Position numbers and translations under genes: made by a program. Below the pieces are notes generated by a model, which saw only the letters and a program-made list of their open reading frames with translations, did no database searches and was not told where the DNA came from. DNA of 59,063 nucleotides from Aestuariivirgaceae bacterium (GTDB lineage Bacteria > Pseudomonadota > Alphaproteobacteria > Rhizobiales > Aestuariivirgaceae), in assembly GCA_036746875.1 (NCBI GenBank), contig DAIODI010000001.1:1-59063 (forward strand), written 5' to 3'. Numbering within the stretch: position 1 is the stretch's first letter; every line of letters begins with the position of its first letter. Positions 1 through 59,063 of this stretch are shown piece after piece.

Positions 1-1020
1 GTCGTCACCGAGTCAACCGTGCCCGTCGGCACGGCGCGGATGCTCGCCGCGCTGATCCGCGAAACCCGGCCGGACGCGGATTTCGAGGTGGCCGCCAATC
101 CGGAGTTCCTGCGCGAGGGTTCGGCGGTTGAGGATTTCCTGCGCCCGGACCGGGTGGTGGTCGGCGTGGACAGTCCGCGCGCCCGCGAGCGCATGGAGCG
201 CCTGTACCGGCCGCTGATGGTGCGCGACGTGCCGGTGCTGTTCACCGGCTTCGAAACCGCCGAGATCATCAAGTACGCCGCCAACGCCTTTCTCGCCACC
301 CGGATCGGCTTCATCAACGAGATCGCCGACATCTGCGAGGAGGTGGGGGCCGACATCGCCGCCGTGACCCGCGGCATGGGGCTCGACCGGCGCATCGGCC
401 AGCACTACCTCCAGCCGGGTCCCGGTTTCGGCGGGTCCTGCTTCCCCAAGGACACCCGCGCGCTGGTCTCCATTTCGCGTGAGGCCGGGGTGCCCAGCCG
501 CATCGTGGAATCGGTGGTCGCCGCCAATGAGGCCCGAAAGGAGCGTCTGGTGGACCGGGTGACGGCGGCCGTCGGCGATCAGCTGTCCGGCCTGCGCATC
601 GGGGTTCTCGGCGTCGCCTTCAAGGCGGACACCGACGATATGCGCGAGGCCGCCGCGCTGTCGCTGGTTCCCGCGCTCCAGGCGCGCGGGGCGGTCGTCC
701 AGGCCTACGATCCGGTGGCGATGAAGGCGGCGGCGGCGCTGCTGCCGGGCGTCGTTTGGTGCACCGACGCCTACGAGGCGGTGGCGGGCGCCGAGGCGGC
801 GGTGGTGCTGACCGAGTGGAACGAATTCCGTGGCCTCGATCTGCGCCGGCTCGCGGCGGCGATGCGGCGGCCGGTGATGATCGATTTTCGCAACATCTAC
901 TCTCCCGCCGACATCGAGCGCACGCCGTTTGTCTACCACAGCGTGGGCCGTCCTCGGCACTGCGGCGCGATCCCGGCTGATGAGCTTGCGTCGCCGCGCC
1001 GGGCGAGGACGTTGACGTAG
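1..1020 (+). CDS. ugd: UDP-glucose 6-dehydrogenase, C-terminal ~340 aa (5' end lies outside the window)
   Basis: Frame open from base 1. Translation contains PEFLREGSAVEDF, GFINEIADICE and GPGFGGSCFPKD, typical of UDP-glucose/GDP-mannose dehydrogenases. Confidence 0.9.
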   Translation, partial: VVTESTVPVGTARMLAALIRETRPDADFEVAANPEFLREGSAVEDFLRPDRVVVGVDSPRARERMERLYRPLMVRDVPVLFTGFETAEIIKYAANAFLATRIGFINEIADICEEVGADIAAVTRGMGLDRRIGQHYLQPGPGFGGSCFPKDTRALVSISREAGVPSRIVESVVAANEARKERLVDRVTAAVGDQLSGLRIGVLGVAFKADTDDMREAAALSLVPALQARGAVVQAYDPVAMKAAAALLPGVVWCTDAYEAVAGAEAAVVLTEWNEFRGLDLRRLAAAMRRPVMIDFRNIYSPADIERTPFVYHSVGRPRHCGAIPADELASPRRARTLT

Positions 1021-1083
1021 GCGCGGCCGCAAGGCGCGAGGGGTTCCCGCCACGGCGGCCCTTGCGAGGCGTTCGGACAGTCT

Positions 1084-1106
1084 CCGGCCTGACTGCATCA
1101 GGCCGG
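1084..1106. terminator. Candidate bidirectional hairpin between convergent ugd and rfbA
   Basis: Perfect 9-bp inverted repeat CCGGCCTGA / TCAGGCCGG with a 5-nt loop. No flanking T-run, so only a candidate. Confidence 0.3.
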
Positions 1107-1113
1107 ACCCCGT

Positions 1114-1977
1114 TCAGAGCAGCGCCAGCAGGTAGTCGCCGTACCCCGAGTTGGCGTAGCGCGTCGCCGCCAGCCGCTCGATGTCGCCTGCGCCGATGAA
1201 CCCCTGCCGGAAGGCGATCTCCTCCGGACAGGCGATCTTCATGCCCTGCCGCAGCTCGATGGTGCGAACGAAGTTCGCCGCGTCGAGAAGGCTGTCGTGG
1301 GTGCCGGTGTCGAACCAGGCGTAACCGCGCCCCATGAGCTCGACCTTGAGCTTTCCCGCCGCGAGGTAGGCGGTGTTGACGCTGGTGATCTCAAGCTCGC
1401 CGCGCGCCGAGGGCTTCACCGCGCGGGCGATCTCCACGACGTCCTCGTCATAGAAATAGAGGCCGGTGACCGCCCACCTCGAGCGGGGCCTCGCCGGCTT
1501 CTCCTCGATGGCGACGGCGCGGCCGCCGGCGTCGAAGTCCACGACGCCATAGCGTTCGGGATTCTTGACCTGATAGGCGAACACCGTCGCCTCGCGCCGG
1601 GCCTGCGCGGCGCGGAGCTGCTCGGTGAGGCCGTGGCCGAAGAAGATGTTGTCGCCCAGCACGAGCGCGCAGCGCCCGCCGTCGATGAACCGCTCGCCGA
1701 TGAGGAACGCCTGCGCCAGGCCCTCGGGCCTCGGTTGCTCGGCGTAAGAGATCGAGACCCCCCACTGCGCGCCGTCGCCCAGCATCCTGCGGAAGCCCGG
1801 CAGGTCCGTCGGCGTGGAGATGAGCAGGATCTCGCGGATGCCGGCGAGCATCAGCGTGGAGAGCGGGTAATACACCAGCGGCTTGTCGTACACGGGCAGC
1901 GCCTGCTTGCTCACCGCGAGCGTGACCGGGTAGAGCCGTGTGCCGAGCCCGCCGGCGAGGATGATCCCTTTGCTCAT
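1114..1977 (-). CDS. rfbA: glucose-1-phosphate thymidylyltransferase
   Basis: [19 protein letters not shown]... N-terminus and full-length RfbA-like sequence. ATG at 1977 preferred over the ORF-track start at 2058. ATGA overlap with the rfbB stop. Confidence 0.93.
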
Positions 1978-3059
1978 GCGCGCAGGCCCCCCGCGCCGGG
2001 CGCGCCCGGCAGACGGCCGAGACGCTCGCCGCCGTATGTCCGCCGCAGCGGCCGCCACCAGTCCTCGTTGTCGAGGAACCAGTTGACCGTCCTGCGCAAC
2101 CCGGTTTCGAACGTCTCCTGCGCCCGCCAGCCGACCTCGGCCTGAATCTTCGCCGGGTCGATAGCGTAGCGGAAGTCGTGGCCGGGGCGATCCTCGACGA
2201 ACCGGATCAGGTCGCGATGCGCGCCTCGCCCGGGGACCGGGCGAAGCTCATCCATCAGGGCGCAGATCAGCTCCACCACCTCGATGTTGCGCCGCTCGCC
2301 GTCGCCGCCGACGTTGTAGCTCTCGCCCGGTTCGCCATGGGCGAGGATCGCAAGCAGCGCGCGCACGTGGTCGTCGACGTAGAGCCAGTCGCGCACGTTC
2401 GCGCCCTCGCCGTAGACGGGCAGCTCGCGCCCGTCGATGGCGTTGGTGATGACCAGCGGAACAAGCTTCTCCGGGAAATGATAGGGCCCGTAGGTGTTGG
2501 AGCTGTTGGAGATCATGACCGGCAGTCCGTAGGTGTGGAACCAGGCGGCGGCGAGGTGGTCTGAAGACGCCTTGCTGGCCGAATAGGGCGACCTTGGCCG
2601 ATAGGGCGTTTGTTCGGTGAAGCGTCCCGCCGGGCCGAGGCTGCCGTAGACCTCGTCCGTGGAGACGTGGAGAAAGCGGAAGTCGCGCGCCCGATCCTGC
2701 GGCAGCGACGACCAGAAGAGCCGCGCTTCCTCCAGCAGCGTGCAGGAGCCGACGACATTGGTCTGGATGAAGGCGGCCGGCCCGGTGATCGACCGGTCGA
2801 CATGCGTCTCGGCCGCCAGATGCACGATCCAGTCGGGCTGATGCCGCGCGATCGCCGCGCGAACGGCGCCGGCGTCGCAAATGTCGGCGCGGTGGAAGGT
2901 GAACCGCGGGTCGGCTGAGACGGGCGCCAGCGACTGGAGATTGGCGGCGTAGGTCAGCTTGTCGATGACGGCGACGCGATGCGGGGTCTGCGTGATCAGC
3001 CAGCGGCATACCGCCGATCCGATGAAGCCGGCGCCGCCGGTGACGAGGATGCCTTTCAT
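1974..3059 (-). CDS. rfbB: dTDP-glucose 4,6-dehydratase
   Basis: [16 protein letters not shown] Rossmann N-terminus, [10 protein letters not shown] catalytic YxxxK, 361 aa. Confidence 0.93.
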
Positions 3060-3486
3060 GCGCGCCGGCTTGCCGGGGACTGGGCCCCGCCAGTGTGAAC
3101 GGCCGGCATCGACGTCAGGTCAGGGGAGTCCATCTTCGGACGGTGCTTTGCGTTGGCGGGAACGGCGCGAGGAGGCGCGTCCGGTCGCCGGTTCGGGACC
3201 GAGGCCCTTCGGCCAGTATACCGGATGACAGGCGCATGTCCCAGATCGGGCGCGGCGCAGGGCCTCCTCGCCCGAAGCAAGCCGTGGCGGCGGTTTCGAA
3301 GCCGGCTCTCTTCAATCTCTCCAGGCGCGATGCGGCACTTTCGCGCCAGGGCGGATCGGCCGCGGGCCGCCGAAACGGCCTTGCCGCCAGCATCCGGGCT
3401 GCCCTACGCTTCACTGCCATGGCCGCCGCCGGCATGACGGATCGGGATTTCGGCCCCGGCTGGCTTTCGGGGCGAGGCTGAGGGCC

Positions 3487-4425
3487 ATGCGCATCCTGTT
3501 CACTGGCGCAAGTTCCTTCACCGGCGCGTGGTTCGTGCGGGAGCTTGCAGCCGCCGGCCATCGGGTGACCGCGGTGCTGGGCGCGAGGCCCGGCGACTAC
3601 GCGGAGCCGTTGCGCCGGGCGCGAACGGCGTGGGCGGCGGAAGCGTGCGAGACGGTCGTGGGGCCGCGCTTCGGCGACGACGCCTTCCTCGCGCTCCTTC
3701 GCTCTCGCCCGTTCGATCTCATCGCCCATCACGGCGCGAACGTGACCGGCTACAAGAGCCCGGATTTCGACGTCACGGCCGCCGTCGCCGCCAACACCCG
3801 CAACATCGCCGCCGTGCTGGAGGCGCTGAGGCAGCGGGGAGGCCGACGGTTCCTTCTCACCGGCAGCGTGTTCGAAGGCGGAGAAGGCGCGGGCTCGGAA
3901 GGCCTGCCGGATTTCTCGCCGTACGGGCTCTCCAAGGCGTTCACCGCGCGGATGATCAGCGACCATTGCCGCCACGCCGGCGTTCATTTCGGCAAGTTCG
4001 TGATCCCCAATCCCTTCGGCGCGTGGGAGGAGCCGCGCTTCACCGGCTACTGCATGCGCGCCTGGCTGAACGGCGAGACGGCGGTGTGCGGCTTTCCGCT
4101 GAATGTGCGCGACAACATTCACGTCGGCTTGCTGGCCAGGGCGTATGCCCGGTTCGCCGAGGGGCTTCCCGCCGAGGCGGGCGCCAGCAAGCTGAACCCG
4201 AGCGGTTACGCGGAGAGCCAGGGCGCGTTCACGCTGCGCCTCGCGGCGGCGATGCGGTCGAGGCTCGGCAGGCCGTGCCTCGTGGAGCTGCAGCGGCAAA
4301 GCGCGTTCCCCGAGCCGATGGTGCGCGTCAACACCGATCTCGTTCGCCCCGGCGACTACGGTTTCGATGAAGAGACGGCGTGGGACCAGATGGCCGCCTA
4401 CTACGCCGAAGGCGCGCGCGCGTAA
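3487..4425 (+). CDS. NAD(P)-dependent epimerase/dehydratase family protein (extended SDR)
   Basis: MRILFTGASSFTGAWF glycine-rich N-terminus and YGLSK (YxxxK). Divergent from rfbB. Might substitute for the missing rfbD, but I cannot show that. Confidence 0.75.
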   Translation: MRILFTGASSFTGAWFVRELAAAGHRVTAVLGARPGDYAEPLRRARTAWAAEACETVVGPRFGDDAFLALLRSRPFDLIAHHGANVTGYKSPDFDVTAAVAANTRNIAAVLEALRQRGGRRFLLTGSVFEGGEGAGSEGLPDFSPYGLSKAFTARMISDHCRHAGVHFGKFVIPNPFGAWEEPRFTGYCMRAWLNGETAVCGFPLNVRDNIHVGLLARAYARFAEGLPAEAGASKLNPSGYAESQGAFTLRLAAAMRSRLGRPCLVELQRQSAFPEPMVRVNTDLVRPGDYGFDEETAWDQMAAYYAEGARA

Positions 4426-4475
4426 CTGCGCAGTGAGGCGCGGCCGGTGAGGCCCGCGGCCCTGATACGGTCAGG

Positions 4476-4552
4476 CTGGCCGCTCTATCTCTTTGTATTC
4501 GCATCATCTTTTTCCGCCAGGTGGCGGCCACCTGGCGGGATGACGCGCTATC
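4476..4552. repeat. Conserved hairpin element, copy 1 of 4 (long form, 77 nt)
   Basis: CTGGCCGCTCTATCTC...GCATCATCTTTTTCCGCCAGGTGGCGGCCACCTGGCGGGATGACGCGCTATC. 11-bp stem with a 3-nt loop at 4514-4538. The CTA at 4548-4550 is the TAG stop of the ManC-like gene. Confidence 0.8.
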
Positions 4553-5828
4553 TGTCGCGATCGGTTCGTCCGTATACGTCCTCGATCCGGACGATGTCGT
4601 CCTCCCCAAGGTAGTCGCCGGACTGCACCTCGATGATCTCAAGCGGTATCTTGCCGGGGTTTTCGAGCCTGTGGACGGCGCCCATCGGGATGAAGGTGCT
4701 CTCGTTCTCGTGCAGCACGAAGGTGCGCTCGCCGCACGTGACCCGCGCTGTTCCGCGCACCACGATCCAATGCTCGGCGCGGTGATGGTGATACTGGAGC
4801 GACAGCGCCGCGCCGGGCTTCACCGTGATGCGCTTGACCTGGTGGCCGGGACCGCGGTCGATGCCCTCGAACGCGCCCCACGGCCGCAGCACGCGCCGGT
4901 GGGCAACCCGTTCCGGCCGCCCGGTGATCCGGCGGTCGACCTCGCCGGGATCGAGAGCGTCGCGCCGCGCCACCAGCAAGGCGTCCGGCGTGTCGACAAT
5001 CACGACGTTGTCGAGCCCCACCGCCACCGTCAGCCGGTGCGGGCTGTGCACTACGGTGTCCCTGCATCCGATCAGCTCGGCCTGCGCGCGGTGCTGCGCC
5101 GCCACCGTGTCGAGCGACGGCACGCCCGGCGGCGCGCCGGCCTCCGGCGGGCCTCCGGCGACGCCCGGGCTCGCCAGCAGCGCCGCGAGCGACACGGCCG
5201 CGCCCTCGGCGCGCAGGTGGCCAGGCCGCACGAACGGCGGGTCCACGGTCTGCGCGGCGAACGCTTCCCGGCATCGGGCGAGGGCGGCGGGCGCCATCTT
5301 CGCGGCGAGATCGAGCAGCACGCTGGCGCCCACAACGGCGATGCCCTGGCCGCCCGGTGGAAACGATGGCGCAGCGCTTGCGGCCGCGTCGCGAACCAGC
5401 CGACCCAGCACGGCGGGCTCCCCATGGCGCGATCCGACCGGGATCAGCGCCAGCGCCGCCTCCGCGTCGCTGCGCAGGGCGTTCAGCGCCACGAGGCAGG
5501 CGGCGTCCAGCTCTCCAAGCCCGCCGCCGGCGAGCACGATGGCGGCGGTCAGTCCGTGCCGCTCCGCCGCCTCGCGGACAAGAAAGCGATGCGGCTCGTC
5601 GACGGTGACAAAGGCCCGTCCGGTTCCCGCCGCGCGTGCGGCGGCGCAGGCGTGGTCGAAGGCGGAACGGTCTTCGTCGATCGCCACGAAGATGTCGGGG
5701 AAGTCCTGCCTGCTCAACGGCCACAGCAGCCCCCCCGGCGCCGGGCACAAGAGCACCGGCAGCACGGGCACTTCGCCCTGTCCGCCGGCGGCCGCGCGCC
5801 GGGGCGATGCGGCTGTCCTAGCAGGCAT
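4548..5828 (-). CDS. mannose-1-phosphate guanylyltransferase/mannose-6-phosphate isomerase-like protein with a divergent N-terminal domain
   Basis: The C-terminal cupin is clear: RPWGAFEGI...VKRITVKPGAALSLQYHHHRAEHWIVVRGTA...IPMGAVHRLENPG. The N-terminus keeps only LLWPLSR of the GGxGxRLWPLS signature. ATG at 5828 is preceded by GGGAGGGA. Confidence 0.7.
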   Translation of the reverse strand: MPARTAASPRRAAAGGQGEVPVLPVLLCPAPGGLLWPLSRQDFPDIFVAIDEDRSAFDHACAAARAAGTGRAFVTVDEPHRFLVREAAERHGLTAAIVLAGGGLGELDAACLVALNALRSDAEAALALIPVGSRHGEPAVLGRLVRDAAASAAPSFPPGGQGIAVVGASVLLDLAAKMAPAALARCREAFAAQTVDPPFVRPGHLRAEGAAVSLAALLASPGVAGGPPEAGAPPGVPSLDTVAAQHRAQAELIGCRDTVVHSPHRLTVAVGLDNVVIVDTPDALLVARRDALDPGEVDRRITGRPERVAHRRVLRPWGAFEGIDRGPGHQVKRITVKPGAALSLQYHHHRAEHWIVVRGTARVTCGERTFVLHENESTFIPMGAVHRLENPGKIPLEIIEVQSGDYLGEDDIVRIEDVYGRTDRDR

Positions 5829-6138
5829 GGTTCCCTCCCGGCGCGATCCAGGCGGTCCGCAGCGGGACGCGAACCTCGGGCCACGGCGACCCGCGCCCGC
5901 AGCGGTCCGCACCATGCCTGACGCGTCTCGCCGGGAACAGCGCGCCGTCCGCGATCCGGTGCGGAGGCGCAACCAGGGTTTCGACGGCGGGTTCGGTCCG
6001 TGTGCGGATGGTCAACTGGCGTTTCCTGCGCGGGAGGTGACGCCCGGAAGCGAAACCATTTCTGGCCAAATAGCGGTTGAGGATGGCGTAATCGTGGTTT
6101 GCGCCGGGATGGCCGGACGTGGCGATCGTCGTGTTCAT
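5818..6138 (-). CDS. hypothetical protein (106 aa)
   Basis: ATG lies 1 nt after the rfbC stop (TGACATG). Third-codon-position GC is about 80% by my count. Its end overlaps the ManC-like start by 11 nt. I recognise no family. Confidence 0.4.
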   Translation of the reverse strand: MNTTIATSGHPGANHDYAILNRYLARNGFASGRHLPRRKRQLTIRTRTEPAVETLVAPPHRIADGALFPARRVRHGADRCGRGSPWPEVRVPLRTAWIAPGGNHAC

Positions 6139-6139
6139 G

Positions 6140-6694
6140 TCAAAACCCCGGGTCTGGCATGTCGCGCCACAGCGGCAGCTCCCGGTCCCTCGCCGAGAGC
6201 ACCGGGGCGAGCCTGCCGAGGCCCCAGTCGATGCCGAGGCGCGGGTCGTCCCAGCGCAACCCGGCGTCGTGGGCCGGCGCGTAGGGGGCGGAGACCTTGT
6301 AGAGCACCATGGTGTCGGGTTCGCGCGTGGCGAATCCATGGGCGAAGCCTTCCGGGATCAGCAGCTGGAGACCGTTGGCCGCCGAAAGCTCCACAGCCAC
6401 ATGGCGTCCGAACGTCGGCGAGCGGCGCCTGAGGTCCACGGCGACATCGACGACGGCGCCGGCCAGAACCCGGACAAGCTTCGCCTGGGCGAACGGCTGC
6501 GTCTGGAAGTGCAGCCCGCGCACCGTGCCGGCAAGCCGCGACAGCGACTGGTTGTCCTGGATGAACCGCGTGGCGACGCCGGCGTCGACGAGCGCCTGCG
6601 CGCGGAATGTTTCGCTGAACCAGCCACGCGCGTCTTCCACGCGCCTGGGCCGGATCAGTTTCACATCGGGCAGGCCGGTCGCTTCGATCTGCAT
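6140..6694 (-). CDS. rfbC: dTDP-4-dehydrorhamnose 3,5-epimerase
   Basis: MQIEATGLPDVKLIRPRRVEDARGWFSETF... matches the RfbC N-terminus. An alternative upstream ATG at 6727 lies inside repeat copy 2. Confidence 0.9.
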   Translation of the reverse strand: MQIEATGLPDVKLIRPRRVEDARGWFSETFRAQALVDAGVATRFIQDNQSLSRLAGTVRGLHFQTQPFAQAKLVRVLAGAVVDVAVDLRRRSPTFGRHVAVELSAANGLQLLIPEGFAHGFATREPDTMVLYKVSAPYAPAHDAGLRWDDPRLGIDWGLGRLAPVLSARDRELPLWRDMPDPGF

Positions 6695-6720
6695 CGGGTC
6701 GACCCTTCTGTTTCCCTGGT

Positions 6721-6778
6721 TTCGCATGATCTTTTCTGCGCCAGGTGGCGGCCGCCTGGCGGGAAGATACGCTAGTCA
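6721..6778. repeat. Conserved hairpin element, copy 2 of 4 (core form)
   Basis: TTCGCATGATCTTTTCTGCGCCAGGTGGCGGCCGCCTGGCGGGAAGATACGCTAGTC. The CTA at 6772-6774 is the TAG stop of the GH3 gene. The CAT at 6725-6727 is the upstream ATG of the rfbC ORF. Confidence 0.75.
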
Positions 6779-7893
6779 CGGTCGATCGACAGGCGCAGCG
6801 GCCGTACGCGGCGGTACGCCTCGCCGATGCGCGCCGGCGAAAGACGGCCGGCGAGCACAGCCTCGACGAGGCTTGCGTGAACCACGGCCGCCGTGTTCAC
6901 GCCCGCCGCGGCCCGCGGCGGCCCCACCAGAACGAGATCGTTGCCGGCCGCCAGCGCAATCGCCGCCGCCTCGCCCGCGGCGTACCTGTGCGACACGGCG
7001 GACATCGTCAGGTCGTCGGTGATCACCGGCCCGGTGAAGCCCGTCTCCTGCCGCAGCGCCGCGATCGCCGCCGGCGACAGCGAGGCGGGCGTCGCGCCGG
7101 TCCCGTCGAAGCGGGCGTGGCCGAGATGGCCGACCATGATGGCGTCCGCCGCGCCTGCCGCCACAAGCGCCGCGAAGGGGCGATGCTCGCGAGGGGCGTA
7201 CGTCGCCGTGATGTCCACGGGTCGAAGGTGGGTGTCGCCATCGCTTGATCCGTGTCCCGGCCAGTGCTTGATGGCGGTGCGCACGCCGGCCTCGCGATGC
7301 GCCGTGATGAAGGCGCGCGCGTAGGCTTCGACAACGCCGGGATCGGCGCCGTAGCTGCGCCGCGCCCGCGAGATCACCGTGTTGCCGCTGTTGAGATCGA
7401 GATCGACGACCGGAGCGAGGTTCAGGGTGACGCCGAGCGCGGCGAGCTCCCGCGCCATGCGCAGATAGATGTCGCGCGCCTCCGCCGGCGTGCGCGAGCG
7501 CGCCATGCGCATGGCGCTGGGTTCGGAGGCGAAGCCCTTCCCGGCCGTCAGCCGCTGTACGCCGCCGCCTTCCTCGTCGATGGCGATGATGGGCGGGCGG
7601 GCCCGGGGGGCGGCGTCCCGAAGGTGCGCGACCAGCGCTGCGGCCTGGCGCGGCGAGGCGATGTTCTCGTCGAACAGGATGACGCCGCCGATCCGCCCGG
7701 CCCTCAGCGCCCGCGCCACGGCCTCGACACCGGGATCGCCGGGCCGGGTTCCGGAAAAGCCGACGACGAGGAGCCCGCCGATCCTCGCCAGCGCCTGATC
7801 GACGGCCGGATCGTCGGCGATCGGCCGCGCCTGTCCCGCGGCGGCGGCAAGGCACAGGGCCAGGGCGGCGGCAAGAAGGCGGACGGAACGCAC
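6772..7893 (-). CDS. glycoside hydrolase family 3 N-terminal-domain protein (NagZ-like beta-N-acetylhexosaminidase), secreted
   Basis: IGGVILF, IAIDEEGGGVQRL, LNLAPVVDL and KHWPGHG motifs. GTG at 7893 preceded by AGGAG 9 nt upstream gives a signal peptide (V)RSVRLLAAALALCLAAAAGQA. Upstream ATGs would collide with the divergent gene. Confidence 0.85.
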   Translation of the reverse strand: MRSVRLLAAALALCLAAAAGQARPIADDPAVDQALARIGGLLVVGFSGTRPGDPGVEAVARALRAGRIGGVILFDENIASPRQAAALVAHLRDAAPRARPPIIAIDEEGGGVQRLTAGKGFASEPSAMRMARSRTPAEARDIYLRMARELAALGVTLNLAPVVDLDLNSGNTVISRARRSYGADPGVVEAYARAFITAHREAGVRTAIKHWPGHGSSDGDTHLRPVDITATYAPREHRPFAALVAAGAADAIMVGHLGHARFDGTGATPASLSPAAIAALRQETGFTGPVITDDLTMSAVSHRYAAGEAAAIALAAGNDLVLVGPPRAAAGVNTAAVVHASLVEAVLAGRLSPARIGEAYRRVRPLRLSIDRD

Positions 7894-7951
7894 GCGGCGC
7901 GGCTCCTGGTGGCGCTTGACGGGGGCGGCTGTCACGACCGACAACCGGCCC

Positions 7952-9298
7952 ATGCGCATATACCATCCCTCGGCCTTCGACTTCAGCCGGAACGTGGAAA
8001 GCTGGTGGCAGGCCTCCGCGCCGCCTCTCGGCGTGGAGCAACCCTCCGTCGAGGGGTCCGTCGCCGTTGACGCGGCGATCATCGGATCGGGCTTCACCGG
8101 GCTTCATGCGGCGTACCGGCTGGCGCGCACGCACGGCATGTCCGTGGCCGTAGTCGATGCGGGCGAGGTGGGCTGGGGCGCCTCGGGCCGCAATGGCGGC
8201 TTCTGCTGCGCCGGCTCCGCAAAGCTCTCCTACGGCCAGATGAAGGCCCGATACGGCGAAGCGGCGACGCTGGCCTTCCACCGGGCGCAGGTGACCTCGG
8301 TGGATCACGTCGCCAACTTTCTCGCCGGGCACGGGATCGACGCCGGGCGCAGCGGCGATGGCGAGTATCAGCTGGCGCACCGTCCTCGCGACATGAGCGA
8401 CCTTCGCGAGGAGCAGGCGCTGATGTCGGCCGTCTACGGCGTGCCGCTGGAACTTCTCGAGCGCGACGCGCTGAAGGAACGCGGCCTCGAATCGCCGGCG
8501 TTCCACGGCGCCTTGCGGTCGCCCGTCGGGTTCGGGCTGCATCCGCTCCGGTACGTGCGCGGGCTGGCGCGCGTGGCGATGGCGGCGGGCGTGACGGTCT
8601 ACGCCCGCTCGCCGGTGACGCGATGGGAGACGGCCGGGGGCGCGCATGTGCTGGCGACGCCGCGGGGCGAGGTGCGGGCGCGGCGCGTGCTTCTCGCCAC
8701 CAACGGCTACACCGACGAGACGCTGCCGCCATGGATCGGCGGACGGCTGCTGCCGGCCTTGTCGCGCATCATCGTGACGCGCCCCATCACCGACAACGAA
8801 CTGAAGGCGCAAGGCTGGGTGGCGCCCGACATGGCCTACGACACCCGCAACCTCGTCCACTACTTCCGGCTTCTCCCCGGCAACCGGTTCCTGTTCGGCG
8901 GCCGCGGCGGCGCCGACGCCTCGCCCGAAGGGCTGACCAACGTCACCGCCACCTTGCGCCGCCAGTTCGAACGGATGTTTCCCGCCTGGGCGCATGTGGA
9001 GACCGCGTACGCCTGGGCGGGCTTTGTGTGCCTCACCGCGTCGCGCGTGCCCTACATCGGCCCTGTCGGCGACCGGCCAAACGGCTTTGCGGCCCTCGCC
9101 TACCACGGCAACGGCGTCGCCATGGGGAGTTACGCCGGCCACCTTGTCGCCGACCTGATGGCGGGCGCGCCCGGCGCGGCCGAGCGCATCCCCGAGGTCA
9201 TGCGCGGGCCCCTGAAGCGGTTCCCGTTCCCGGCGCTGCGGGTGGCCTACCTCAAGGCCGCCTATGCGCTCTACGGCTACCGGGACGAGCGCGGCTGA
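7952..9298 (+). CDS. FAD-dependent oxidoreductase (DAO family, gamma-glutamylputrescine-oxidase-like)
   Basis: VDAAIIGSGFTGLHAAYRLA dinucleotide fold and WGASGRNGGF. ATG at 7952 preferred over the TTG at 7916. Confidence 0.85.
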   Translation: MRIYHPSAFDFSRNVESWWQASAPPLGVEQPSVEGSVAVDAAIIGSGFTGLHAAYRLARTHGMSVAVVDAGEVGWGASGRNGGFCCAGSAKLSYGQMKARYGEAATLAFHRAQVTSVDHVANFLAGHGIDAGRSGDGEYQLAHRPRDMSDLREEQALMSAVYGVPLELLERDALKERGLESPAFHGALRSPVGFGLHPLRYVRGLARVAMAAGVTVYARSPVTRWETAGGAHVLATPRGEVRARRVLLATNGYTDETLPPWIGGRLLPALSRIIVTRPITDNELKAQGWVAPDMAYDTRNLVHYFRLLPGNRFLFGGRGGADASPEGLTNVTATLRRQFERMFPAWAHVETAYAWAGFVCLTASRVPYIGPVGDRPNGFAALAYHGNGVAMGSYAGHLVADLMAGAPGAAERIPEVMRGPLKRFPFPALRVAYLKAAYALYGYRDERG

Positions 9299-9393
9299 CG
9301 GCGGGCGCGGATGAACGGGAAGTTATCGCCATGGAGCGAACCGGCGGGGCATGATCGCCGTTCACCGGTGGTTGAACAGGAGCCCGTCCCCAC

Positions 9394-10533
9394 ATGCTGA
9401 AGCCGCTCGCCGCCATCGCCGCCGCCGGTGTGTTCGCTTCCGTCGCCAATGCTGAAACGGTTCAGAGCGAAAAGGGCGCGATCGCGGTTGAAACCATCGC
9501 CATGGGCCTCGACCGGCCCTGGGGCGTCGCCGTTTTGCCCGGCGGCGGGTTTCTCGTGACCGAGAAGGAAGGGGCGCTGCGGTTCGTTTCGCCGTCCGGC
9601 GAGATCGGCAAACCGCTGGCCGGCGTGCCGAAGGTCGACGCGCGCGGGCAGGGCGGCCTCCTCGACATCGCACTCGATCCGAAGTTCGCCGAAAACCGCC
9701 TGGTCTACCTCGCCTTCTCCGAACCCGGTCCGGGCGGCAACTCGACCGCGGTGGCGCGTGGCCGGCTCAACGCCGAAACGACGGGGCTTGAGGGCGTCGA
9801 GGTGATCTTCTCGCAGAAGCCGAAGGTGCAGAGCGTCATGCACTACGGGGCGCGCCTCGTGTTCGACCGCGACGGCGCCCTGTTCGTGACGCTGGGCGAG
9901 CGCTCCAGCCCCGAGTTTCGCCCGCAGGCGCAGGATCTGGGCTCGCACCTCGGCAAGGTGGTGCGGATAAGGCCCGACGGGGGCGTGCCGGAGGGCAACC
10001 CGTTCGCGGGCCACAGCGACGCGCTGCCGGAGATCTGGACGTACGGACATCGCAACGTACAGGCGGCGGCGCTCGATCCGGCGACGGGCGAGCTGTGGAC
10101 CATCGAGCACGGCCCGCGCGGCGGCGACGAACTCAACCTCGACAAGCCCGGCCTCAACTTCGGCTGGCCGGAGGTGTCCTTCGGCGTCAACTACGACGGC
10201 TCGAAGATCGGCTCGGGGCTCCAGACCATGGAAGGCGTCACGCCGCCGGTGCACCAGTGGACGCCGGTGATCGCGCCCTCCGGCATGGTGATCTACGACG
10301 GCGCGGCGTTCCCCGGGTGGCGCGGCGACATCCTCGTCGGCGGTTTGCGCGCGCAGGCGCTGGTGCGCCTCGAACGCAACCCGGATGGCACAGTGAAGCA
10401 CGAGGAGCGGCTGCTCGAAGGCGAGATCGGCCGCGTGCGCGACGTCGTGCAGGGGCCGGATGGCGAGATCTATCTCCTCACCGACGCCGCCAACGGCCGC
10501 CTTGTCCGGCTCGCCCCGGCCAAGGTCAACTGA
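9394..10533 (+). CDS. PQQ-dependent sugar dehydrogenase (soluble aldose/sorbosone dehydrogenase, YliI-like)
   Basis: Signal peptide MLKPLAAIAAAGVFASVANA. LDRPWGVAVLPGGGFLVTEKEG, GHRNVQAAALDP and EHGPRGGDELN motifs. Confidence 0.9.
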   Translation: MLKPLAAIAAAGVFASVANAETVQSEKGAIAVETIAMGLDRPWGVAVLPGGGFLVTEKEGALRFVSPSGEIGKPLAGVPKVDARGQGGLLDIALDPKFAENRLVYLAFSEPGPGGNSTAVARGRLNAETTGLEGVEVIFSQKPKVQSVMHYGARLVFDRDGALFVTLGERSSPEFRPQAQDLGSHLGKVVRIRPDGGVPEGNPFAGHSDALPEIWTYGHRNVQAAALDPATGELWTIEHGPRGGDELNLDKPGLNFGWPEVSFGVNYDGSKIGSGLQTMEGVTPPVHQWTPVIAPSGMVIYDGAAFPGWRGDILVGGLRAQALVRLERNPDGTVKHEERLLEGEIGRVRDVVQGPDGEIYLLTDAANGRLVRLAPAKVN

Positions 10534-11305
10534 CGCTGTTGAAGAGCCCGCCGTCGATCAGGATATTCTGGCCGGTCAGGTAGCCGGCCTGCGCCGAACA
10601 AAGGAAGGCGACCAGCCGGCCCAGCTCGTCGGCCTCGCCGAACCTGCGGGCCGGGACGCCCGCGGCACGCTCGGCCGCCATCTCCTCCGTCGGCTTGCCG
10701 CGCATCGACGCCATGCGCGCGGTCGAGGCGCGCAGCCGGTCGGTGTCGAACATGCCTGGCAGCACCTGGTTGACGGTGACGTTGTGCCGGGCGATGTCGC
10801 GCGCCGGACCGGCGAGGAACGCGGTCAGCCCCGCCCGCGCCGCCGACGACACGTCGAGGCCGAGGATCGGCATCTTCACCGAAGCCGACGTGATGTTGAC
10901 GATGCGGCCGAAGCCGCGCGCGCACATGCCGCCGACGACACGCTGAAACAGCTCGATCGGCGTCACCATGTTCTGGATGGCGCCGTTGACCAAATCTTCC
11001 CGTGTCACGGCGCGAAAATCCTTGAGCGGCGGGCCGCCGTTGTTGTTCACGAGGATGTCCGGGGCGGGGCAGGCGGAAAGGAGCGCGTCCTGTCCCTCGC
11101 GGGTCGATACGTCGGCGGCCACCGGCGTCACTTCCACGCCGAAGCGCTGCGCGATCTCGTCGGCGGCGCGCGACAGCACGGCCGCGTCGCGACCGTTCAA
11201 CACGAGATGCACCCCGTCGCCCGCCAGCGCCTCGGCGCAGGCCCGCCCCAACCCGCGGCTAGAGGCGCAAACGATGGCCCGACGTCCCGCGATGCCCAGA
11301 TCCAT
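10526..11305 (-). CDS. SDR family oxidoreductase
   Basis: MDLGIAGRRAIVCASSRGLGRACAEALA (TGxxxGxG-like) and NNNGGPP. ATG at 11305 preceded by GGGGAGACGGAG. Confidence 0.88.
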   Translation of the reverse strand: MDLGIAGRRAIVCASSRGLGRACAEALAGDGVHLVLNGRDAAVLSRAADEIAQRFGVEVTPVAADVSTREGQDALLSACPAPDILVNNNGGPPLKDFRAVTREDLVNGAIQNMVTPIELFQRVVGGMCARGFGRIVNITSASVKMPILGLDVSSAARAGLTAFLAGPARDIARHNVTVNQVLPGMFDTDRLRASTARMASMRGKPTEEMAAERAAGVPARRFGEADELGRLVAFLCSAQAGYLTGQNILIDGGLFNSVS

Positions 11306-11383
11306 CTCCGTCTCCCCCGGTGATCGCATCCGCGACCGAACGCGTCCTGCGGCGTGCCCGCTTGCGGTCTTTGTTGTTGCGAC

Positions 11384-11430
11384 GTTTCTTTCCGCCAAGC
11401 GGTGACGCTTTGGCGCGATGACGCTCTATC
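11384..11430. repeat. Conserved hairpin element, copy 4 of 4 (core form)
   Basis: GTTTCTTTCCGCCAAGCGGTGACGCTTTGGCGCGATGACGCTCTATC. The stem is changed relative to copy 1 but still pairs (CGCCAAGC / GCTTTGGCG). Confidence 0.65.
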
Positions 11431-11457
11431 GCGTCACGTCAAGGTCGGCAACCGGAG

Positions 11458-11483
11458 ACGAAAACGGGGCCCGAGGGCCCCGT
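11458..11483 (-). terminator. Rho-independent terminator of the DUF2852 gene
   Basis: Minus strand reads ACGGGGCCC-TC-GGGCCCCGT followed by TTTTCGTC, about 30 nt after the stop at 11511. Confidence 0.7.
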
Positions 11484-11510
11484 CGAAACCGCAGTGGTTG
11501 TGACCTTCGG

Positions 11511-11879
11511 TCAGGACGGGTTCACCGTCCGGGTGCGCTCATCCATGAAGCGGCGGAACTCCTCCGCGTCGCGCGCCTCACGCAGCTTCTGCACGTAGGC
11601 GCGGAACTCCTCCTGCTCGCGCTCCAGCCGCTCCAGCGTCTCGGCGCGATAGGCGTCGAAGGCCGTGTTTCCGGACGAGCCGTATATCGCGTAAGGGGCC
11701 CTAATGCCTTTGCCGCGAACCTTCGCCATCAGCGCGCCCGCGAGGCGGTCGAAGCTGCCGCCGAGCGCGATATAGCCGAGCGCGGCGAGGCCCAGCGGCC
11801 ACCAGGCGACAAAGCCCAGAACTACGGCGGCGACGCCCATGGGGGTCCAGCGGCCGGTGGTGGGCGCCAGTGTATTCAT
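11511..11879 (-). CDS. DUF2852-like small membrane protein
   Basis: MNTLAPTTGRWTPMGVAAVVLGFVAWWPLGLAALGYIAL followed by a charged helix LERLEREQEEFRAYVQKLREARDAEEFRRFM. The family name is from memory. Confidence 0.65.
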   Translation of the reverse strand: MNTLAPTTGRWTPMGVAAVVLGFVAWWPLGLAALGYIALGGSFDRLAGALMAKVRGKGIRAPYAIYGSSGNTAFDAYRAETLERLEREQEEFRAYVQKLREARDAEEFRRFMDERTRTVNPS

Positions 11880-11991
11880 CTGTGTCGATCTCCCTCGAAA
11901 AGGCGGGCGGTCTTCCAAATCCACCCCGGTCCGATATGGTGGTTCACGCCCGGGCTTCAAGATGCCCGGCCCTGGCGAACCAGGAGGCCCC

Positions 11992-12987
11992 ATGACCGTC
12001 GCCGTCCAGCGCCCCATGCCCGCGTTCGCCGACATCGAGGCGGCGGCGCGCCGGCTCAACGGCTACGCCGTGCGGACGCCGCTGTTGCGCTCGGCGGACC
12101 TTGACCGCATCACCGGGGCCACGGTGCTGGTGAAGGCGGAGTGCCTGCAGCGCACCGGCTCGTTCAAGTTTCGCGGCGCGTGGAATTTCATCTCGCAGCT
12201 GCCGGAGGACGCGCGGGCGGGCGGCGTGGTCGCGTTCTCCTCCGGCAACCACGCCCAAGGGGTGGCGGCGGCGGCGCAGTTGCGCGGCTTCCCGGCGGTG
12301 ATCGTGATGCCGCAGGACGCGCCCGCCATCAAGCAGGCGAACACGCGCGGCTATGGCGCGCAGGTGGTGACCTACGACCGTGTCGGCCAATCGCGCGAGG
12401 AGATCGCCCGCCGCATCGCCGCCGAGCGCGGCGCGGCGCTGGTTCCGCCCTACGATCACCCGTGGATCATCGCCGGGCAGGGAACGGTGGGGCTTGAGAT
12501 TGCGGGCGATGCGCGCGCCCAGGGTCTTGAGGTGGACGACGTTCTCGTGTGCGCCTCCGGCGGCGGCCTCACCGCCGGCGTCGCGCTGGCGCTTGAAGCG
12601 TTGTCGCCGAAAACCTCCGTGTACACCGCCGAACCCAGCGCCTTCGACGATCACCGCCGCTCGCTGGCTTCGGGCCAGCGCGAAACCAACGAGCAGCGCG
12701 CCGGGTCGATCTGCGATGCGCTGCTGTCGCCGCAGCCGGGAGAGCTCACCTTCTCGATCAACCTGCCACGCCTGCGCGGCGGCGTGGCGGCGACCGACGA
12801 GGAGGTCCGCGCCGCCATGCGGTTCGCGTTCGACAAGCTGAAGATCGTGGTGGAGCCCGGCGGCGCCGTGGCGCTGGCCTGCCTGCTCGCGGGCCGCATC
12901 GACGTGAAAGGACGCACCGCCGTGGCCGTCATCTCCGGCGGCAATGTCGATCCGGCGATGTTCGCCGGCATCCTGCTGGAAGGCTGA
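11992..12987 (+). CDS. PLP-dependent threonine/serine dehydratase (fold type II)
   Basis: AGGAGG at 11982-11987 before the ATG. LQRTGSFKFRGA lysine motif and SSGNHAQG. Confidence 0.88.
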   Translation: MTVAVQRPMPAFADIEAAARRLNGYAVRTPLLRSADLDRITGATVLVKAECLQRTGSFKFRGAWNFISQLPEDARAGGVVAFSSGNHAQGVAAAAQLRGFPAVIVMPQDAPAIKQANTRGYGAQVVTYDRVGQSREEIARRIAAERGAALVPPYDHPWIIAGQGTVGLEIAGDARAQGLEVDDVLVCASGGGLTAGVALALEALSPKTSVYTAEPSAFDDHRRSLASGQRETNEQRAGSICDALLSPQPGELTFSINLPRLRGGVAATDEEVRAAMRFAFDKLKIVVEPGGAVALACLLAGRIDVKGRTAVAVISGGNVDPAMFAGILLEG

Positions 12988-13029
12988 GAGCCGGAGCGGC
13001 ATCCGGCGTGATGGCGCGCGGCCGGGGCT

Positions 13030-13887
13030 CTATACGCGCGCCTCGGCCTCGCCGGGCGCCGCCTCGCTGGCCAGCGGAATCTCGCCGTTCGACGAGCGAA
13101 TGACCACGATCCGCCGTTTTCGTTCGCTCGCCGGCGGCTCGCTCGCCGCCGGGGCCGGTTCCGCCTTCGGCCGTTCGGCGTGCATATGGAACGCCTCCGA
13201 CGCGGCGATCGCCTCCGCCACCGCCGACGTGCGTGGCTTCGCCGGCAGCGGGATCGGCTGAAACAGGTCTTCCTCGACGGCGAAGAGCTTCGGGTTCCGG
13301 GCGTCGGGCGGCGCCTTCGCCGGCGAGGCGGAGGGCTGCGCGTGCGTGGCGCGGCGCGCGGCGGCGTTGCTCAGCACCGCCATCGCGGCGCGCACCCGGC
13401 GCAGGTTGAGCTCGGCCTTCCAGCGCTCGCGGCTCAGCTTGCCGATGGTCGAGTCGAGCTGGTCGAGCGCCGGGTCTTCCGGATGCCGCTCGCGCAATCC
13501 GGAGGCCAGCGTCTGCAAGGTCTCGGTGGCGATGGAGAGGCCTGTCACCGTTTCGGCGTTGGCGGCCGCCACGGCGCGGAACGGATCGGAGCCGGGCGAA
13601 AGCGCGCCTTCCGCGTCCAGCATCTCGTGCCGGGCGGCGAGAATTTCGCTGCGCGCCCGGTCGAGATCGAGCGCGACGGGCTGCGGATCGGACGACGCGG
13701 GCAGGCGAGTCACCACCACCTTTTCGAGGCGGCCGACGGCCTCGAGCACCAGTCGCGTGTCGGCGGCGCGGTTGCGGCGGGCGAACTCCGCGAGGAACCA
13801 GCGGCCACGGGCGGTGTCGAGCACGGCCTGCTCTATCGCCTCGTAATCTTCCTGGCGCACGTCCGTCTGCCACGTCTTGTCGGCCAT
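13030..13887 (-). CDS. hypothetical protein with a Pro/Ala-rich C-terminal half
   Basis: MADKTWQTDVRQEDYEAIEQAVLDTARGRWFLAEFARRNR... Clean ORF, no family I can name. Confidence 0.55.
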   Translation of the reverse strand: MADKTWQTDVRQEDYEAIEQAVLDTARGRWFLAEFARRNRAADTRLVLEAVGRLEKVVVTRLPASSDPQPVALDLDRARSEILAARHEMLDAEGALSPGSDPFRAVAAANAETVTGLSIATETLQTLASGLRERHPEDPALDQLDSTIGKLSRERWKAELNLRRVRAAMAVLSNAAARRATHAQPSASPAKAPPDARNPKLFAVEEDLFQPIPLPAKPRTSAVAEAIAASEAFHMHAERPKAEPAPAASEPPASERKRRIVVIRSSNGEIPLASEAAPGEAEARV

Positions 13888-14001
13888 GCACGCCACCTTA
13901 CGCTGTTCGCGCCCCGGCTTCACCTATCGCCCGGCAACGGTTATGGATTGGTTAGCGATGACCGCCTCGTTAACCGGCGTCCGCAGAGATGTCCCTGGAT
14001 C

Positions 14002-15159
14002 ATGTCCGACAACGATGTCACGCCGCGTCTGCGGCTCCAGTATGTCGCGCTGTTCGTGTCGGTCGGCGTGTTCCTGCCGTACTTCCCCGTATGGCTCGCC
14101 GCGCGCGGATTTTCGAGCGCGGCGATCGCGTCGCTGGTCGCCGGCCAGATCGCGGTTCGGGTTGTGGCGTCGCCCCTCGCCGGATGGATCGCCGACCACG
14201 GCGGGCGCCGGCCGCAGGTGCTCTCGGCGCTCGCCGCAGCGGCCGCCGTTTCGGCGCTGGTCCTCGCCTTCGCCTCCGACCCGCGGGTGATCGTCGTGGC
14301 GTCGCTGTCGATGGCGGCGGCCATGGGGCCGCTGATTCCCATTTCGGAAGGGGAGGCCGTCCAGCTGGCGCGTCGCCATGGCGCGCACTACGGCCGGCTG
14401 CGGCTGTGGGGGTCGGCGGCGTTCGTGGCGGCGAACGTCGGCGCGGGCGTGTTCATCGACCGGCTGGGGGTGAGCCTGATGATGATCCCGCTCGCGTCGG
14501 CGCATTTCGTTTCGGCGATCACCTCGGTCTTGCTGCCTGGCGAACCTCAAGCGCCCGCAGGCGCGGCGCCGCCGCCGCGGCTCGCCCTCCACGCCGTTTT
14601 GCGGCAGCCGGGCTTCGTGCTGTTCCTCGCGGCCGCAGGATGTTCGGTGGCGAGCCACGCCGCGTACTATACGTTCTCGGCGCTGGCCTGGACGGCGATG
14701 GGATATGACGCCGTCACCATCGGGGCGCTGTGGGCGATCGGCGTCGCCGCCGAGATCGCGCTGTTCTTCCGCCTTGGCGCGCCCGCCGGGGCCCGCGAGG
14801 CCGCGGCCCTGATCGCCGCCGGGGCCGCCGGCGCGGCGCTGCGCTGGGCCGCCATGGCGGCGGCTCCGCCGTTTGCGGTTCTCCTCGCCGTCCAGTGCCT
14901 GCACGCGGCCTCGTTCGCCATGGTCCACATGGGGGCGATGGCGTGGATTCGCGCCTCTGTGGCCCCGGAGTTGCGGTCGTCGGCGCAAACGCTCCATGCG
15001 GCCGCCGGGGGCGGGGCGCTTCTGTTCGCGGCGACGATGGTCGCCGGCCGTCTCTATGCCGCGCATCCGGCGGCGATGTATCTGGCGATGGCGGGCTTCG
15101 CGGCCGTGTCGCTCGGGTTGGCGCTGGAGCTCAGGCGGCGGGCCGGATCAGCCCCATAG
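14002..15159 (+). CDS. MFS transporter (phenylpropionate-permease-like)
   Basis: About 12 hydrophobic segments. N-terminus MSDNDVTPRLRLQYVALFVSVGVFLPYFPVWLAARGF. Confidence 0.85.
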   Translation: MSDNDVTPRLRLQYVALFVSVGVFLPYFPVWLAARGFSSAAIASLVAGQIAVRVVASPLAGWIADHGGRRPQVLSALAAAAAVSALVLAFASDPRVIVVASLSMAAAMGPLIPISEGEAVQLARRHGAHYGRLRLWGSAAFVAANVGAGVFIDRLGVSLMMIPLASAHFVSAITSVLLPGEPQAPAGAAPPPRLALHAVLRQPGFVLFLAAAGCSVASHAAYYTFSALAWTAMGYDAVTIGALWAIGVAAEIALFFRLGAPAGAREAAALIAAGAAGAALRWAAMAAAPPFAVLLAVQCLHAASFAMVHMGAMAWIRASVAPELRSSAQTLHAAAGGGALLFAATMVAGRLYAAHPAAMYLAMAGFAAVSLGLALELRRRAGSAP

Positions 15160-16137
15160 CGCGCGCGGCGCAGGGTGCATCAGCGATCCCTCGTAACGGA
15201 TGCGGGGGTCGCGGTCGCGGGCGAGGAGCAGGGGGCCGTCGAGGTCGATCCACCTCGCGCTCTGCGCCAGCAGGAACGCCGGCGCCATGGCGAGCGAGGT
15301 GCCGACCATGCAGCCCACCATGACGTCGAGCTTCAGCCGCCGCGCCTCGCCCACGACGGCGATGGCCGGGGTGAGCCCGCCGGACTTGTCGAGCTTGACG
15401 TTCACCGCGTCGTAGCGCCGGGCGAGCCGGGCCAGATCGTCCGTGGACGATAGGTCGTTGGCGGATTCGTCGGCGCAAACAGGCACGGCGCGCGCCAGAC
15501 CCTCCAGCGCGCCGTCGTCTCCGGCGGGCAGCGGCTGCTCCACCAGTTCGACGCCCGCGTCACGGCAGGCGTCGAGCATCGCGGGCAGGAGATCGCCGGT
15601 CCAGCCCTCGTTGGCGTCCACGATCAGGCGGCTGTCCGGGGCGGCGCGGCGCACCGCGTCGAGGCGGGCGCGGTCGTCCGGCCGGCCGAGTTTCAGCTTG
15701 AGCAGCGGCCGGTGCGCCGCCTTCGCCGCCGCGGCCGCCATCTCCTCCGGCGATCCAAGGCTCAGCGTGAAGGCGGTGACGGCGGGCTGCGGTTCGGCGA
15801 GGCCGGCGAGCCGCCACACCGGCGCCCCGGCTTCCTTCGCTTCGAGGTCCCACAGCGCGCAATCGAGCGCGTTGCGGGCGGCGTGGGTTTTCAGGAGCGC
15901 CGGCAGACGGGAGCGGTCGAGATTTGCCGGCGGTTCCTTCGCCAGCGCCTCAAGCTCGGCGAGTACGCCCTCCGGCGTCTCGCCGTAGCGCGGGTAGGGC
16001 ACGCACTCGCCCCGCCCGGTCGCCGCGCCGCGCGTCGCCGTGACCACGACCACGTCGGCGGCGGTCTTCGAGCCCCGCGAGATCGTGAAGGTTCCGGCGA
16101 TGGGCCAGCTCTGCCGTTCGGCGGCGATGGTCAGCAT
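15148..16137 (-). CDS. enolase-superfamily dipeptide epimerase / N-acetyl-D-glutamate racemase-like protein (DgcA-like)
   Basis: LKLKLG, IVDANEGW, VELVEQPL, VCADES and NVKLDKSGGL metal and catalytic motifs. ATG lies 2 nt after the upstream stop. Confidence 0.85.
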   Translation of the reverse strand: MLTIAAERQSWPIAGTFTISRGSKTAADVVVVTATRGAATGRGECVPYPRYGETPEGVLAELEALAKEPPANLDRSRLPALLKTHAARNALDCALWDLEAKEAGAPVWRLAGLAEPQPAVTAFTLSLGSPEEMAAAAAKAAHRPLLKLKLGRPDDRARLDAVRRAAPDSRLIVDANEGWTGDLLPAMLDACRDAGVELVEQPLPAGDDGALEGLARAVPVCADESANDLSSTDDLARLARRYDAVNVKLDKSGGLTPAIAVVGEARRLKLDVMVGCMVGTSLAMAPAFLLAQSARWIDLDGPLLLARDRDPRIRYEGSLMHPAPRALWG

Positions 16138-16139
16138 GG

Positions 16140-17147
16140 TCAGCGCCAGCGCGCCTGCACGAGATCGACGATGGGACCGACGCCGGTGCGGACCGGATCG
16201 ACGCACGGCAGCCCATGCTCCGCCGATGTTTTGGCCAGCATGTCGCGCATCTCGGCCTCGCCCAGGGCCTGGGTGTTGATGGCGACGCCGACGCAGCGGA
16301 TCGCCGTGTTCGTCAGGCGGCCTTCCAGCACGGTCCGCTCGATCACCTCGCCAATCGAGGGCAGGGGATACTTCACCCCGCGCATCGTTGTGCGCGTGGG
16401 CTCGTGGCAGACCACGAAGGCGTCGGGCTGGGCGCCGTGCAGCAGCCCGAGCGTGACGCCGGCGAACGAGGGATGGAACAGCGAGCCCTGGCCCTCCACC
16501 ACGTCCCAGTGATCGGGGGCGTTTTCCGGGGTCAGCCACTCGGCCGCGCCGGCGATGAAGTCGGCCACCACGGCGTCGAGCGCCACGCCGCGTCCGGCGA
16601 TCAGGATTCCGGTCTGGCCGGTCGCGCGGAACGTGGAGTTCATGCCGCGCCGTCGCATCTCGATGTCGATGGCGAGCGCCGTGTACTTCTTGCCGACCGA
16701 ACAGTCGGTGCCGACGGTGAGCAGGCGGCGGCCTTCGCGCTTCACGCCCTTGCCGGTGTCGAACACGCGCGAGGTGTGGCGCACGTCATGGAGATGGCGC
16801 CCGGCGCGGTGCGCCGCCTCGGCCACCGCCGGGATCGAGCCCAGCCGCTTGTGCAGGCCGGTGGCCACATCCATGCCGGCGTCGAGGGCCTCGACGATCG
16901 AGGCCACCCAGTGATCGGGAAGCACGCCGCCGGCGTTGGCGACGCCGACGACCATCGTCTTCGCGCCCCGGTTTGCGGCCTCGGCGATGTCCATGTCGGG
17001 AAGGCCGCAGTCGGCCTGGCAGCCGGCGAGCCGCAGCTGGCCCACGCACCAGTCGCGCCGCCAGTCGACGACGCCCTGCGCGGTCTTGGCGGCGAGCTGG
17101 TCGGCGACGTCGCCGAGAAACATCAGGTAAGGCTTGAGGATCTCCAC
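16140..17147 (-). CDS. DUF1611 domain protein (DgcN-like N-acetyltransferase)
   Basis: (V)EILKPYLMFLGDVADQLAAKTAQGV... and TDCSVGKKYTA. The start is uncertain: GTG at 17147 or 17156, or ATG at 17123. Confidence 0.8.
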   Translation of the reverse strand: MEILKPYLMFLGDVADQLAAKTAQGVVDWRRDWCVGQLRLAGCQADCGLPDMDIAEAANRGAKTMVVGVANAGGVLPDHWVASIVEALDAGMDVATGLHKRLGSIPAVAEAAHRAGRHLHDVRHTSRVFDTGKGVKREGRRLLTVGTDCSVGKKYTALAIDIEMRRRGMNSTFRATGQTGILIAGRGVALDAVVADFIAGAAEWLTPENAPDHWDVVEGQGSLFHPSFAGVTLGLLHGAQPDAFVVCHEPTRTTMRGVKYPLPSIGEVIERTVLEGRLTNTAIRCVGVAINTQALGEAEMRDMLAKTSAEHGLPCVDPVRTGVGPIVDLVQARWR

Positions 17148-17163
17148 TCTGCGCACGCTTCGG

Positions 17164-20100
17164 TCAGTCCCTGTCGCGAACCTCGCGCCCCGCCGCCTGG
17201 CTGAGCAGCAGATACACCTTGCCGCTTTCGGACGCGAGGCAGGCGTCGACCAGGACGGAGCCGTCCTCGCTCTCCGAGATCGCATCGAGCAGGCGCTCGA
17301 ACAGGCGCACATAGGCGTCGATGCGGCCGCGGATCATCCGCTCGCTGGCGTATCGGGTCTTCGCCTGCCGGGAGAAGCTCGCCCCGCGCCGTGCGAACAG
17401 GTGGTGGATGTAGGCCTTGCGGTCTCCGGCGGCGTAGCGCTGCTCGAGATCGGCCGGAAGCTTCCCTTCCATCGCCTCCACGAGGTCGCGGGAGGCGGCG
17501 TTGAGCTTCGCCACCAGCGTTTCGGCCTCGCGGCTTGCGCCTTCGAGCGGATCGCCGGTCTCGCCCGAGTCGCCGCCGCCCGCCACCACCTCAAGGGCGG
17601 GGCCTGAACTCCGCTTGTCCTTGCTTCCCCGGGCGCCTGACGTCCTCTCTTGCGGAGTTTCGGACGCGGCGCCCTCAGCTTTTCCCGGGCTGGCGCCCTC
17701 CCTTCGGGGCGTGAACACGCCGGGCCCCGCCAGCCCCAGCGTGCCGGTCTGCCGGCGCACGACGTCGGCGAGCGCGTTGAGCGCGGTGATCTGGTCGGAG
17801 ACGACGCGGCGCATGGCGTCGGCGTTCTGGCGCGTTTCCTCCGGCAGTTCGAGGATGGCGCGCTTCAGTTCGTTGCGGACGAAGTCGACCTCGCGCACCA
17901 CCTGCTGGGCGGTCGCATGCAGCTCCTTGGCGGTCTCGCTGAATTCGCCCGCGGTCGCCGCGATGGCCTGGTTGATCGAAGCCATGAGGCGCTCGTGCTG
18001 CGACTGCAAGGTGCGGGCGGCGGCGGCGACCGCCTTGTCCGACACCTGCTCGAGGCGGCGGATTTCGTCCTGCAGGTTTTGCGAGGCGGCGTCGGTCTGC
18101 GAGACGAACAGCCGGCCGATCTCCTCGGTGCGCTGTTCGGCCTGCCCAAGACGATCGGAGATCGTGGCGGCGTAGGCGCGCATGGTCGCGTCCACCTCGG
18201 CATGCCGCTTGCCGAGCTGCTCCAGAAGACCGGCCAAGATATCCTCGCGACTGTGGACGAGCTGTTCGATCTCGGTGTTGAAGCGGTCGATCGACCGGTC
18301 GACCGAGGTCGAAACCTCCTGGAGCCGCGACGACAGGCGAAGGCCCGTCTGTTCGAGACGGCCCGTGAGTTCGGTCGAGACCGTCTCCAGCCGGCCGTCG
18401 AGGTCCTGCGCCGCTTCGCCGAGCTTGCCGGAGAGCAGCGACGAGGCGCGGCTGACGTGATCGGAGAACTTGAGCCCGGCCTCGTCGAGGCGGCGGCCCG
18501 AGCTGGTGACGCTCATTTCGAGGCTGGTGACGAAGGTGGACGACGCCTTGTCGAGTTCGGCGACGATCTCCTCGCGCGCCCCGTCGAGGCCCTGGCTGAA
18601 AGCGTTCCGCGCCCGGCCGAGCTCCTCGATGATGACGCCGGAGCGCTGGTCGAGGGCGTTGACGAAATCGCTCCTCGCCTTGCCAAGCTCTTCGGCCATC
18701 CGCAGGGTGCGCTCGTCGAGGGCGCGCACGAAGCCCTCGCCGGTGCCGTCCATCTTGCCGATCACCTCGGTGGTGATCTCCTCGAGCATGGAGGTCGCCA
18801 CGTCGAACCGCTTGCCCAGTTCGCGCGACGCGGCGTCGATGCGGATGAACATGGTCTCGCCGGAGCTCGACAGCTTCTGCACGATCTCCGAGGACGTCGA
18901 GGCGAACCGCTCGGCCATCTGGCCCGAGTGATCCTCGAGGTTCTTGTGCAGCCGCGCCGAGGTGCGGTCGAGTTCGCTCGACAGCTTCGACGCCATCTCT
19001 TCGAGGCGGCCCGACAGATTGGCCGAGGTGGTCTCGAGCTTGCCGGCGAGCCGCGTCGTGGTGGTGTCGAGGCGCGTCGAGACGTCGTCGATCTGGGTGG
19101 CGATGCGCGACGTGGTGGTGTCGAGAACGTCGCCAAGCCGCGCCGAGGTTTCGGCGAGCCGTCCGGTGACGTCGCCGGTGGTCTGGTCGACGCGGGCCGT
19201 CGTCTCCTCGAGCCGCCCGGTGATCTCGCCCGCCACCGTGTCGAGTTGCAGCGCCAGACGGTTCGTCGTCTCGTCGAGACGGGTCGCCAGCGCGGACGTG
19301 GCGAGGTCGAGTTCGGACAGCAGCGTGTTCGAGGTCTTGTCGAGGTTGCCGACCAGCGACAGTCTGGTCTCCTCGAGCTGCCCCGCCAGCGTGCGCGTCG
19401 TTTCGTCGAGACGGCCGGACAGCGTGCTGGCGGCGTCGTTGAGACGGCTGGTCAGCGCGCCGCTCGTCTGGTCGAGCTGGCTGCCCAGGGCGGAGGTGGT
19501 GCTTTCCAGCCGCTCGGCGAGCAGGCCGGTGACGTCCTCCAGCCGGCTGGTGAGCCGGCCCGTGGTCTCGTCGAGGCGGACGGACGTGTCCGCGGCGGCG
19601 GTCTCGAGCGCCTGGAGCAGGCTGGCCGAGGTGGTTTCCAGCCGCTCGGCCAGGCCCGACGAGGCTTCGGCGAAATAACCGGTGACCTGGCTTGAGGTGG
19701 ACTCAAGCCGCTCGGCCACGTCGCGGGCGGTGTGGTCGAGCTGTTCGGCGAGCTTGAGCGCAGTGTCGTCGAGCCGCGAGGTCATCGTGCCCGAGGCGCT
19801 GTCGAGGCGGGTGGCCAGCTGTTCGGTGGTCGATTCGAGCCGCGTGGTCATCTGGTCGGACGCGATGTCGAGCAGGTCCGACATGCGCGCGGTGACGCTT
19901 TCGAGCCGGGTGATCAGGCCGCCCGAGGTCTGCTCGATTTCGCTGGTGACGGACTGCGTCTGCGCGCTGAGATTCGCGGTGAGGTCGCCCGTGGCCTTCT
20001 CCACCCGCTCGAACACGCCGGCGGTGACGCGGTCGAGTTCCGCCGACATCGCCGACGTGCGCTGGCCAAGGCTCGAAAACAGCCGCTCGGTGGTGGAGTC

Positions 20101-21831
20101 GAGCTGCACGGCCATGCCGGCCGAAGCCTGGTCGAGGTAACTGGCCAGCTCCTGGCGGGCATGGCTGACGTTTTCGACGAACCGGCCCGACACCTCGACC
20201 AGGCGGTCGGAGAGGACGGCGCCGGTCTGCTCGACGCGCCGGGCGAACGTCTCGCTTGAACTTTCCAGCTTGTCGATCTGGGCGTTGAGTCCGGCGGCGC
20301 TTTGGGCGAGCTGCGCCCCGACCGCGCCGGCGGCCTGCTCGAGGCGGCCGAAAAGCTGCGTGGCGGTGCGGTCGAGCTCGGAGGACGTCTCCTGCGACTT
20401 TTGCCCCATGCGCGAAAACAGCGAAGCGGTGGTCGAGTCAAGCTGCGCCGTCATCGCCTGCGACGCCTGCTCCATGTACTGGTGCAGGTCGTCGCGGGCC
20501 CGTGCGACGTTCTGGACGAACTCGCCGGACGCCGACAGCAGGCGCTCCGACAGCTGGAGGCCCGTGCCTTCGATCTGCGCGGTGACGCGCTCGGTGGACC
20601 TCGCCATGGTCTCGGCGGCCTCGCCGGACGTGGCCTTGAGCAGATAGGCGGCGCTGTTGGCTGCCCCCTGGACCATCTCGTTGACCTGCGCGCCGGTGGT
20701 GCGCAGCGCCTCCGACAGCCCGGCGGTCATCCGCTCGACCTGGCGGGCGACATCGGCATTGACGGCGTTCAACTCGCCCGCGCCCTGCCGCAACTGACCG
20801 ACGACCGAGGCTTCAAGCCCCTTCACATGGTCGCTGAACTGCGCGCTCTCGGCTCGCAGCGCCTGGGTGGTCGCGGCGAGGTGTTCGATCCGTGAGCCGA
20901 GCGCTTCGGCGACCAGGCGCGCCTCGCCGTCGAGCGCGCCGGCGGCCTGGCCGATGCGCGCCACCTGCTCCCCGAGGCCGCTGGACGCCGCAGCCGCCCG
21001 GTTCGACAGCTCGTCCATGGTGCGGGCGAGTTCGTAAGTGGAGCCCTTCAGCCCCTGTTCAAGCGTGACGAGCGCCGAGGAGGCGTTGCCGATCACCGCC
21101 TCGAGGTGGGTGGTGTTCTCCATCAGCCGGCCGAGCAGCGGATTGGCCTCGCTTCCGAACACGGCGCCGGCCTCGTGCAACGCATTTCGCTGGTGCTCCA
21201 GTCCGGCGAGCAGGGAGCGGATGCGCTCCTCGTTGGCGCCGAACGCACGCTCGATGTTGGCGACCTCGCGATGCACCATGCCTTCGAGCTCGGCGGCGCG
21301 GCTGACCGCATGTTCGACCCCGCCGACGAGCTGTTCGATCTCGCCGCGCACGGTGGCGGCGATTGTCGTCAGCCCTTCGGTGGCGACGTCCTGCGGGCGG
21401 ATCAGACGCAGCGCCGTCTGCACCAGCGCTTCCGAAACGTTCTGAATCTGCTGGGCGCGCCACAGCAGGTAGGCGGCCGACCAAATGAGCAGGATCGGCA
21501 GCAGCAGCGCCATCAGCGCCACCGCCAGCGCCGGCGCCCCGGCCTGTTCGACCGCCGCCGGTTGCAGGCGGAACATCAGGAACGTGCAAAGCCCGATCCA
21601 CAGCAGCGAGGCCATGAAGGCGGCCCAGAACGGCGCGGCGGACGGGCGGCGGCGCAGACTGGCGACAAGCGCGGCCCCGCTCATCTCGTTTTCGTTGGCG
21701 GCGCGCGGCCGAGGTATCGGCGACCCTTCGGCCCCGACGCGGATCTCCGGTTCACGCCGGGCGGCGGCGCGGTCTTCCCGCCGGGTGGCCCGCCGCGGTC
21801 CGCGTCTCGTCTCGTTAGCTTCAATCGCCAT
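17164..21831 (-). CDS. 1555-aa membrane-anchored coiled-coil protein with an 11-residue repeat array (GPR/RgsE-like)
   Basis: Two predicted TM segments at about aa 66-88 and 100-124. About 35 tandem 11-mers of the type RLESTTSALGS / RLDETTRTLAG at about aa 600-985. Non-repetitive C-terminal domain. Confidence 0.8.
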   Translation of the reverse strand: MAIEANETRRGPRRATRREDRAAARREPEIRVGAEGSPIPRPRAANENEMSGAALVASLRRRPSAAPFWAAFMASLLWIGLCTFLMFRLQPAAVEQAGAPALAVALMALLLPILLIWSAAYLLWRAQQIQNVSEALVQTALRLIRPQDVATEGLTTIAATVRGEIEQLVGGVEHAVSRAAELEGMVHREVANIERAFGANEERIRSLLAGLEHQRNALHEAGAVFGSEANPLLGRLMENTTHLEAVIGNASSALVTLEQGLKGSTYELARTMDELSNRAAAASSGLGEQVARIGQAAGALDGEARLVAEALGSRIEHLAATTQALRAESAQFSDHVKGLEASVVGQLRQGAGELNAVNADVARQVERMTAGLSEALRTTGAQVNEMVQGAANSAAYLLKATSGEAAETMARSTERVTAQIEGTGLQLSERLLSASGEFVQNVARARDDLHQYMEQASQAMTAQLDSTTASLFSRMGQKSQETSSELDRTATQLFGRLEQAAGAVGAQLAQSAAGLNAQIDKLESSSETFARRVEQTGAVLSDRLVEVSGRFVENVSHARQELASYLDQASAGMAVQLDSTTERLFSSLGQRTSAMSAELDRVTAGVFERVEKATGDLTANLSAQTQSVTSEIEQTSGGLITRLESVTARMSDLLDIASDQMTTRLESTTEQLATRLDSASGTMTSRLDDTALKLAEQLDHTARDVAERLESTSSQVTGYFAEASSGLAERLETTSASLLQALETAAADTSVRLDETTGRLTSRLEDVTGLLAERLESTTSALGSQLDQTSGALTSRLNDAASTLSGRLDETTRTLAGQLEETRLSLVGNLDKTSNTLLSELDLATSALATRLDETTNRLALQLDTVAGEITGRLEETTARVDQTTGDVTGRLAETSARLGDVLDTTTSRIATQIDDVSTRLDTTTTRLAGKLETTSANLSGRLEEMASKLSSELDRTSARLHKNLEDHSGQMAERFASTSSEIVQKLSSSGETMFIRIDAASRELGKRFDVATSMLEEITTEVIGKMDGTGEGFVRALDERTLRMAEELGKARSDFVNALDQRSGVIIEELGRARNAFSQGLDGAREEIVAELDKASSTFVTSLEMSVTSSGRRLDEAGLKFSDHVSRASSLLSGKLGEAAQDLDGRLETVSTELTGRLEQTGLRLSSRLQEVSTSVDRSIDRFNTEIEQLVHSREDILAGLLEQLGKRHAEVDATMRAYAATISDRLGQAEQRTEEIGRLFVSQTDAASQNLQDEIRRLEQVSDKAVAAAARTLQSQHERLMASINQAIAATAGEFSETAKELHATAQQVVREVDFVRNELKRAILELPEETRQNADAMRRVVSDQITALNALADVVRRQTGTLGLAGPGVFTPRREGASPGKAEGAASETPQERTSGARGSKDKRSSGPALEVVAGGGDSGETGDPLEGASREAETLVAKLNAASRDLVEAMEGKLPADLEQRYAAGDRKAYIHHLFARRGASFSRQAKTRYASERMIRGRIDAYVRLFERLLDAISESEDGSVLVDACLASESGKVYLLLSQAAGREVRDRD

Positions 21832-22312
21832 GTGAACTACCCATACACACCTTCAGTTCGCACTCAAACCTGCCGTCGGCCGATTGATGCGAAACTGGAC
21901 CCCATTCCCCCAACACACTGCAACGAAAGCGAAAAGACGGCGAGGAGCACCGAAACCGAAATGGCGTCTCCCCGAACCGCCGCCGAAGCCTGCAGGCAAG
22001 CGACACGCCGCTGTCCTGCAAACGAGTGCGGCGGGGTCTCCTCAACCTTTCGCCCGTAAAGGTAAACGATACCCCATTCGCCAGCGGTAATGAACAATCG
22101 TCGCTGGGCCATGATGGCTTATTTGAAACTTTGGTTAAAATTGTGGTTCAAAATGAAGCACGCCGGCGACCGCCGCGATCGCTTAACCTTCCGGCCGTGC
22201 GTTAACCCTGCGGAGCGTCGCGGACGTGTAACGTGATCACCGGCGGGAAGCGAGGGAAGGCGAAGGCGCAGTGGCGCCAAAGCGCGAGCGCACCGGCCCG
22301 GAGGCCATCGAC

Positions 22313-22702
22313 ATGGACGCGCCTGCGAAGCCCAACCCGCGCCGCGCCATCGATGCGGCGGTGCTCGATCTCGATCATCTCGGCCGCTACACCATGGGCG
22401 ACCGGGCGCTGGAGCGGGAGCTGCTCGGGTTGTTCCTCGGCCAGACGCGCCAGTACGCCGACCGGCTGGCGCTGATCGACGATCCGCGCGACTGGAAGCT
22501 CGCCACCCATTCGATCAAGGGCGCGGCGCGATCGATCGGAGCCGGAAGGCTGGCGGCCTGCGCGCAATCGCTCGAAGACCTCGATCTCTTTGGCGATGCC
22601 GCCGGGCGGCGGATGCTGACCGCGGCGCTGTTGAGCGAGCTCGCCGCGTGCGAGCAGGCGATCGCAGGGCTCCTTTCGCGGGCGCGCGGCGCAGCCGCCT
22701 GA
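22313..22702 (+). CDS. single-domain histidine phosphotransfer (Hpt) protein
   Basis: HSIKGAARSIGA (HxxKG) motif. GGAGG 8 nt before the ATG at 22313. The ORF-track start at 22271 is a GTG. Confidence 0.75.
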   Translation: MDAPAKPNPRRAIDAAVLDLDHLGRYTMGDRALERELLGLFLGQTRQYADRLALIDDPRDWKLATHSIKGAARSIGAGRLAACAQSLEDLDLFGDAAGRRMLTAALLSELAACEQAIAGLLSRARGAAA

Positions 22703-22849
22703 CCGGCGTTGCGGCGCATCCGGCGGCGGCCCAAGGGGCCGCTTGTGTTGTCCCCGGCGATCTCCTAAAAACCGGCGTCCCGCGCGCTGCCCGCCATGTG
22801 CGCTGGAGTAAGCCAATCCCGGCCGCAACGGTAGTTTCAGAGCATCGCC

Positions 22850-23170
22850 ATGGTGAAGATCACGTTTGTTCAAAAGGACGGCGCACGGCAGGACGTCGAC
22901 GGTCAGCCCGGAATGACGGTGATGGAAGCGGCCGTGAAGGCCATGGTGCCGGGCATCGACGCCGACTGCGGCGGTGCGTGCGCCTGCGCCACCTGCCATG
23001 TCTATGTCGAACCGGAATGGCTGGAGAAGGTCGGCAAGCGCAACGAGATGGAGGAGGACATGCTGGACTTCGCCTTCGACGTCCGCGACAACTCGCGGCT
23101 CTCCTGCCAGATCAAGATTTCCGACGCGATCGACGGGATGGTGGTCAAGGTGCCGGAAAAGCAGTTCTGA
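22850..23170 (+). CDS. [2Fe-2S] ferredoxin, adrenodoxin/putidaredoxin type
   Basis: [12 protein letters not shown]...SRLSCQI cysteine pattern, 106 aa. Confidence 0.9.
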
Positions 23171-23227
23171 ACCTGAATCCGGTATCGGCTTCAAGGCTTT
23201 GTCATTGCTGAACTTCTGGGGATTTGA

Positions 23228-24256
<1,029 letters not shown>

Positions 24257-24361
24257 CGCTCCTTCGCTCCGGCTGATGCTTTCGCCGCCTTGCGCGAACG
24301 GATGTTTCTCCGGATAACCCCATGGCCGCCGGTTGGCGGTTTCATGTGGTGGAGGCTTCAG

Positions 24362-24562
24362 ATGACGCAGAACATCGGCACTGTGGATCGGGCGCTGCGG
24401 GCGGCCGTGGGGCTTGCGCTGATCCTGTGGGCCATCATGGGGGCAGGGGCGTGGAGCTGGATCGGCTGGATCGGGATTGTCGCTCTCGCCACCGCCGCCA
24501 TCGGCTGGTGCGGCGCCTACAGGCTGTTCGGGATCAGCACCTGCCCGGTGAAGCGCGCCTGA
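24362..24562 (+). CDS. DUF2892 (YgaP-like) small membrane protein
   Basis: MTQNIGTVDRALRAAVGLALILWA...GWCGAYRLFGISTC. Confidence 0.7.
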   Translation: MTQNIGTVDRALRAAVGLALILWAIMGAGAWSWIGWIGIVALATAAIGWCGAYRLFGISTCPVKRA

Positions 24563-24572
24563 GCCTTGCGCC

Positions 24573-25682
24573 TCACATCCGGCCGTAGCTGCGCATCAGG
24601 TCCACCAGGTCGCCGTGCGGCAGGGCGCGCACGGTGACGCCGTTCGCCCCGGTCATCGTCTCGTTGGCGATCATGGCGTCGAGGATCGCCTCCTCGGTGG
24701 CCTCGACGGTTGCGGCGAACAGCGGGTCCATCGCCGCATTGGTGAGGAAGCGCATGGACCGCACCGCCGCGCCCGCCCCGAACACCTCCGGGTTGGCCGT
24801 CGACAAGGCGATGAAGATATCGCCCGAGCCGTTGTGGGCGATCCCTCCGGTGCGCGCGACGCCAAGCCCGATGCGCCGGGCGATCCGCTTCAACTGGTGC
24901 GGCAGGAGCGGCGCGTCGGTGATCGCCACGGCGATGATCGATCCCGCAGGCGTCGAGCGCACCTCGCCGCCCCTGATGTGCCGGCCCACGGGCGCGCCCA
25001 GCACCATGAGTTCCGGCCGGATGCCGAAGTTCGCCTGCACGAAGACGCCGACGGTGAACGTCTCCCCGGCGGTTTCGGCGCGCCTCGACGATGAGCCGGA
25101 GCCGCCCTTGAAGTCGTAGGCGATCATCCCCGTCCCGCCGCCGACGCTGCCCAGTTCGACGGCGCCGCCGCGCGCGCCATCGAGGGCGGCGAAAACGTGC
25201 TCGTCCTTCACATGGAAGCCGTTGATGTCGTTCAGCTCGCCGTCATAGGTCTCGCCGGCGATGGGAAGACCCCAGGCCTGCGCGGTCGCGACCATCTCGC
25301 GCACCAGCCATTTCGCCGTGGCGTCGCGCGCAAGGCCCACCGCGTGCGTGTTGGTGATGGTGACGGGGCCTTCCGCCTGGCCCGACTCCTCCACCCAGGC
25401 GAGCCCGGTGAGTTCGCCGTTGCCGTTCAGCACCGCGCTTCCCGCCGCGCAAGGCGAGGCGACGCCCGCCCGGCCGCGCGGCAGGATGGCGGTGACGCCG
25501 GTGCGCACCGGCCCCTGGCCCACGATCAGCGGGCCGTCTCCGGCGATGATCGTCGCATATCCCACCTCGACGCCGGGAACGTCGGTGATGGCGTTGGCTT
25601 CTCCGGGTTGGCCCGCAAGCGGCAGGCCGAGGCCGCGGCCGCGCAGCTTGCCGGCGGGGGTCGATTTCCACAGCGAGGACAT
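24573..25682 (-). CDS. P1/S58 family peptidase (DmpA-like aminopeptidase)
   Basis: ITDVPGVEVGY, TGVTAILP and GGGTGMIAYDFKGGSGSSS motifs. Confidence 0.88.
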   Translation of the reverse strand: MSSLWKSTPAGKLRGRGLGLPLAGQPGEANAITDVPGVEVGYATIIAGDGPLIVGQGPVRTGVTAILPRGRAGVASPCAAGSAVLNGNGELTGLAWVEESGQAEGPVTITNTHAVGLARDATAKWLVREMVATAQAWGLPIAGETYDGELNDINGFHVKDEHVFAALDGARGGAVELGSVGGGTGMIAYDFKGGSGSSSRRAETAGETFTVGVFVQANFGIRPELMVLGAPVGRHIRGGEVRSTPAGSIIAVAITDAPLLPHQLKRIARRIGLGVARTGGIAHNGSGDIFIALSTANPEVFGAGAAVRSMRFLTNAAMDPLFAATVEATEEAILDAMIANETMTGANGVTVRALPHGDLVDLMRSYGRM

Positions 25683-25757
25683 GGCGTTGGCGGCCTTTCC
25701 GTTCAGCGCTCGTTCAACATTTCGGTGCATGTATGAACCAGGTGGAGGTCATTTTCG

Positions 25758-26369
25758 ATGGTGTCTGAAGCGCGACGCCCGGCTGGCGTGCTGGGCACGA
25801 TTTGCGCGCGGTGTTCGGGCGACGCCCGGACGCGCATCGTGCCGCAGGCGCAAGGCGTGGTGATCGAGCCCGGCGTCGGCCGCGGCCGCAACGTGCCGTT
25901 TTACGACCGCTCCCGGGTGACGGTGGTGCACGGCGTCGACCCCGACGGGGCGAAGCTCGACCGGGCGAAGGCGGCGGCCGGCGGCTCGCTGCCGTTCGAG
26001 CCGCACCGCGCGGTGGCCGAGGCGCTGCCGTTCGCGAACGCCTCCGCCGACACCGTGGTGATGAGCTACACCTTCTGCGCCCTCGACAACCCGGCGCTGG
26101 CGCTGGCCGAGGCGCGCCGCGTGCGGAAGCCCGGCGGTCGGCTGTTGTTCTGCGAGCACGGCCGTTCGCACGACCGGGGCGTGGCGCGCCTTCAGGATCG
26201 CCTCGATCCCCTGTGGGTGAAGTTCGGCGGCGGTTGTCGTCTCAACCGCGATGTGGCGGCGATCCTCGGCGAGAACGGTTTTCGCATCCTGTGGCTCGAC
26301 ACGTTCTACGCCAACCGCGCGCTGCCGGCGCTGACGTTCCACTACGCCGGCGCCGCCGCTCCCGTCTGA
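25758..26369 (+). CDS. class I SAM-dependent methyltransferase
   Basis: VIEPGVGRGRN (motif I) and RVRKPGGRLLFCEH. GGAGG 9 nt upstream of the ATG. Confidence 0.85.
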   Translation: MVSEARRPAGVLGTICARCSGDARTRIVPQAQGVVIEPGVGRGRNVPFYDRSRVTVVHGVDPDGAKLDRAKAAAGGSLPFEPHRAVAEALPFANASADTVVMSYTFCALDNPALALAEARRVRKPGGRLLFCEHGRSHDRGVARLQDRLDPLWVKFGGGCRLNRDVAAILGENGFRILWLDTFYANRALPALTFHYAGAAAPV

Positions 26370-26408
26370 TCGCTTGATCGCCGCGCTCGATTGCGCCACC
26401 ACGGAGCG

Positions 26409-27791
26409 ATGATCGACGGCCCGTTTCTCGCCAGCCTCGAACGCATCGCCGGCCCCCGCGGCCTGTGGCGGGGCGAGGCGGACGGCGCTCCCGACAAGGG
26501 GTTTCACGACGACAATCTCGCCGCCGGTCTGGCGGTTTTCCCGCGCTCCACGGAAGAGGTGGCCGCGATCGTGCGCCTGTGCCGCGAGGCGCGCGTGCCG
26601 ATGACGCCGCAGGGCGGGCGCACCGGGCTTGCAGGCGGGGCTGCGTCGCGGCCCGGCGCGCTGATCGTCGGTTTTCAGCGCATGAACCGCATCGAACGGC
26701 TCGACCCGACGGCGATGATCGCCACGGTGGAGGCGGGCGTGACGCTGGCGGCCTTGCAGACGGCGGCCGCCACGCACGGGCTGTCGCCGGGCGTCGATAT
26801 CGCGGCGCGCGGGTCCGCCACGATCGGCGGCATGATCTCCACCAACGCCGGGGGCAGCGAGGCGTTCCGGCTCGGCGTGATGCGCCAGCGCGTGCTGGGC
26901 CTCGAAGCCGTGCTGCCCGACGCAAGCGTGCTCTGCGACATGACGGAGGTCATCAAGGCGAACGAGGGCCTCGACGTGAAGCAGCTGCTGATCGGCGCGG
27001 AAGGCACGCTCGGCCTCGTCACCCGCGCCGTGATCCGCCTGTCGCCGGTTCCCGCCGCCCGCGCAACGGCGGCGATGACCTTCGCCACCGCAGCCGACGC
27101 GATTGCGGCGCTGAACGGCCTGCGCGCCGCGCCGGGCTTCGCCGTGCAGACGGCGGAGGCGATGTGGGGCGGCTACGCCCGCGCGGCGGCCGCCGAACAG
27201 GGCAACCACCGGTTCGCGGCGTTCGCCTCGGCGCCGCTGTGCGTGATCTTCGAGGCCGGGGGCGACGACGCGGCGGCGGTGGCCGAACGCTTCGAGGCGG
27301 CGCTGTCGGCGCTCCTCGACCGGGGCCTCGCCCGCGACTGCGTCGTGGCGCGAAGCGGTCGCGAGCGGGCGGAGATGTGGCGGGTGCGCGAGGACTCCTG
27401 GTCCATCGAGCGGCTTCACCCGGGCGGGCTGTGGTTCGACGTGTCGCTGCCGCTCAACGCACTCGATCAGTACACGGAGCGCCTGTTCGCGCGGGTCATG
27501 GCGCACGACGGGGCGCTGAACGTGTTCGTGATCGGCCACCTCGGCGACGGCAATCTGCACGTCACCATCGCCGGTCCAGGCCCGATTCCGCACCGCTACG
27601 ACGAGATCGCGCCGCTGGTCTACGACGGGATCCGGGCGGCAGGCGGCTCGATTTCGGCCGAGCACGGCGTGGGGCTGGAGAAGCGCGCGGCGCTGGCGAG
27701 GTTCGGCGACCCCGGCAAGCTCGCGGCGATGCGCGCCGTCAAGCAGGCGCTCGATCCTTTGAACCTGATGAACCCGGGGAAGGTGTTCTGA
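26409..27791 (+). CDS. FAD-linked oxidase (GlcD / D-lactate-dehydrogenase-like)
   Basis: PQGGRTGLAGGA and TIGGMISTNAGG in the FAD-binding domain; SAEHGVGLEK in the C-terminal domain. The ORF-track start at 26391 is a TTG; ATG at 26409 preferred. Confidence 0.88.
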   Translation: MIDGPFLASLERIAGPRGLWRGEADGAPDKGFHDDNLAAGLAVFPRSTEEVAAIVRLCREARVPMTPQGGRTGLAGGAASRPGALIVGFQRMNRIERLDPTAMIATVEAGVTLAALQTAAATHGLSPGVDIAARGSATIGGMISTNAGGSEAFRLGVMRQRVLGLEAVLPDASVLCDMTEVIKANEGLDVKQLLIGAEGTLGLVTRAVIRLSPVPAARATAAMTFATAADAIAALNGLRAAPGFAVQTAEAMWGGYARAAAAEQGNHRFAAFASAPLCVIFEAGGDDAAAVAERFEAALSALLDRGLARDCVVARSGRERAEMWRVREDSWSIERLHPGGLWFDVSLPLNALDQYTERLFARVMAHDGALNVFVIGHLGDGNLHVTIAGPGPIPHRYDEIAPLVYDGIRAAGGSISAEHGVGLEKRAALARFGDPGKLAAMRAVKQALDPLNLMNPGKVF

Positions 27792-27794
27792 CGG

Positions 27795-28664
27795 CTACAG
27801 CACATCCACCGGCACCTTGAGATACACCGTGCCGTTGGCTTCCGCCGGCGGCATGCGTCCCGCCCGCATGTTGACCTGGATCGAGGGGATGATGAGCTTC
27901 GGCATGCCGAGCGTTTTGTCGCGCGCCTCGCGCATCGCCACGAACTCGTCTTCGCTCACCCCTTCGCGCACATGCACGTTGCCGGCGCGCTCGGCCGCAA
28001 CCGTGGTCTCCCAGGCGTAATGGTCGCGCCCCGGCGCCTTGTAGTCGTGGCAGAGGAACAGCCGGGTGTGCGCCGGCAGCTCCAGGATGCGGCGGATCGA
28101 GCGGTAAAGCGCACGCGCCGAGCCGCCGGGAAAATCGCAGCGCGCCGTCCCGTAGTCGGGCATGAACAGCGTGTCGCCGACGAACGCCGTGTCGCCGATG
28201 ACGTAGGTCATGCAGGCGGGCGTGTGGCCGGGCGTGTGCATCACGCGGGCGGGGATCGAGCCCAGCGCGAACGTGTCGCCGTCGCAGAACAGCCGGTCGA
28301 ACTGGCTGCCGTCGCGCTCGAACTCGGTTCCGGCGTTGAAGATCTTGCCGAAGGTGTCCTGCACCGTGCGGATGTTGTCCCCGATGGCGAGCGCGCCGCC
28401 GATGGCGCGCTGGATGTAGGGCGCGGCCGAGAGGTGATCGGCGTGGACGTGCGTTTCGATCAGCCACTGGCAGGCGAGGCCGCGATCCTTGACGAAAGCG
28501 ACAATGGCGTCGGCGGACGCCCTGCCGGTGCGCCCCGAGGCGGCGTCGTAGGCGAGCACCGTGTCGATCACGGCGCAGGCTTTCGTCGCCGGGTCGGCGA
28601 CGACATAGCTCACCGTGTTGGTCGGCTCGTCGAAGAACGCCTGAACGTCGGGCCGCTGGGCCAT
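27795..28664 (-). CDS. MBL-fold metallo-hydrolase (persulfide-dioxygenase-like)
   Basis: THVHADHLSA metal motif, TPGHTP, and HDY near the C-terminus. Confidence 0.85.
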   Translation of the reverse strand: MAQRPDVQAFFDEPTNTVSYVVADPATKACAVIDTVLAYDAASGRTGRASADAIVAFVKDRGLACQWLIETHVHADHLSAAPYIQRAIGGALAIGDNIRTVQDTFGKIFNAGTEFERDGSQFDRLFCDGDTFALGSIPARVMHTPGHTPACMTYVIGDTAFVGDTLFMPDYGTARCDFPGGSARALYRSIRRILELPAHTRLFLCHDYKAPGRDHYAWETTVAAERAGNVHVREGVSEDEFVAMREARDKTLGMPKLIIPSIQVNMRAGRMPPAEANGTVYLKVPVDVL

Positions 28665-28733
28665 GGCCGCCTCCGTCTCCGTTGCGTAAGGCTGCAAGGT
28701 AGGAGGGCCGGAGCCGATCCGCAATGATCCGCC

Positions 28734-29651
28734 TCAGGCGGCGGGCTTGCGCAAGCGGAACAGGCGCCCGGCGATCAGCGCCAGCCCGGCGGCGATCGCC
28801 GCCATGCCCAGGATATGCTGCGGCTCCAGCCGTTCGCCCAGAAACGCCGCGCCGAGGAGGATCGCCGAAATGGGTACGATGAAGGTGACGAGGCTGACGT
28901 TGCCGGCGCCCGACGACTTCAGGATCGAGAAGAACATCACGTAGGCGACCGCCGTGCACAGAAGCCCCAGCCCAAGCACCGCGCCGAGCGCCTGCGGCGA
29001 GGCCGTGGCGAGTCCGTCGAAGCCGCCGGTGAGGAGGGCGACGGGCGCGAGCATCAGGCCCGAACACAGCGTCTGCCCGGCGGCGGTGACGATGGGCGGG
29101 TTCACCGCGAGCCGTCTCCCCCACGATCCGGCAAAGCCGTAGGAGAGCGCCGCGCCGAGCACCGCAAGCTGCGCCAGCACGTGCGCGCCGAGGCTTTCCA
29201 GCGCGCCGATGCCGACCATCACCGCCACCCCGGCGAGGCCCACCGCCACCCCGGCGAGGCGGTTGGCGGTGAGCGGCTCGTCGCGGGTCAGCCGGTTGGC
29301 GATGAGGAGCGTGAAGAACGGCGTCGTGGCGTTGAGGATCGCGGCGAGGCTGGACGCGATCTCCTTCTGGCCCCAGACGATCAGCGTGAACGGCACGATG
29401 TTGTTGACCACGCCCATGACGAGGAGATCGCGCCAGCGGCCGGACGTGTCCGGCGGACGGTAGCCGAGCGCGAACGCGACCGCCCAGAGCGCGGCGGCGG
29501 CGATGAGGCAGCGCAACGTCACCACGGCGACGGGCGCGAGCGCCTTCACCGCGATGGCGTTGAAGAAGAACGACGCGCCCCAGACCGCGCCGAGCGCGAT
29601 CAGCAACGCCCACTGCGTCAACCCCATTTCGCGCCGGATGCCCGTGTCCAT
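28734..29651 (-). CDS. DMT-superfamily (EamA) transporter
   Basis: Ten hydrophobic segments in a two-EamA-repeat architecture. Confidence 0.88.
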   Translation of the reverse strand: MDTGIRREMGLTQWALLIALGAVWGASFFFNAIAVKALAPVAVVTLRCLIAAAALWAVAFALGYRPPDTSGRWRDLLVMGVVNNIVPFTLIVWGQKEIASSLAAILNATTPFFTLLIANRLTRDEPLTANRLAGVAVGLAGVAVMVGIGALESLGAHVLAQLAVLGAALSYGFAGSWGRRLAVNPPIVTAAGQTLCSGLMLAPVALLTGGFDGLATASPQALGAVLGLGLLCTAVAYVMFFSILKSSGAGNVSLVTFIVPISAILLGAAFLGERLEPQHILGMAAIAAGLALIAGRLFRLRKPAA

Positions 29652-29738
29652 CGTCGCCCCCCGCTGTGCGTCAGGCGACGATGGCGGGGACGGGGGGCGG
29701 CGAGCTTCCCGCAGCTTGCGGCCGAACGCGCGAAGACG

Positions 29739-31796
29739 TCACAGGTCCTTGCACAGCCGGGCGGCGTCGTAGATGGCGGCGTGGATGTTGCGCGAGGCGA
29801 CCGCATCGCCGATCCGGAACAGCTGGAAGCGGCCGTGCGGGTTGCTGCGGACCGATTGCGGGCGGCCCTCGATCAGCGCGCCGTAATCCACCGCCCCGCC
29901 ATTGGACGACCGCTCCTTCAGCTCCATGTAGAGGTCGGCGTTGGGCAGCGTCGCCTGTTCGATCACCACCTGGTCGACGAGACGTTCGCCCGCGTCCTTC
30001 TCCGTGTAGGGAGACCAGAGCGTGGCGGCGATCCGGTTGCCGACGCGCTTCAGGCCGGTCACCCGCAACATGGTCGTGATGCGTGTTCCTGCCGTGTGCA
30101 GCTTCTGCATGTAGGGCACGAGGTTGAGCCCGCCCATCTCGGGCGCGAAGAAACGCTCCGGCGTCACCAGTTCGAGTTTCGCCCCCGCGTCGACGAGGAA
30201 CTCCGCCGCCGCCATGCCGGGGTGCGCGCCGTTGTCGTCGAACAGCAAAACCTCCTCGCCCGGCTTCACGTCGCCCGACAGGATGTCCCAGCTCGACACG
30301 GCGAGTTCCTGGCCGGGAATGGCGATGGCCGCGCCCGGCGCGCCGCCGGTGGCGACGATGACGACATCGGGCGCAAGCGAAGCGACGAGCGCGCCGTCGG
30401 CGAGCGTGTTGAAGCGCGCCTCGACGCCGAGTTTCTCCAGCCGGTCCATGCGCCAGTCGACGATGCCCTGAAGCTCGCCGCGCCGCTTCGCCCGCGTCGC
30501 CAGCGCCACCTGGCCGCCGGGTCTCCCCGCCGCCTCGATCAGCGTCACCCTGTGTCCGCGCTCGGCCGAAACGCGCGCCGCCTCAAGGCCGGCGGGGCCG
30601 GCCCCGGCGATGACGATGTGGCGATGGCCGCCGCTGGCGCGCACGATCGCCTGCGGCATCGTCGCCTCCCGGCCCGTGGCGGGATTGTGGATGCACAGCG
30701 CCTCGTGGCCCTCGTAGATGCGGTCGAGGCAGTAGGTGGCGCCGACGCACGGGCGGATCTCATGCTCGCGGCCCGCCATGATCTTCTTCACGATATGCGG
30801 ATCGGCGATGTGGGCGCGCGTCATGCCCACCATGTCGAGCTTGCCCTCGGCGACCGCGTGGCGGGCGGTGGCCACGTCGTTGATGCGGGCGGCGTGGAAC
30901 ACCGGAAACTTCGTGTGCTGACGAACCTCGCCGGCGAAATCGAGGTGCGGGGCCGAGCGCATGCCGGTGACGGGGATGACGCGCGACAGCGGGCCGTCGT
31001 GCTCGATGTGGCCGCGAATGACGTTGAGGAAATCGATCTGGCCGGTCGCCACCAGCTTCTCGCAGATGGCGAGACCCTCGGCGCGCGACAGCCCCATGTC
31101 CCAGTCCTCGTCGGCGACGAGCCGCGCGCCGACGATGAAGCCGGGTCCGACACGGGCGCGCACCGCGTCGAGGATGCGGAAGGTGAAGCGCAGGCGATTG
31201 TCGAGGGAGCCGCCGAACGCGTCGTCGCGGCGGTTGGTGGCGGGCGACCAGAACTGGTCCATCAGGTGGCCGTAGCATTCGAACTCGAAGCCATCGAGGC
31301 CGGCCGCCTTCATGCGCTCGGCGGCGTCGGCGTAGTCGGCCACGATGCGGTCGATGTCCCAGTCCTCCATCTCCTTCGGGATGGCGCGGTGGGCGGGTTC
31401 GCGCACCGGCGAGGGGGCGAGCACGGGGAGCCAGTCGGCCTTGTTCCAGTTGGTGCGCCGGCCAAGGTGGGTGAGCTGGATCATCACCGCCGCGCCCTGC
31501 TCGTGGCAGTCGTCGGCAAGCCGCTTCAGCCACGGCACGATCTCGTCCCTGTAGGCGTGCAGGTTGCCGAAGGCGGGCGCGGAGTCGCGCGAGACGATGG
31601 CCGATCCCGCCGTCATGGTGAGGGCGATGCCGCCCTTCGCTTTTTCCAGGTGGTAGAGGCGGTAGCGGTCCTTCGGCATCCCGTCCTCGGCGTAGTTCGG
31701 CTCGTGCGCCGTGGACATGATGCGGTTCTTCAGCGTCAGATGCTTCAGGCGGTAGGGCTGGAGAAGCGGGTCGTTGGCGCGGTGGACGGTGGTCAT
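29739..31796 (-). CDS. NADH:flavin oxidoreductase fused to an FAD/NAD-binding domain (2,4-dienoyl-CoA reductase / N-methylproline demethylase StcD-like)
   Basis: OYE-like N-terminus LKHLTLKNRIMSTAHEP...LEKAKGG, then VIAGAGPAGLEAA and a second dinucleotide fold. 685 aa. Confidence 0.9.
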   Translation of the reverse strand: MTTVHRANDPLLQPYRLKHLTLKNRIMSTAHEPNYAEDGMPKDRYRLYHLEKAKGGIALTMTAGSAIVSRDSAPAFGNLHAYRDEIVPWLKRLADDCHEQGAAVMIQLTHLGRRTNWNKADWLPVLAPSPVREPAHRAIPKEMEDWDIDRIVADYADAAERMKAAGLDGFEFECYGHLMDQFWSPATNRRDDAFGGSLDNRLRFTFRILDAVRARVGPGFIVGARLVADEDWDMGLSRAEGLAICEKLVATGQIDFLNVIRGHIEHDGPLSRVIPVTGMRSAPHLDFAGEVRQHTKFPVFHAARINDVATARHAVAEGKLDMVGMTRAHIADPHIVKKIMAGREHEIRPCVGATYCLDRIYEGHEALCIHNPATGREATMPQAIVRASGGHRHIVIAGAGPAGLEAARVSAERGHRVTLIEAAGRPGGQVALATRAKRRGELQGIVDWRMDRLEKLGVEARFNTLADGALVASLAPDVVIVATGGAPGAAIAIPGQELAVSSWDILSGDVKPGEEVLLFDDNGAHPGMAAAEFLVDAGAKLELVTPERFFAPEMGGLNLVPYMQKLHTAGTRITTMLRVTGLKRVGNRIAATLWSPYTEKDAGERLVDQVVIEQATLPNADLYMELKERSSNGGAVDYGALIEGRPQSVRSNPHGRFQLFRIGDAVASRNIHAAIYDAARLCKDL

Positions 31797-31952
31797 GCGT
31801 AACCTTCAGGGGGCAAGGGAGGAACGGCCCGTCTCGGTGACGATCAGGGCCATGGGGATATCGTGGGGCTCAGGGTGAATGGTCTCAAGCCGCGTCGCCG
31901 CCAGGCCCCACGCCGGCAGCATAGGGCCGCGGATCGAGAGCGGCCAGCGCGC

Positions 31953-33164
31953 TCATCCGGCGGCGGGCTCGCCGCGCGCCCACGCCGTCTCGCGCCCTGG
32001 TCCGGGATCGGAGGGAACCAGAACCGACAGCGCAAGCGCGACCGCCGCCATGCCGGAGCCGATCAGGAACACCGCCGCGGGCGAGATGTCCCAGACGACG
32101 CCGAGCGGGATCGGCAGACCCACGGCGGCGATGTGATTGATCGAGAACGCAACGCCCGAGGTTGGCGCGATGTCCGCCGGGTCGGCGATCTTCTGGAAGT
32201 AGGTCCTTTGCGCGATCGCGAACGAGAAGAACGCGTTGTCGAGGACGTAGAGCGCCGCAGCGAGCCAGGGGTCGTTGACGACGGCGTAGAGCAGGAACAC
32301 GAGAACGAGGCCGGCGTTCTCCACGATCAGCGAGTTCCGGTCGCCCCAGCGGCCGATCAGCTGGCCGATCTTCGGCGCGAGCAGGGTGTTGAACACCGCG
32401 TTGACGAGCAGCAGCAGCGTCATCGCGCCCACGCCGTAGCCGAACTTCTGCACCATGAGAAAGGCCGCGAAGATCACGAAGATCTGCCGCCGCGCCCCGC
32501 CCATGAACACCAGCGCATAGTAGAGCCAGTAGCGACGACGCAGGATCAGCGTCTTGCGCTGCGGCGTCTCCTCGCGGAAGTACGGGAACGACAGCCAGAC
32601 CCAGGCCGCCATCAGCATCGCGCCGACGCCGCCGGCGAGGAAGATCCAGAGGTAGTCGAGCCCGAGCCAGTCCCACAGGATGAAGATCATGGCGTAGGAG
32701 GCGATGGTGGCGAGCGATGTGGCCGCGATGATGCGGCCGATGAGGCGCGGCGCCGAGCGTTTCTCGAACCACTGCAGCGACAGCGATTGCGCCACGGTCT
32801 CGAAGTAGTGGAAGCCGACCGACTTCACCAGGGTCGTTGCATAGAAGCCGATGGCGGCGGGGAAGAACCCGGTGATGGCCACGCCGCCGCCGATCAACAT
32901 GAGCGAGACGAGCGCCAGCGTCTGCTCGCGCATGATCCGCAGGAAAAAGACGGCGGCGAACGACAGGAAGCCCGGGATCTCGCGCACCGTATGCAGGACG
33001 CCGATCTCCGCGCCGCCGAAGCCGAGCACGTTGATGGCGAAGTTCGTATGCAGGGCGTTCCAGGTGGCGAACGCAAGATAGTTCGCCGCCGACATGATGA
33101 TCAGCGCGTTCGCCGGGTTCCGCCATCCGGAAGCGTCGGCGATGCTCACGTCCTGTCGGCTCAT
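31953..33164 (-). CDS. MFS transporter
   Basis: Twelve hydrophobic segments, 403 aa. Confidence 0.85.
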   Translation of the reverse strand: MSRQDVSIADASGWRNPANALIIMSAANYLAFATWNALHTNFAINVLGFGGAEIGVLHTVREIPGFLSFAAVFFLRIMREQTLALVSLMLIGGGVAITGFFPAAIGFYATTLVKSVGFHYFETVAQSLSLQWFEKRSAPRLIGRIIAATSLATIASYAMIFILWDWLGLDYLWIFLAGGVGAMLMAAWVWLSFPYFREETPQRKTLILRRRYWLYYALVFMGGARRQIFVIFAAFLMVQKFGYGVGAMTLLLLVNAVFNTLLAPKIGQLIGRWGDRNSLIVENAGLVLVFLLYAVVNDPWLAAALYVLDNAFFSFAIAQRTYFQKIADPADIAPTSGVAFSINHIAAVGLPIPLGVVWDISPAAVFLIGSGMAAVALALSVLVPSDPGPGRETAWARGEPAAG

Positions 33165-33523
33165 GGCGAATCACGCGGGCCCTGTCGCGCAACGAAGATG
33201 CGATTTGTACTTCGGCTGCGCGCGATGATCGAGGTCCGCGCACGCATGGAGGGGATGTGCGATTGGCCTGCCGTGCACGCGAAAGTCGAGGCGTAGTGCG
33301 GCCGCGCCAAAAGATTTTCGGAATAATTGCTGCGCGTTCGAATTGAAGCTTGCGCGACAGGCCGTCGTTTGGTTCTCTCTCGCCCGTCACGGGGTCGCCG
33401 GCCGGACTTGCGCCGACGGTGGGGGGCCGTGACGGGGAGCTTGAGGCGGATCGGACATGGGGTCCTTGAGCGGCCGTTGTCCCTTCCGCCTCGCTGCTTC
33501 CGGGCGCCTCCCGAACGGCCTCG

Positions 33524-34618
33524 CTACGCCAGCTGCCGCTTCAGCTTCGCAATCGCCGCCTTACCCGCCTCGATATCCTCCGGCATGAAGGCGATCGGGT
33601 CGGGCGTCCTGGGTTCCAGGCCCAGCATGCCCTCGACGGTCGCATGCGCGCACAACGCCGCGTAGGCCGGGTTGTATCCGCCTTCCTGCACCGACAGCAG
33701 TTTGCCGCCGGAATGCCGCGCGGCAAGCTCGCGGGCGATCGCGCCGAAGCGATGGAAGCCTTTGGTGGTGACGAGCTGGCGGCCGTTCGGGTCGAACTGG
33801 TTCGCGTCCTGGCCGTTGGCGACGATGATGAGGCCGGGCCGGTAGGCGTCCAGCCTGGGGATCACGATCTCCGCGAAGGCGCGAATGTAGGCGTCGTCGC
33901 CAAGCCCGCACGGCAGGTCGATGTTGACGTTGAGGCCTTCGCCAGCGCCCTTGCCCCGTTCGTCCGGCGCGCCGGTCTGCGGGTGGCTTGGCCCCCACGA
34001 CCCATGATGCATGTGGAGCGAGATGGTGAGCACGTCGTCGCGCTCGTAGAAGCAGGCCTGCGTGCCGTTGCCGTGGTGCACGTCCCAGTCGATGATCGCC
34101 ACCCGCTCCACGCCCTCATCCAGCGCCCGCTGCGCCGCGAGCGCCGCGTTGTTGAGGAAGCAGTAGCCGTCGGCCATCGCCGGCTGCGCATGGTGGCCGG
34201 GCGGGCGGACCAGCGCGTACGCCATCGCCGTTTCGCCTTCGAGGATCGCGTCCACGGCGGCGAGCGCCGTGCCGGCGGCGGCGCGGATCGGATCGAGCGA
34301 GTGGCGCGCGAACACCGTGGTGTTGGAGAACGGGCGCCCGCCCTGCGCTTCGGCGGCGAGCAGCGTCGCCCAGTAGTCGTGATCGTGCACGGTGAGGATC
34401 TCCGGCACGCTGGCGAGCCGCCCCGCCCGCCAGTCAAGCCGGTCTGCCGCCGGACCCTTCTCCAGCGCCCGCTTCATGTTGGCGATCCGCTCGGCGTTCT
34501 CGGGGTGCTTCATCTGGACCGCCAGCATCCCGGAGGGTGGCGCGTCGAACACGCCCTCGCCGGTGTCGTGGCCGAGGGCGGCGTCGTGCCAGAAGATCTG
34601 CATACGGTCGTTGGGCAT
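33524..34618 (-). CDS. histone deacetylase-family amidohydrolase (acetylpolyamine/acetoin-utilisation type)
   Basis: RPPGHHA, IIDWDVHHGNGTQ and EGGY motifs. Confidence 0.9.
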   Translation of the reverse strand: MPNDRMQIFWHDAALGHDTGEGVFDAPPSGMLAVQMKHPENAERIANMKRALEKGPAADRLDWRAGRLASVPEILTVHDHDYWATLLAAEAQGGRPFSNTTVFARHSLDPIRAAAGTALAAVDAILEGETAMAYALVRPPGHHAQPAMADGYCFLNNAALAAQRALDEGVERVAIIDWDVHHGNGTQACFYERDDVLTISLHMHHGSWGPSHPQTGAPDERGKGAGEGLNVNIDLPCGLGDDAYIRAFAEIVIPRLDAYRPGLIIVANGQDANQFDPNGRQLVTTKGFHRFGAIARELAARHSGGKLLSVQEGGYNPAYAALCAHATVEGMLGLEPRTPDPIAFMPEDIEAGKAAIAKLKRQLA

Positions 34619-35002
34619 GGGTGATCTCAGTCGATGATGTCGGGGAGGTTGAGGATCAGCGCGTCTACGCCTTCGGCGGCCATGCGCCTGAGGACCGCCT
34701 GCTGGCGCGCCTCGCAGATGTGCCGGGGAACGCGGTCAGCATGCGGATGATCTCCGGTCGAGAGCGTGACGGATGCTATCCGCGGCCGCTCCCGCCGGAA
34801 AGCCCTTGCCGCTGTCCCGGCCTGCGAAAGACGCATGACAGCGGCGTTGACAGGGCCGTTCTGCAAAGCTACCAATCGTTTGTAGAAACGAACGCGACTG
34901 CCGCCGCGTCTCCTCCGTGGCAGGTCTGTCTTGGATTTGAGCGGATCTCAGAAGCGGGCTGCAGTTTTCCAAAGGGTCCGAAAAAGCGAACGGCGAGCAG
35001 CA

Positions 35003-35383
35003 ATGGGCACGATCAACGTCACCGACCACACCGGCAGAACCCATGTCCTCGATGCGGTCGAGGGTTGGCGGGTGATGGAGATCATCCGCGCGCATGGCCT
35101 CGCCATGGAGGGGTTGTGCGGTGGGGCGTGCGTGTGCGCCACCTGCCATGTCGTGGTCGATGACGCCTGGCTGGCGAAGCTCCACGCCGCGCGCGACGAC
35201 GAGGAGGCGATGCTCGACACTGTGCCGGCGCTCGAACCGGGCTCGCGGCTTTCCTGCCAGCTGATCTACGGCGAACACCTCGACGGGCTCGCCCTGTCGC
35301 TCGCCGGCGGGGGCGCGCGGGCGCGCGAGGCCGCGGGAGTGCGCGCGACGAAGCGTTCGCCGGGCTTGAGGGCGCGGACCTGA
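35003..35383 (+). CDS. [2Fe-2S] ferredoxin (second copy) with an atypical 3' extension overlapping cysH sequence
   Basis: CGGACVCATCHV...SRLSCQL pattern. The family normally ends about 20 aa after SCQ, but here the frame continues to 35383. Confidence 0.8.
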   Translation: MGTINVTDHTGRTHVLDAVEGWRVMEIIRAHGLAMEGLCGGACVCATCHVVVDDAWLAKLHAARDDEEAMLDTVPALEPGSRLSCQLIYGEHLDGLALSLAGGGARAREAAGVRATKRSPGLRART

Positions 35384-35415
35384 TCCGCGCCGTCGCCGCC
35401 GGGCATCCGGGGAAG

Positions 35416-36057
35416 GTGGCGGTGGTGTCCTCGTTCGGCGCGGAGTCCGCCGTGCTCCTGCACATGGTGGCGGAAGTCGACGCTTCGCTGCCGGTGATCT
35501 TTCTCGACACGGAGAAACACTTCCGGGAGACGCGCCGTTATCGCTCCATCCTCGCCGACCGGCTGGGGCTGAAGGACGTGCGCACCATCCATCCGGACCC
35601 GAGCGATCTGGCCCGCAGCGACCCGGCGGGCGACCTGCACGGCCGCGATCCCGACCTGTGCTGCCACATCCGCAAGTCGCTGCCGCTGGAGCGCGCGCTC
35701 GCCGGGTTCGATGCGGTGATCTTCGGCCGCAAGCGTTTCCACGGCGCGGCCCGCGCGGCGCTCCAGACGATGAGCCACGACGGCGGCCGCTTGAAGGTGG
35801 AGCCGCTCGCCGGGTTCACCGCCGACGACCTCAGGGCCTACATGGCGGCGCACGATCTGCCGGCGCATCCGCTCACCGGACGCGGCTACCGGTCCATCGG
35901 CTGCGCACCCTGCACGGTGGCGGGCGGGACCGACGAAGACCCGCGCGCCGGGCGCTGGGCGGGCACCGGCAAAACCGAGTGCGGCATCCACATCACCTCC
36001 GGTGGCGCGCTGGTGCGGACGATCGCGCGCGACGGCGCGGTCACGGCGCCAAACTGA
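35416..36057 (+). CDS. cysH: phosphoadenylyl-sulfate/adenylyl-sulfate reductase (CysH); 5' end unresolved
   Basis: SSFGAESAVLLHM, a CC pair and CAPC (the Fe-S type seen in APS reductases). In-frame homology (DEAFAGLEGADLIRAVAAGHPGK) extends upstream to about 35344 with no ATG, GTG or TTG start codon in that frame. Confidence 0.85.
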   Translation: MAVVSSFGAESAVLLHMVAEVDASLPVIFLDTEKHFRETRRYRSILADRLGLKDVRTIHPDPSDLARSDPAGDLHGRDPDLCCHIRKSLPLERALAGFDAVIFGRKRFHGAARAALQTMSHDGGRLKVEPLAGFTADDLRAYMAAHDLPAHPLTGRGYRSIGCAPCTVAGGTDEDPRAGRWAGTGKTECGIHITSGGALVRTIARDGAVTAPN

Positions 36058-36673
36058 TGATCACCTCGTTGCGCCGGAGAAATCCGGGCGTCCACGGATC
36101 ATTATAGTAGGCGTAGGTCGCCGGGCCGCTGGCGGTGAGCCCTTGCGCCGCAATCCAGCCCCGCAACTCCGCCTCGCGGGCCTTCAAGGCCGCATCGGTG
36201 GCGACGCCGGAGAAGCGGATGGCGGCGCGCCGCTGCGGCGCGACCTCGGTGAGCCTGACATCGCCGCCGGGGGCCGGAAGTTCCGCCAGCGTATACGCCG
36301 CCGGCATGATGAACCGTATGGTCCAGCGGCTGGCGCCGCCGGCGCTCTCCTGCGTCACGGGTGCGGTCATGGCGATCGCCTCCGGCTCCTGCGTCACGGG
36401 TGCGGTCATGGCGATGTCGCCGCCGCCCCGGTTTCTGGCGAAGATATAGGCGGCAAGCGCCCGGAAGCCCTGGCGGACGGCTTCCCAGCGCTCACCCTCG
36501 CGGGTGACTTCGGCCACGACCATTCCCGGGTATTGGCGGACCTCGATATCGGCGCCCGCGGCGCGCCCGGTTACGGTGTAGGCCGGCGTCTCGATGGAGG
36601 TGGTGAACCACCACCAGCCGAAGACGGCGGCGGCGGCGAGCGCCGCCAGCGTGAGGAGGGCGTAAACGGCCAT
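36041..36673 (-). CDS. SOUL heme-binding family protein, membrane-anchored or secreted
   Basis: ETPAYTV, IAMTAPV (twice), RFIMP and YNDPWTPGFLRRNEV. ATG at 36673 (MAVYALLTLAALAAAAVF) preferred over 36724. Confidence 0.85.
   Translation of the reverse strand: MAVYALLTLAALAAAAVFGWWWFTTSIETPAYTVTGRAAGADIEVRQYPGMVVAEVTREGERWEAVRQGFRALAAYIFARNRGGGDIAMTAPVTQEPEAIAMTAPVTQESAGGASRWTIRFIMPAAYTLAELPAPGGDVRLTEVAPQRRAAIRFSGVATDAALKAREAELRGWIAAQGLTASGPATYAYYNDPWTPGFLRRNEVIISLAP
36347..36424. repeat. In-frame 39-bp tandem duplication inside the SOUL gene
   Basis: CTCCTGCGTCACGGGTGCGGTCATGGCGAT occurs at 36347-36376 and again at 36386-36415. It encodes IAMTAPVTQE twice. Confidence 0.85.
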
Positions 36674-36837
36674 GCGCAATCCCCGGTTCGGGCGGCGGGC
36701 GGGTGGGGAAACAGCGTCTGTCATGGGGAGGGTTACGCACCGGCGATCGCCGGGGATCGCCGGCGGGCGTCTTGTGCGCGCGGGCGAGGCTCCTGTAGAG
36801 GGGAGAACATTGTCCGACCGTTCCCGGAGCGCTGGCC

Positions 36838-38391
36838 ATGACCACCTCCCCCACCCGCCGCGAGGCGCTCCAACGCCTGACGCTGGCCGCGCTCGCCGGG
36901 CTCCTCGGTTTGCCGGCCGTCGCGCGCGCCGCCATCCGGTATCACGAGGCGAAACCGTTCAGCTTCGACGCCCTGACCGCGCGGGCGAAGGCGCTGGCGG
37001 GCAAGCCGTTCAAGGCGGAGGCGATCAAGGCCGAGGCGATCCTCGACCGGATCGACTTCGAGCAGCATATCGACATCGGCTACCGCGAGGACGCGACGCT
37101 GTTCGCCGGGCAGCGTTTTCCGGTGCGGCTGTTCCATCCGGGCAAGTTCTTCAAGGAGCCGGTGCACATCTCGGTCGTTTCCGGCGACAGCGCCCGCGAG
37201 ATCGTCTATTCGCCGGAGCTGTTTTCGTTCGGCGAGAAGTCGGCGTTCGCAAAGGCGCTGCCGGACGACATCGGCTTCGCCGGTTTCCGGGTGATGAATC
37301 CGGGCCTGCGCGGCGACTGGCTCGCCTACCTCGGCGCCAGTTACTTCCGCACCGCCGGCGACGAGCACCAGTACGGGCTCTCGGCGCGCGGCGTCGCCAT
37401 CGACACCGCCACCGAGCGGGCGGAGGAGTTCCCGCGCTTCACCCACTTCTACCTGGACCCGCGCCCCGACATGTTCGTCGTCTATGCGCTGCTGGACGGG
37501 CCGAGCATCGCCGGGGCCTACCGCTTCGAGTGGCGCGACGAGCCGGCGATGGTGGGAACCATCGAGGCGCGGCTGTTCCCGCGCGCCGACATCGGCCGCC
37601 TCGGCGTGGCGCCGCTCACCAGCATGTACTGGTACTCCGAGACGCATCGCCAGCAGGGCCCGGACTGGCGTCCCGAGGTGCATGACAGCGACGGCCTGTC
37701 GATCTGGACCGGCGCGGGCGAGCGCATCTGGCGGCCGCTCAACAACCCGCCGCGGGTGATGACCTCCACCTTCTCCGACGCCTCGCCGAAGGGCTTCGGC
37801 CTGTTGCAGCGCGACCGGCGGTTTGAGTCCTACGAGGACGACGGGGTGTTTTACGAGAAGCGCCCCTCGGTGTGGGTGGAACCGTTGGGCGACTGGGGCA
37901 AGGGCGCTGTGCAGCTTGTCGAAATCCCCACCGACGTGGAGATCCACGACAACATCGTCGCCTACTGGACGCCGGCCGCGCCGGTGCGGAAGGGTGAGGC
38001 GCTCACCTACGCCTACCGCCTGCACTGGGCGGGGCCGGAGCCGTTTCCGCCCGGCGCGGCGCGCGTGGTGGCGACCTTCTCCGGCCGTGGCGGCCGGCCC
38101 GCCGAGCAGGGCAAGGCGGGGTTCGAGAAGTACGTCATCGACCTGGAAGGCGGCGGCATCGAGAAGTACGAGACGGCGGACGGGCTTATCCCGAGCGTCG
38201 AGGCCTCGCGCGGGGTGATCGAGGACGCCTACGCGATCCGGGTGGACGGCGCCAAGCGCTGGCGCATGGTGTTCGACATCAAGGCCGACGGCAAGGAGCC
38301 GGTGGACATACGCGCCTATCTGAAGGCGCCCGACGGCCGGGCGCTCTCCGAGACGTGGCTCTATCAGCACTTCCCGGCGGGGCATGGGTAG
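36838..38391 (+). CDS. opgD: periplasmic glucan biosynthesis protein (OpgD/MdoD type, Tat signal)
   Basis: MTTSPTRREALQRLTLAALAGLLGLPAVARA twin-arginine leader and an MdoG/MdoD-family body. 517 aa. Confidence 0.88.
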   Translation: MTTSPTRREALQRLTLAALAGLLGLPAVARAAIRYHEAKPFSFDALTARAKALAGKPFKAEAIKAEAILDRIDFEQHIDIGYREDATLFAGQRFPVRLFHPGKFFKEPVHISVVSGDSAREIVYSPELFSFGEKSAFAKALPDDIGFAGFRVMNPGLRGDWLAYLGASYFRTAGDEHQYGLSARGVAIDTATERAEEFPRFTHFYLDPRPDMFVVYALLDGPSIAGAYRFEWRDEPAMVGTIEARLFPRADIGRLGVAPLTSMYWYSETHRQQGPDWRPEVHDSDGLSIWTGAGERIWRPLNNPPRVMTSTFSDASPKGFGLLQRDRRFESYEDDGVFYEKRPSVWVEPLGDWGKGAVQLVEIPTDVEIHDNIVAYWTPAAPVRKGEALTYAYRLHWAGPEPFPPGAARVVATFSGRGGRPAEQGKAGFEKYVIDLEGGGIEKYETADGLIPSVEASRGVIEDAYAIRVDGAKRWRMVFDIKADGKEPVDIRAYLKAPDGRALSETWLYQHFPAGHG

Positions 38392-38437
38392 GGCATATCG
38401 CCTGACCCTGGAGCGGGGCCCGGGCAAGTGAACAAGC

Positions 38438-38514
38438 CTGGCCGCTCTATCTCCTCCATATTGCGTCATCTTTTTCCGCCACGTGGCGTCCGCTTGGCGG
38501 GATGATGCCCTACC
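38438..38514. repeat. Conserved hairpin element, copy 3 of 4 (long form, 77 nt)
   Basis: Aligns without gaps to copy 1 with 61 of 77 identical by my count. The CTA at 38510-38512 is the TAG stop of the DegP-like gene. Confidence 0.8.
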
Positions 38515-39571
38515 GCTCGCCGATATCCGTCACCTCCACGCGCAGGGTGAGCGCGGCGCCGTTCCGGATGATGTCGAGCGTCACCGTCTCGCCCATGCGC
38601 TTGCCTTCCAGCGCCCGGGTGAGGTCGGCGAGGCGGCGCACCTTGCGGCCCTCCACGCCGACGATGATGTCGCCCTCGCCGCCGGCGTCCTCAAAGCCGC
38701 GCAGGCCCGCCTTCAGCGCCGGCGAGCCGGGCAGCGTGCGCGCCACGATGATCCCCTCGACGCCGGCGTGCATGGCGGCCTCCTCCTCGGCCGCCATGAT
38801 GCCGATCCCGGGGGTGGGCACGCGGCCGTCGCGGATCAGCTGCGGCACGATGCGGTTGACGACGTCCACGGGGATGGCGAACCCGATGCCGGCGTTGGCG
38901 CCGGAGGGCGAGAAGATGGCGGTGTTGACGCCGATCAGCCGGCCGGCGGAATCGAGCAGCGGCCCGCCGGAGTTGCCGGGGTTGATGGCGGCGTCGGTCT
39001 GGATCACGTCGGCGAGTTCGCGCCCGCCGCTGGTCGGCAGGCGGCGGTTCAGCGCGCTGATGACCCCGGTGGTGAGAGACTGGTCGAGGCCATAGGGGTT
39101 GCCGATGGCGAACGCCGACTGGCCCACCGCGAGATCGCCGGACGAGCCGAGCGGGATCGGCGGCGGCAGGGCGCTGCGGGTGTCGAGCCGAAGCACCGCC
39201 AGGTCGTAGTTCGGGGCGGCGCCGATGACGCGCGCCCCGATCACCTCGCCGGACGCCAGCCGCACCGTGACGTTGCGCGCGCCATCGACAACATGATGGT
39301 TGGTCACGGCGTGCCCCACCGTGTCCCAGATGAAACCGGTGCCCGCCCCTGCGCCTTGCGCGCCGCGGCTGCCCACCTGGAGCACCGACGGCGAGACGGC
39401 GCGAAACAGGGCCACGGTCGCCTGTTCCTGCGCCGCAAGGTCGCCCCGCGCCTCGATGGCGCGCGGGGCGTCGGTGGCGAGAAAGATCCGCTCAAGCCAC
39501 GGCGTGGCGACCGAGAACGCCATCAGCCCCAAAAGCACGAGCAGGCCGAACCGGGTGAATCTGTCGCTCAT
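38510..39571 (-). CDS. S1C-family serine protease with one PDZ domain (DegP/HtrA-like)
   Basis: TNHHVV (His), a GNSGGPL serine motif, a C-terminal PDZ, and an N-terminal anchor MSDRFTRFGLLVLLGLMAF. Confidence 0.9.
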   Translation of the reverse strand: MSDRFTRFGLLVLLGLMAFSVATPWLERIFLATDAPRAIEARGDLAAQEQATVALFRAVSPSVLQVGSRGAQGAGAGTGFIWDTVGHAVTNHHVVDGARNVTVRLASGEVIGARVIGAAPNYDLAVLRLDTRSALPPPIPLGSSGDLAVGQSAFAIGNPYGLDQSLTTGVISALNRRLPTSGGRELADVIQTDAAINPGNSGGPLLDSAGRLIGVNTAIFSPSGANAGIGFAIPVDVVNRIVPQLIRDGRVPTPGIGIMAAEEEAAMHAGVEGIIVARTLPGSPALKAGLRGFEDAGGEGDIIVGVEGRKVRRLADLTRALEGKRMGETVTLDIIRNGAALTLRVEVTDIGER

Positions 39572-39641
39572 CGAACCTCAAGCCGGACGAATGGAATATC
39601 CGGCTAGAAAAGCGTTACGGCCCGGTCAAGGCGGCGGACCG

Positions 39642-41465
39642 TCACGGTCGCGCCGCCCAGGCCGGAGCCGCCTCCGCCCGAAGCCTGGCGGCGGCGGGGT
39701 AAACGGCGATGCGCGGCACCCAGCCCTTGCGCAACGCCCGCTGCATCCCCTTCCAGTAGTCGGCGGTGAGGATGTCCGGGTGCGCCTCGCGGAAAATGCG
39801 CCGCAGCCGGCGGTCGTCGAGCATCAGTCCGGCGTCGAGCTCCTCGGGGAGAAACACGACGCCGGTCTCGAACACCCACTCCGGCACCGCCTCCTCGCCG
39901 TCCTCGCGCCCGGCGTTGGTGAAAATCTTCACCTCCAGAAGCGGCTCCACGGCGTCATAGTCGAACAGGAACACCTTGCCGAAGCGGCTCACCCCGTAGT
40001 TGCGGGCGTCGAGGTCCTTGTTGAAGATGTTGGCGGCGGCGTTGTTCTTGATGCAGTGGCCGAGGTTCACCATCGCGGCCGCCGCCTGCTCGGCTGACGC
40101 CGTCTTCACGTAGATCGGCAGCGGCGTCATCTTGGTCTGGGCGATGAGATGGCGGAACACCATGAAGCCGCCGGCCTCGCTCACGGACCCGCCCGCCGCC
40201 TCCAGCAGCTCCGCCTTGAGCGCCTCGGCGAACCACTCGGCCGGCAGGCGGATGCCCTCGAACACGATGTTGTCGAGCATCGAGCCGGTGCGGTTGATCT
40301 CATGCACCCGGCGATATTTCTCGAGCACCGTCTCGACGCCGGCGAACGCGCCCCACTTGTAGTGCTTCGTCGGCGTGTCGCGGATCACCTTCAGCACGTA
40401 GTTGCTGCCCGGCGCGGAAAAGCCGATCGCCACCGTGCCGCGAAAGCCCGCCGCCGTGTCGAGCCGCTCGCCGGACTCCTCAAGCTCGCGGGCGAGCTCC
40501 TGGACCACGGCGGGCTTGCCGGTGTGGTTGTAGCCGATGGCCGAGTAATGGATGCCAAGCGGCCTTCGCGGCATGATGCGGTGCAGGAACGAGGCGATCT
40601 CGTGGAACCGCGTCGAGGTGACGTGGAAGCTCGCCAGCGTGGTTGAGAACACGTTGTGGAGGTCCGCCTCGCGGGTCAGCACGGCGTCGGCGAACACGCC
40701 CGCGCGGCTGTTCTCGAGCGCGATCATCAGCGGCGGGCGGCTGCCGTCGGCGAGCACGATGCGGCCGACGAGATACGCGCCGCGGTTGCGGTAGAACCCG
40801 GCGTCGATCATCTCGATCTGCTCGATGGCGTCCGGTTGCGAGCCGTCGAGACCGAAGCTTTCGTTCAGCCGCGCCGCGATCAGCCGGGAATCGTCCTTCA
40901 GGTCGCGATACGGCGCGGAGAAGCCCGGAATGGCGAGGATGGCCGCCACCCCGCGCTCGCTCACCGCCGCGCCGCCGGGAAACTGCTTCAGGATGGCGTC
41001 GGCCGGCAGCCGGCGCGCGGCGGCCTTGCCGTAGGTGTAGTCCACCGGGCCGGAGATGTTGCGGGTGAGCGCGCGGCGCAGCGAGCGCAGCCACGACATG
41101 GCGAGGTCGCGCTCGTAGCGCCTGGCGATCAACGGCTCGTAGGCCGCCTCCACCTCGTCCCAGGCGCGGATCGACTCCGCCAGTTCCGGCCAGGCCTCCA
41201 CGAGACGCGGCCCGGCGGTGCGGATCGACAGCGAGTAGTTCGACATGCGCCGCCGCGACAGATAGGTGGAGAGCGCCGCCGCGCGGGTCTCGAAGGCGTG
41301 CTGCGCCTGTTCGGGGATCGAGATTTCCTCGCGATGGTAGATGTCGAACTCGGCGACGAGGAAGCGGGCGGCGAGCGCCACGCGCGCCGAGCGGTGCCGC
41401 GCGCCGACGATGCCGAGGATGATCTGTTGGGGGTCGGCGGCGCGCGCGCCGTAGGGCTCGCCCAT
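39642..41465 (-). CDS. aceK: bifunctional isocitrate dehydrogenase kinase/phosphatase
   Basis: Full-length AceK-like sequence including NLGHCIKNNAAANIFNKDLDARNYGVSRFGKVFLFDYDAV and ADYWKGMQ. 607 aa. Confidence 0.9.
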   Translation of the reverse strand: MGEPYGARAADPQQIILGIVGARHRSARVALAARFLVAEFDIYHREEISIPEQAQHAFETRAAALSTYLSRRRMSNYSLSIRTAGPRLVEAWPELAESIRAWDEVEAAYEPLIARRYERDLAMSWLRSLRRALTRNISGPVDYTYGKAAARRLPADAILKQFPGGAAVSERGVAAILAIPGFSAPYRDLKDDSRLIAARLNESFGLDGSQPDAIEQIEMIDAGFYRNRGAYLVGRIVLADGSRPPLMIALENSRAGVFADAVLTREADLHNVFSTTLASFHVTSTRFHEIASFLHRIMPRRPLGIHYSAIGYNHTGKPAVVQELARELEESGERLDTAAGFRGTVAIGFSAPGSNYVLKVIRDTPTKHYKWGAFAGVETVLEKYRRVHEINRTGSMLDNIVFEGIRLPAEWFAEALKAELLEAAGGSVSEAGGFMVFRHLIAQTKMTPLPIYVKTASAEQAAAAMVNLGHCIKNNAAANIFNKDLDARNYGVSRFGKVFLFDYDAVEPLLEVKIFTNAGREDGEEAVPEWVFETGVVFLPEELDAGLMLDDRRLRRIFREAHPDILTADYWKGMQRALRKGWVPRIAVYPAAARLRAEAAPAWAARP

Positions 41466-42648
41466 CGCCTCCGCGCGCCAGCTCGCGCATGGCGGCGTCC
41501 AGCCCTTCGATGGTGAGGGGATACATGCGGCCCTCGAGGAGGCGGCGGATGAGATCGGTCGAGGGCGTGTAATCCCAGGCGCGCTCGGGCGCCGGATTGA
41601 GCCAGGCGGCGCGCGGGAAGGCGGCGGCCAGGCGCTGGAGCCACACCATTCCCGCCTCGTCGTTCATGTGCTCCACCGACCCGCCCGGGTGCGTGAGCTC
41701 GAACGGCGACATGGCGGCGTCGCCGACGAAGATCAGCTTGTAGTCGGAAGGGTAGGTGCGCAGCACCTCCCATGTGGGGATGCGCTCGGTGTGGCGGCGT
41801 CGGTTCTCGCGCCAGACCGTCTCGTAGACGCAGTTGTGGAAGTAGAAGTATTCGAGGCGCCTGAACTCGGCGCGCGCCGCGGAAAACAATTGCTCGCACA
41901 GCCGCACGTAGGGGTCCATCGAACCGCCGACATCGAGGAACAGCAGCACCTTCACCGTGTTGCGCCGCTCCGGTACGAGGCGGATGTCGAGGTAACCCCG
42001 GTTGGCGGTTGCGTTGATGGTGCCGTGAAGGTCAAGCTCCTCGGCGGCGCCTTCGCGGGCGAACTTGCGAAGCCGTCTCAGCGCCACCTTGATGTTGCGC
42101 GCGCCAATCTCCACGGTGTCGTCGAGATCGCGGAACTCGCGTTTGTCCCAGACCTTGATGGCGCGGTTGTTGCGGTTCTCCGCCTGGCCGATGCGGACGC
42201 CGGCCGGGTTGTAGCCGTAAGCGCCGAAGGGGGACGTGCCCCCGGCGCCGATCCACTTCGCGCCGCCCTCGTGGCGGCCCTGCTGTTCGGCAAGACGCTT
42301 CTTCAGCTCCTCCATGATCTTCTCGAAGCCGCCGAGGGCCTCAATCATGGCCTTCTCCTCGTCGGTGAGGAATTTCTCGTTGAGCTTCCTCAGCCACTCT
42401 TCCGGAATGGCGGCGACGAGATCGTCCTGGCCAACGGCGGCGAGCCCCCGGAACACCTCGCCGAACACGTGGTCGAACCGGTCGAGGTTGCGCTCGTCCT
42501 TCACCAGGCTTGTGCGGGCGAGATAGTAGAAATCCTCGACGCTGTAGCCGGCCACGCCCGCCTCCAGCCCCTGGAGAAAGGCCAGGTACTCGCGCACCGT
42601 CGCCGGCACGCCCGCGACTTTCAGGCGCTGGAAGAACGTCACGAACAT
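40480..42648 (-). CDS. VWA domain protein, CoxE-like; family homology covers only 41473-42648 (392 aa), and the rest of the ORF is a read-through into aceK
   Basis: MFVTFFQRLKVAGVPATVREYL...LFLDVGGSMDPY...PLTIEGLDAAMRELAR. There is no stop where the family ends. The next in-frame stop is at 40480. Confidence 0.6.
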   Translation of the reverse strand: MFVTFFQRLKVAGVPATVREYLAFLQGLEAGVAGYSVEDFYYLARTSLVKDERNLDRFDHVFGEVFRGLAAVGQDDLVAAIPEEWLRKLNEKFLTDEEKAMIEALGGFEKIMEELKKRLAEQQGRHEGGAKWIGAGGTSPFGAYGYNPAGVRIGQAENRNNRAIKVWDKREFRDLDDTVEIGARNIKVALRRLRKFAREGAAEELDLHGTINATANRGYLDIRLVPERRNTVKVLLFLDVGGSMDPYVRLCEQLFSAARAEFRRLEYFYFHNCVYETVWRENRRRHTERIPTWEVLRTYPSDYKLIFVGDAAMSPFELTHPGGSVEHMNDEAGMVWLQRLAAAFPRAAWLNPAPERAWDYTPSTDLIRRLLEGRMYPLTIEGLDAAMRELARGGDGRALRRARRRPPTDHPRHRRRAAPLGARGARRPLPRRRVRHLPSRGNLDPRTGAARLRDPRGGALHLSVAAAHVELLAVDPHRRAASRGGLAGTGGVDPRLGRGGGGLRAVDRQALRARPRHVVAALAAPRAHPQHLRPGGLHLRQGRRAPAAGRRHPEAVSRRRGGERARGGGHPRHSGLLRAVSRPEGRFPADRGAAERKLRSRRLATGRHRADRDDRRRVLPQPRRVSRRPHRARRRQPPAADDRAREQPRGRVRRRRADPRGGPPQRVLNHAGELPRHLDAVPRDRLVPAPHHAAKAAWHPLLGHRLQPHRQARRGPGARPRA

Positions 42649-42661
42649 GGGCTGACTTCTA

Positions 42662-43609
42662 TCAGGCGCTCTCGCGGCGGAGAAGCCGCCTGACGTGCGG
42701 CAGCCCCCGGGTGGCGATCAGTACGCCGGCCGCGGCGATGGCCATGCCGGCCCAGGCGACGGGCGGCATCGCCTCGCCGAGCAGCACCCAGGCGATGACG
42801 GCGGCCATCGGCGGCACCATGAAGAACAGCGCCGAGACGCGCGAGGCTTCTCCGGCGCGGATCATGGCGAGCAGCAGCGTCATCGAGATGAGGGAGTTGG
42901 CGACGACCAGATAGAGCACCGTGACCATGAGTTGCCATGTCCAGTCCACGCGCATGTCCTCGCTCGCCAGCGCCAGCGGCAGCACGAACAGGAGGCCGAT
43001 GACGTACTGGATGGCGTTCGCCGTCACCGGATGCTGGCTGACGCCAAAACGCTTCTCGTAGAGCGTGCCGCAGGTCATTCCTGCGAGCGCGGCCGTGGCG
43101 CAGATCAGCGCCCCGGCGCTTGTCACCTCGACCTCCGAGCGGGCGACGATGACGACGGCCGCGCCGATCAGGCCCAGAACGAGGCCGGTCCAGCGCGTCC
43201 AGCCGACATGCTCGCCGGCGAATCGCGGCGCAAGCAGGCCGACCAGGATCGGCTGGAGCGACACGATCAGCGCCACGCTCCCCGCCGACGCGCCGAGCCA
43301 GAAGGCGAAGTAGGAGAAACCGAAATAGACGCCCTGCACGAGGAAGCCGGTGACGGCGACGTGCAGGTAATCGACGCCGCGCTTTGGCAGCGGCGGGCGC
43401 AGGATGAGGGCCAAGGGCGCAAGCACCGCCAGCACCAGCGCATAGCGCAGGGCGAGGAACGTCATCGGCGGCGCGTACTGGAGGCCGATCCTGGCGCAGG
43501 CGAAACCCGACGACCACAGCATGAGGAAGACGAACGGGGCCGCCTTCAGCCACAGCGGTTTGCCCTCCGCCACGGCCGCTGCGGACAGGCCGTCGCCGCG
43601 ATCGCTCAT
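42662..43609 (-). CDS. DMT-superfamily (EamA) transporter
   Basis: Ten hydrophobic segments, 315 aa. Confidence 0.88.
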   Translation of the reverse strand: MSDRGDGLSAAAVAEGKPLWLKAAPFVFLMLWSSGFACARIGLQYAPPMTFLALRYALVLAVLAPLALILRPPLPKRGVDYLHVAVTGFLVQGVYFGFSYFAFWLGASAGSVALIVSLQPILVGLLAPRFAGEHVGWTRWTGLVLGLIGAAVVIVARSEVEVTSAGALICATAALAGMTCGTLYEKRFGVSQHPVTANAIQYVIGLLFVLPLALASEDMRVDWTWQLMVTVLYLVVANSLISMTLLLAMIRAGEASRVSALFFMVPPMAAVIAWVLLGEAMPPVAWAGMAIAAAGVLIATRGLPHVRRLLRRESA

Positions 43610-43758
43610 GCAGCGGCTGTAGCGGGCGCCGGGCGCGCCGGCAAGGCGACGGCCGTCGCGGCTGGCATGCGCACGCCGGAGTAGTGGCCTTTGTCACATC
43701 GCCGCGCCACGACTCGAGCTAATCATTCGCATGTTGGTGACATTTCACGGGGCAAACC

Positions 43759-44094
43759 ATGAAACATCTGATTGCGCTGGCGCTCGTCGCAGCGTCCACG
43801 GTGGCCGCTCAGGCGACCGAACTCCGTCCGATCGAGGCCGCATCCATCGAGCTGGGGCCGGTGAAGGGCGTCGCCTACTACGATCTTCGGGGCAGCGAGT
43901 GCCACCTCGTGGCGACACTGGCGCAGGGCGAGGGCCTGCCGGTGCGGTTTTCTTCCATACTTGCGCCGCAAGAGCGGATCAGCATTTCCGTGCCGGGTCC
44001 GGCTGGCGCCGCCGCGCAGGAAATCGTCTTCACCCGCCGTGGCGATTCGGTGGTGGTGAGCGGTCCGCAGCCGGTGCGGTCGCTGAACAACTGA
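43759..44094 (+). CDS. hypothetical secreted protein (111 aa)
   Basis: Signal peptide MKHLIALALVAASTVAAQA. The only plus-strand gene in a 14-kb minus-strand run. Confidence 0.55.
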   Translation: MKHLIALALVAASTVAAQATELRPIEAASIELGPVKGVAYYDLRGSECHLVATLAQGEGLPVRFSSILAPQERISISVPGPAGAAAQEIVFTRRGDSVVVSGPQPVRSLNN

Positions 44095-44100
44095 GGGCGT

Positions 44101-45204
44101 TCAGGCCTTCTTCTCCTCCGCCGCTTCGGCGGGGGAGAAATCGGCGATGCGTTGCAGCACATCCGAGAGGCCGGGCTTCTCGCGGCTGAGCCACGGCAGC
44201 GGCCGGCACACATCCAGCGCGGCGAGGCCGATGCGCGCGGTCATGATCCCGTTGACCGCGCCTTCCCCGAAACGCGCCGAGAGCCGGCCGAGGAGACCGC
44301 GTCCCAGCACGTGCTGCGTCAGGCTGTCGGTGAGCGCGACGCCGCCGGTGACGGCGAGGTGCCCCACCACCATTCGGGCGAGGCGGAACGTGCCGAGCGT
44401 GCCCGGCCGGCCGCCGTAGAGCGTCGCCAGCTCGTTCAGCATGCGGAGATTCTGGGCGGCGACGAACAGGATATCGAGAGCCGGCGTCGGCAGCAGCGCG
44501 GTGGTGAGCGTGACGCGCCGCGACGCGCGCGTGATGATGCGGGTCGCCGCGTCGTCGAGCTTCGACACCACGTCGCGCTCGGCGAGCCGGATGCGGTCGG
44601 CGGGGTCCATGATGTCGCCGGCGTGCCTGTCGAGCGCGGCGAGGCCGGCGGAGAGATCGCCGCGGCCGCGATACAGGCGCTTCAGGTGCCGCACCGCTTC
44701 GCCTGCCGCCTTCGCGTCGTTGGCGGTGATGGCGCGCGCCGCGTCCTCCTGGATCGAGCCCAGCGCATGGAGGCGGATCAGGCCGTAGATTTCCCGCCCC
44801 ATGATCCCTGCGACGGCGAACGCAAACGCCGCCGCCAGCGCCGCGCCGAACCATCCCGCGGCGGCGGAGCGGGCGAACAGCGCCTCGATGAACTGCGAGA
44901 CCGAAAGCGAAAACCACAGCGCTACAAGCGAAAAACCGCTGGTGAGGAGCAGGCTTCCCCAGCGCATGGTCTGCGAAAGCGCCGCCGGGGAGACCGGCGG
45001 TTCGGCGGGAACGAGCGGGGCCGGCGGCTCGTCCGGCTCCATCACGATATCCGGCGCAGGCCCGGCGCGCGGCCTGCGGGGCTTGCCCGCCGCGGGGCGC
45101 GCCTCGGGCATTGCCTCAGGCTCTGAGGCGGCCTCAGCTGCGCGCTGCGCGTGCGGCGCGGGGCCGATGCGAAACGCTTGCGGGCGGCGCGGCTCGTCGC
45201 TCAT
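44101..45204 (-). CDS. ycjF: YcjF-family membrane protein (UPF0283/DUF697)
   Basis: TM pair after a Pro-rich N-terminus. LNELATLYGGRPG...VNGIMTARIGLAA. ATGA overlap with the ycjX stop. Confidence 0.85.
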   Translation of the reverse strand: MSDEPRRPQAFRIGPAPHAQRAAEAASEPEAMPEARPAAGKPRRPRAGPAPDIVMEPDEPPAPLVPAEPPVSPAALSQTMRWGSLLLTSGFSLVALWFSLSVSQFIEALFARSAAAGWFGAALAAAFAFAVAGIMGREIYGLIRLHALGSIQEDAARAITANDAKAAGEAVRHLKRLYRGRGDLSAGLAALDRHAGDIMDPADRIRLAERDVVSKLDDAATRIITRASRRVTLTTALLPTPALDILFVAAQNLRMLNELATLYGGRPGTLGTFRLARMVVGHLAVTGGVALTDSLTQHVLGRGLLGRLSARFGEGAVNGIMTARIGLAALDVCRPLPWLSREKPGLSDVLQRIADFSPAEAAEEKKA

Positions 45205-46646
45205 GTGAACTTGTCGCCGAACAGGAACTCGATGGTGCGATCGAGCCTGATATGGGGAAACGACGGGCTTTGCACCAGCGGCGGCTTCGCCTCGATCAGC
45301 GGCGGGCGGAACCGAACGAACCGGATCGAGCCTGCGAGCGAGGCGTCGAGGGCGCGGGCGGGATCGGCCGGCAGGTCGCCGGGGAAGATCGCCGCTTCGG
45401 TGCGGCCGTCGAAGGTTTCCCCGCCGATGGTCTCGCCTCCTTGCGGCACGCCGACGATACAGGGCAGCGACTCGCCGCCCTGCCTCACGGTCGCCTCGCG
45501 CGTCGCCCGGATGGCGGCGATGGCGGCGACGTCCACGGCCGCGCCGGAGAACTGCGCCCGCTTCACCGCGCCCTCCACGATGAGGCGCAAGATCGCCTCC
45601 AGCCGGTCGTGGCTGGTGTGATGCAGGAGATCGGCCTTGGTGGCGGCGAACAGGATGCGGTCGATCCTGCGGCCGAAGAGCGACGACGCCCAGCTGTTCG
45701 CGCCCTGGCGAAAGCAGGCGAGCACCGCGGTGAGCGCTGCCGAGAGATCGGCGACGGCGGACGGCCCGGCGTTGAGCGCGGTCAGCACGTCGGCGAGCAC
45801 GATCTGCCGGTCGAGACGGGCGAAGTGACTGTAGAAGAACGGCCGCACCACGTGGGCGACATAACTGTCGTAGCGCCGCCGCATCATCGCGTGCAGGGAG
45901 CCGCGCGGGGGCGAGGCGTCCGGCGTCACGTCGAGCGGCGCAAACGTGAGCAGCGGCGAGCCCTCGAGATCGCCGGGCATCAGGAACCGGCCCGGCGGCA
46001 ACGACGACATGGACACCGCCTCGGCGCGGCAGCGGGCGAGATAGGCGGTGAAGAGGCGCGCCGCCTCCTGCGCCGCAAGTTCGCTCGCCGCCGCGTCCGG
46101 ATCGAGCGAGGCGAGGTGCTCGCGCCATTCGCCCGCCAGCGCCGCCCGCGGCGCGGCGCGGCTCTGGGCGACGGTCGCGTGCGACCACGCCTCGAAGGTC
46201 ATGGTCATCAGCGGCAGGTCGAGCAGCCATTCGCCGGGATAGTCCACGATGTCGATGTGGAGCGCGCCGCCGTGGGTGTTGCGCGCGATCACGCCACGGG
46301 CGGCGTATTCGACGGTGAGACGAAGCTCCGACAGCCGCCGGGTGCTCTCCGGCCAGCGTCGGTTGTCGCCCTTGAGCGACTGCACATGCTCCTCCCAGGC
46401 GAAGCGCGGCAGCTCGTCGTGGAGTTGCGGTTCGAGGTAGGCGCGGGCGATGCGTCCTTGCGCGTAGGCGTTGAACAGCGGCAGCCGCCCGCCGCCCAGC
46501 AGGGCGTGGACGAGGGCGGTGATGAACACGGTCTTGCCCGACCGCGACAGGCCGGTGACGCCCAGCCGCACGCCCGGCGACACGAGCCCCGCGAACAGGT
46601 CGCCGACGCCGCCCAGCGCCACCCGCGTTTCGTCGAGGAACCCCAC
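45201..46646 (-). CDS. ycjX: YcjX-like P-loop NTPase
   Basis: GVTGLSRSGKTVFITALVHAL Walker A and DYPGEWLLDLPL. GTG start. Confidence 0.88.
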   Translation of the reverse strand: MGFLDETRVALGGVGDLFAGLVSPGVRLGVTGLSRSGKTVFITALVHALLGGGRLPLFNAYAQGRIARAYLEPQLHDELPRFAWEEHVQSLKGDNRRWPESTRRLSELRLTVEYAARGVIARNTHGGALHIDIVDYPGEWLLDLPLMTMTFEAWSHATVAQSRAAPRAALAGEWREHLASLDPDAAASELAAQEAARLFTAYLARCRAEAVSMSSLPPGRFLMPGDLEGSPLLTFAPLDVTPDASPPRGSLHAMMRRRYDSYVAHVVRPFFYSHFARLDRQIVLADVLTALNAGPSAVADLSAALTAVLACFRQGANSWASSLFGRRIDRILFAATKADLLHHTSHDRLEAILRLIVEGAVKRAQFSGAAVDVAAIAAIRATREATVRQGGESLPCIVGVPQGGETIGGETFDGRTEAAIFPGDLPADPARALDASLAGSIRFVRFRPPLIEAKPPLVQSPSFPHIRLDRTIEFLFGDKFT

Positions 46647-46661
46647 GCAGGCCCCTGCCCG

Positions 46662-47186
46662 TCAGTCGCCGGCGAGCGCGCGCGGCCGCACGAAGGCGGC
46701 GAGCGTGCAGCGGGCGGGATCGAGGCCGGACCAGGCGGGCGCGTCCACGTCGAACACGGCGAGCCCGGCGGTGGGAAACTTGCGGCGGATCGCGGCGATG
46801 GCGTCGGGCGGCCCCGATCGGGCAAGCCGGATGGCGAGGAACTCCATCGACGGGTTGTGTCCGACGATCATCAGCGTACGCGCCTCGCCGCCGCGGGCGC
46901 GGATCACGTCGAGGAGGGCGTCGCCGCCGCCGAAGTCGTACACGGCCTCGTCGTAGATCACCTCCGGCGACAACCGGGCGGCGTCGAGCGCCAGATCGAG
47001 GGTGCGGCGCGTGCGCTCGGCCGGCGAGCAGACGACGCGGTCTGGCAGCCAGCCCATCCGCCTCAGATGCCGCCCGACGATCGGCGCGGCCTCGTTGCCG
47101 CGCCTGCTGAGCGGGCGGTCGCGGTCGTCGAGACCGGTCTCGGCCCAGCTCGACTTGGCGTGACGCAGCAGGAGAAGGCGCAGCAT
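46662..47186 (-). CDS. sixA: histidine phosphatase family protein (SixA-like)
   Basis: LLLLRHAKS (RHG-type motif) and VGHNP. Confidence 0.85.
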   Translation of the reverse strand: MLRLLLLRHAKSSWAETGLDDRDRPLSRRGNEAAPIVGRHLRRMGWLPDRVVCSPAERTRRTLDLALDAARLSPEVIYDEAVYDFGGGDALLDVIRARGGEARTLMIVGHNPSMEFLAIRLARSGPPDAIAAIRRKFPTAGLAVFDVDAPAWSGLDPARCTLAAFVRPRALAGD

Positions 47187-47272
47187 CGGCGAGGCTCGCG
47201 GGAAGGGATGTCGCCGTTGAGGATGGCCGCCCCCGGCGGCGGGCGCAAGCGCGGCGTGCGGGCGGCGGCGCC

Positions 47273-48196
47273 TCAGCGTCTGCGGCCGATCAGTCCGGGA
47301 TCGAACGGCACGGTCTGGTAGACCTGGTTGATCCAGTTGCCGAACAGCAGGTGCGCATGGCTGCGCCAGCGGTTTTCCGGCGGCATCGCGGGGTCGTCGT
47401 GGGGAAAGTAGTTGGCGGGGAGCAGGATCGGCTTGCCGGCGTTGACGTCGCGGAAGTACTCCTCGCCGAGCGTCGCGGTGTCGTACTCGATGTGGTTGAA
47501 CATGTAGAGCGAGCGGTGGCGCGCGTCGGAGACGAGACAGAGGCCCGCCTCGTCTGACTCCATCAGCACCTCAAGGCCCGGCGCATCGGGGAGGTCGGCG
47601 CGGCGCACCTCGGTCCAGCGCGAGACGGGGATCGAGAAGTCGTCGGAGAAGCCGCGCAGGTACGGCGAGGCCGGATTGAGGTTGCGGTGGCGGTAGACGC
47701 CGAACGCCTTGCGGGGCAACGGGTGTTTCGGCACGCCGTGGTGATGGTAGATCGCGGCCTGCGCGCCCCAGCAGATACAGAAGGTGGAATGGACGTTGGT
47801 CTGCGTCCAGTCGAACACCTCGGCGAGTTCGTTCCAGTAGGTGACGTCCTCGAAGTCGAGGAGTTCGACCGGCGCCCCGGTGACGATGAACCCGTCGAAA
47901 CGCTCGCCGCGCACCTCGGCGAAATCGCTGTAGAAGGCGAGCATGTGCTCGGCCGATGTGTTCTTCGGCGTGTGATGGGTCATCTTGACCAGCGTCAGCT
48001 CGACCTGCAGCGGCGTCGCCCCGCACAGCCGCGCGAACTGCGTCTCGGTGCGGATCTTGTCGGGCATCAGGTTGAGCAGCCCGATGCGCAGGGGACGGAT
48101 GTCCTGGCGCACGGCGTCGTCCTCGGCCATCAGCATCACGCCCTCGCGTTCGAGGGTCTTTCGGGCCGGAAGGTCTCCGGGAATCTTGATCGGCAT
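47273..48196 (-). CDS. metA: homoserine O-acyltransferase, MetA family
   Basis: [11 protein letters not shown]..., [19 protein letters not shown] and CWGAQAA motifs. Confidence 0.92.
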
Positions 48197-48213
48197 CGGT
48201 TGGTTCCCGGGGG

Positions 48214-49080
48214 TCAGCGCGGCGCCTGGTCGATGGCGCGGCAGACGAGGTCGAGGAACGAGGCTTCGTCGGCGACGTGGGGGATGTCCTCCATCTCCAC
48301 CGTGTAACCGTAGCGGCGCGCAATTCCCTCGTAGAGCGGAATGCGGTGGTGCAGGAGTTGCTCGAAGCCCCACACGGCGAAGGCGTCCGGGTTCACGTCG
48401 TCGTCGGCGGCCACGCCGGCCGCCGCCTTATACTCGCGCCACTTCGCGTCGAGGAATTGCGGCTGGTAGTACATCGGCTTGGGCGACAGGCGGAACCGGT
48501 CGACGAGCTTGCGGGCGTGGCCGGGCGCGCCGCGGATGTAGAGCAGCAGCGTGCTCTCGGCGAGGCTGTTGAGCACCGGATCGCCGCCATCGGACAGGTT
48601 GACCACCTCGCACAGCGAGCCGCCGGAATCGCAGATGAAGTGCTGGTAGCGGTAGATATCGCGCGACTTCCCGATGAACAGCGGCACGTCGAGCAGCGCG
48701 GCGATCTCGGCCTGGCGGTGCTGGGCCTGGCGGCGCTTGTACTCGGCGAACGGGATGCCGCCCTGGCCGGGATCGCCGGGCTTGCCGAGGTAGGTGGACA
48801 GCGGGTCGAGGTTGTCGAAGGAGATGTTGGAGGAGATGTAGATCGAATCGGTGCGCAGCAGGTCGCGCAGGAACGGGTTCTTCATCGCCTCGCGCTTGAA
48901 GTTGTCGGCGATGTATTCGCCCATGTAGCGGGTGCCGATGCGGTAATCGACCGAGTAGTTGAACCAGTCGTGCCGGCGCAGCGTTCTGGCGAGCGTGGTC
49001 TTTCCCACCCCGGACATGCCGAAGATGGTGACCGCCTTCGACGGCCAGGCCCGGAATTCGCGCGAGGAGGTGAACTTCAT
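48214..49080 (-). CDS. P-loop ATPase of unknown function
   Basis: [12 protein letters not shown] Walker A. 17 nt upstream of metA. Confidence 0.75.
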
Positions 49081-49135
49081 GGCGGCAGACCAATAGCCCA
49101 AGCGCGCCGCCGGCGCAAAGCCGCGGGCGGACCGT

Positions 49136-50545
49136 TCAGAACTGGCGGGTGATGGTGAGGCTCGCGCCGTGGGCGTAGTAGTCGCCGAACGGGGTGTTCG
49201 ACCACGCCTGGGTGTAAGTGTACTCGAGTTGCGGCGCGAAGCCCCAGAAGTCCCAGTCGCGCTTGGTCAGGGTGGCGCGGCCGTCGAAGATCAGGTCGTC
49301 GCGCGGTTCGTCCATGAACGGATAGTCGCCATCGTAGAAGGCGCGCCGCAGACGGCCCTCGGCGTACAGGCTGAGCCCGTAGGAGAATTCGTGATAGGCG
49401 GCCAGCCCGCCGCCCGCGCTCCAGCTGGCGAGGTGATCGTATACGGCGGTGGTCCGGTCGAGCCCGCCCAGCGCGTAGAACACGGTGGAGGGCGACCACG
49501 CCCACGACACCTGCCCGCCGGCGGCGGCAAGCCATCCGCTCCGGTAATCGGCGTTCTGATAGGATGTGGGACCGGCCCGCACCCGAAGATAGCCGCCGGT
49601 GCGTGGTGAGAAGCGCTGCTTGATGGTCGCCTGCATCCCGGCGAACAGCTGAAGCTCGTCCGCGCCGATGAACCGCTGCTGGGTGAGGCCGCCGAGCCAG
49701 ACCTCGGTCCCGTCCTTCCTGCGGCGCAGCTCGATGATCTGCGACACCAGGGTGTCGTCGAAGTTCTCGCCCTGATAATCCGTGTACGTCACACCTACCG
49801 CTCCGACCAGGGTGAGGCCGGGGCCGAGCGGCGTGCTCCATGAGCCGTCAACCCCGCCGCGCACGCCGATGCCGCTTTTCTCGCGGCTGTCGCCATCCAC
49901 CTTGAAGGGCAGGCCGCCGATCCAGATGATGTCGTTGCTGGTGCCGTTGTTGAAGTTGGTCGAGGGCGCGATCGACGCCCAGACCGAGAACTGCCACGGC
50001 CGGCGATCGTCGATGGCGTCGAGGAAGCCGTTGAAGGTGCGCGCAAGCTCGGGCGTCGGCGCGGCGCCGATGAGCAGCTCGTACTGGAAGCGGGCGGCGT
50101 CGTCGTCCTCGAGCAGGAACAGCGTGTGGGCGAGCTCGGCGCGCACCAGCGTCAGGCCGGGATCGCTGGCGAGCGCAGCGCGGTACTTCGCCGCTGCGCC
50201 CTTGAGGTCGCCGTTCGCCTTCAGGATCAGGCCCTCGACGAACAGCGTGCGGTTGGCGGCGTAGGGTCCGGTGAACGGATACATGGCGAGAAGCTTCTGC
50301 GCCGCGGCCACGTCGCCGTCGCGGGGCAGGGCGATCAGCAGGTGCAGGCGGGCGGCGTCGTCGAGCGTGGAGAGATCGACGGGGCGGCGCGGATCGCCCG
50401 TCGCCGGCGCTGCTTCTGCATCGGCCTTCGGCGTCGCCGCCGCTTCCTGTTGCGGAGCGGACGCGGCGGCCTGCGCCGGGGCGGGCGCGAGGGCGGCGAC
50501 CATCCCGGCGAGGAAGATCGCAAACCACCGTCCCGTCCATTTCAC
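49136..50545 (-). CDS. surface lipoprotein assembly modifier (Slam; TPR-like N-terminus plus DUF560 outer-membrane barrel)
   Basis: Signal peptide, then an Ala-rich helical region. The C-terminal 300 aa show alternating beta-strand patterns and end in TITRQF (terminal aromatic). GTGA overlap with the upstream lipoprotein gene. Confidence 0.8.
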   Translation of the reverse strand: MKWTGRWFAIFLAGMVAALAPAPAQAAASAPQQEAAATPKADAEAAPATGDPRRPVDLSTLDDAARLHLLIALPRDGDVAAAQKLLAMYPFTGPYAANRTLFVEGLILKANGDLKGAAAKYRAALASDPGLTLVRAELAHTLFLLEDDDAARFQYELLIGAAPTPELARTFNGFLDAIDDRRPWQFSVWASIAPSTNFNNGTSNDIIWIGGLPFKVDGDSREKSGIGVRGGVDGSWSTPLGPGLTLVGAVGVTYTDYQGENFDDTLVSQIIELRRRKDGTEVWLGGLTQQRFIGADELQLFAGMQATIKQRFSPRTGGYLRVRAGPTSYQNADYRSGWLAAAGGQVSWAWSPSTVFYALGGLDRTTAVYDHLASWSAGGGLAAYHEFSYGLSLYAEGRLRRAFYDGDYPFMDEPRDDLIFDGRATLTKRDWDFWGFAPQLEYTYTQAWSNTPFGDYYAHGASLTITRQF

Positions 50546-51633
50546 TGCTTCGTTCCGTGGAAGAATCCCTTGATGTCGACGAAGCCGCGCCTGTCATCGT
50601 TGATCGCGGTGTCGCCGCCGCTGGGATTCACGCTGACCGCGAAGTTGGTGAACACCCCGGTGATCTCGTTGGCGTTGGGTCCGAATACGACGCCATACAG
50701 CGGATTCTCGTTGTTGAGTTCGCCGCCGACGCCGGGCTGGCAGGCGCCGCGGCAGGTGATGCCGGTGATCGTGTTTCCGTCGATCGTGCCCACCAGATCG
50801 TTGGTGACCTGGATGATCGGCGCATAGACCGGCAGCAGATCGCTGGATACATTGGGGGTCGGGTCGCGCTCGGCATTGGGGCGATCGAAATAGCCGAAGT
50901 ACGTTCTGCCTTCGCCGAATGTCTCCCAATACGTCGGTGTCAGCGTGCCCCTGAAGGTCGCCGCGGTGAAGTTCGCCGTCATCGTCGCGTTGCCGGAGAT
51001 TCGGTAGTCGCCATTCAGGGTGTAGGGGGCACTTGAAGATGGCTCCACGAAGCCCCTGTTGTTCTGGTCGATGGTCCACCTCCCGGCGTACGTCGCCGAG
51101 CCGGTTTGCGTCGCGGTGGTGCGGTCGCCGTTGAAGAACCAGGCGCTGCCGTTGTTGGTCACGTCGCGGAACTGGGCGGCGTAGCTGTGGGGGTACTGCC
51201 AGTACTGCAGTTCCGCATCCGAGGAGTTGGTGATGCGGCGGTATTCGGTGTAGTTGGAGCCGAGCGTCAAATCCGGATTGGGCGGCTGTCGCAGGTAAAG
51301 GTTCAGCCGGTATGGACCCTTGAAGCCGAGCTGTTGCTTCGGGTCCACGAAGACTTCGGCCCTTTCCTGATCGGTCCCCTTGTTTGTGAAGCGTACGGCC
51401 GCGAGGCCGGGGCTGAACGTCGACCGTCCGCTGTCGTTGAAGACGAGCGCCAGATCGCCATTGGTCAGATTGGTGTTGTTGCCGCCGCCGCCGCCGTCTG
51501 TCGGCGGCTTCAATCCGTCATCGCCGCCGCCGCCGCCGCCGCCGCCAGACACCAGCCTGTCGGGCGAGGATGCGCAACCGGCGCCGGCCAGCGCCAGCGC
51601 GATCGAAAGAACCAACGGGGACAAACGACGCAT
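50542..51633 (-). CDS. TbpB-fold (C-lobe handle/barrel type) lipoprotein, candidate Slam substrate
   Basis: Lipobox LAGAGC and a poly-Gly tether. SATYAGRW, ANFTAATFRGTL, GTIDGNTITG, LYGVVFGPNANEITGVF, and a terminal KGFFHGTKQ. Confidence 0.75.
   Translation of the reverse strand: MRRLSPLVLSIALALAGAGCASSPDRLVSGGGGGGGGDDGLKPPTDGGGGGNNTNLTNGDLALVFNDSGRSTFSPGLAAVRFTNKGTDQERAEVFVDPKQQLGFKGPYRLNLYLRQPPNPDLTLGSNYTEYRRITNSSDAELQYWQYPHSYAAQFRDVTNNGSAWFFNGDRTTATQTGSATYAGRWTIDQNNRGFVEPSSSAPYTLNGDYRISGNATMTANFTAATFRGTLTPTYWETFGEGRTYFGYFDRPNAERDPTPNVSSDLLPVYAPIIQVTNDLVGTIDGNTITGITCRGACQPGVGGELNNENPLYGVVFGPNANEITGVFTNFAVSVNPSGGDTAINDDRRGFVDIKGFFHGTKQ
51523..51546. repeat. (GCC)8 trinucleotide tract encoding the Gly8 tether of the lipoprotein
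   Basis: Eight perfect GCC units. A second (GCC)5 tract lies at 51481-51495. Confidence 0.9.
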
Positions 51634-51722
51634 CGACCCGGACCTCGTCTCGCCACAAGTTGCGATGGACCGATCATGCTTCGTTAAGGTTAAAATTGCC
51701 TGAAGTGATGGTTGACCAAAGG

Positions 51723-52568
51723 TTAACGCTGCTCGCGCCGGGCCATGAAGGCGAGGCGCTCGAACAGCGAAACGTCCTGTTCGTTCTTCAGCAGCGCGCC
51801 GTGCAGCGGCGGGATCACCTTGCGCGGGTCGCGCTCACGCAGCGTTTCCGGCGCGATGTCCTCCGCCATCAGCAGTTTCAGCCAGTCGAGCAGTTCTGAG
51901 GTGGAGGGCTTCTTTTTCAGGCCCGGCACGTCGCGCACCTGATAGAAAATGTTCAGCGCCTCCCCGACGAGCCGCTGCTTGATGCCGGGGAAGTGCACCT
52001 CGACGATCTCACGCATCGTGTCGGGGTCGGGAAAACGGATGTAATGAAAGAAGCAGCGGCGCAGGAACGCATCCGGCAGCTCCTTTTCGTTGTTGGAGGT
52101 GATTATGACCACCGGGCGGCGCGCCGCCTTCACCGTCTCGCCGGTCTCGTAGACAAAGAACTCCATGCGGTCGAGCTCGCGCAGCAGGTCGTTGGGGAAC
52201 TCGATGTCGGCCTTGTCGATCTCGTCGATCAGCAGCACCGGGCGTTGCGAGTGGGAGAACGCCTCCCACAGCTTGCCGCGGCGGATGTAGTTGGAGATGT
52301 CCTTAACCCGCGGATCCCCAAGCTGGCTGTCGCGCAGGCGGTTCACCGCATCGTACTCGTAAAGGCCATGCTGAGCCTTGGTGGTGGACTTTACATGCCA
52401 TTCAATGAGCGGCGCGTCGATGGCGCGGGCGACCTCGTGCGCCAACACCGTCTTGCCGGTGCCCGGCTCGCCCTTCACGAGCAACGGCCGCTCCAGAACG
52501 ATGGCGGCGTTGACCGCCACCTTGAGATCACTGGTCGCGACGTAGTCGCTGGTCCCCTCGAAACGCAC
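51723..52568 (-). CDS. MoxR-family AAA+ ATPase (CoxD-like)
   Basis: LVKGEPGTGKT Walker A and LLIDEIDKA Walker B. GTG start preceded by GGGGAGG. Confidence 0.92.
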   Translation of the reverse strand: MRFEGTSDYVATSDLKVAVNAAIVLERPLLVKGEPGTGKTVLAHEVARAIDAPLIEWHVKSTTKAQHGLYEYDAVNRLRDSQLGDPRVKDISNYIRRGKLWEAFSHSQRPVLLIDEIDKADIEFPNDLLRELDRMEFFVYETGETVKAARRPVVIITSNNEKELPDAFLRRCFFHYIRFPDPDTMREIVEVHFPGIKQRLVGEALNIFYQVRDVPGLKKKPSTSELLDWLKLLMAEDIAPETLRERDPRKVIPPLHGALLKNEQDVSLFERLAFMARREQR

Positions 52569-52730
52569 AGTCAGCCTCCCCGCCGCCGGACAAGGCGAAC
52601 CTCTTAACGCAACCGCGCCCGCCCGGCCAACGGTCTTGCTGCAACCGTCTCGCCAATGTCACCGAATCCTGCGACAGGGCGCTCCACGGAAAGGGCGCCC
52701 GGCACGGCGGGAGCCTGTCGCCAACAAGCC

Positions 52731-52759
52731 TTGTGGAGCGGAACGGTGGCCGATATATA
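52731..52759 (+). promoter_or_regulatory. candidate sigma-70-type promoter of dksA
   Basis: TTGTGG-N17-TATATA, about 45 nt upstream of the dksA ATG. Confidence 0.3.
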
Positions 52760-52802
52760 CGCGCCCGATTTATCCAGGAGCCGACGCCTTGGAGTTGCTC
52801 GA

Positions 52803-53231
52803 ATGACGAAGTCGACCGCCCCCGTCCTGGACGAAACCTACGTGCCTTCCGAGGAAGAGCCGTTCATGAACGAGCGTCATCGCGAGTACTTCCGCCAGAA
52901 GCTGCTGCGCTGGAAGGACGATATTCTCCGCGAGAGCCGCGAGACGCTGATCAGTCTCCAGGACGAAAACAACGTCCTCCCCGACCTTGCCGACCGGGCT
53001 TCGACCGAAACCGACCGGGCGCTGGAGCTGCGCACCCGCGACCGCCAGCGCAAGCTGATCTCGAAGATCGAATCGGCGCTGAAGCGGATCGAGGAGGGCA
53101 CCTACGGCTACTGCGAGGAGACCGGCGAGCCGATCAACCTGCGCCGCCTCGACGCCCGGCCCATCGCCACGCTGTCGATCGAGGCGCAGGAGCGCCATGA
53201 GCGGCGCGAGAAGGTTTACCGCGAGGACTGA
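52803..53231 (+). CDS. dksA: RNA polymerase-binding transcription factor DksA (single-Cys form)
   Basis: DRASTETDRALELRTRDRQRKLI coiled-coil tip with DxxDxA-like acidic residues. YGYCEETGEPI replaces the CxxC...CxxC zinc finger. Confidence 0.92.
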   Translation: MTKSTAPVLDETYVPSEEEPFMNERHREYFRQKLLRWKDDILRESRETLISLQDENNVLPDLADRASTETDRALELRTRDRQRKLISKIESALKRIEEGTYGYCEETGEPINLRRLDARPIATLSIEAQERHERREKVYRED

Positions 53232-53764
53232 CCGGGTTCGCTGCTGTCCCAGTCTTCCCGGGCGTCGGCGGTTTCGGACAGGCGCGGCTCAACGGCCTTT
53301 GTGGCCAACGACCCTGAGCGGAGACCGCGGTCGCCGAACACCGCCGGCCGCGGCGTGACCGGGGCGGTCCGAAGCGCGGGCGAGTGCAACGGTGTCTCAG
53401 GCGCCGCCGGCTGCGCAGCGGGCCGGGCGAGTTCGGGTTCCGGAGGGCGGTTGTCCAGCGCCGGGGCCAGCCGGTTGCGGCGCGGCGGTTCGCCGATGCT
53501 GTCTCCCGGTCCGACGATGCCGGTTTCACCCACGAGGTCGCGATCGCCGCCGATCAGTAGCAGGTGCTCCATGCCGTCGCGGCGGATCAGCACCAGGCGG
53601 CGCTCCTTGTCGAGTTCGTAGTATTCGCTGACCGAAAGGCGGGAGCCCCTGCGGCCGCGGACGCGCTTCTGGAACATGCCGAGCACCAGGAACAGCAGCA
53701 GGAGCGCCAGCAGCAGGACGGCCGCGGTGACGATCCAGGGCAGGTAGGCGTTGACGTCGGCCAT
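53216..53764 (-). CDS. FliO-like single-pass membrane protein (hypothetical)
   Basis: MADVNAYLPWIVTAAVLLLALLLLFLVLGMF followed by RRLVLIRRDGMEHLLLIGG and a Pro-rich tail. Overlaps the dksA 3' end by 16 nt. Confidence 0.55.
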   Translation of the reverse strand: MADVNAYLPWIVTAAVLLLALLLLFLVLGMFQKRVRGRRGSRLSVSEYYELDKERRLVLIRRDGMEHLLLIGGDRDLVGETGIVGPGDSIGEPPRRNRLAPALDNRPPEPELARPAAQPAAPETPLHSPALRTAPVTPRPAVFGDRGLRSGSLATKAVEPRLSETADAREDWDSSEPGQSSR

Positions 53765-53906
53765 GGGGGGATCCTCGGGAGCGGCGATTGGCGCAAACAA
53801 GCGCACGGGAGTGCTTAAGTTTGCGTCACGACCATGGCCGAAGCGGGGCCTTGTTCGCGCTATTCTGCCGGTCTGCGCCGATGATCGCCTATACTGGCCG
53901 CCGGAG

Positions 53907-56462
53907 ATGATTCGAGCGGGGCGGATGCAGGGCGGCGCACTGGACCGACAGATCGAGGAGGGCAGCGCCGTGAAAGCGGACGTACCGGGCGGCGTGGCGC
54001 GCGCTGCGCTCACCCTGGTGGCGGCGGCGCTGGCGGCGGTGAACGTGGCGCTGCTCGCCCGCCTCGCCGAGCCTCGCGTCGGGCTGGCGGCGGCGCTGGC
54101 GCTGGGCGCGCTGGCGCTCGGCGGCGCGCTGGCGCTGGTCGCCTGGGCGACGGGCTTTCTCCGGCGCGGGCAGGCCGGTGCCGAGAGCGGGTTGCTCAAC
54201 CCGATGGCCGACGCGATCGGCGACCCCATGGTCGTCACCGACGCTCGCGGCCGCGCCGTGTTCGCAAACCGGGCGTTCCGGGCGCTTGTCGAAGCCGGCG
54301 GCCATGGCCGGCTGATCGGGGTGGAGAACCTCTACGCCGGCTACCCCGATGCGGCCGACAAGGTGTACCGCCTGTCGCAGGCCGCCCGCGAGGGCCGGGC
54401 GGCGGAGGAAGAGCTGCGACTGTCGCCGGGCTCCGGCGCGCCGCTGTCGCGGACCGCGAAGACCTCGTGGATCGCCGCAAGGGTGACGCCGGTGGCGGCG
54501 CCGGGCGGGCCGTATTCGCTGTGGCGGCTTGTCGACACCACCGACGAGCGCGACCGGCAGGAAGCGGCGTTCAGCCATCTCCAGTACATCATCAACTACC
54601 TCGATCACGCTCCGGCCGGTTTCTTCTCCACCCAGCCCGACGGGCAGATCGCCTACGTCAACGCCACGCTCGCCGGCTGGCTGGGGCTTGACCTCGCGCA
54701 GACCACCGACGGCGCGCTGACGCTCGACGACATCGTCGGAGCGGACGGCGCCAAGCTGATCTCGCGCATCGAGGCCGCGCCGGGCGGCGTCAGGGTCGAG
54801 ACCTTCGACATCGATCTTGAGGCCAAGACCGGACGCACGGTGCCGGTGCGGATCATCCACCGCGCCGACTTCGCCGCCACGGGCGAGCCGCAGCCGTCGC
54901 GCTCGCTGGTCCTGGACCGGCTCGCCCACGACAGCGACCGGGAGTCGGCCGAGGCCGAGTCGAGGATCGCCCGGCTGATCAACAACGCGCCCATCGGCAT
55001 CGTGCAGGTGGCGCGCGACGGAACCATCGCGAGCTTCAACACCGCGTTCGCCGCAATGGCGCAGCGGGCGGCGCGCGGCGCGCGGCTGGGGCAGGCGATC
55101 CATCCCGATCATGCGGCCGCCGTGGCCGAAGCCATCACGCGGGCCTTCGCCGGAGCGCCGCCGGGCGAGCCGCTCGACGTCGCCTTCGGCGGCGACCGCA
55201 GCCACTCGGCGCAGCTGGTCTTCGGGCGCGTCGCGCCAGGCGAGGACGAGGCGCTCACCGTCTACGCCATCGACACCACGCAGCACGCCTCCCTTGAGGT
55301 GCAGCTCGCCCAGAGCCGCAAGATGCTGGCGATCGGCCAGCTGGCCGGCGGCATCGCGCACGACTTCAACAACGTGCTGACCGCGATCATCGGCTTTTCC
55401 GACCTGCTGCTCGCGCGCCACAAGCCGACCGACCCGTCGTTCGCCGACATCATGAACATCAAGCAGAACGCCAACCGGGCGGCGAACCTGGTGCGCCAGC
55501 TGCTGGCGTTCTCGCGCCGCCAGACGCTGCGGCCGGAGGTGACCTCGCTCACCGACATCGTCTCCGACCTTGGCAACCTGCTCGGCCGGCTGCTGGGCGA
55601 GAAGATCGAACTCAAGATCGTGCACGGGCGCGACGTGGGTCTCGTGAAGGTGGACGTGAACCAGTTCGAACAGGTGATCATCAACCTCGCGGTCAACGCC
55701 CGCGACGCCATGCCGAACGGCGGCGCGCTCGTCATCCGCACCCACAACGTCGATCTCGAGGAGTCGCGGCAGCTGCGCCCCGGCCTTGTGCCGCCGGGCG
55801 ACTACGTGCTGTGCGAGGTGGAGGACACCGGCGCCGGCATGCCGCCGGAGGTGCTGGAGAAGATCTTCGAGCCGTTCTTCACCACCAAGGAGGTGGGCAA
55901 GGGCACCGGGCTCGGGCTCGCCACCGTCTACGGCATCATCAAGCAGACCGGCGGCTTCGTGTTCTGCGACAGCGAGGTGGGCAAGGGAACCACCTTCCGC
56001 ATCTATCTGCCGCGCCACGCCGAAGCCGAGCGCAAGGGGCCGCCGGCGGCGGCGCCGGAGCCGGCGAAGGAGGCGAAGCCCGCCGACCTCACCGGCAAGG
56101 GCACGATCCTGCTGGTCGAGGACGAGGATGCGGTGCGCTCGTTCGCCTCGCGGGCGCTGCAATCGCGCGGCTACACGGTGCTCACCGCCGAGACCGGCGA
56201 GCGGGCGCTCGCCATCGTGGAAGAACGGGGCGGCGAGATCGACCTTGTGCTCTCCGACGTGGTGATGCCCGAGATGGACGGCCCGACGCTGCTCAAGGAG
56301 ATGCGGAAGCGCGGCCACACGACGCGCGTGGTGTTCATCTCCGGCTACGCCGAGGACGCCTTCGAGAAGAACCTCGAAGGCGCGACCGACTTCGCCTTCC
56401 TGCCCAAGCCGTTCACGCTGAAGCAGCTCGCCGAGGCGGTGAAGCAGGCGATGAACGGCTGA
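53907..56462 (+). CDS. cckA: cell-cycle hybrid histidine kinase CckA
   Basis: TM pair, PAS regions, H-box [15 protein letters not shown] and G boxes, and a C-terminal receiver ([10 protein letters not shown]...[14 protein letters not shown]). The start is uncertain: ATG at 53907 or 53925. Confidence 0.88.
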
Positions 56463-56496
56463 TCGTCAGGATGCTGATCATCAGGATGGGGAACCC

Positions 56497-57831
56497 ATGA
56501 CGTCACTGCACGCGCTGGCGCGCGATCTCGACACCGGACGGACCACGGCGCGGGCGCTGGTGGAGCGCAGCCTCGCCCGCATCGCCGATCCCGAAGGCGA
56601 GGGCGCGCGCGCCTTCCTCGCGGTGGACGCCGAGGGCGCGAGGGCCGCCGCCGACCACCTCGACGGCCTGCGCAAGCGCGGGCGCGCGCCGTCACGCTTC
56701 GCCGGCGTCCCGTTCTCGGTGAAGGACCTGTTCGATCTGGCGGGCGAGGAGACGCGGGCCGGCTCGAAGCAGGCCATGCCGAAGGCCGCACGCGACGCTC
56801 CCGCCATCGCAAGGCTGAAGGCGGCGGGCTTCATCGTGCTGGGGCGCACCAACATGACCGAGTTCGCCTATTCGGGCGTCGGCCTGAACCCGCACCACGG
56901 CACGCCGCGTTCGGTCTGGGACCGGGCGACCGGGCGCATCCCCGGCGGATCGTCGTCCGGGGCCGGCGTTTCGGTGGCGGACGGCATGTGCGCGCTCGCC
57001 ATCGGCACCGACACCGGCGGCTCGTGCCGCATCCCCGCCGCCTACAACGGCGTCGTCGGCTACAAGCCGTCGGTGGGCCGTGTGCCGACGGCCGGCGCGT
57101 TTCCGTTGTCGCGCACGCTCGACTCGGTCGGGCCGCTGGCGGGATCGGTGGCTGACTGCGCCATCGCCGACGCGCTGATGGCGGAGGACTGGAGCGGGGA
57201 GGTCGCCGCGCGGCCGGCGTCGTCGCTGCGGCTTGCGGCGCTCTCGACGGTGGCGACCGACGGGCTCGCTGCCGTCGTGGCGGGGGCTGACAAACGGGCG
57301 CAGTCGCGGCTAAGAGGCGCGGGCGCGCGGATCGCCGATCTCGCCATGCCGGAGCTTTCGGAGCTGCCGGCGATCAACGCCAAGGGCGGCATCAGCGCGG
57401 CGGAGGCGTATACGGAGCATCGCGCCCGGATTGAGGCGAGCGGCGGCGACTACGACCCGCGGGTGAGGAACCGCATTCTGCTCGGCCAGGCGATCACGGC
57501 GGAGGAACTCCTTACCATCCATCGCAAGCGGGCGGCGATGATCGCCCGCTTCGGGCTTCTGGCGCAGGGCTTCGACGCGGTGGTTCTGCCGACGGTGGCG
57601 ATCGCCCCGCCGGCGATCGCCGAGCTGTCGCGCGACGAGGACTACCTGCGCCTTAACTTCCTCAGCTTGCGGAACACCTTCCTCGGCAACTTCCTCAACG
57701 TCTGCGCCATCTCGGTGCCGATGACGGCGAAGGGCGAGCCGCCGGCCGGGCTGATGCTGATGGCGCCGTGGGGCGGCGACGAAGCGCTGTTCGCCGTGGC
57801 GGCGGGCGTCGAGGCGGCGCTGGCCGTTTAA
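56497..57831 (+). CDS. amidase-signature family protein
   Basis: GGSSSGAGVSVA and the Ser-cisSer-Lys context. Confidence 0.88.
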   Translation: MTSLHALARDLDTGRTTARALVERSLARIADPEGEGARAFLAVDAEGARAAADHLDGLRKRGRAPSRFAGVPFSVKDLFDLAGEETRAGSKQAMPKAARDAPAIARLKAAGFIVLGRTNMTEFAYSGVGLNPHHGTPRSVWDRATGRIPGGSSSGAGVSVADGMCALAIGTDTGGSCRIPAAYNGVVGYKPSVGRVPTAGAFPLSRTLDSVGPLAGSVADCAIADALMAEDWSGEVAARPASSLRLAALSTVATDGLAAVVAGADKRAQSRLRGAGARIADLAMPELSELPAINAKGGISAAEAYTEHRARIEASGGDYDPRVRNRILLGQAITAEELLTIHRKRAAMIARFGLLAQGFDAVVLPTVAIAPPAIAELSRDEDYLRLNFLSLRNTFLGNFLNVCAISVPMTAKGEPPAGLMLMAPWGGDEALFAVAAGVEAALAV

Positions 57832-58802
57832 GCCGGCCCGAAGCTCTTGCCGAAGAAGGCGAGCCAGTTGCCGCCCATGATCTTCAAGACCTCGTCTTGG
57901 GAGAATCCGGCGCGGGCGAGCCCTGCGGCGATGGTGGCGAAGCCGGTGTTGTCGGCGAACCACGGGACGGGCGGCGGGAAGCCGGGGCTGACGGCGGAGC
58001 CTTCGCCGTAGTCCGTCTGCTTCGACCAGCGGCCGTTCCGCATCCACTCCACCACGCTGTCGGGCTGGCCCTGCACCAGATCGCTGCCGACGCCGAGGTG
58101 ATCGACGCCCATCAGATCCGCGGCGCGCGCCGCCATTTCGCAGAACGACTCGAGCGTGCAGGCGGAGCCGTCCTTCAGGTGGTGAGGGTAGAGCGACAGC
58201 CCCAGCATGCCGCCCGAGGCCGCCAGCGCCTTGAGGACAGCATCGGACTTGTTGCGCTTCGCCGGATGCCAGAACCCCGGGTTGGCGTGGGTGATGGCGA
58301 TGGGGCGCGAGGAGGCGACGATGGCTTCGAGCGTGGAGCGCTCGCCGGAGTGCGACATGTCCACCACCATGCCGACGCGGTTCATCTCGGCCACCACCTG
58401 GCGGCCCATGCGGGTGAGGCCGCCGTCCTCCGCCTCATAGCAACCCGACGCCAGCAGCGACTGGTTGTTGTAGGTGAGCTGCATGAACCGCACCCCCAGC
58501 TGGTGCAACACCTCGACGAGGCCGATGTCGTCCTCGATGGAGGAGGGGTTCTGGAGCCCGAACACGATGGCGGTGCGGCCCTCTTCGCGCGCGCGCAACA
58601 CATCGGCGGCGGACCCGGCGCGGCGGATGAGCTGCGGGTAGCGCTCAAAGCAGCGGTTCCAGCGCACGATGTTGGCGACGGTTTCGCGGAACAGCTCGTG
58701 GTAGGAGATGGTGACGTGGACGGCGGCGACGCCGCCTTCGCGCATCTGCCGGAACACGGCCTCCGAAAGCTCCGTGTACTGAAGGCCGTCGATGGTCAGC
58801 AT
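57828..58802 (-). CDS. membrane-dipeptidase family (M19) peptidase
   Basis: MLTIDGLQY..., GVRFMQLTYNNQ, VDMSHSG and GVGSD motifs. Confidence 0.88.
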   Translation of the reverse strand: MLTIDGLQYTELSEAVFRQMREGGVAAVHVTISYHELFRETVANIVRWNRCFERYPQLIRRAGSAADVLRAREEGRTAIVFGLQNPSSIEDDIGLVEVLHQLGVRFMQLTYNNQSLLASGCYEAEDGGLTRMGRQVVAEMNRVGMVVDMSHSGERSTLEAIVASSRPIAITHANPGFWHPAKRNKSDAVLKALAASGGMLGLSLYPHHLKDGSACTLESFCEMAARAADLMGVDHLGVGSDLVQGQPDSVVEWMRNGRWSKQTDYGEGSAVSPGFPPPVPWFADNTGFATIAAGLARAGFSQDEVLKIMGGNWLAFFGKSFGPA

Positions 58803-59063
58803 GCGTGCTCCGTGCGCCCTGTGGCGTGTCTTGCCGGTTGCGGCGCGGCCGGGCAAGGGGGAACGGGCGGCGGTGGACCGCTGCGGCCCGCGGGCTTCGG
58901 GCGCAAGCCGCCCGGGCGGTCGCGGGCGGTCGTTCCGGTTGCGTTCCAGAACAGGAAAAAACGCCAATCCTGTCAGGTGGTTGATTTTCTGCTTGCCATG
59001 AGAACAAAAGTGGTACACGGTGGTTTTTGTGAACGCCGCTTGTGGATTTGAACCGGGGCGTCG

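Follow-up and report, generated by a model that had tools for sequence, protein, structure and literature searches.

The gene pair described here lies on the minus strand of a 59,063-nt stretch of contig DAIODI010000001.1 from an Aestuariivirgaceae bacterium (GCA_036746875.1); this whole stretch is referred to as the window. The upstream gene (50542-51633) encodes a lipoprotein of 363 aa, here called the cargo, and the downstream gene (49136-50545) encodes a Slam protein of 469 aa. A reading of the sequence alone had proposed a Slam/DUF560 translocon paired with a TbpB-fold lipoprotein. Pfam models, AlphaFold2 (AF2) models and Foldseek agree on this identity, and the ORF coordinates and the GTGA overlap are exactly those claimed. 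The features of the pair and of its conserved downstream neighbours are as follows.

50542..51633, minus strand: cargo gene, predicted Slam/T11SS-dependent surface lipoprotein of 363 aa with one lobe (ORF, Pfam, AF2, Foldseek)
51574..51633, minus strand: cargo signal peptide and lipobox, residues 1-20, with Cys20 and Ala at +2 (PS51257 pattern)
51466..51573, minus strand: Gly-rich disordered tether of the cargo, residues 21-56, with G8 and G5 runs (sequence, pLDDT)
51274..51465, minus strand: N-terminal four-strand β region of the cargo, residues 57-120, the variable 'effector' part (AF2 strands)
51118..51273, minus strand: four-strand 'pedestal' of the cargo, residues 121-172 (AF2 strands, conservation)
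50545..51117, minus strand: C-terminal β-barrel of the cargo, TbpB_B_D type, residues 173-363, with an insert at ~241-277 (Pfam, AF2)
50542..50545, minus strand: GTGA overlap of the cargo stop (TGA) and the Slam start (GTG) (junction sequence)
49136..50545, minus strand: gene for the Slam/T11SS outer-membrane protein, 469 aa (Pfam SlipAM, TPR_Slam and TPR_19; AF2)
50468..50545, minus strand: Slam signal peptide, residues 1-26, with a putative AQA cleavage site, followed by a disordered Ala/Pro linker to ~56 (sequence inspection)
50000..50377, minus strand: periplasmic TPR domain of Slam, residues 57-182, seven helices (AF2, Pfam, profile)
49139..49996, minus strand: DUF560 β-barrel of Slam, residues 184-469, 14 long strands, C-terminal Phe (DSSP of the model)
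48214..49080, minus strand: P-loop protein, 288 aa, cytoplasmic, conserved downstream neighbour, context only (synteny)
47273..48196, minus strand: metA, homoserine O-acyltransferase, conserved downstream neighbour, context only (Pfam HTS 1.7e-130; synteny)

The junction of the two genes reads AAG CAG TGA / GTG AAA TGG, an overlap of 4 nt. The same geometry is seen in loci L001, L028 and L029, and the overlap suggests that the cargo and Slam genes are translationally coupled. No promoter or terminator was detected for the transcription unit of the pair. Both genes are under purifying selection. The dN/dS of the cargo is 0.07-0.30 in 10 independent pairs and 0.54-0.58 in the sub-lineage of the window; that of Slam is 0.05-0.38.

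The lipoprotein and its translocon

The cargo begins with a lipobox that conforms to the PROSITE PS51257 rule (SIALALAGAGC, residues 10-20, Cys20), and a lipobox is present in all 26 of the 26 family members recovered from the loci. The glycine runs of the tether occupy residues 30-37 (G8) and 47-51 (G5), and residues 1-56 have pLDDT below 50 in the AF2 model. The lipobox, the tether and every cargo motif quoted in the sequence-only reading are indeed found in the sequence. In the AF2 model eight β-strands at residues 60-169 precede the barrel and form the handle/effector region. Four belong to the 'effector' part (60-66, 76-83, 91-96 and 108-114), which in family members of 479-572 aa is swapped for a larger, unrelated N-terminal region. 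The other four (127-134, 139-146, 150-157 and 162-169; pLDDT ~90) form the pedestal. This is the most conserved stretch of the cargo (YxEYR...DxELQYW...SYAAQFR...AWFF), with invariant residues Y128, E130, R132, D139, L142, Q143, W145, Y151, R156 and W165 and the lowest dN/dS of the cargo (0.13).

The C-terminal part matches Pfam TbpB_B_D (PF01298) at residues 177-329 (34.3 bits against a cutoff of 26, 4e-08). The structure prediction proposed as a check gave a model with 8 long strands and one short strand at residues 179-362, a predicted barrel; this model is of medium quality (pTM 0.74, mean pLDDT 71.6, 11 aligned sequences). With the model as query, all 50 of the 50 Foldseek matches in the PDB at E<=1e-3 are TbpB, fHbp, hemophilin or HpuA, with moderate TM-scores of 0.3-0.58. 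A profile of the cargo family matched TbpB/LbpB C-lobes in the PDB at 4e-4 to 1.6e-3, and PDB searches with the single cargo or Slam sequence gave no match for either protein. With 121 representatives among 1.84 billion proteins the family is small. The Aestuariivirga cargo is a full-length homologue (BLASTP 2e-33; hhalign 100%).

The lipobox, the TbpB_B_D barrel, the variable N-terminal region and the adjacent Slam gene are the features of a Slam-dependent surface lipoprotein. The analysis shows the structure of the genes, their families by HMM, the predicted folds, the synteny and the mode of selection; lipidation, display on the surface, dependence on Slam and binding of a ligand are inferences. 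The NCBIfam equivalog NF041636, 'Slam-dependent surface lipoprotein', gave a partial match at residues 158-233 (26.6 bits, E=6e-06). The cargo is placed outside that family because the score is far under the curated cutoff of 80 bits; the likeness is weak and local, over the first barrel strands.

The N-terminus of Slam (MKWTGRWFAIFLAGMVAALAPAPAQA) is signal-peptide-like and has no lipobox match, and its C-terminal Phe469 is invariant among 41 homologues, in keeping with the signal peptide and C-terminal aromatic residue noted earlier. Pfam SlipAM (PF04575, formerly DUF560) matches residues 184-469 at 59.9 bits against a cutoff of 22 (3.8e-16), covering positions 1-288 of the 288 in the model. 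TPR_Slam (PF24575) scores 35.2 bits, exactly its gathering cutoff, and TPR_19 scores 25.8 bits against a cutoff of 25. The proposed searches with Slam/DUF560 and TbpB_B_D models thus placed both proteins above curated cutoffs, and a chance match is excluded because the SlipAM and TbpB_B_D scores exceed these thresholds. A profile of the Slam family also matched TPR proteins in the PDB at 5e-10.

The AF2 model of Slam (pLDDT 86.2; barrel ~85-97) has a helix at residues 4-18, pLDDT below 50 at 20-54, seven TPR helices at 63-181 and, from residue 184 to 468, 14 long strands. The PDB offers no solved Slam structure for comparison. The best per-target TM-scores were to the 14-stranded OmpG (0.64) and to CymA, and further structural matches include the TPR-plus-barrel exporters BcsC, PelBC and PgaA. 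The protein therefore combines DUF560, an N-terminal TPR domain, 14 predicted strands, a Sec signal peptide and a C-terminal aromatic residue, as expected for the class. Both the N-terminal domain and DUF560 are present in all Slams (Hooda 2017, PMC5449769).

Known Slam systems and the ligand of the cargo

Slam1 and Slam2 of Neisseria meningitidis (Hooda et al. 2016, 2017; Huynh et al. 2022) likewise join a TPR N-terminal domain to a 14-strand DUF560 barrel. Their cargo (fHbp, HpuA, TbpB, LbpB) are lipoproteins that combine a handle domain with a barrel of 8 strands, and the Slam2 and HpuA genes are adjacent, as are the cargo and Slam genes here. Scored per target, the cargo model has its highest TM-scores with fHbp (0.45-0.58); in sequence, the cargo is just 11-14% identical to the solved cargo structures. 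TbpB and LbpB have two handle-plus-barrel lobes, are ~500-700 aa long and are encoded beside the TonB-dependent receptors TbpA and LbpA. The cargo has one TbpB_B_D stretch in 363 aa and the window has no TonB-dependent receptor, so a bilobed receptor was rejected; for the build of the lobe we propose fHbp, HpuA or hemophilin as the model, not TbpB with its two lobes. Two further differences from Neisseria are that no TonB-dependent receptor partner lies nearby and that the carriers of the pair are free-living, found in soil and aquatic MAG lineages. Unlike for the Neisseria cargo, a host-protein target is implausible.

The sequence-only reading had noted the absence of a receptor. A domain scan of the 43 genes called in the window found no TonB-dependent receptor, Plug, TonB or ExbB/D domain and no heme oxygenase. 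Precomputed Pfam annotation of eight related loci (~15-21 kb each) likewise held no TonB-dependent receptor, TonB, ExbBD or heme oxygenase. The observation was thus correct but its surprise was overstated. Receptors occur in just 120 of 185 Slam-lipoprotein clusters, leaving a documented receptor-less share of ~35%, and every proteobacterial class includes free-living bacteria with Slams (Hooda et al. 2017, PMC5449769). In marine alphaproteobacterial T11SS loci the neighbourhoods are housekeeping ones and TonB components are rare (Grossman et al. 2025, PMC12282271).

The cargo might still be a hemophore or iron-piracy receptor of the hemophilin/HphA, HpuA or TbpB type, whose ligand passes to a TonB-dependent receptor with its gene elsewhere in the genome. 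The model matches structures of hemophilin (6om5, 7re4, 8glo; E ~1e-5), HpuA (5ee4, 9mr0) and TbpB (3hol), and the view is limited to 59 kb of the genome, so that a receptor could lie further off. Hemophilin, HphA and HrpC of Haemophilus, Acinetobacter and Xenorhabdus also share the handle-plus-barrel fold and a dedicated adjacent T11SS protein. The hemophilin/HphA class is defined by a heme-coordinating His in the handle/clamp domain and an adjacent cognate TonB-dependent receptor. However, the cargo family has no conserved His, Cys or Met beyond the lipidated Cys (H149 occurs in 8% of members and H359 in 32%), and no receptor or heme oxygenase adjoins the cargo. Hemophilins are mostly soluble and cleaved by signal peptidase I, whereas the cargo has a lipobox. 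On these sequence features a hemophilin/HphA hemophore was rejected as a class. Metal or heme acquisition is the role of most characterised Slam cargo (PMC5449769, PMC12282271), but no such association was found in the non-host alphaproteobacterial cluster (Grossman et al., PMC12282271), and the carriers here are not host-associated. Together with the lack of TonB machinery in the window and the eight annotated loci, this makes an iron-piracy role unlikely.

A close likeness in features and context, as distinct from placement among the 10 sequence-similarity clusters, is to cluster 3 T11SS of marine Rhodobacteraceae/Roseobacteraceae (PMC12282271). Both are alphaproteobacterial and non-host, and both sit in a conserved housekeeping locus with no TonB components and a link to genes of one-carbon-type metabolism. 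Cluster 3 cargo (282-375 aa; Grossman et al. 2025, Microb Genom, PMC12282271) are also SPII lipoproteins with a β 'effector', a four-strand pedestal and an 8-strand barrel. The two differ in order (Hyphomicrobiales here), in neighbours (cckA/dksA/P-loop/metA/ycjXF here, thyX/gloA/DUF1194 in cluster 3) and in the presence of an adjacent TbpB_B_D cargo, which is found in essentially every locus here and in 8/145 of cluster 3. The locus is a further example of an already known type of Slam-cargo system.

Conserved neighbourhood and inheritance

The gene order CckA-DksA-[AAA]-cargo-Slam-P-loop-metA-YcjX-YcjF recurs in all related loci whose length allows a judgement. The CckA neighbour is assigned by NCBIfam at 1002 bits. 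Of the flanking genes named in the sequence-only reading, the P-loop ATPase and metA were borne out, while the 'MoxR' gene is better named a generic AAA+ ATPase because AAA_3/bpMoxR is under cutoff and no NCBIfam model reaches cutoff. The block from the cargo to metA, in places extended by YcjX and YcjF, was recovered from ~30 loci of Anderseniella/Aestuariivirgaceae-type Hyphomicrobiales. Cargo identity across these loci is 30-54%, against 70-96% for the neighbours. Slam has the cargo as its neighbour in each related locus of sufficient length, and in each that reaches past Slam the P-loop gene comes directly next.

Such linkage raises the question of whether the cargo, Slam, P-loop and metA genes form one operon, in which the cargo captures or senses a methionine- or one-carbon-linked compound such as cobalamin or a sulfur amino acid. 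The four genes stay linked in a locus with a wholly different upstream context (L031). Their spacing is short, with the 4-nt overlap followed by gaps of 34-55 nt and 17 nt, the last measured to a putative metA start at MPIKIP, and no minus-strand terminator lies inside the block. T11SS co-occur significantly with one-carbon metabolism, methionine synthase and folate, and cobalamin uptake has been speculated (Grossman et al. 2025, PMC12282271). However, related genomes can keep the same gene order through shared ancestry alone. Neither a SAM riboswitch nor any other Rfam element joins the genes, and no ligand-binding residues can be assigned in the cargo from which a binding site could be proposed. 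The P-loop protein is cytoplasmic, has no Pfam domain and belongs to a far larger family than the cargo (at least 7985 homologues against 121); the argument from family size is tempered in that no P-loop gene without Slam was found. We regard the one-operon reading as doubtful at best. The same low standing is given to the wider proposal that the block is a functional unit and the cargo a new class of T11SS cargo without a TonB-dependent receptor, which may capture or sense such a compound. If that proposal were true, the faster evolution of the sub-lineage (dN/dS ~0.55) would reflect adaptation at the cell surface.

The low GC content of the lipoprotein gene had suggested a possible horizontal acquisition of the pair. 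Recalculation gave the same GC for the three 60-nt lines behind this (53.3% and 58.3% for lines in the cargo gene, 73.3% for 45001-45060). At 63.5% (z=-2.1) the cargo gene is third-lowest in GC among the 43 genes of the window, and its GC3 of 0.835 is fourth-lowest (z=-1.6). Its closest lipoprotein relative among 185,579 species genomes is just 37-41% identical, and cluster 1 T11SS often sit on mobile islands (PMC12282271). All this would fit a recent horizontal-transfer island. However, GC3 falls inside the window range (0.79-0.94; mean 0.889, sd 0.034) and the deficit lies in GC1, which at 0.555 (z=-2.6) is the lowest of the 43 genes. The low GC is attributed to this low GC1, which reflects the amino-acid composition of a β protein rich in Asn, Thr, Tyr and Phe. 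Further, GC is equally low in the adjoining conserved gene for the AAA ATPase (63.2%), and the GC of Slam (69.1%) is typical. No integrase, transposase or tRNA gene adjoins the pair, and the same site and gene order recur in the ~30 loci at cargo identities of 30-90%.

A recent island is thus very improbable, and the suggestion of horizontal acquisition is not supported. The constant position of the pair at cargo identities down to 30% argues instead for old vertical inheritance. It indicates that the Anderseniella/Aestuariivirgaceae-type Hyphomicrobiales clade has passed on the pair vertically as part of its core chromosome, beside cckA, dksA and metA. That the two genes form a Slam/T11SS module and are inherited in this way is, as a joint claim, highly probable; no specific ligand is implied.

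Proposed mechanism and significance

The lipobox and the Ala at +2 suggest that the cargo precursor would leave the cytoplasm by Sec, receive its lipid at Cys20 and reach the outer membrane by Lol transport. The downstream gene, probably translationally coupled, would supply the outer-membrane protein, with its TPR domain in the periplasm joined to a DUF560 barrel of 14 strands. By homology to Slam1 of Neisseria and Moraxella and to the T11SS of Xenorhabdus and Haemophilus, Slam would recognise the C-terminal 8-stranded TbpB_B_D barrel of the cargo and move the cargo to the cell surface. There the cargo would stand on its Gly-rich tether of ~36 residues, showing one handle-plus-barrel lobe. 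Our best guess is that it binds an extracellular ligand, whether a nutrient, metal, cofactor or adhesion surface, without a local TonB-dependent partner.

That the DUF560 protein instead serves as a porin or exopolysaccharide channel and leaves the lipoprotein facing the periplasm is hardly credible: porins and polysaccharide exporters are among its structural neighbours, one NCBI record labels a homologue 'porin family protein' and functional divergence of marine T11SS has been raised as a possibility (Grossman et al., PMC12282271), but the strict adjacency, co-retention and start/stop overlap hold clade-wide, both genes are under purifying selection and the cargo keeps the barrel domain common to all Slam substrates (PMC5449769).

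The locus leaves the picture of the T11SS mechanism unchanged. Slam/T11SS experiments have almost all been done in Beta- and Gammaproteobacteria that live with animals, and there the cargo serves to steal iron or heme or to evade complement. The module described here is a clean, clade-wide example from free-living Hyphomicrobiales. Its strict pairing, its core-chromosome setting and the lack of TonB components nearby make the clade convenient for studying the role of the cargo outside a host. The clade would also allow the reported link of T11SS with one-carbon and methionine metabolism to be tested.

Gene structure and family assignment of the pair

The cargo, a predicted surface lipoprotein, and Slam, an outer-membrane protein of the type 11 secretion system (T11SS), are encoded by two overlapping genes:

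50542..51633, minus strand, cargo ORF, 363 aa
49136..50545, minus strand, Slam ORF, 469 aa

The junction reads AAG CAG TGA / GTG AAA TGG, where the cargo stop and the Slam GTG start share GTGA. The cargo begins with MRRLSPLVLSIALALAGAGC and fits the PROSITE lipobox pattern PS51257; Ala comes directly after Cys20, and runs of eight and five glycines come after the lipobox. Slam begins with MKWTGRWFAIFLAGMVAALAPAPAQA, a signal-peptide-like N-terminus with no lipobox match, and its C-terminal residue is Phe. The two ORFs and their overlap, the cargo lipobox, Gly8/Gly5 tether and motif series, and the Slam signal peptide and aromatic end had all been described from the sequence alone, and all are present. 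The three 60-nt GC values reported with them were recomputed and match exactly (53.3%, 58.3% and 73.3%).

HMM searches confirm both family identities. Slam scores over the cutoff against Pfam SlipAM (PF04575, formerly DUF560; E=3.8e-16, 59.9 bits, cutoff 22) across the full model (positions 1-288 of 288). It scores exactly at the cutoff of the Slam-specific TPR model PF24575 and also matches Pfam TPR_19. The cargo is recognized by Pfam TbpB_B_D (PF01298; 34.3 bits, cutoff 26). Against the NCBIfam equivalog 'Slam-dependent surface lipoprotein' (slam_lipo) the cargo reaches 26.6 bits, below the cutoff of 80. Membership in slam_lipo was dropped on this score, which places the cargo in the broad TbpB_B_D class and outside that curated family.

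Single-sequence PDB searches with the cargo and Slam returned chance or TPR matches only and nothing relevant, after which profile searches and Foldseek were required. The cargo-family profile weakly finds the C-lobe barrels of TbpB and LbpB (E 4e-4 to 1.6e-3). The Slam-family profile finds TPR proteins only, as sequence searches detect no Slam structure.

Predicted structures and the cargo family

The cargo model was built from an 11-sequence alignment (mean pLDDT 71.6, pTM 0.74) and the Slam model from 41 sequences (pLDDT 86.2). The modelled parts are as follows:

Cargo residues 1-56, disordered, signal peptide and Gly tether
Cargo residues 60-114, four strands
Cargo residues 127-169, four strands, very high confidence
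Cargo residues 179-362, eight long strands and one short strand
Slam, signal helix, then a disordered Ala/Pro linker
Slam residues 63-181, seven TPR-type helices
Slam residues 184-468, 14 long strands

Foldseek of the cargo model against the PDB gives 50 matches at E<=1e-3, every one of them (50/50) TbpB, fHbp, hemophilin/HphA or HpuA, and all known Slam/T11SS cargo. Because the top per-target TM-scores are to single-lobe proteins (fHbp up to 0.58) and there is one TbpB_B_D domain, the model indicates a single handle-plus-barrel lobe and not the bilobed TbpB architecture. The Slam model is structurally closest to two 14-stranded barrels, OmpG and CymA, and to the exporters BcsC, PelBC and PgaA, which combine TPRs with a barrel. 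Slam has been defined by a TPR N-terminal domain and a predicted 14-stranded DUF560 barrel, and its cargo as lipoproteins in which a variable N-terminal handle precedes an eight-stranded barrel at the C-terminus (Hooda et al. 2017, PMC5449769). The pair agrees with this definition in its sequence and predicted models.

The cargo family is small. A word-indexed search among 5.8 billion proteins recovers 11 clusters, and when 1.84 billion representatives are searched exhaustively by HMM, 121 relatives are found at E<=1e-3 (101 at E<=1e-10). With one genome per species, 20 cargo loci occur in 185,579 species, where the best relative has just 37-41% identity to the window protein. All 20 are in MAGs labelled Anderseniella, Aestuariivirgaceae or unclassified Alphaproteobacteria/Pseudomonadota; Anderseniella and Aestuariivirgaceae both belong to the Hyphomicrobiales (NCBI taxonomy). 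Distant Slam homologues (~35% identity) on Aestuariivirga-type contigs adjoin a TbpB_B_D lipoprotein of 401-448 aa, whose homology to the window cargo extends along the whole protein (BLASTP 2e-33; hhalign probability 100%). The cargo is a new, lineage-restricted family inside a known type of secretion system.

A lipobox is found in 26 of the 26 cargo sequences recovered from the loci. Longer members (479-572 aa; P0165-P0204) keep the lipobox, the Gly tether, the four-strand pedestal (residues 121-172 of the window cargo) and the barrel. Since pedestal and barrel are kept while the N-terminal region is larger, the N-terminal 'effector' is the variable part of the cargo. Pfam scans of the longer members for an alternative N-terminal domain matched the barrel alone. 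A variable effector has been described for T11SS cargo in general (Grossman et al. 2025, PMC12282271), and the window family shares it.

Several variants were observed among the relatives. The longer members add a DADGDGIPD motif, which is calcium-binding-like, and a novel N-terminal domain of ~200 aa. Cargo proteins of the window lineage are the shortest, with 344-363 aa against 394-448 aa elsewhere in the family. The cargo gene lies in two ORFs at an Aestuariivirga-type locus (L025 6342-7505; 231+95 aa) and at the locus of the closest Slam relative (L027 2688-3773; 93% identity; 245+83 aa). A frameshift, a pseudogene or an assembly error could account for these splits; coverage at L027 is only 1.6x.

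Inheritance and selection

Gene order is constant in each related locus long enough to judge: CckA-type kinase, DksA, (AAA ATPase or DAO oxidoreductase), cargo, Slam, P-loop, metA, (SixA-like phosphatase), YcjX and YcjF. The P-loop protein of these loci has ~286 aa. In one locus (L031) the upstream context is wholly different and cargo, Slam, P-loop and metA are still together. Identities to the window proteins are 70-96% for the neighbours, 37-93% for Slam and 30-90% for the cargo. Two genes upstream of the pair, a hybrid histidine kinase (53751-56462, plus strand) scores 1002.5 bits against the CckA equivalog (cutoff 1000). Passing this curated threshold marks the locus as part of the core alphaproteobacterial chromosome.

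The low GC of the cargo gene had led the sequence-only reading to suggest that the pair may be horizontally acquired. Codon positions give a different account:

Cargo gene, overall GC 63.5%, against 63.2% for the adjacent conserved AAA gene
Cargo gene, GC1 0.555, lowest among 43 genes (z=-2.6), reflecting an Asn/Thr/Gly/Tyr/Phe-rich β protein
Cargo gene, GC3 0.835, window range 0.79-0.94 (mean 0.889, sd 0.034)

The dip is in GC1, and GC3 lies inside the window range. On the synteny survey and this codon-position analysis horizontal transfer was rejected, and the pair is no recent import.

By the Nei-Gojobori method, the cargo has a dN/dS of 0.54-0.58 between the window and its two closest relatives (L028, L029), against 0.14-0.19 in Slam and 0.04-0.19 in the neighbours. 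Constraint within the cargo is strongest in the pedestal (dN/dS 0.13), where Y128, E130, R132, D139, Q143, W145 and R156 are among the invariant residues. In the Anderseniella and Aestuariivirga clades, ten independent pairs give 0.07-0.30 for the cargo and 0.05-0.38 for Slam; the cargo values are similar to those of Slam and ~2-5x those of the housekeeping neighbours. These low ratios argue that cargo and Slam are both functional and under purifying selection. Diversifying selection as a general property of the cargo, first suggested by the ratio of ~0.55, was accordingly dropped. The near-relaxed rate, which has few substitutions behind it, belongs to the window's own sub-lineage.

TonB partners, neighbouring genes and function

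No TonB-dependent receptor, Plug, TonB, ExbB or ExbD domain was found by Pfam in the 43 called genes (43/43) of the 59-kb window, which also holds several unannotated gaps and ORFs with no Pfam match. Precomputed annotation of eight related loci (~15-21 kb each) shows none of these domains either. Searched with the cargo and Slam family profiles, the window shows a single member of each family. The sequence-only reading, which had called the system correctly from raw sequence, stands on Slam/cargo identity and on the missing receptor, and fails on horizontal transfer.

Of 185 Slam-lipoprotein clusters, 120 were reported to have receptors, and free-living species of all proteobacterial classes carry Slams (Hooda et al. 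2017, PMC5449769). TonB components are rare near the marine alphaproteobacterial 'cluster 3' T11SS, whose loci have conserved housekeeping neighbourhoods and cargo lipoproteins of 282-375 aa with effector, four-strand pedestal and barrel (Grossman et al. 2025, PMC12282271). The missing receptor is not unusual and falls inside known variation.

Anderseniella-clade loci (L009 8230-10000; also L011, L013, L015, L017, L018, L020) carry ~1.8 kb extra between the AAA gene and the cargo. This insert was ruled out as a receptor site; it holds two small genes instead, one for a membrane protein of 177 aa and one, on the opposite strand, for a putative lipoprotein of 197 aa. A SOUL heme-binding-family protein (36041-36724, minus strand; E=3e-44) is encoded ~12 kb from the pair, with no evidence of a link. 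Another protein of the window (17164-21831, minus strand; 1555 aa) has seven Apolipoprotein A1/A4/E repeat stretches (PF01442, E=8e-53) and ApoLp-III-like segments; giant proteins of amphipathic-helix repeats such as this one are unusual in bacteria.

By the standard T11SS route the cargo would be exported by Sec, lipidated at Cys20 and carried by Lol transport. Slam would then move it to the cell surface, where the single lobe would hang from a Gly-rich tether of ~36 residues. The proposal draws on the gene structure, folds and co-inheritance of the pair, and we infer its other steps from homology. A hemophore role is not favoured because no His is conserved across the cargo family, the protein is predicted to be lipidated and neither a receptor nor a heme oxygenase is encoded in the 59 kb around the pair; a more distant receptor may exist.

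The cargo-Slam-P-loop-metA block is tightly packed: cargo and Slam overlap by 4 nt, and the two gaps that follow measure 34-55 nt and 17 nt. A promoter and terminator scan found no promoter, no minus-strand terminator and one plus-strand match, fewer than in shuffles, and so carries little information; an Rfam scan of 44000-54000 for a SAM-II riboswitch over a putative cargo-to-metA operon found nothing. Given this spacing and the lack of minus-strand terminator and Rfam element, the block may be co-transcribed. With the reported association of T11SS with one-carbon metabolism (Grossman et al. 2025, PMC12282271), a metabolic link of the pair is a more novel reading of low probability.

In the related loci the P-loop gene (48214-49080, minus strand) always separates Slam from metA. 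Its 288-aa cytoplasmic product has at least 7985 homologues, no Pfam or NCBIfam family and, as its sole other similarity, a marginal match to shikimate kinase (1via, E=0.018). One possibility is an uncharacterised kinase of small molecules with a link to metA. Upstream of the pair, the AAA gene (51723-52568, minus strand) encodes a 281-aa AAA+ ATPase with 82-95% identity across loci. The 'MoxR' label it had been given finds no support at curated thresholds: the AAA_3 and bpMoxR cutoffs and all NCBIfam cutoffs are missed, the best match being MadB-like (116 bits, cutoff 475). A PADLOC scan of the cargo, Slam, P-loop and AAA proteins assigns none to a defence system and gives generic P-loop matches for the AAA protein only.

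The pair would not surprise a specialist, and its use is as a T11SS model from free-living bacteria.
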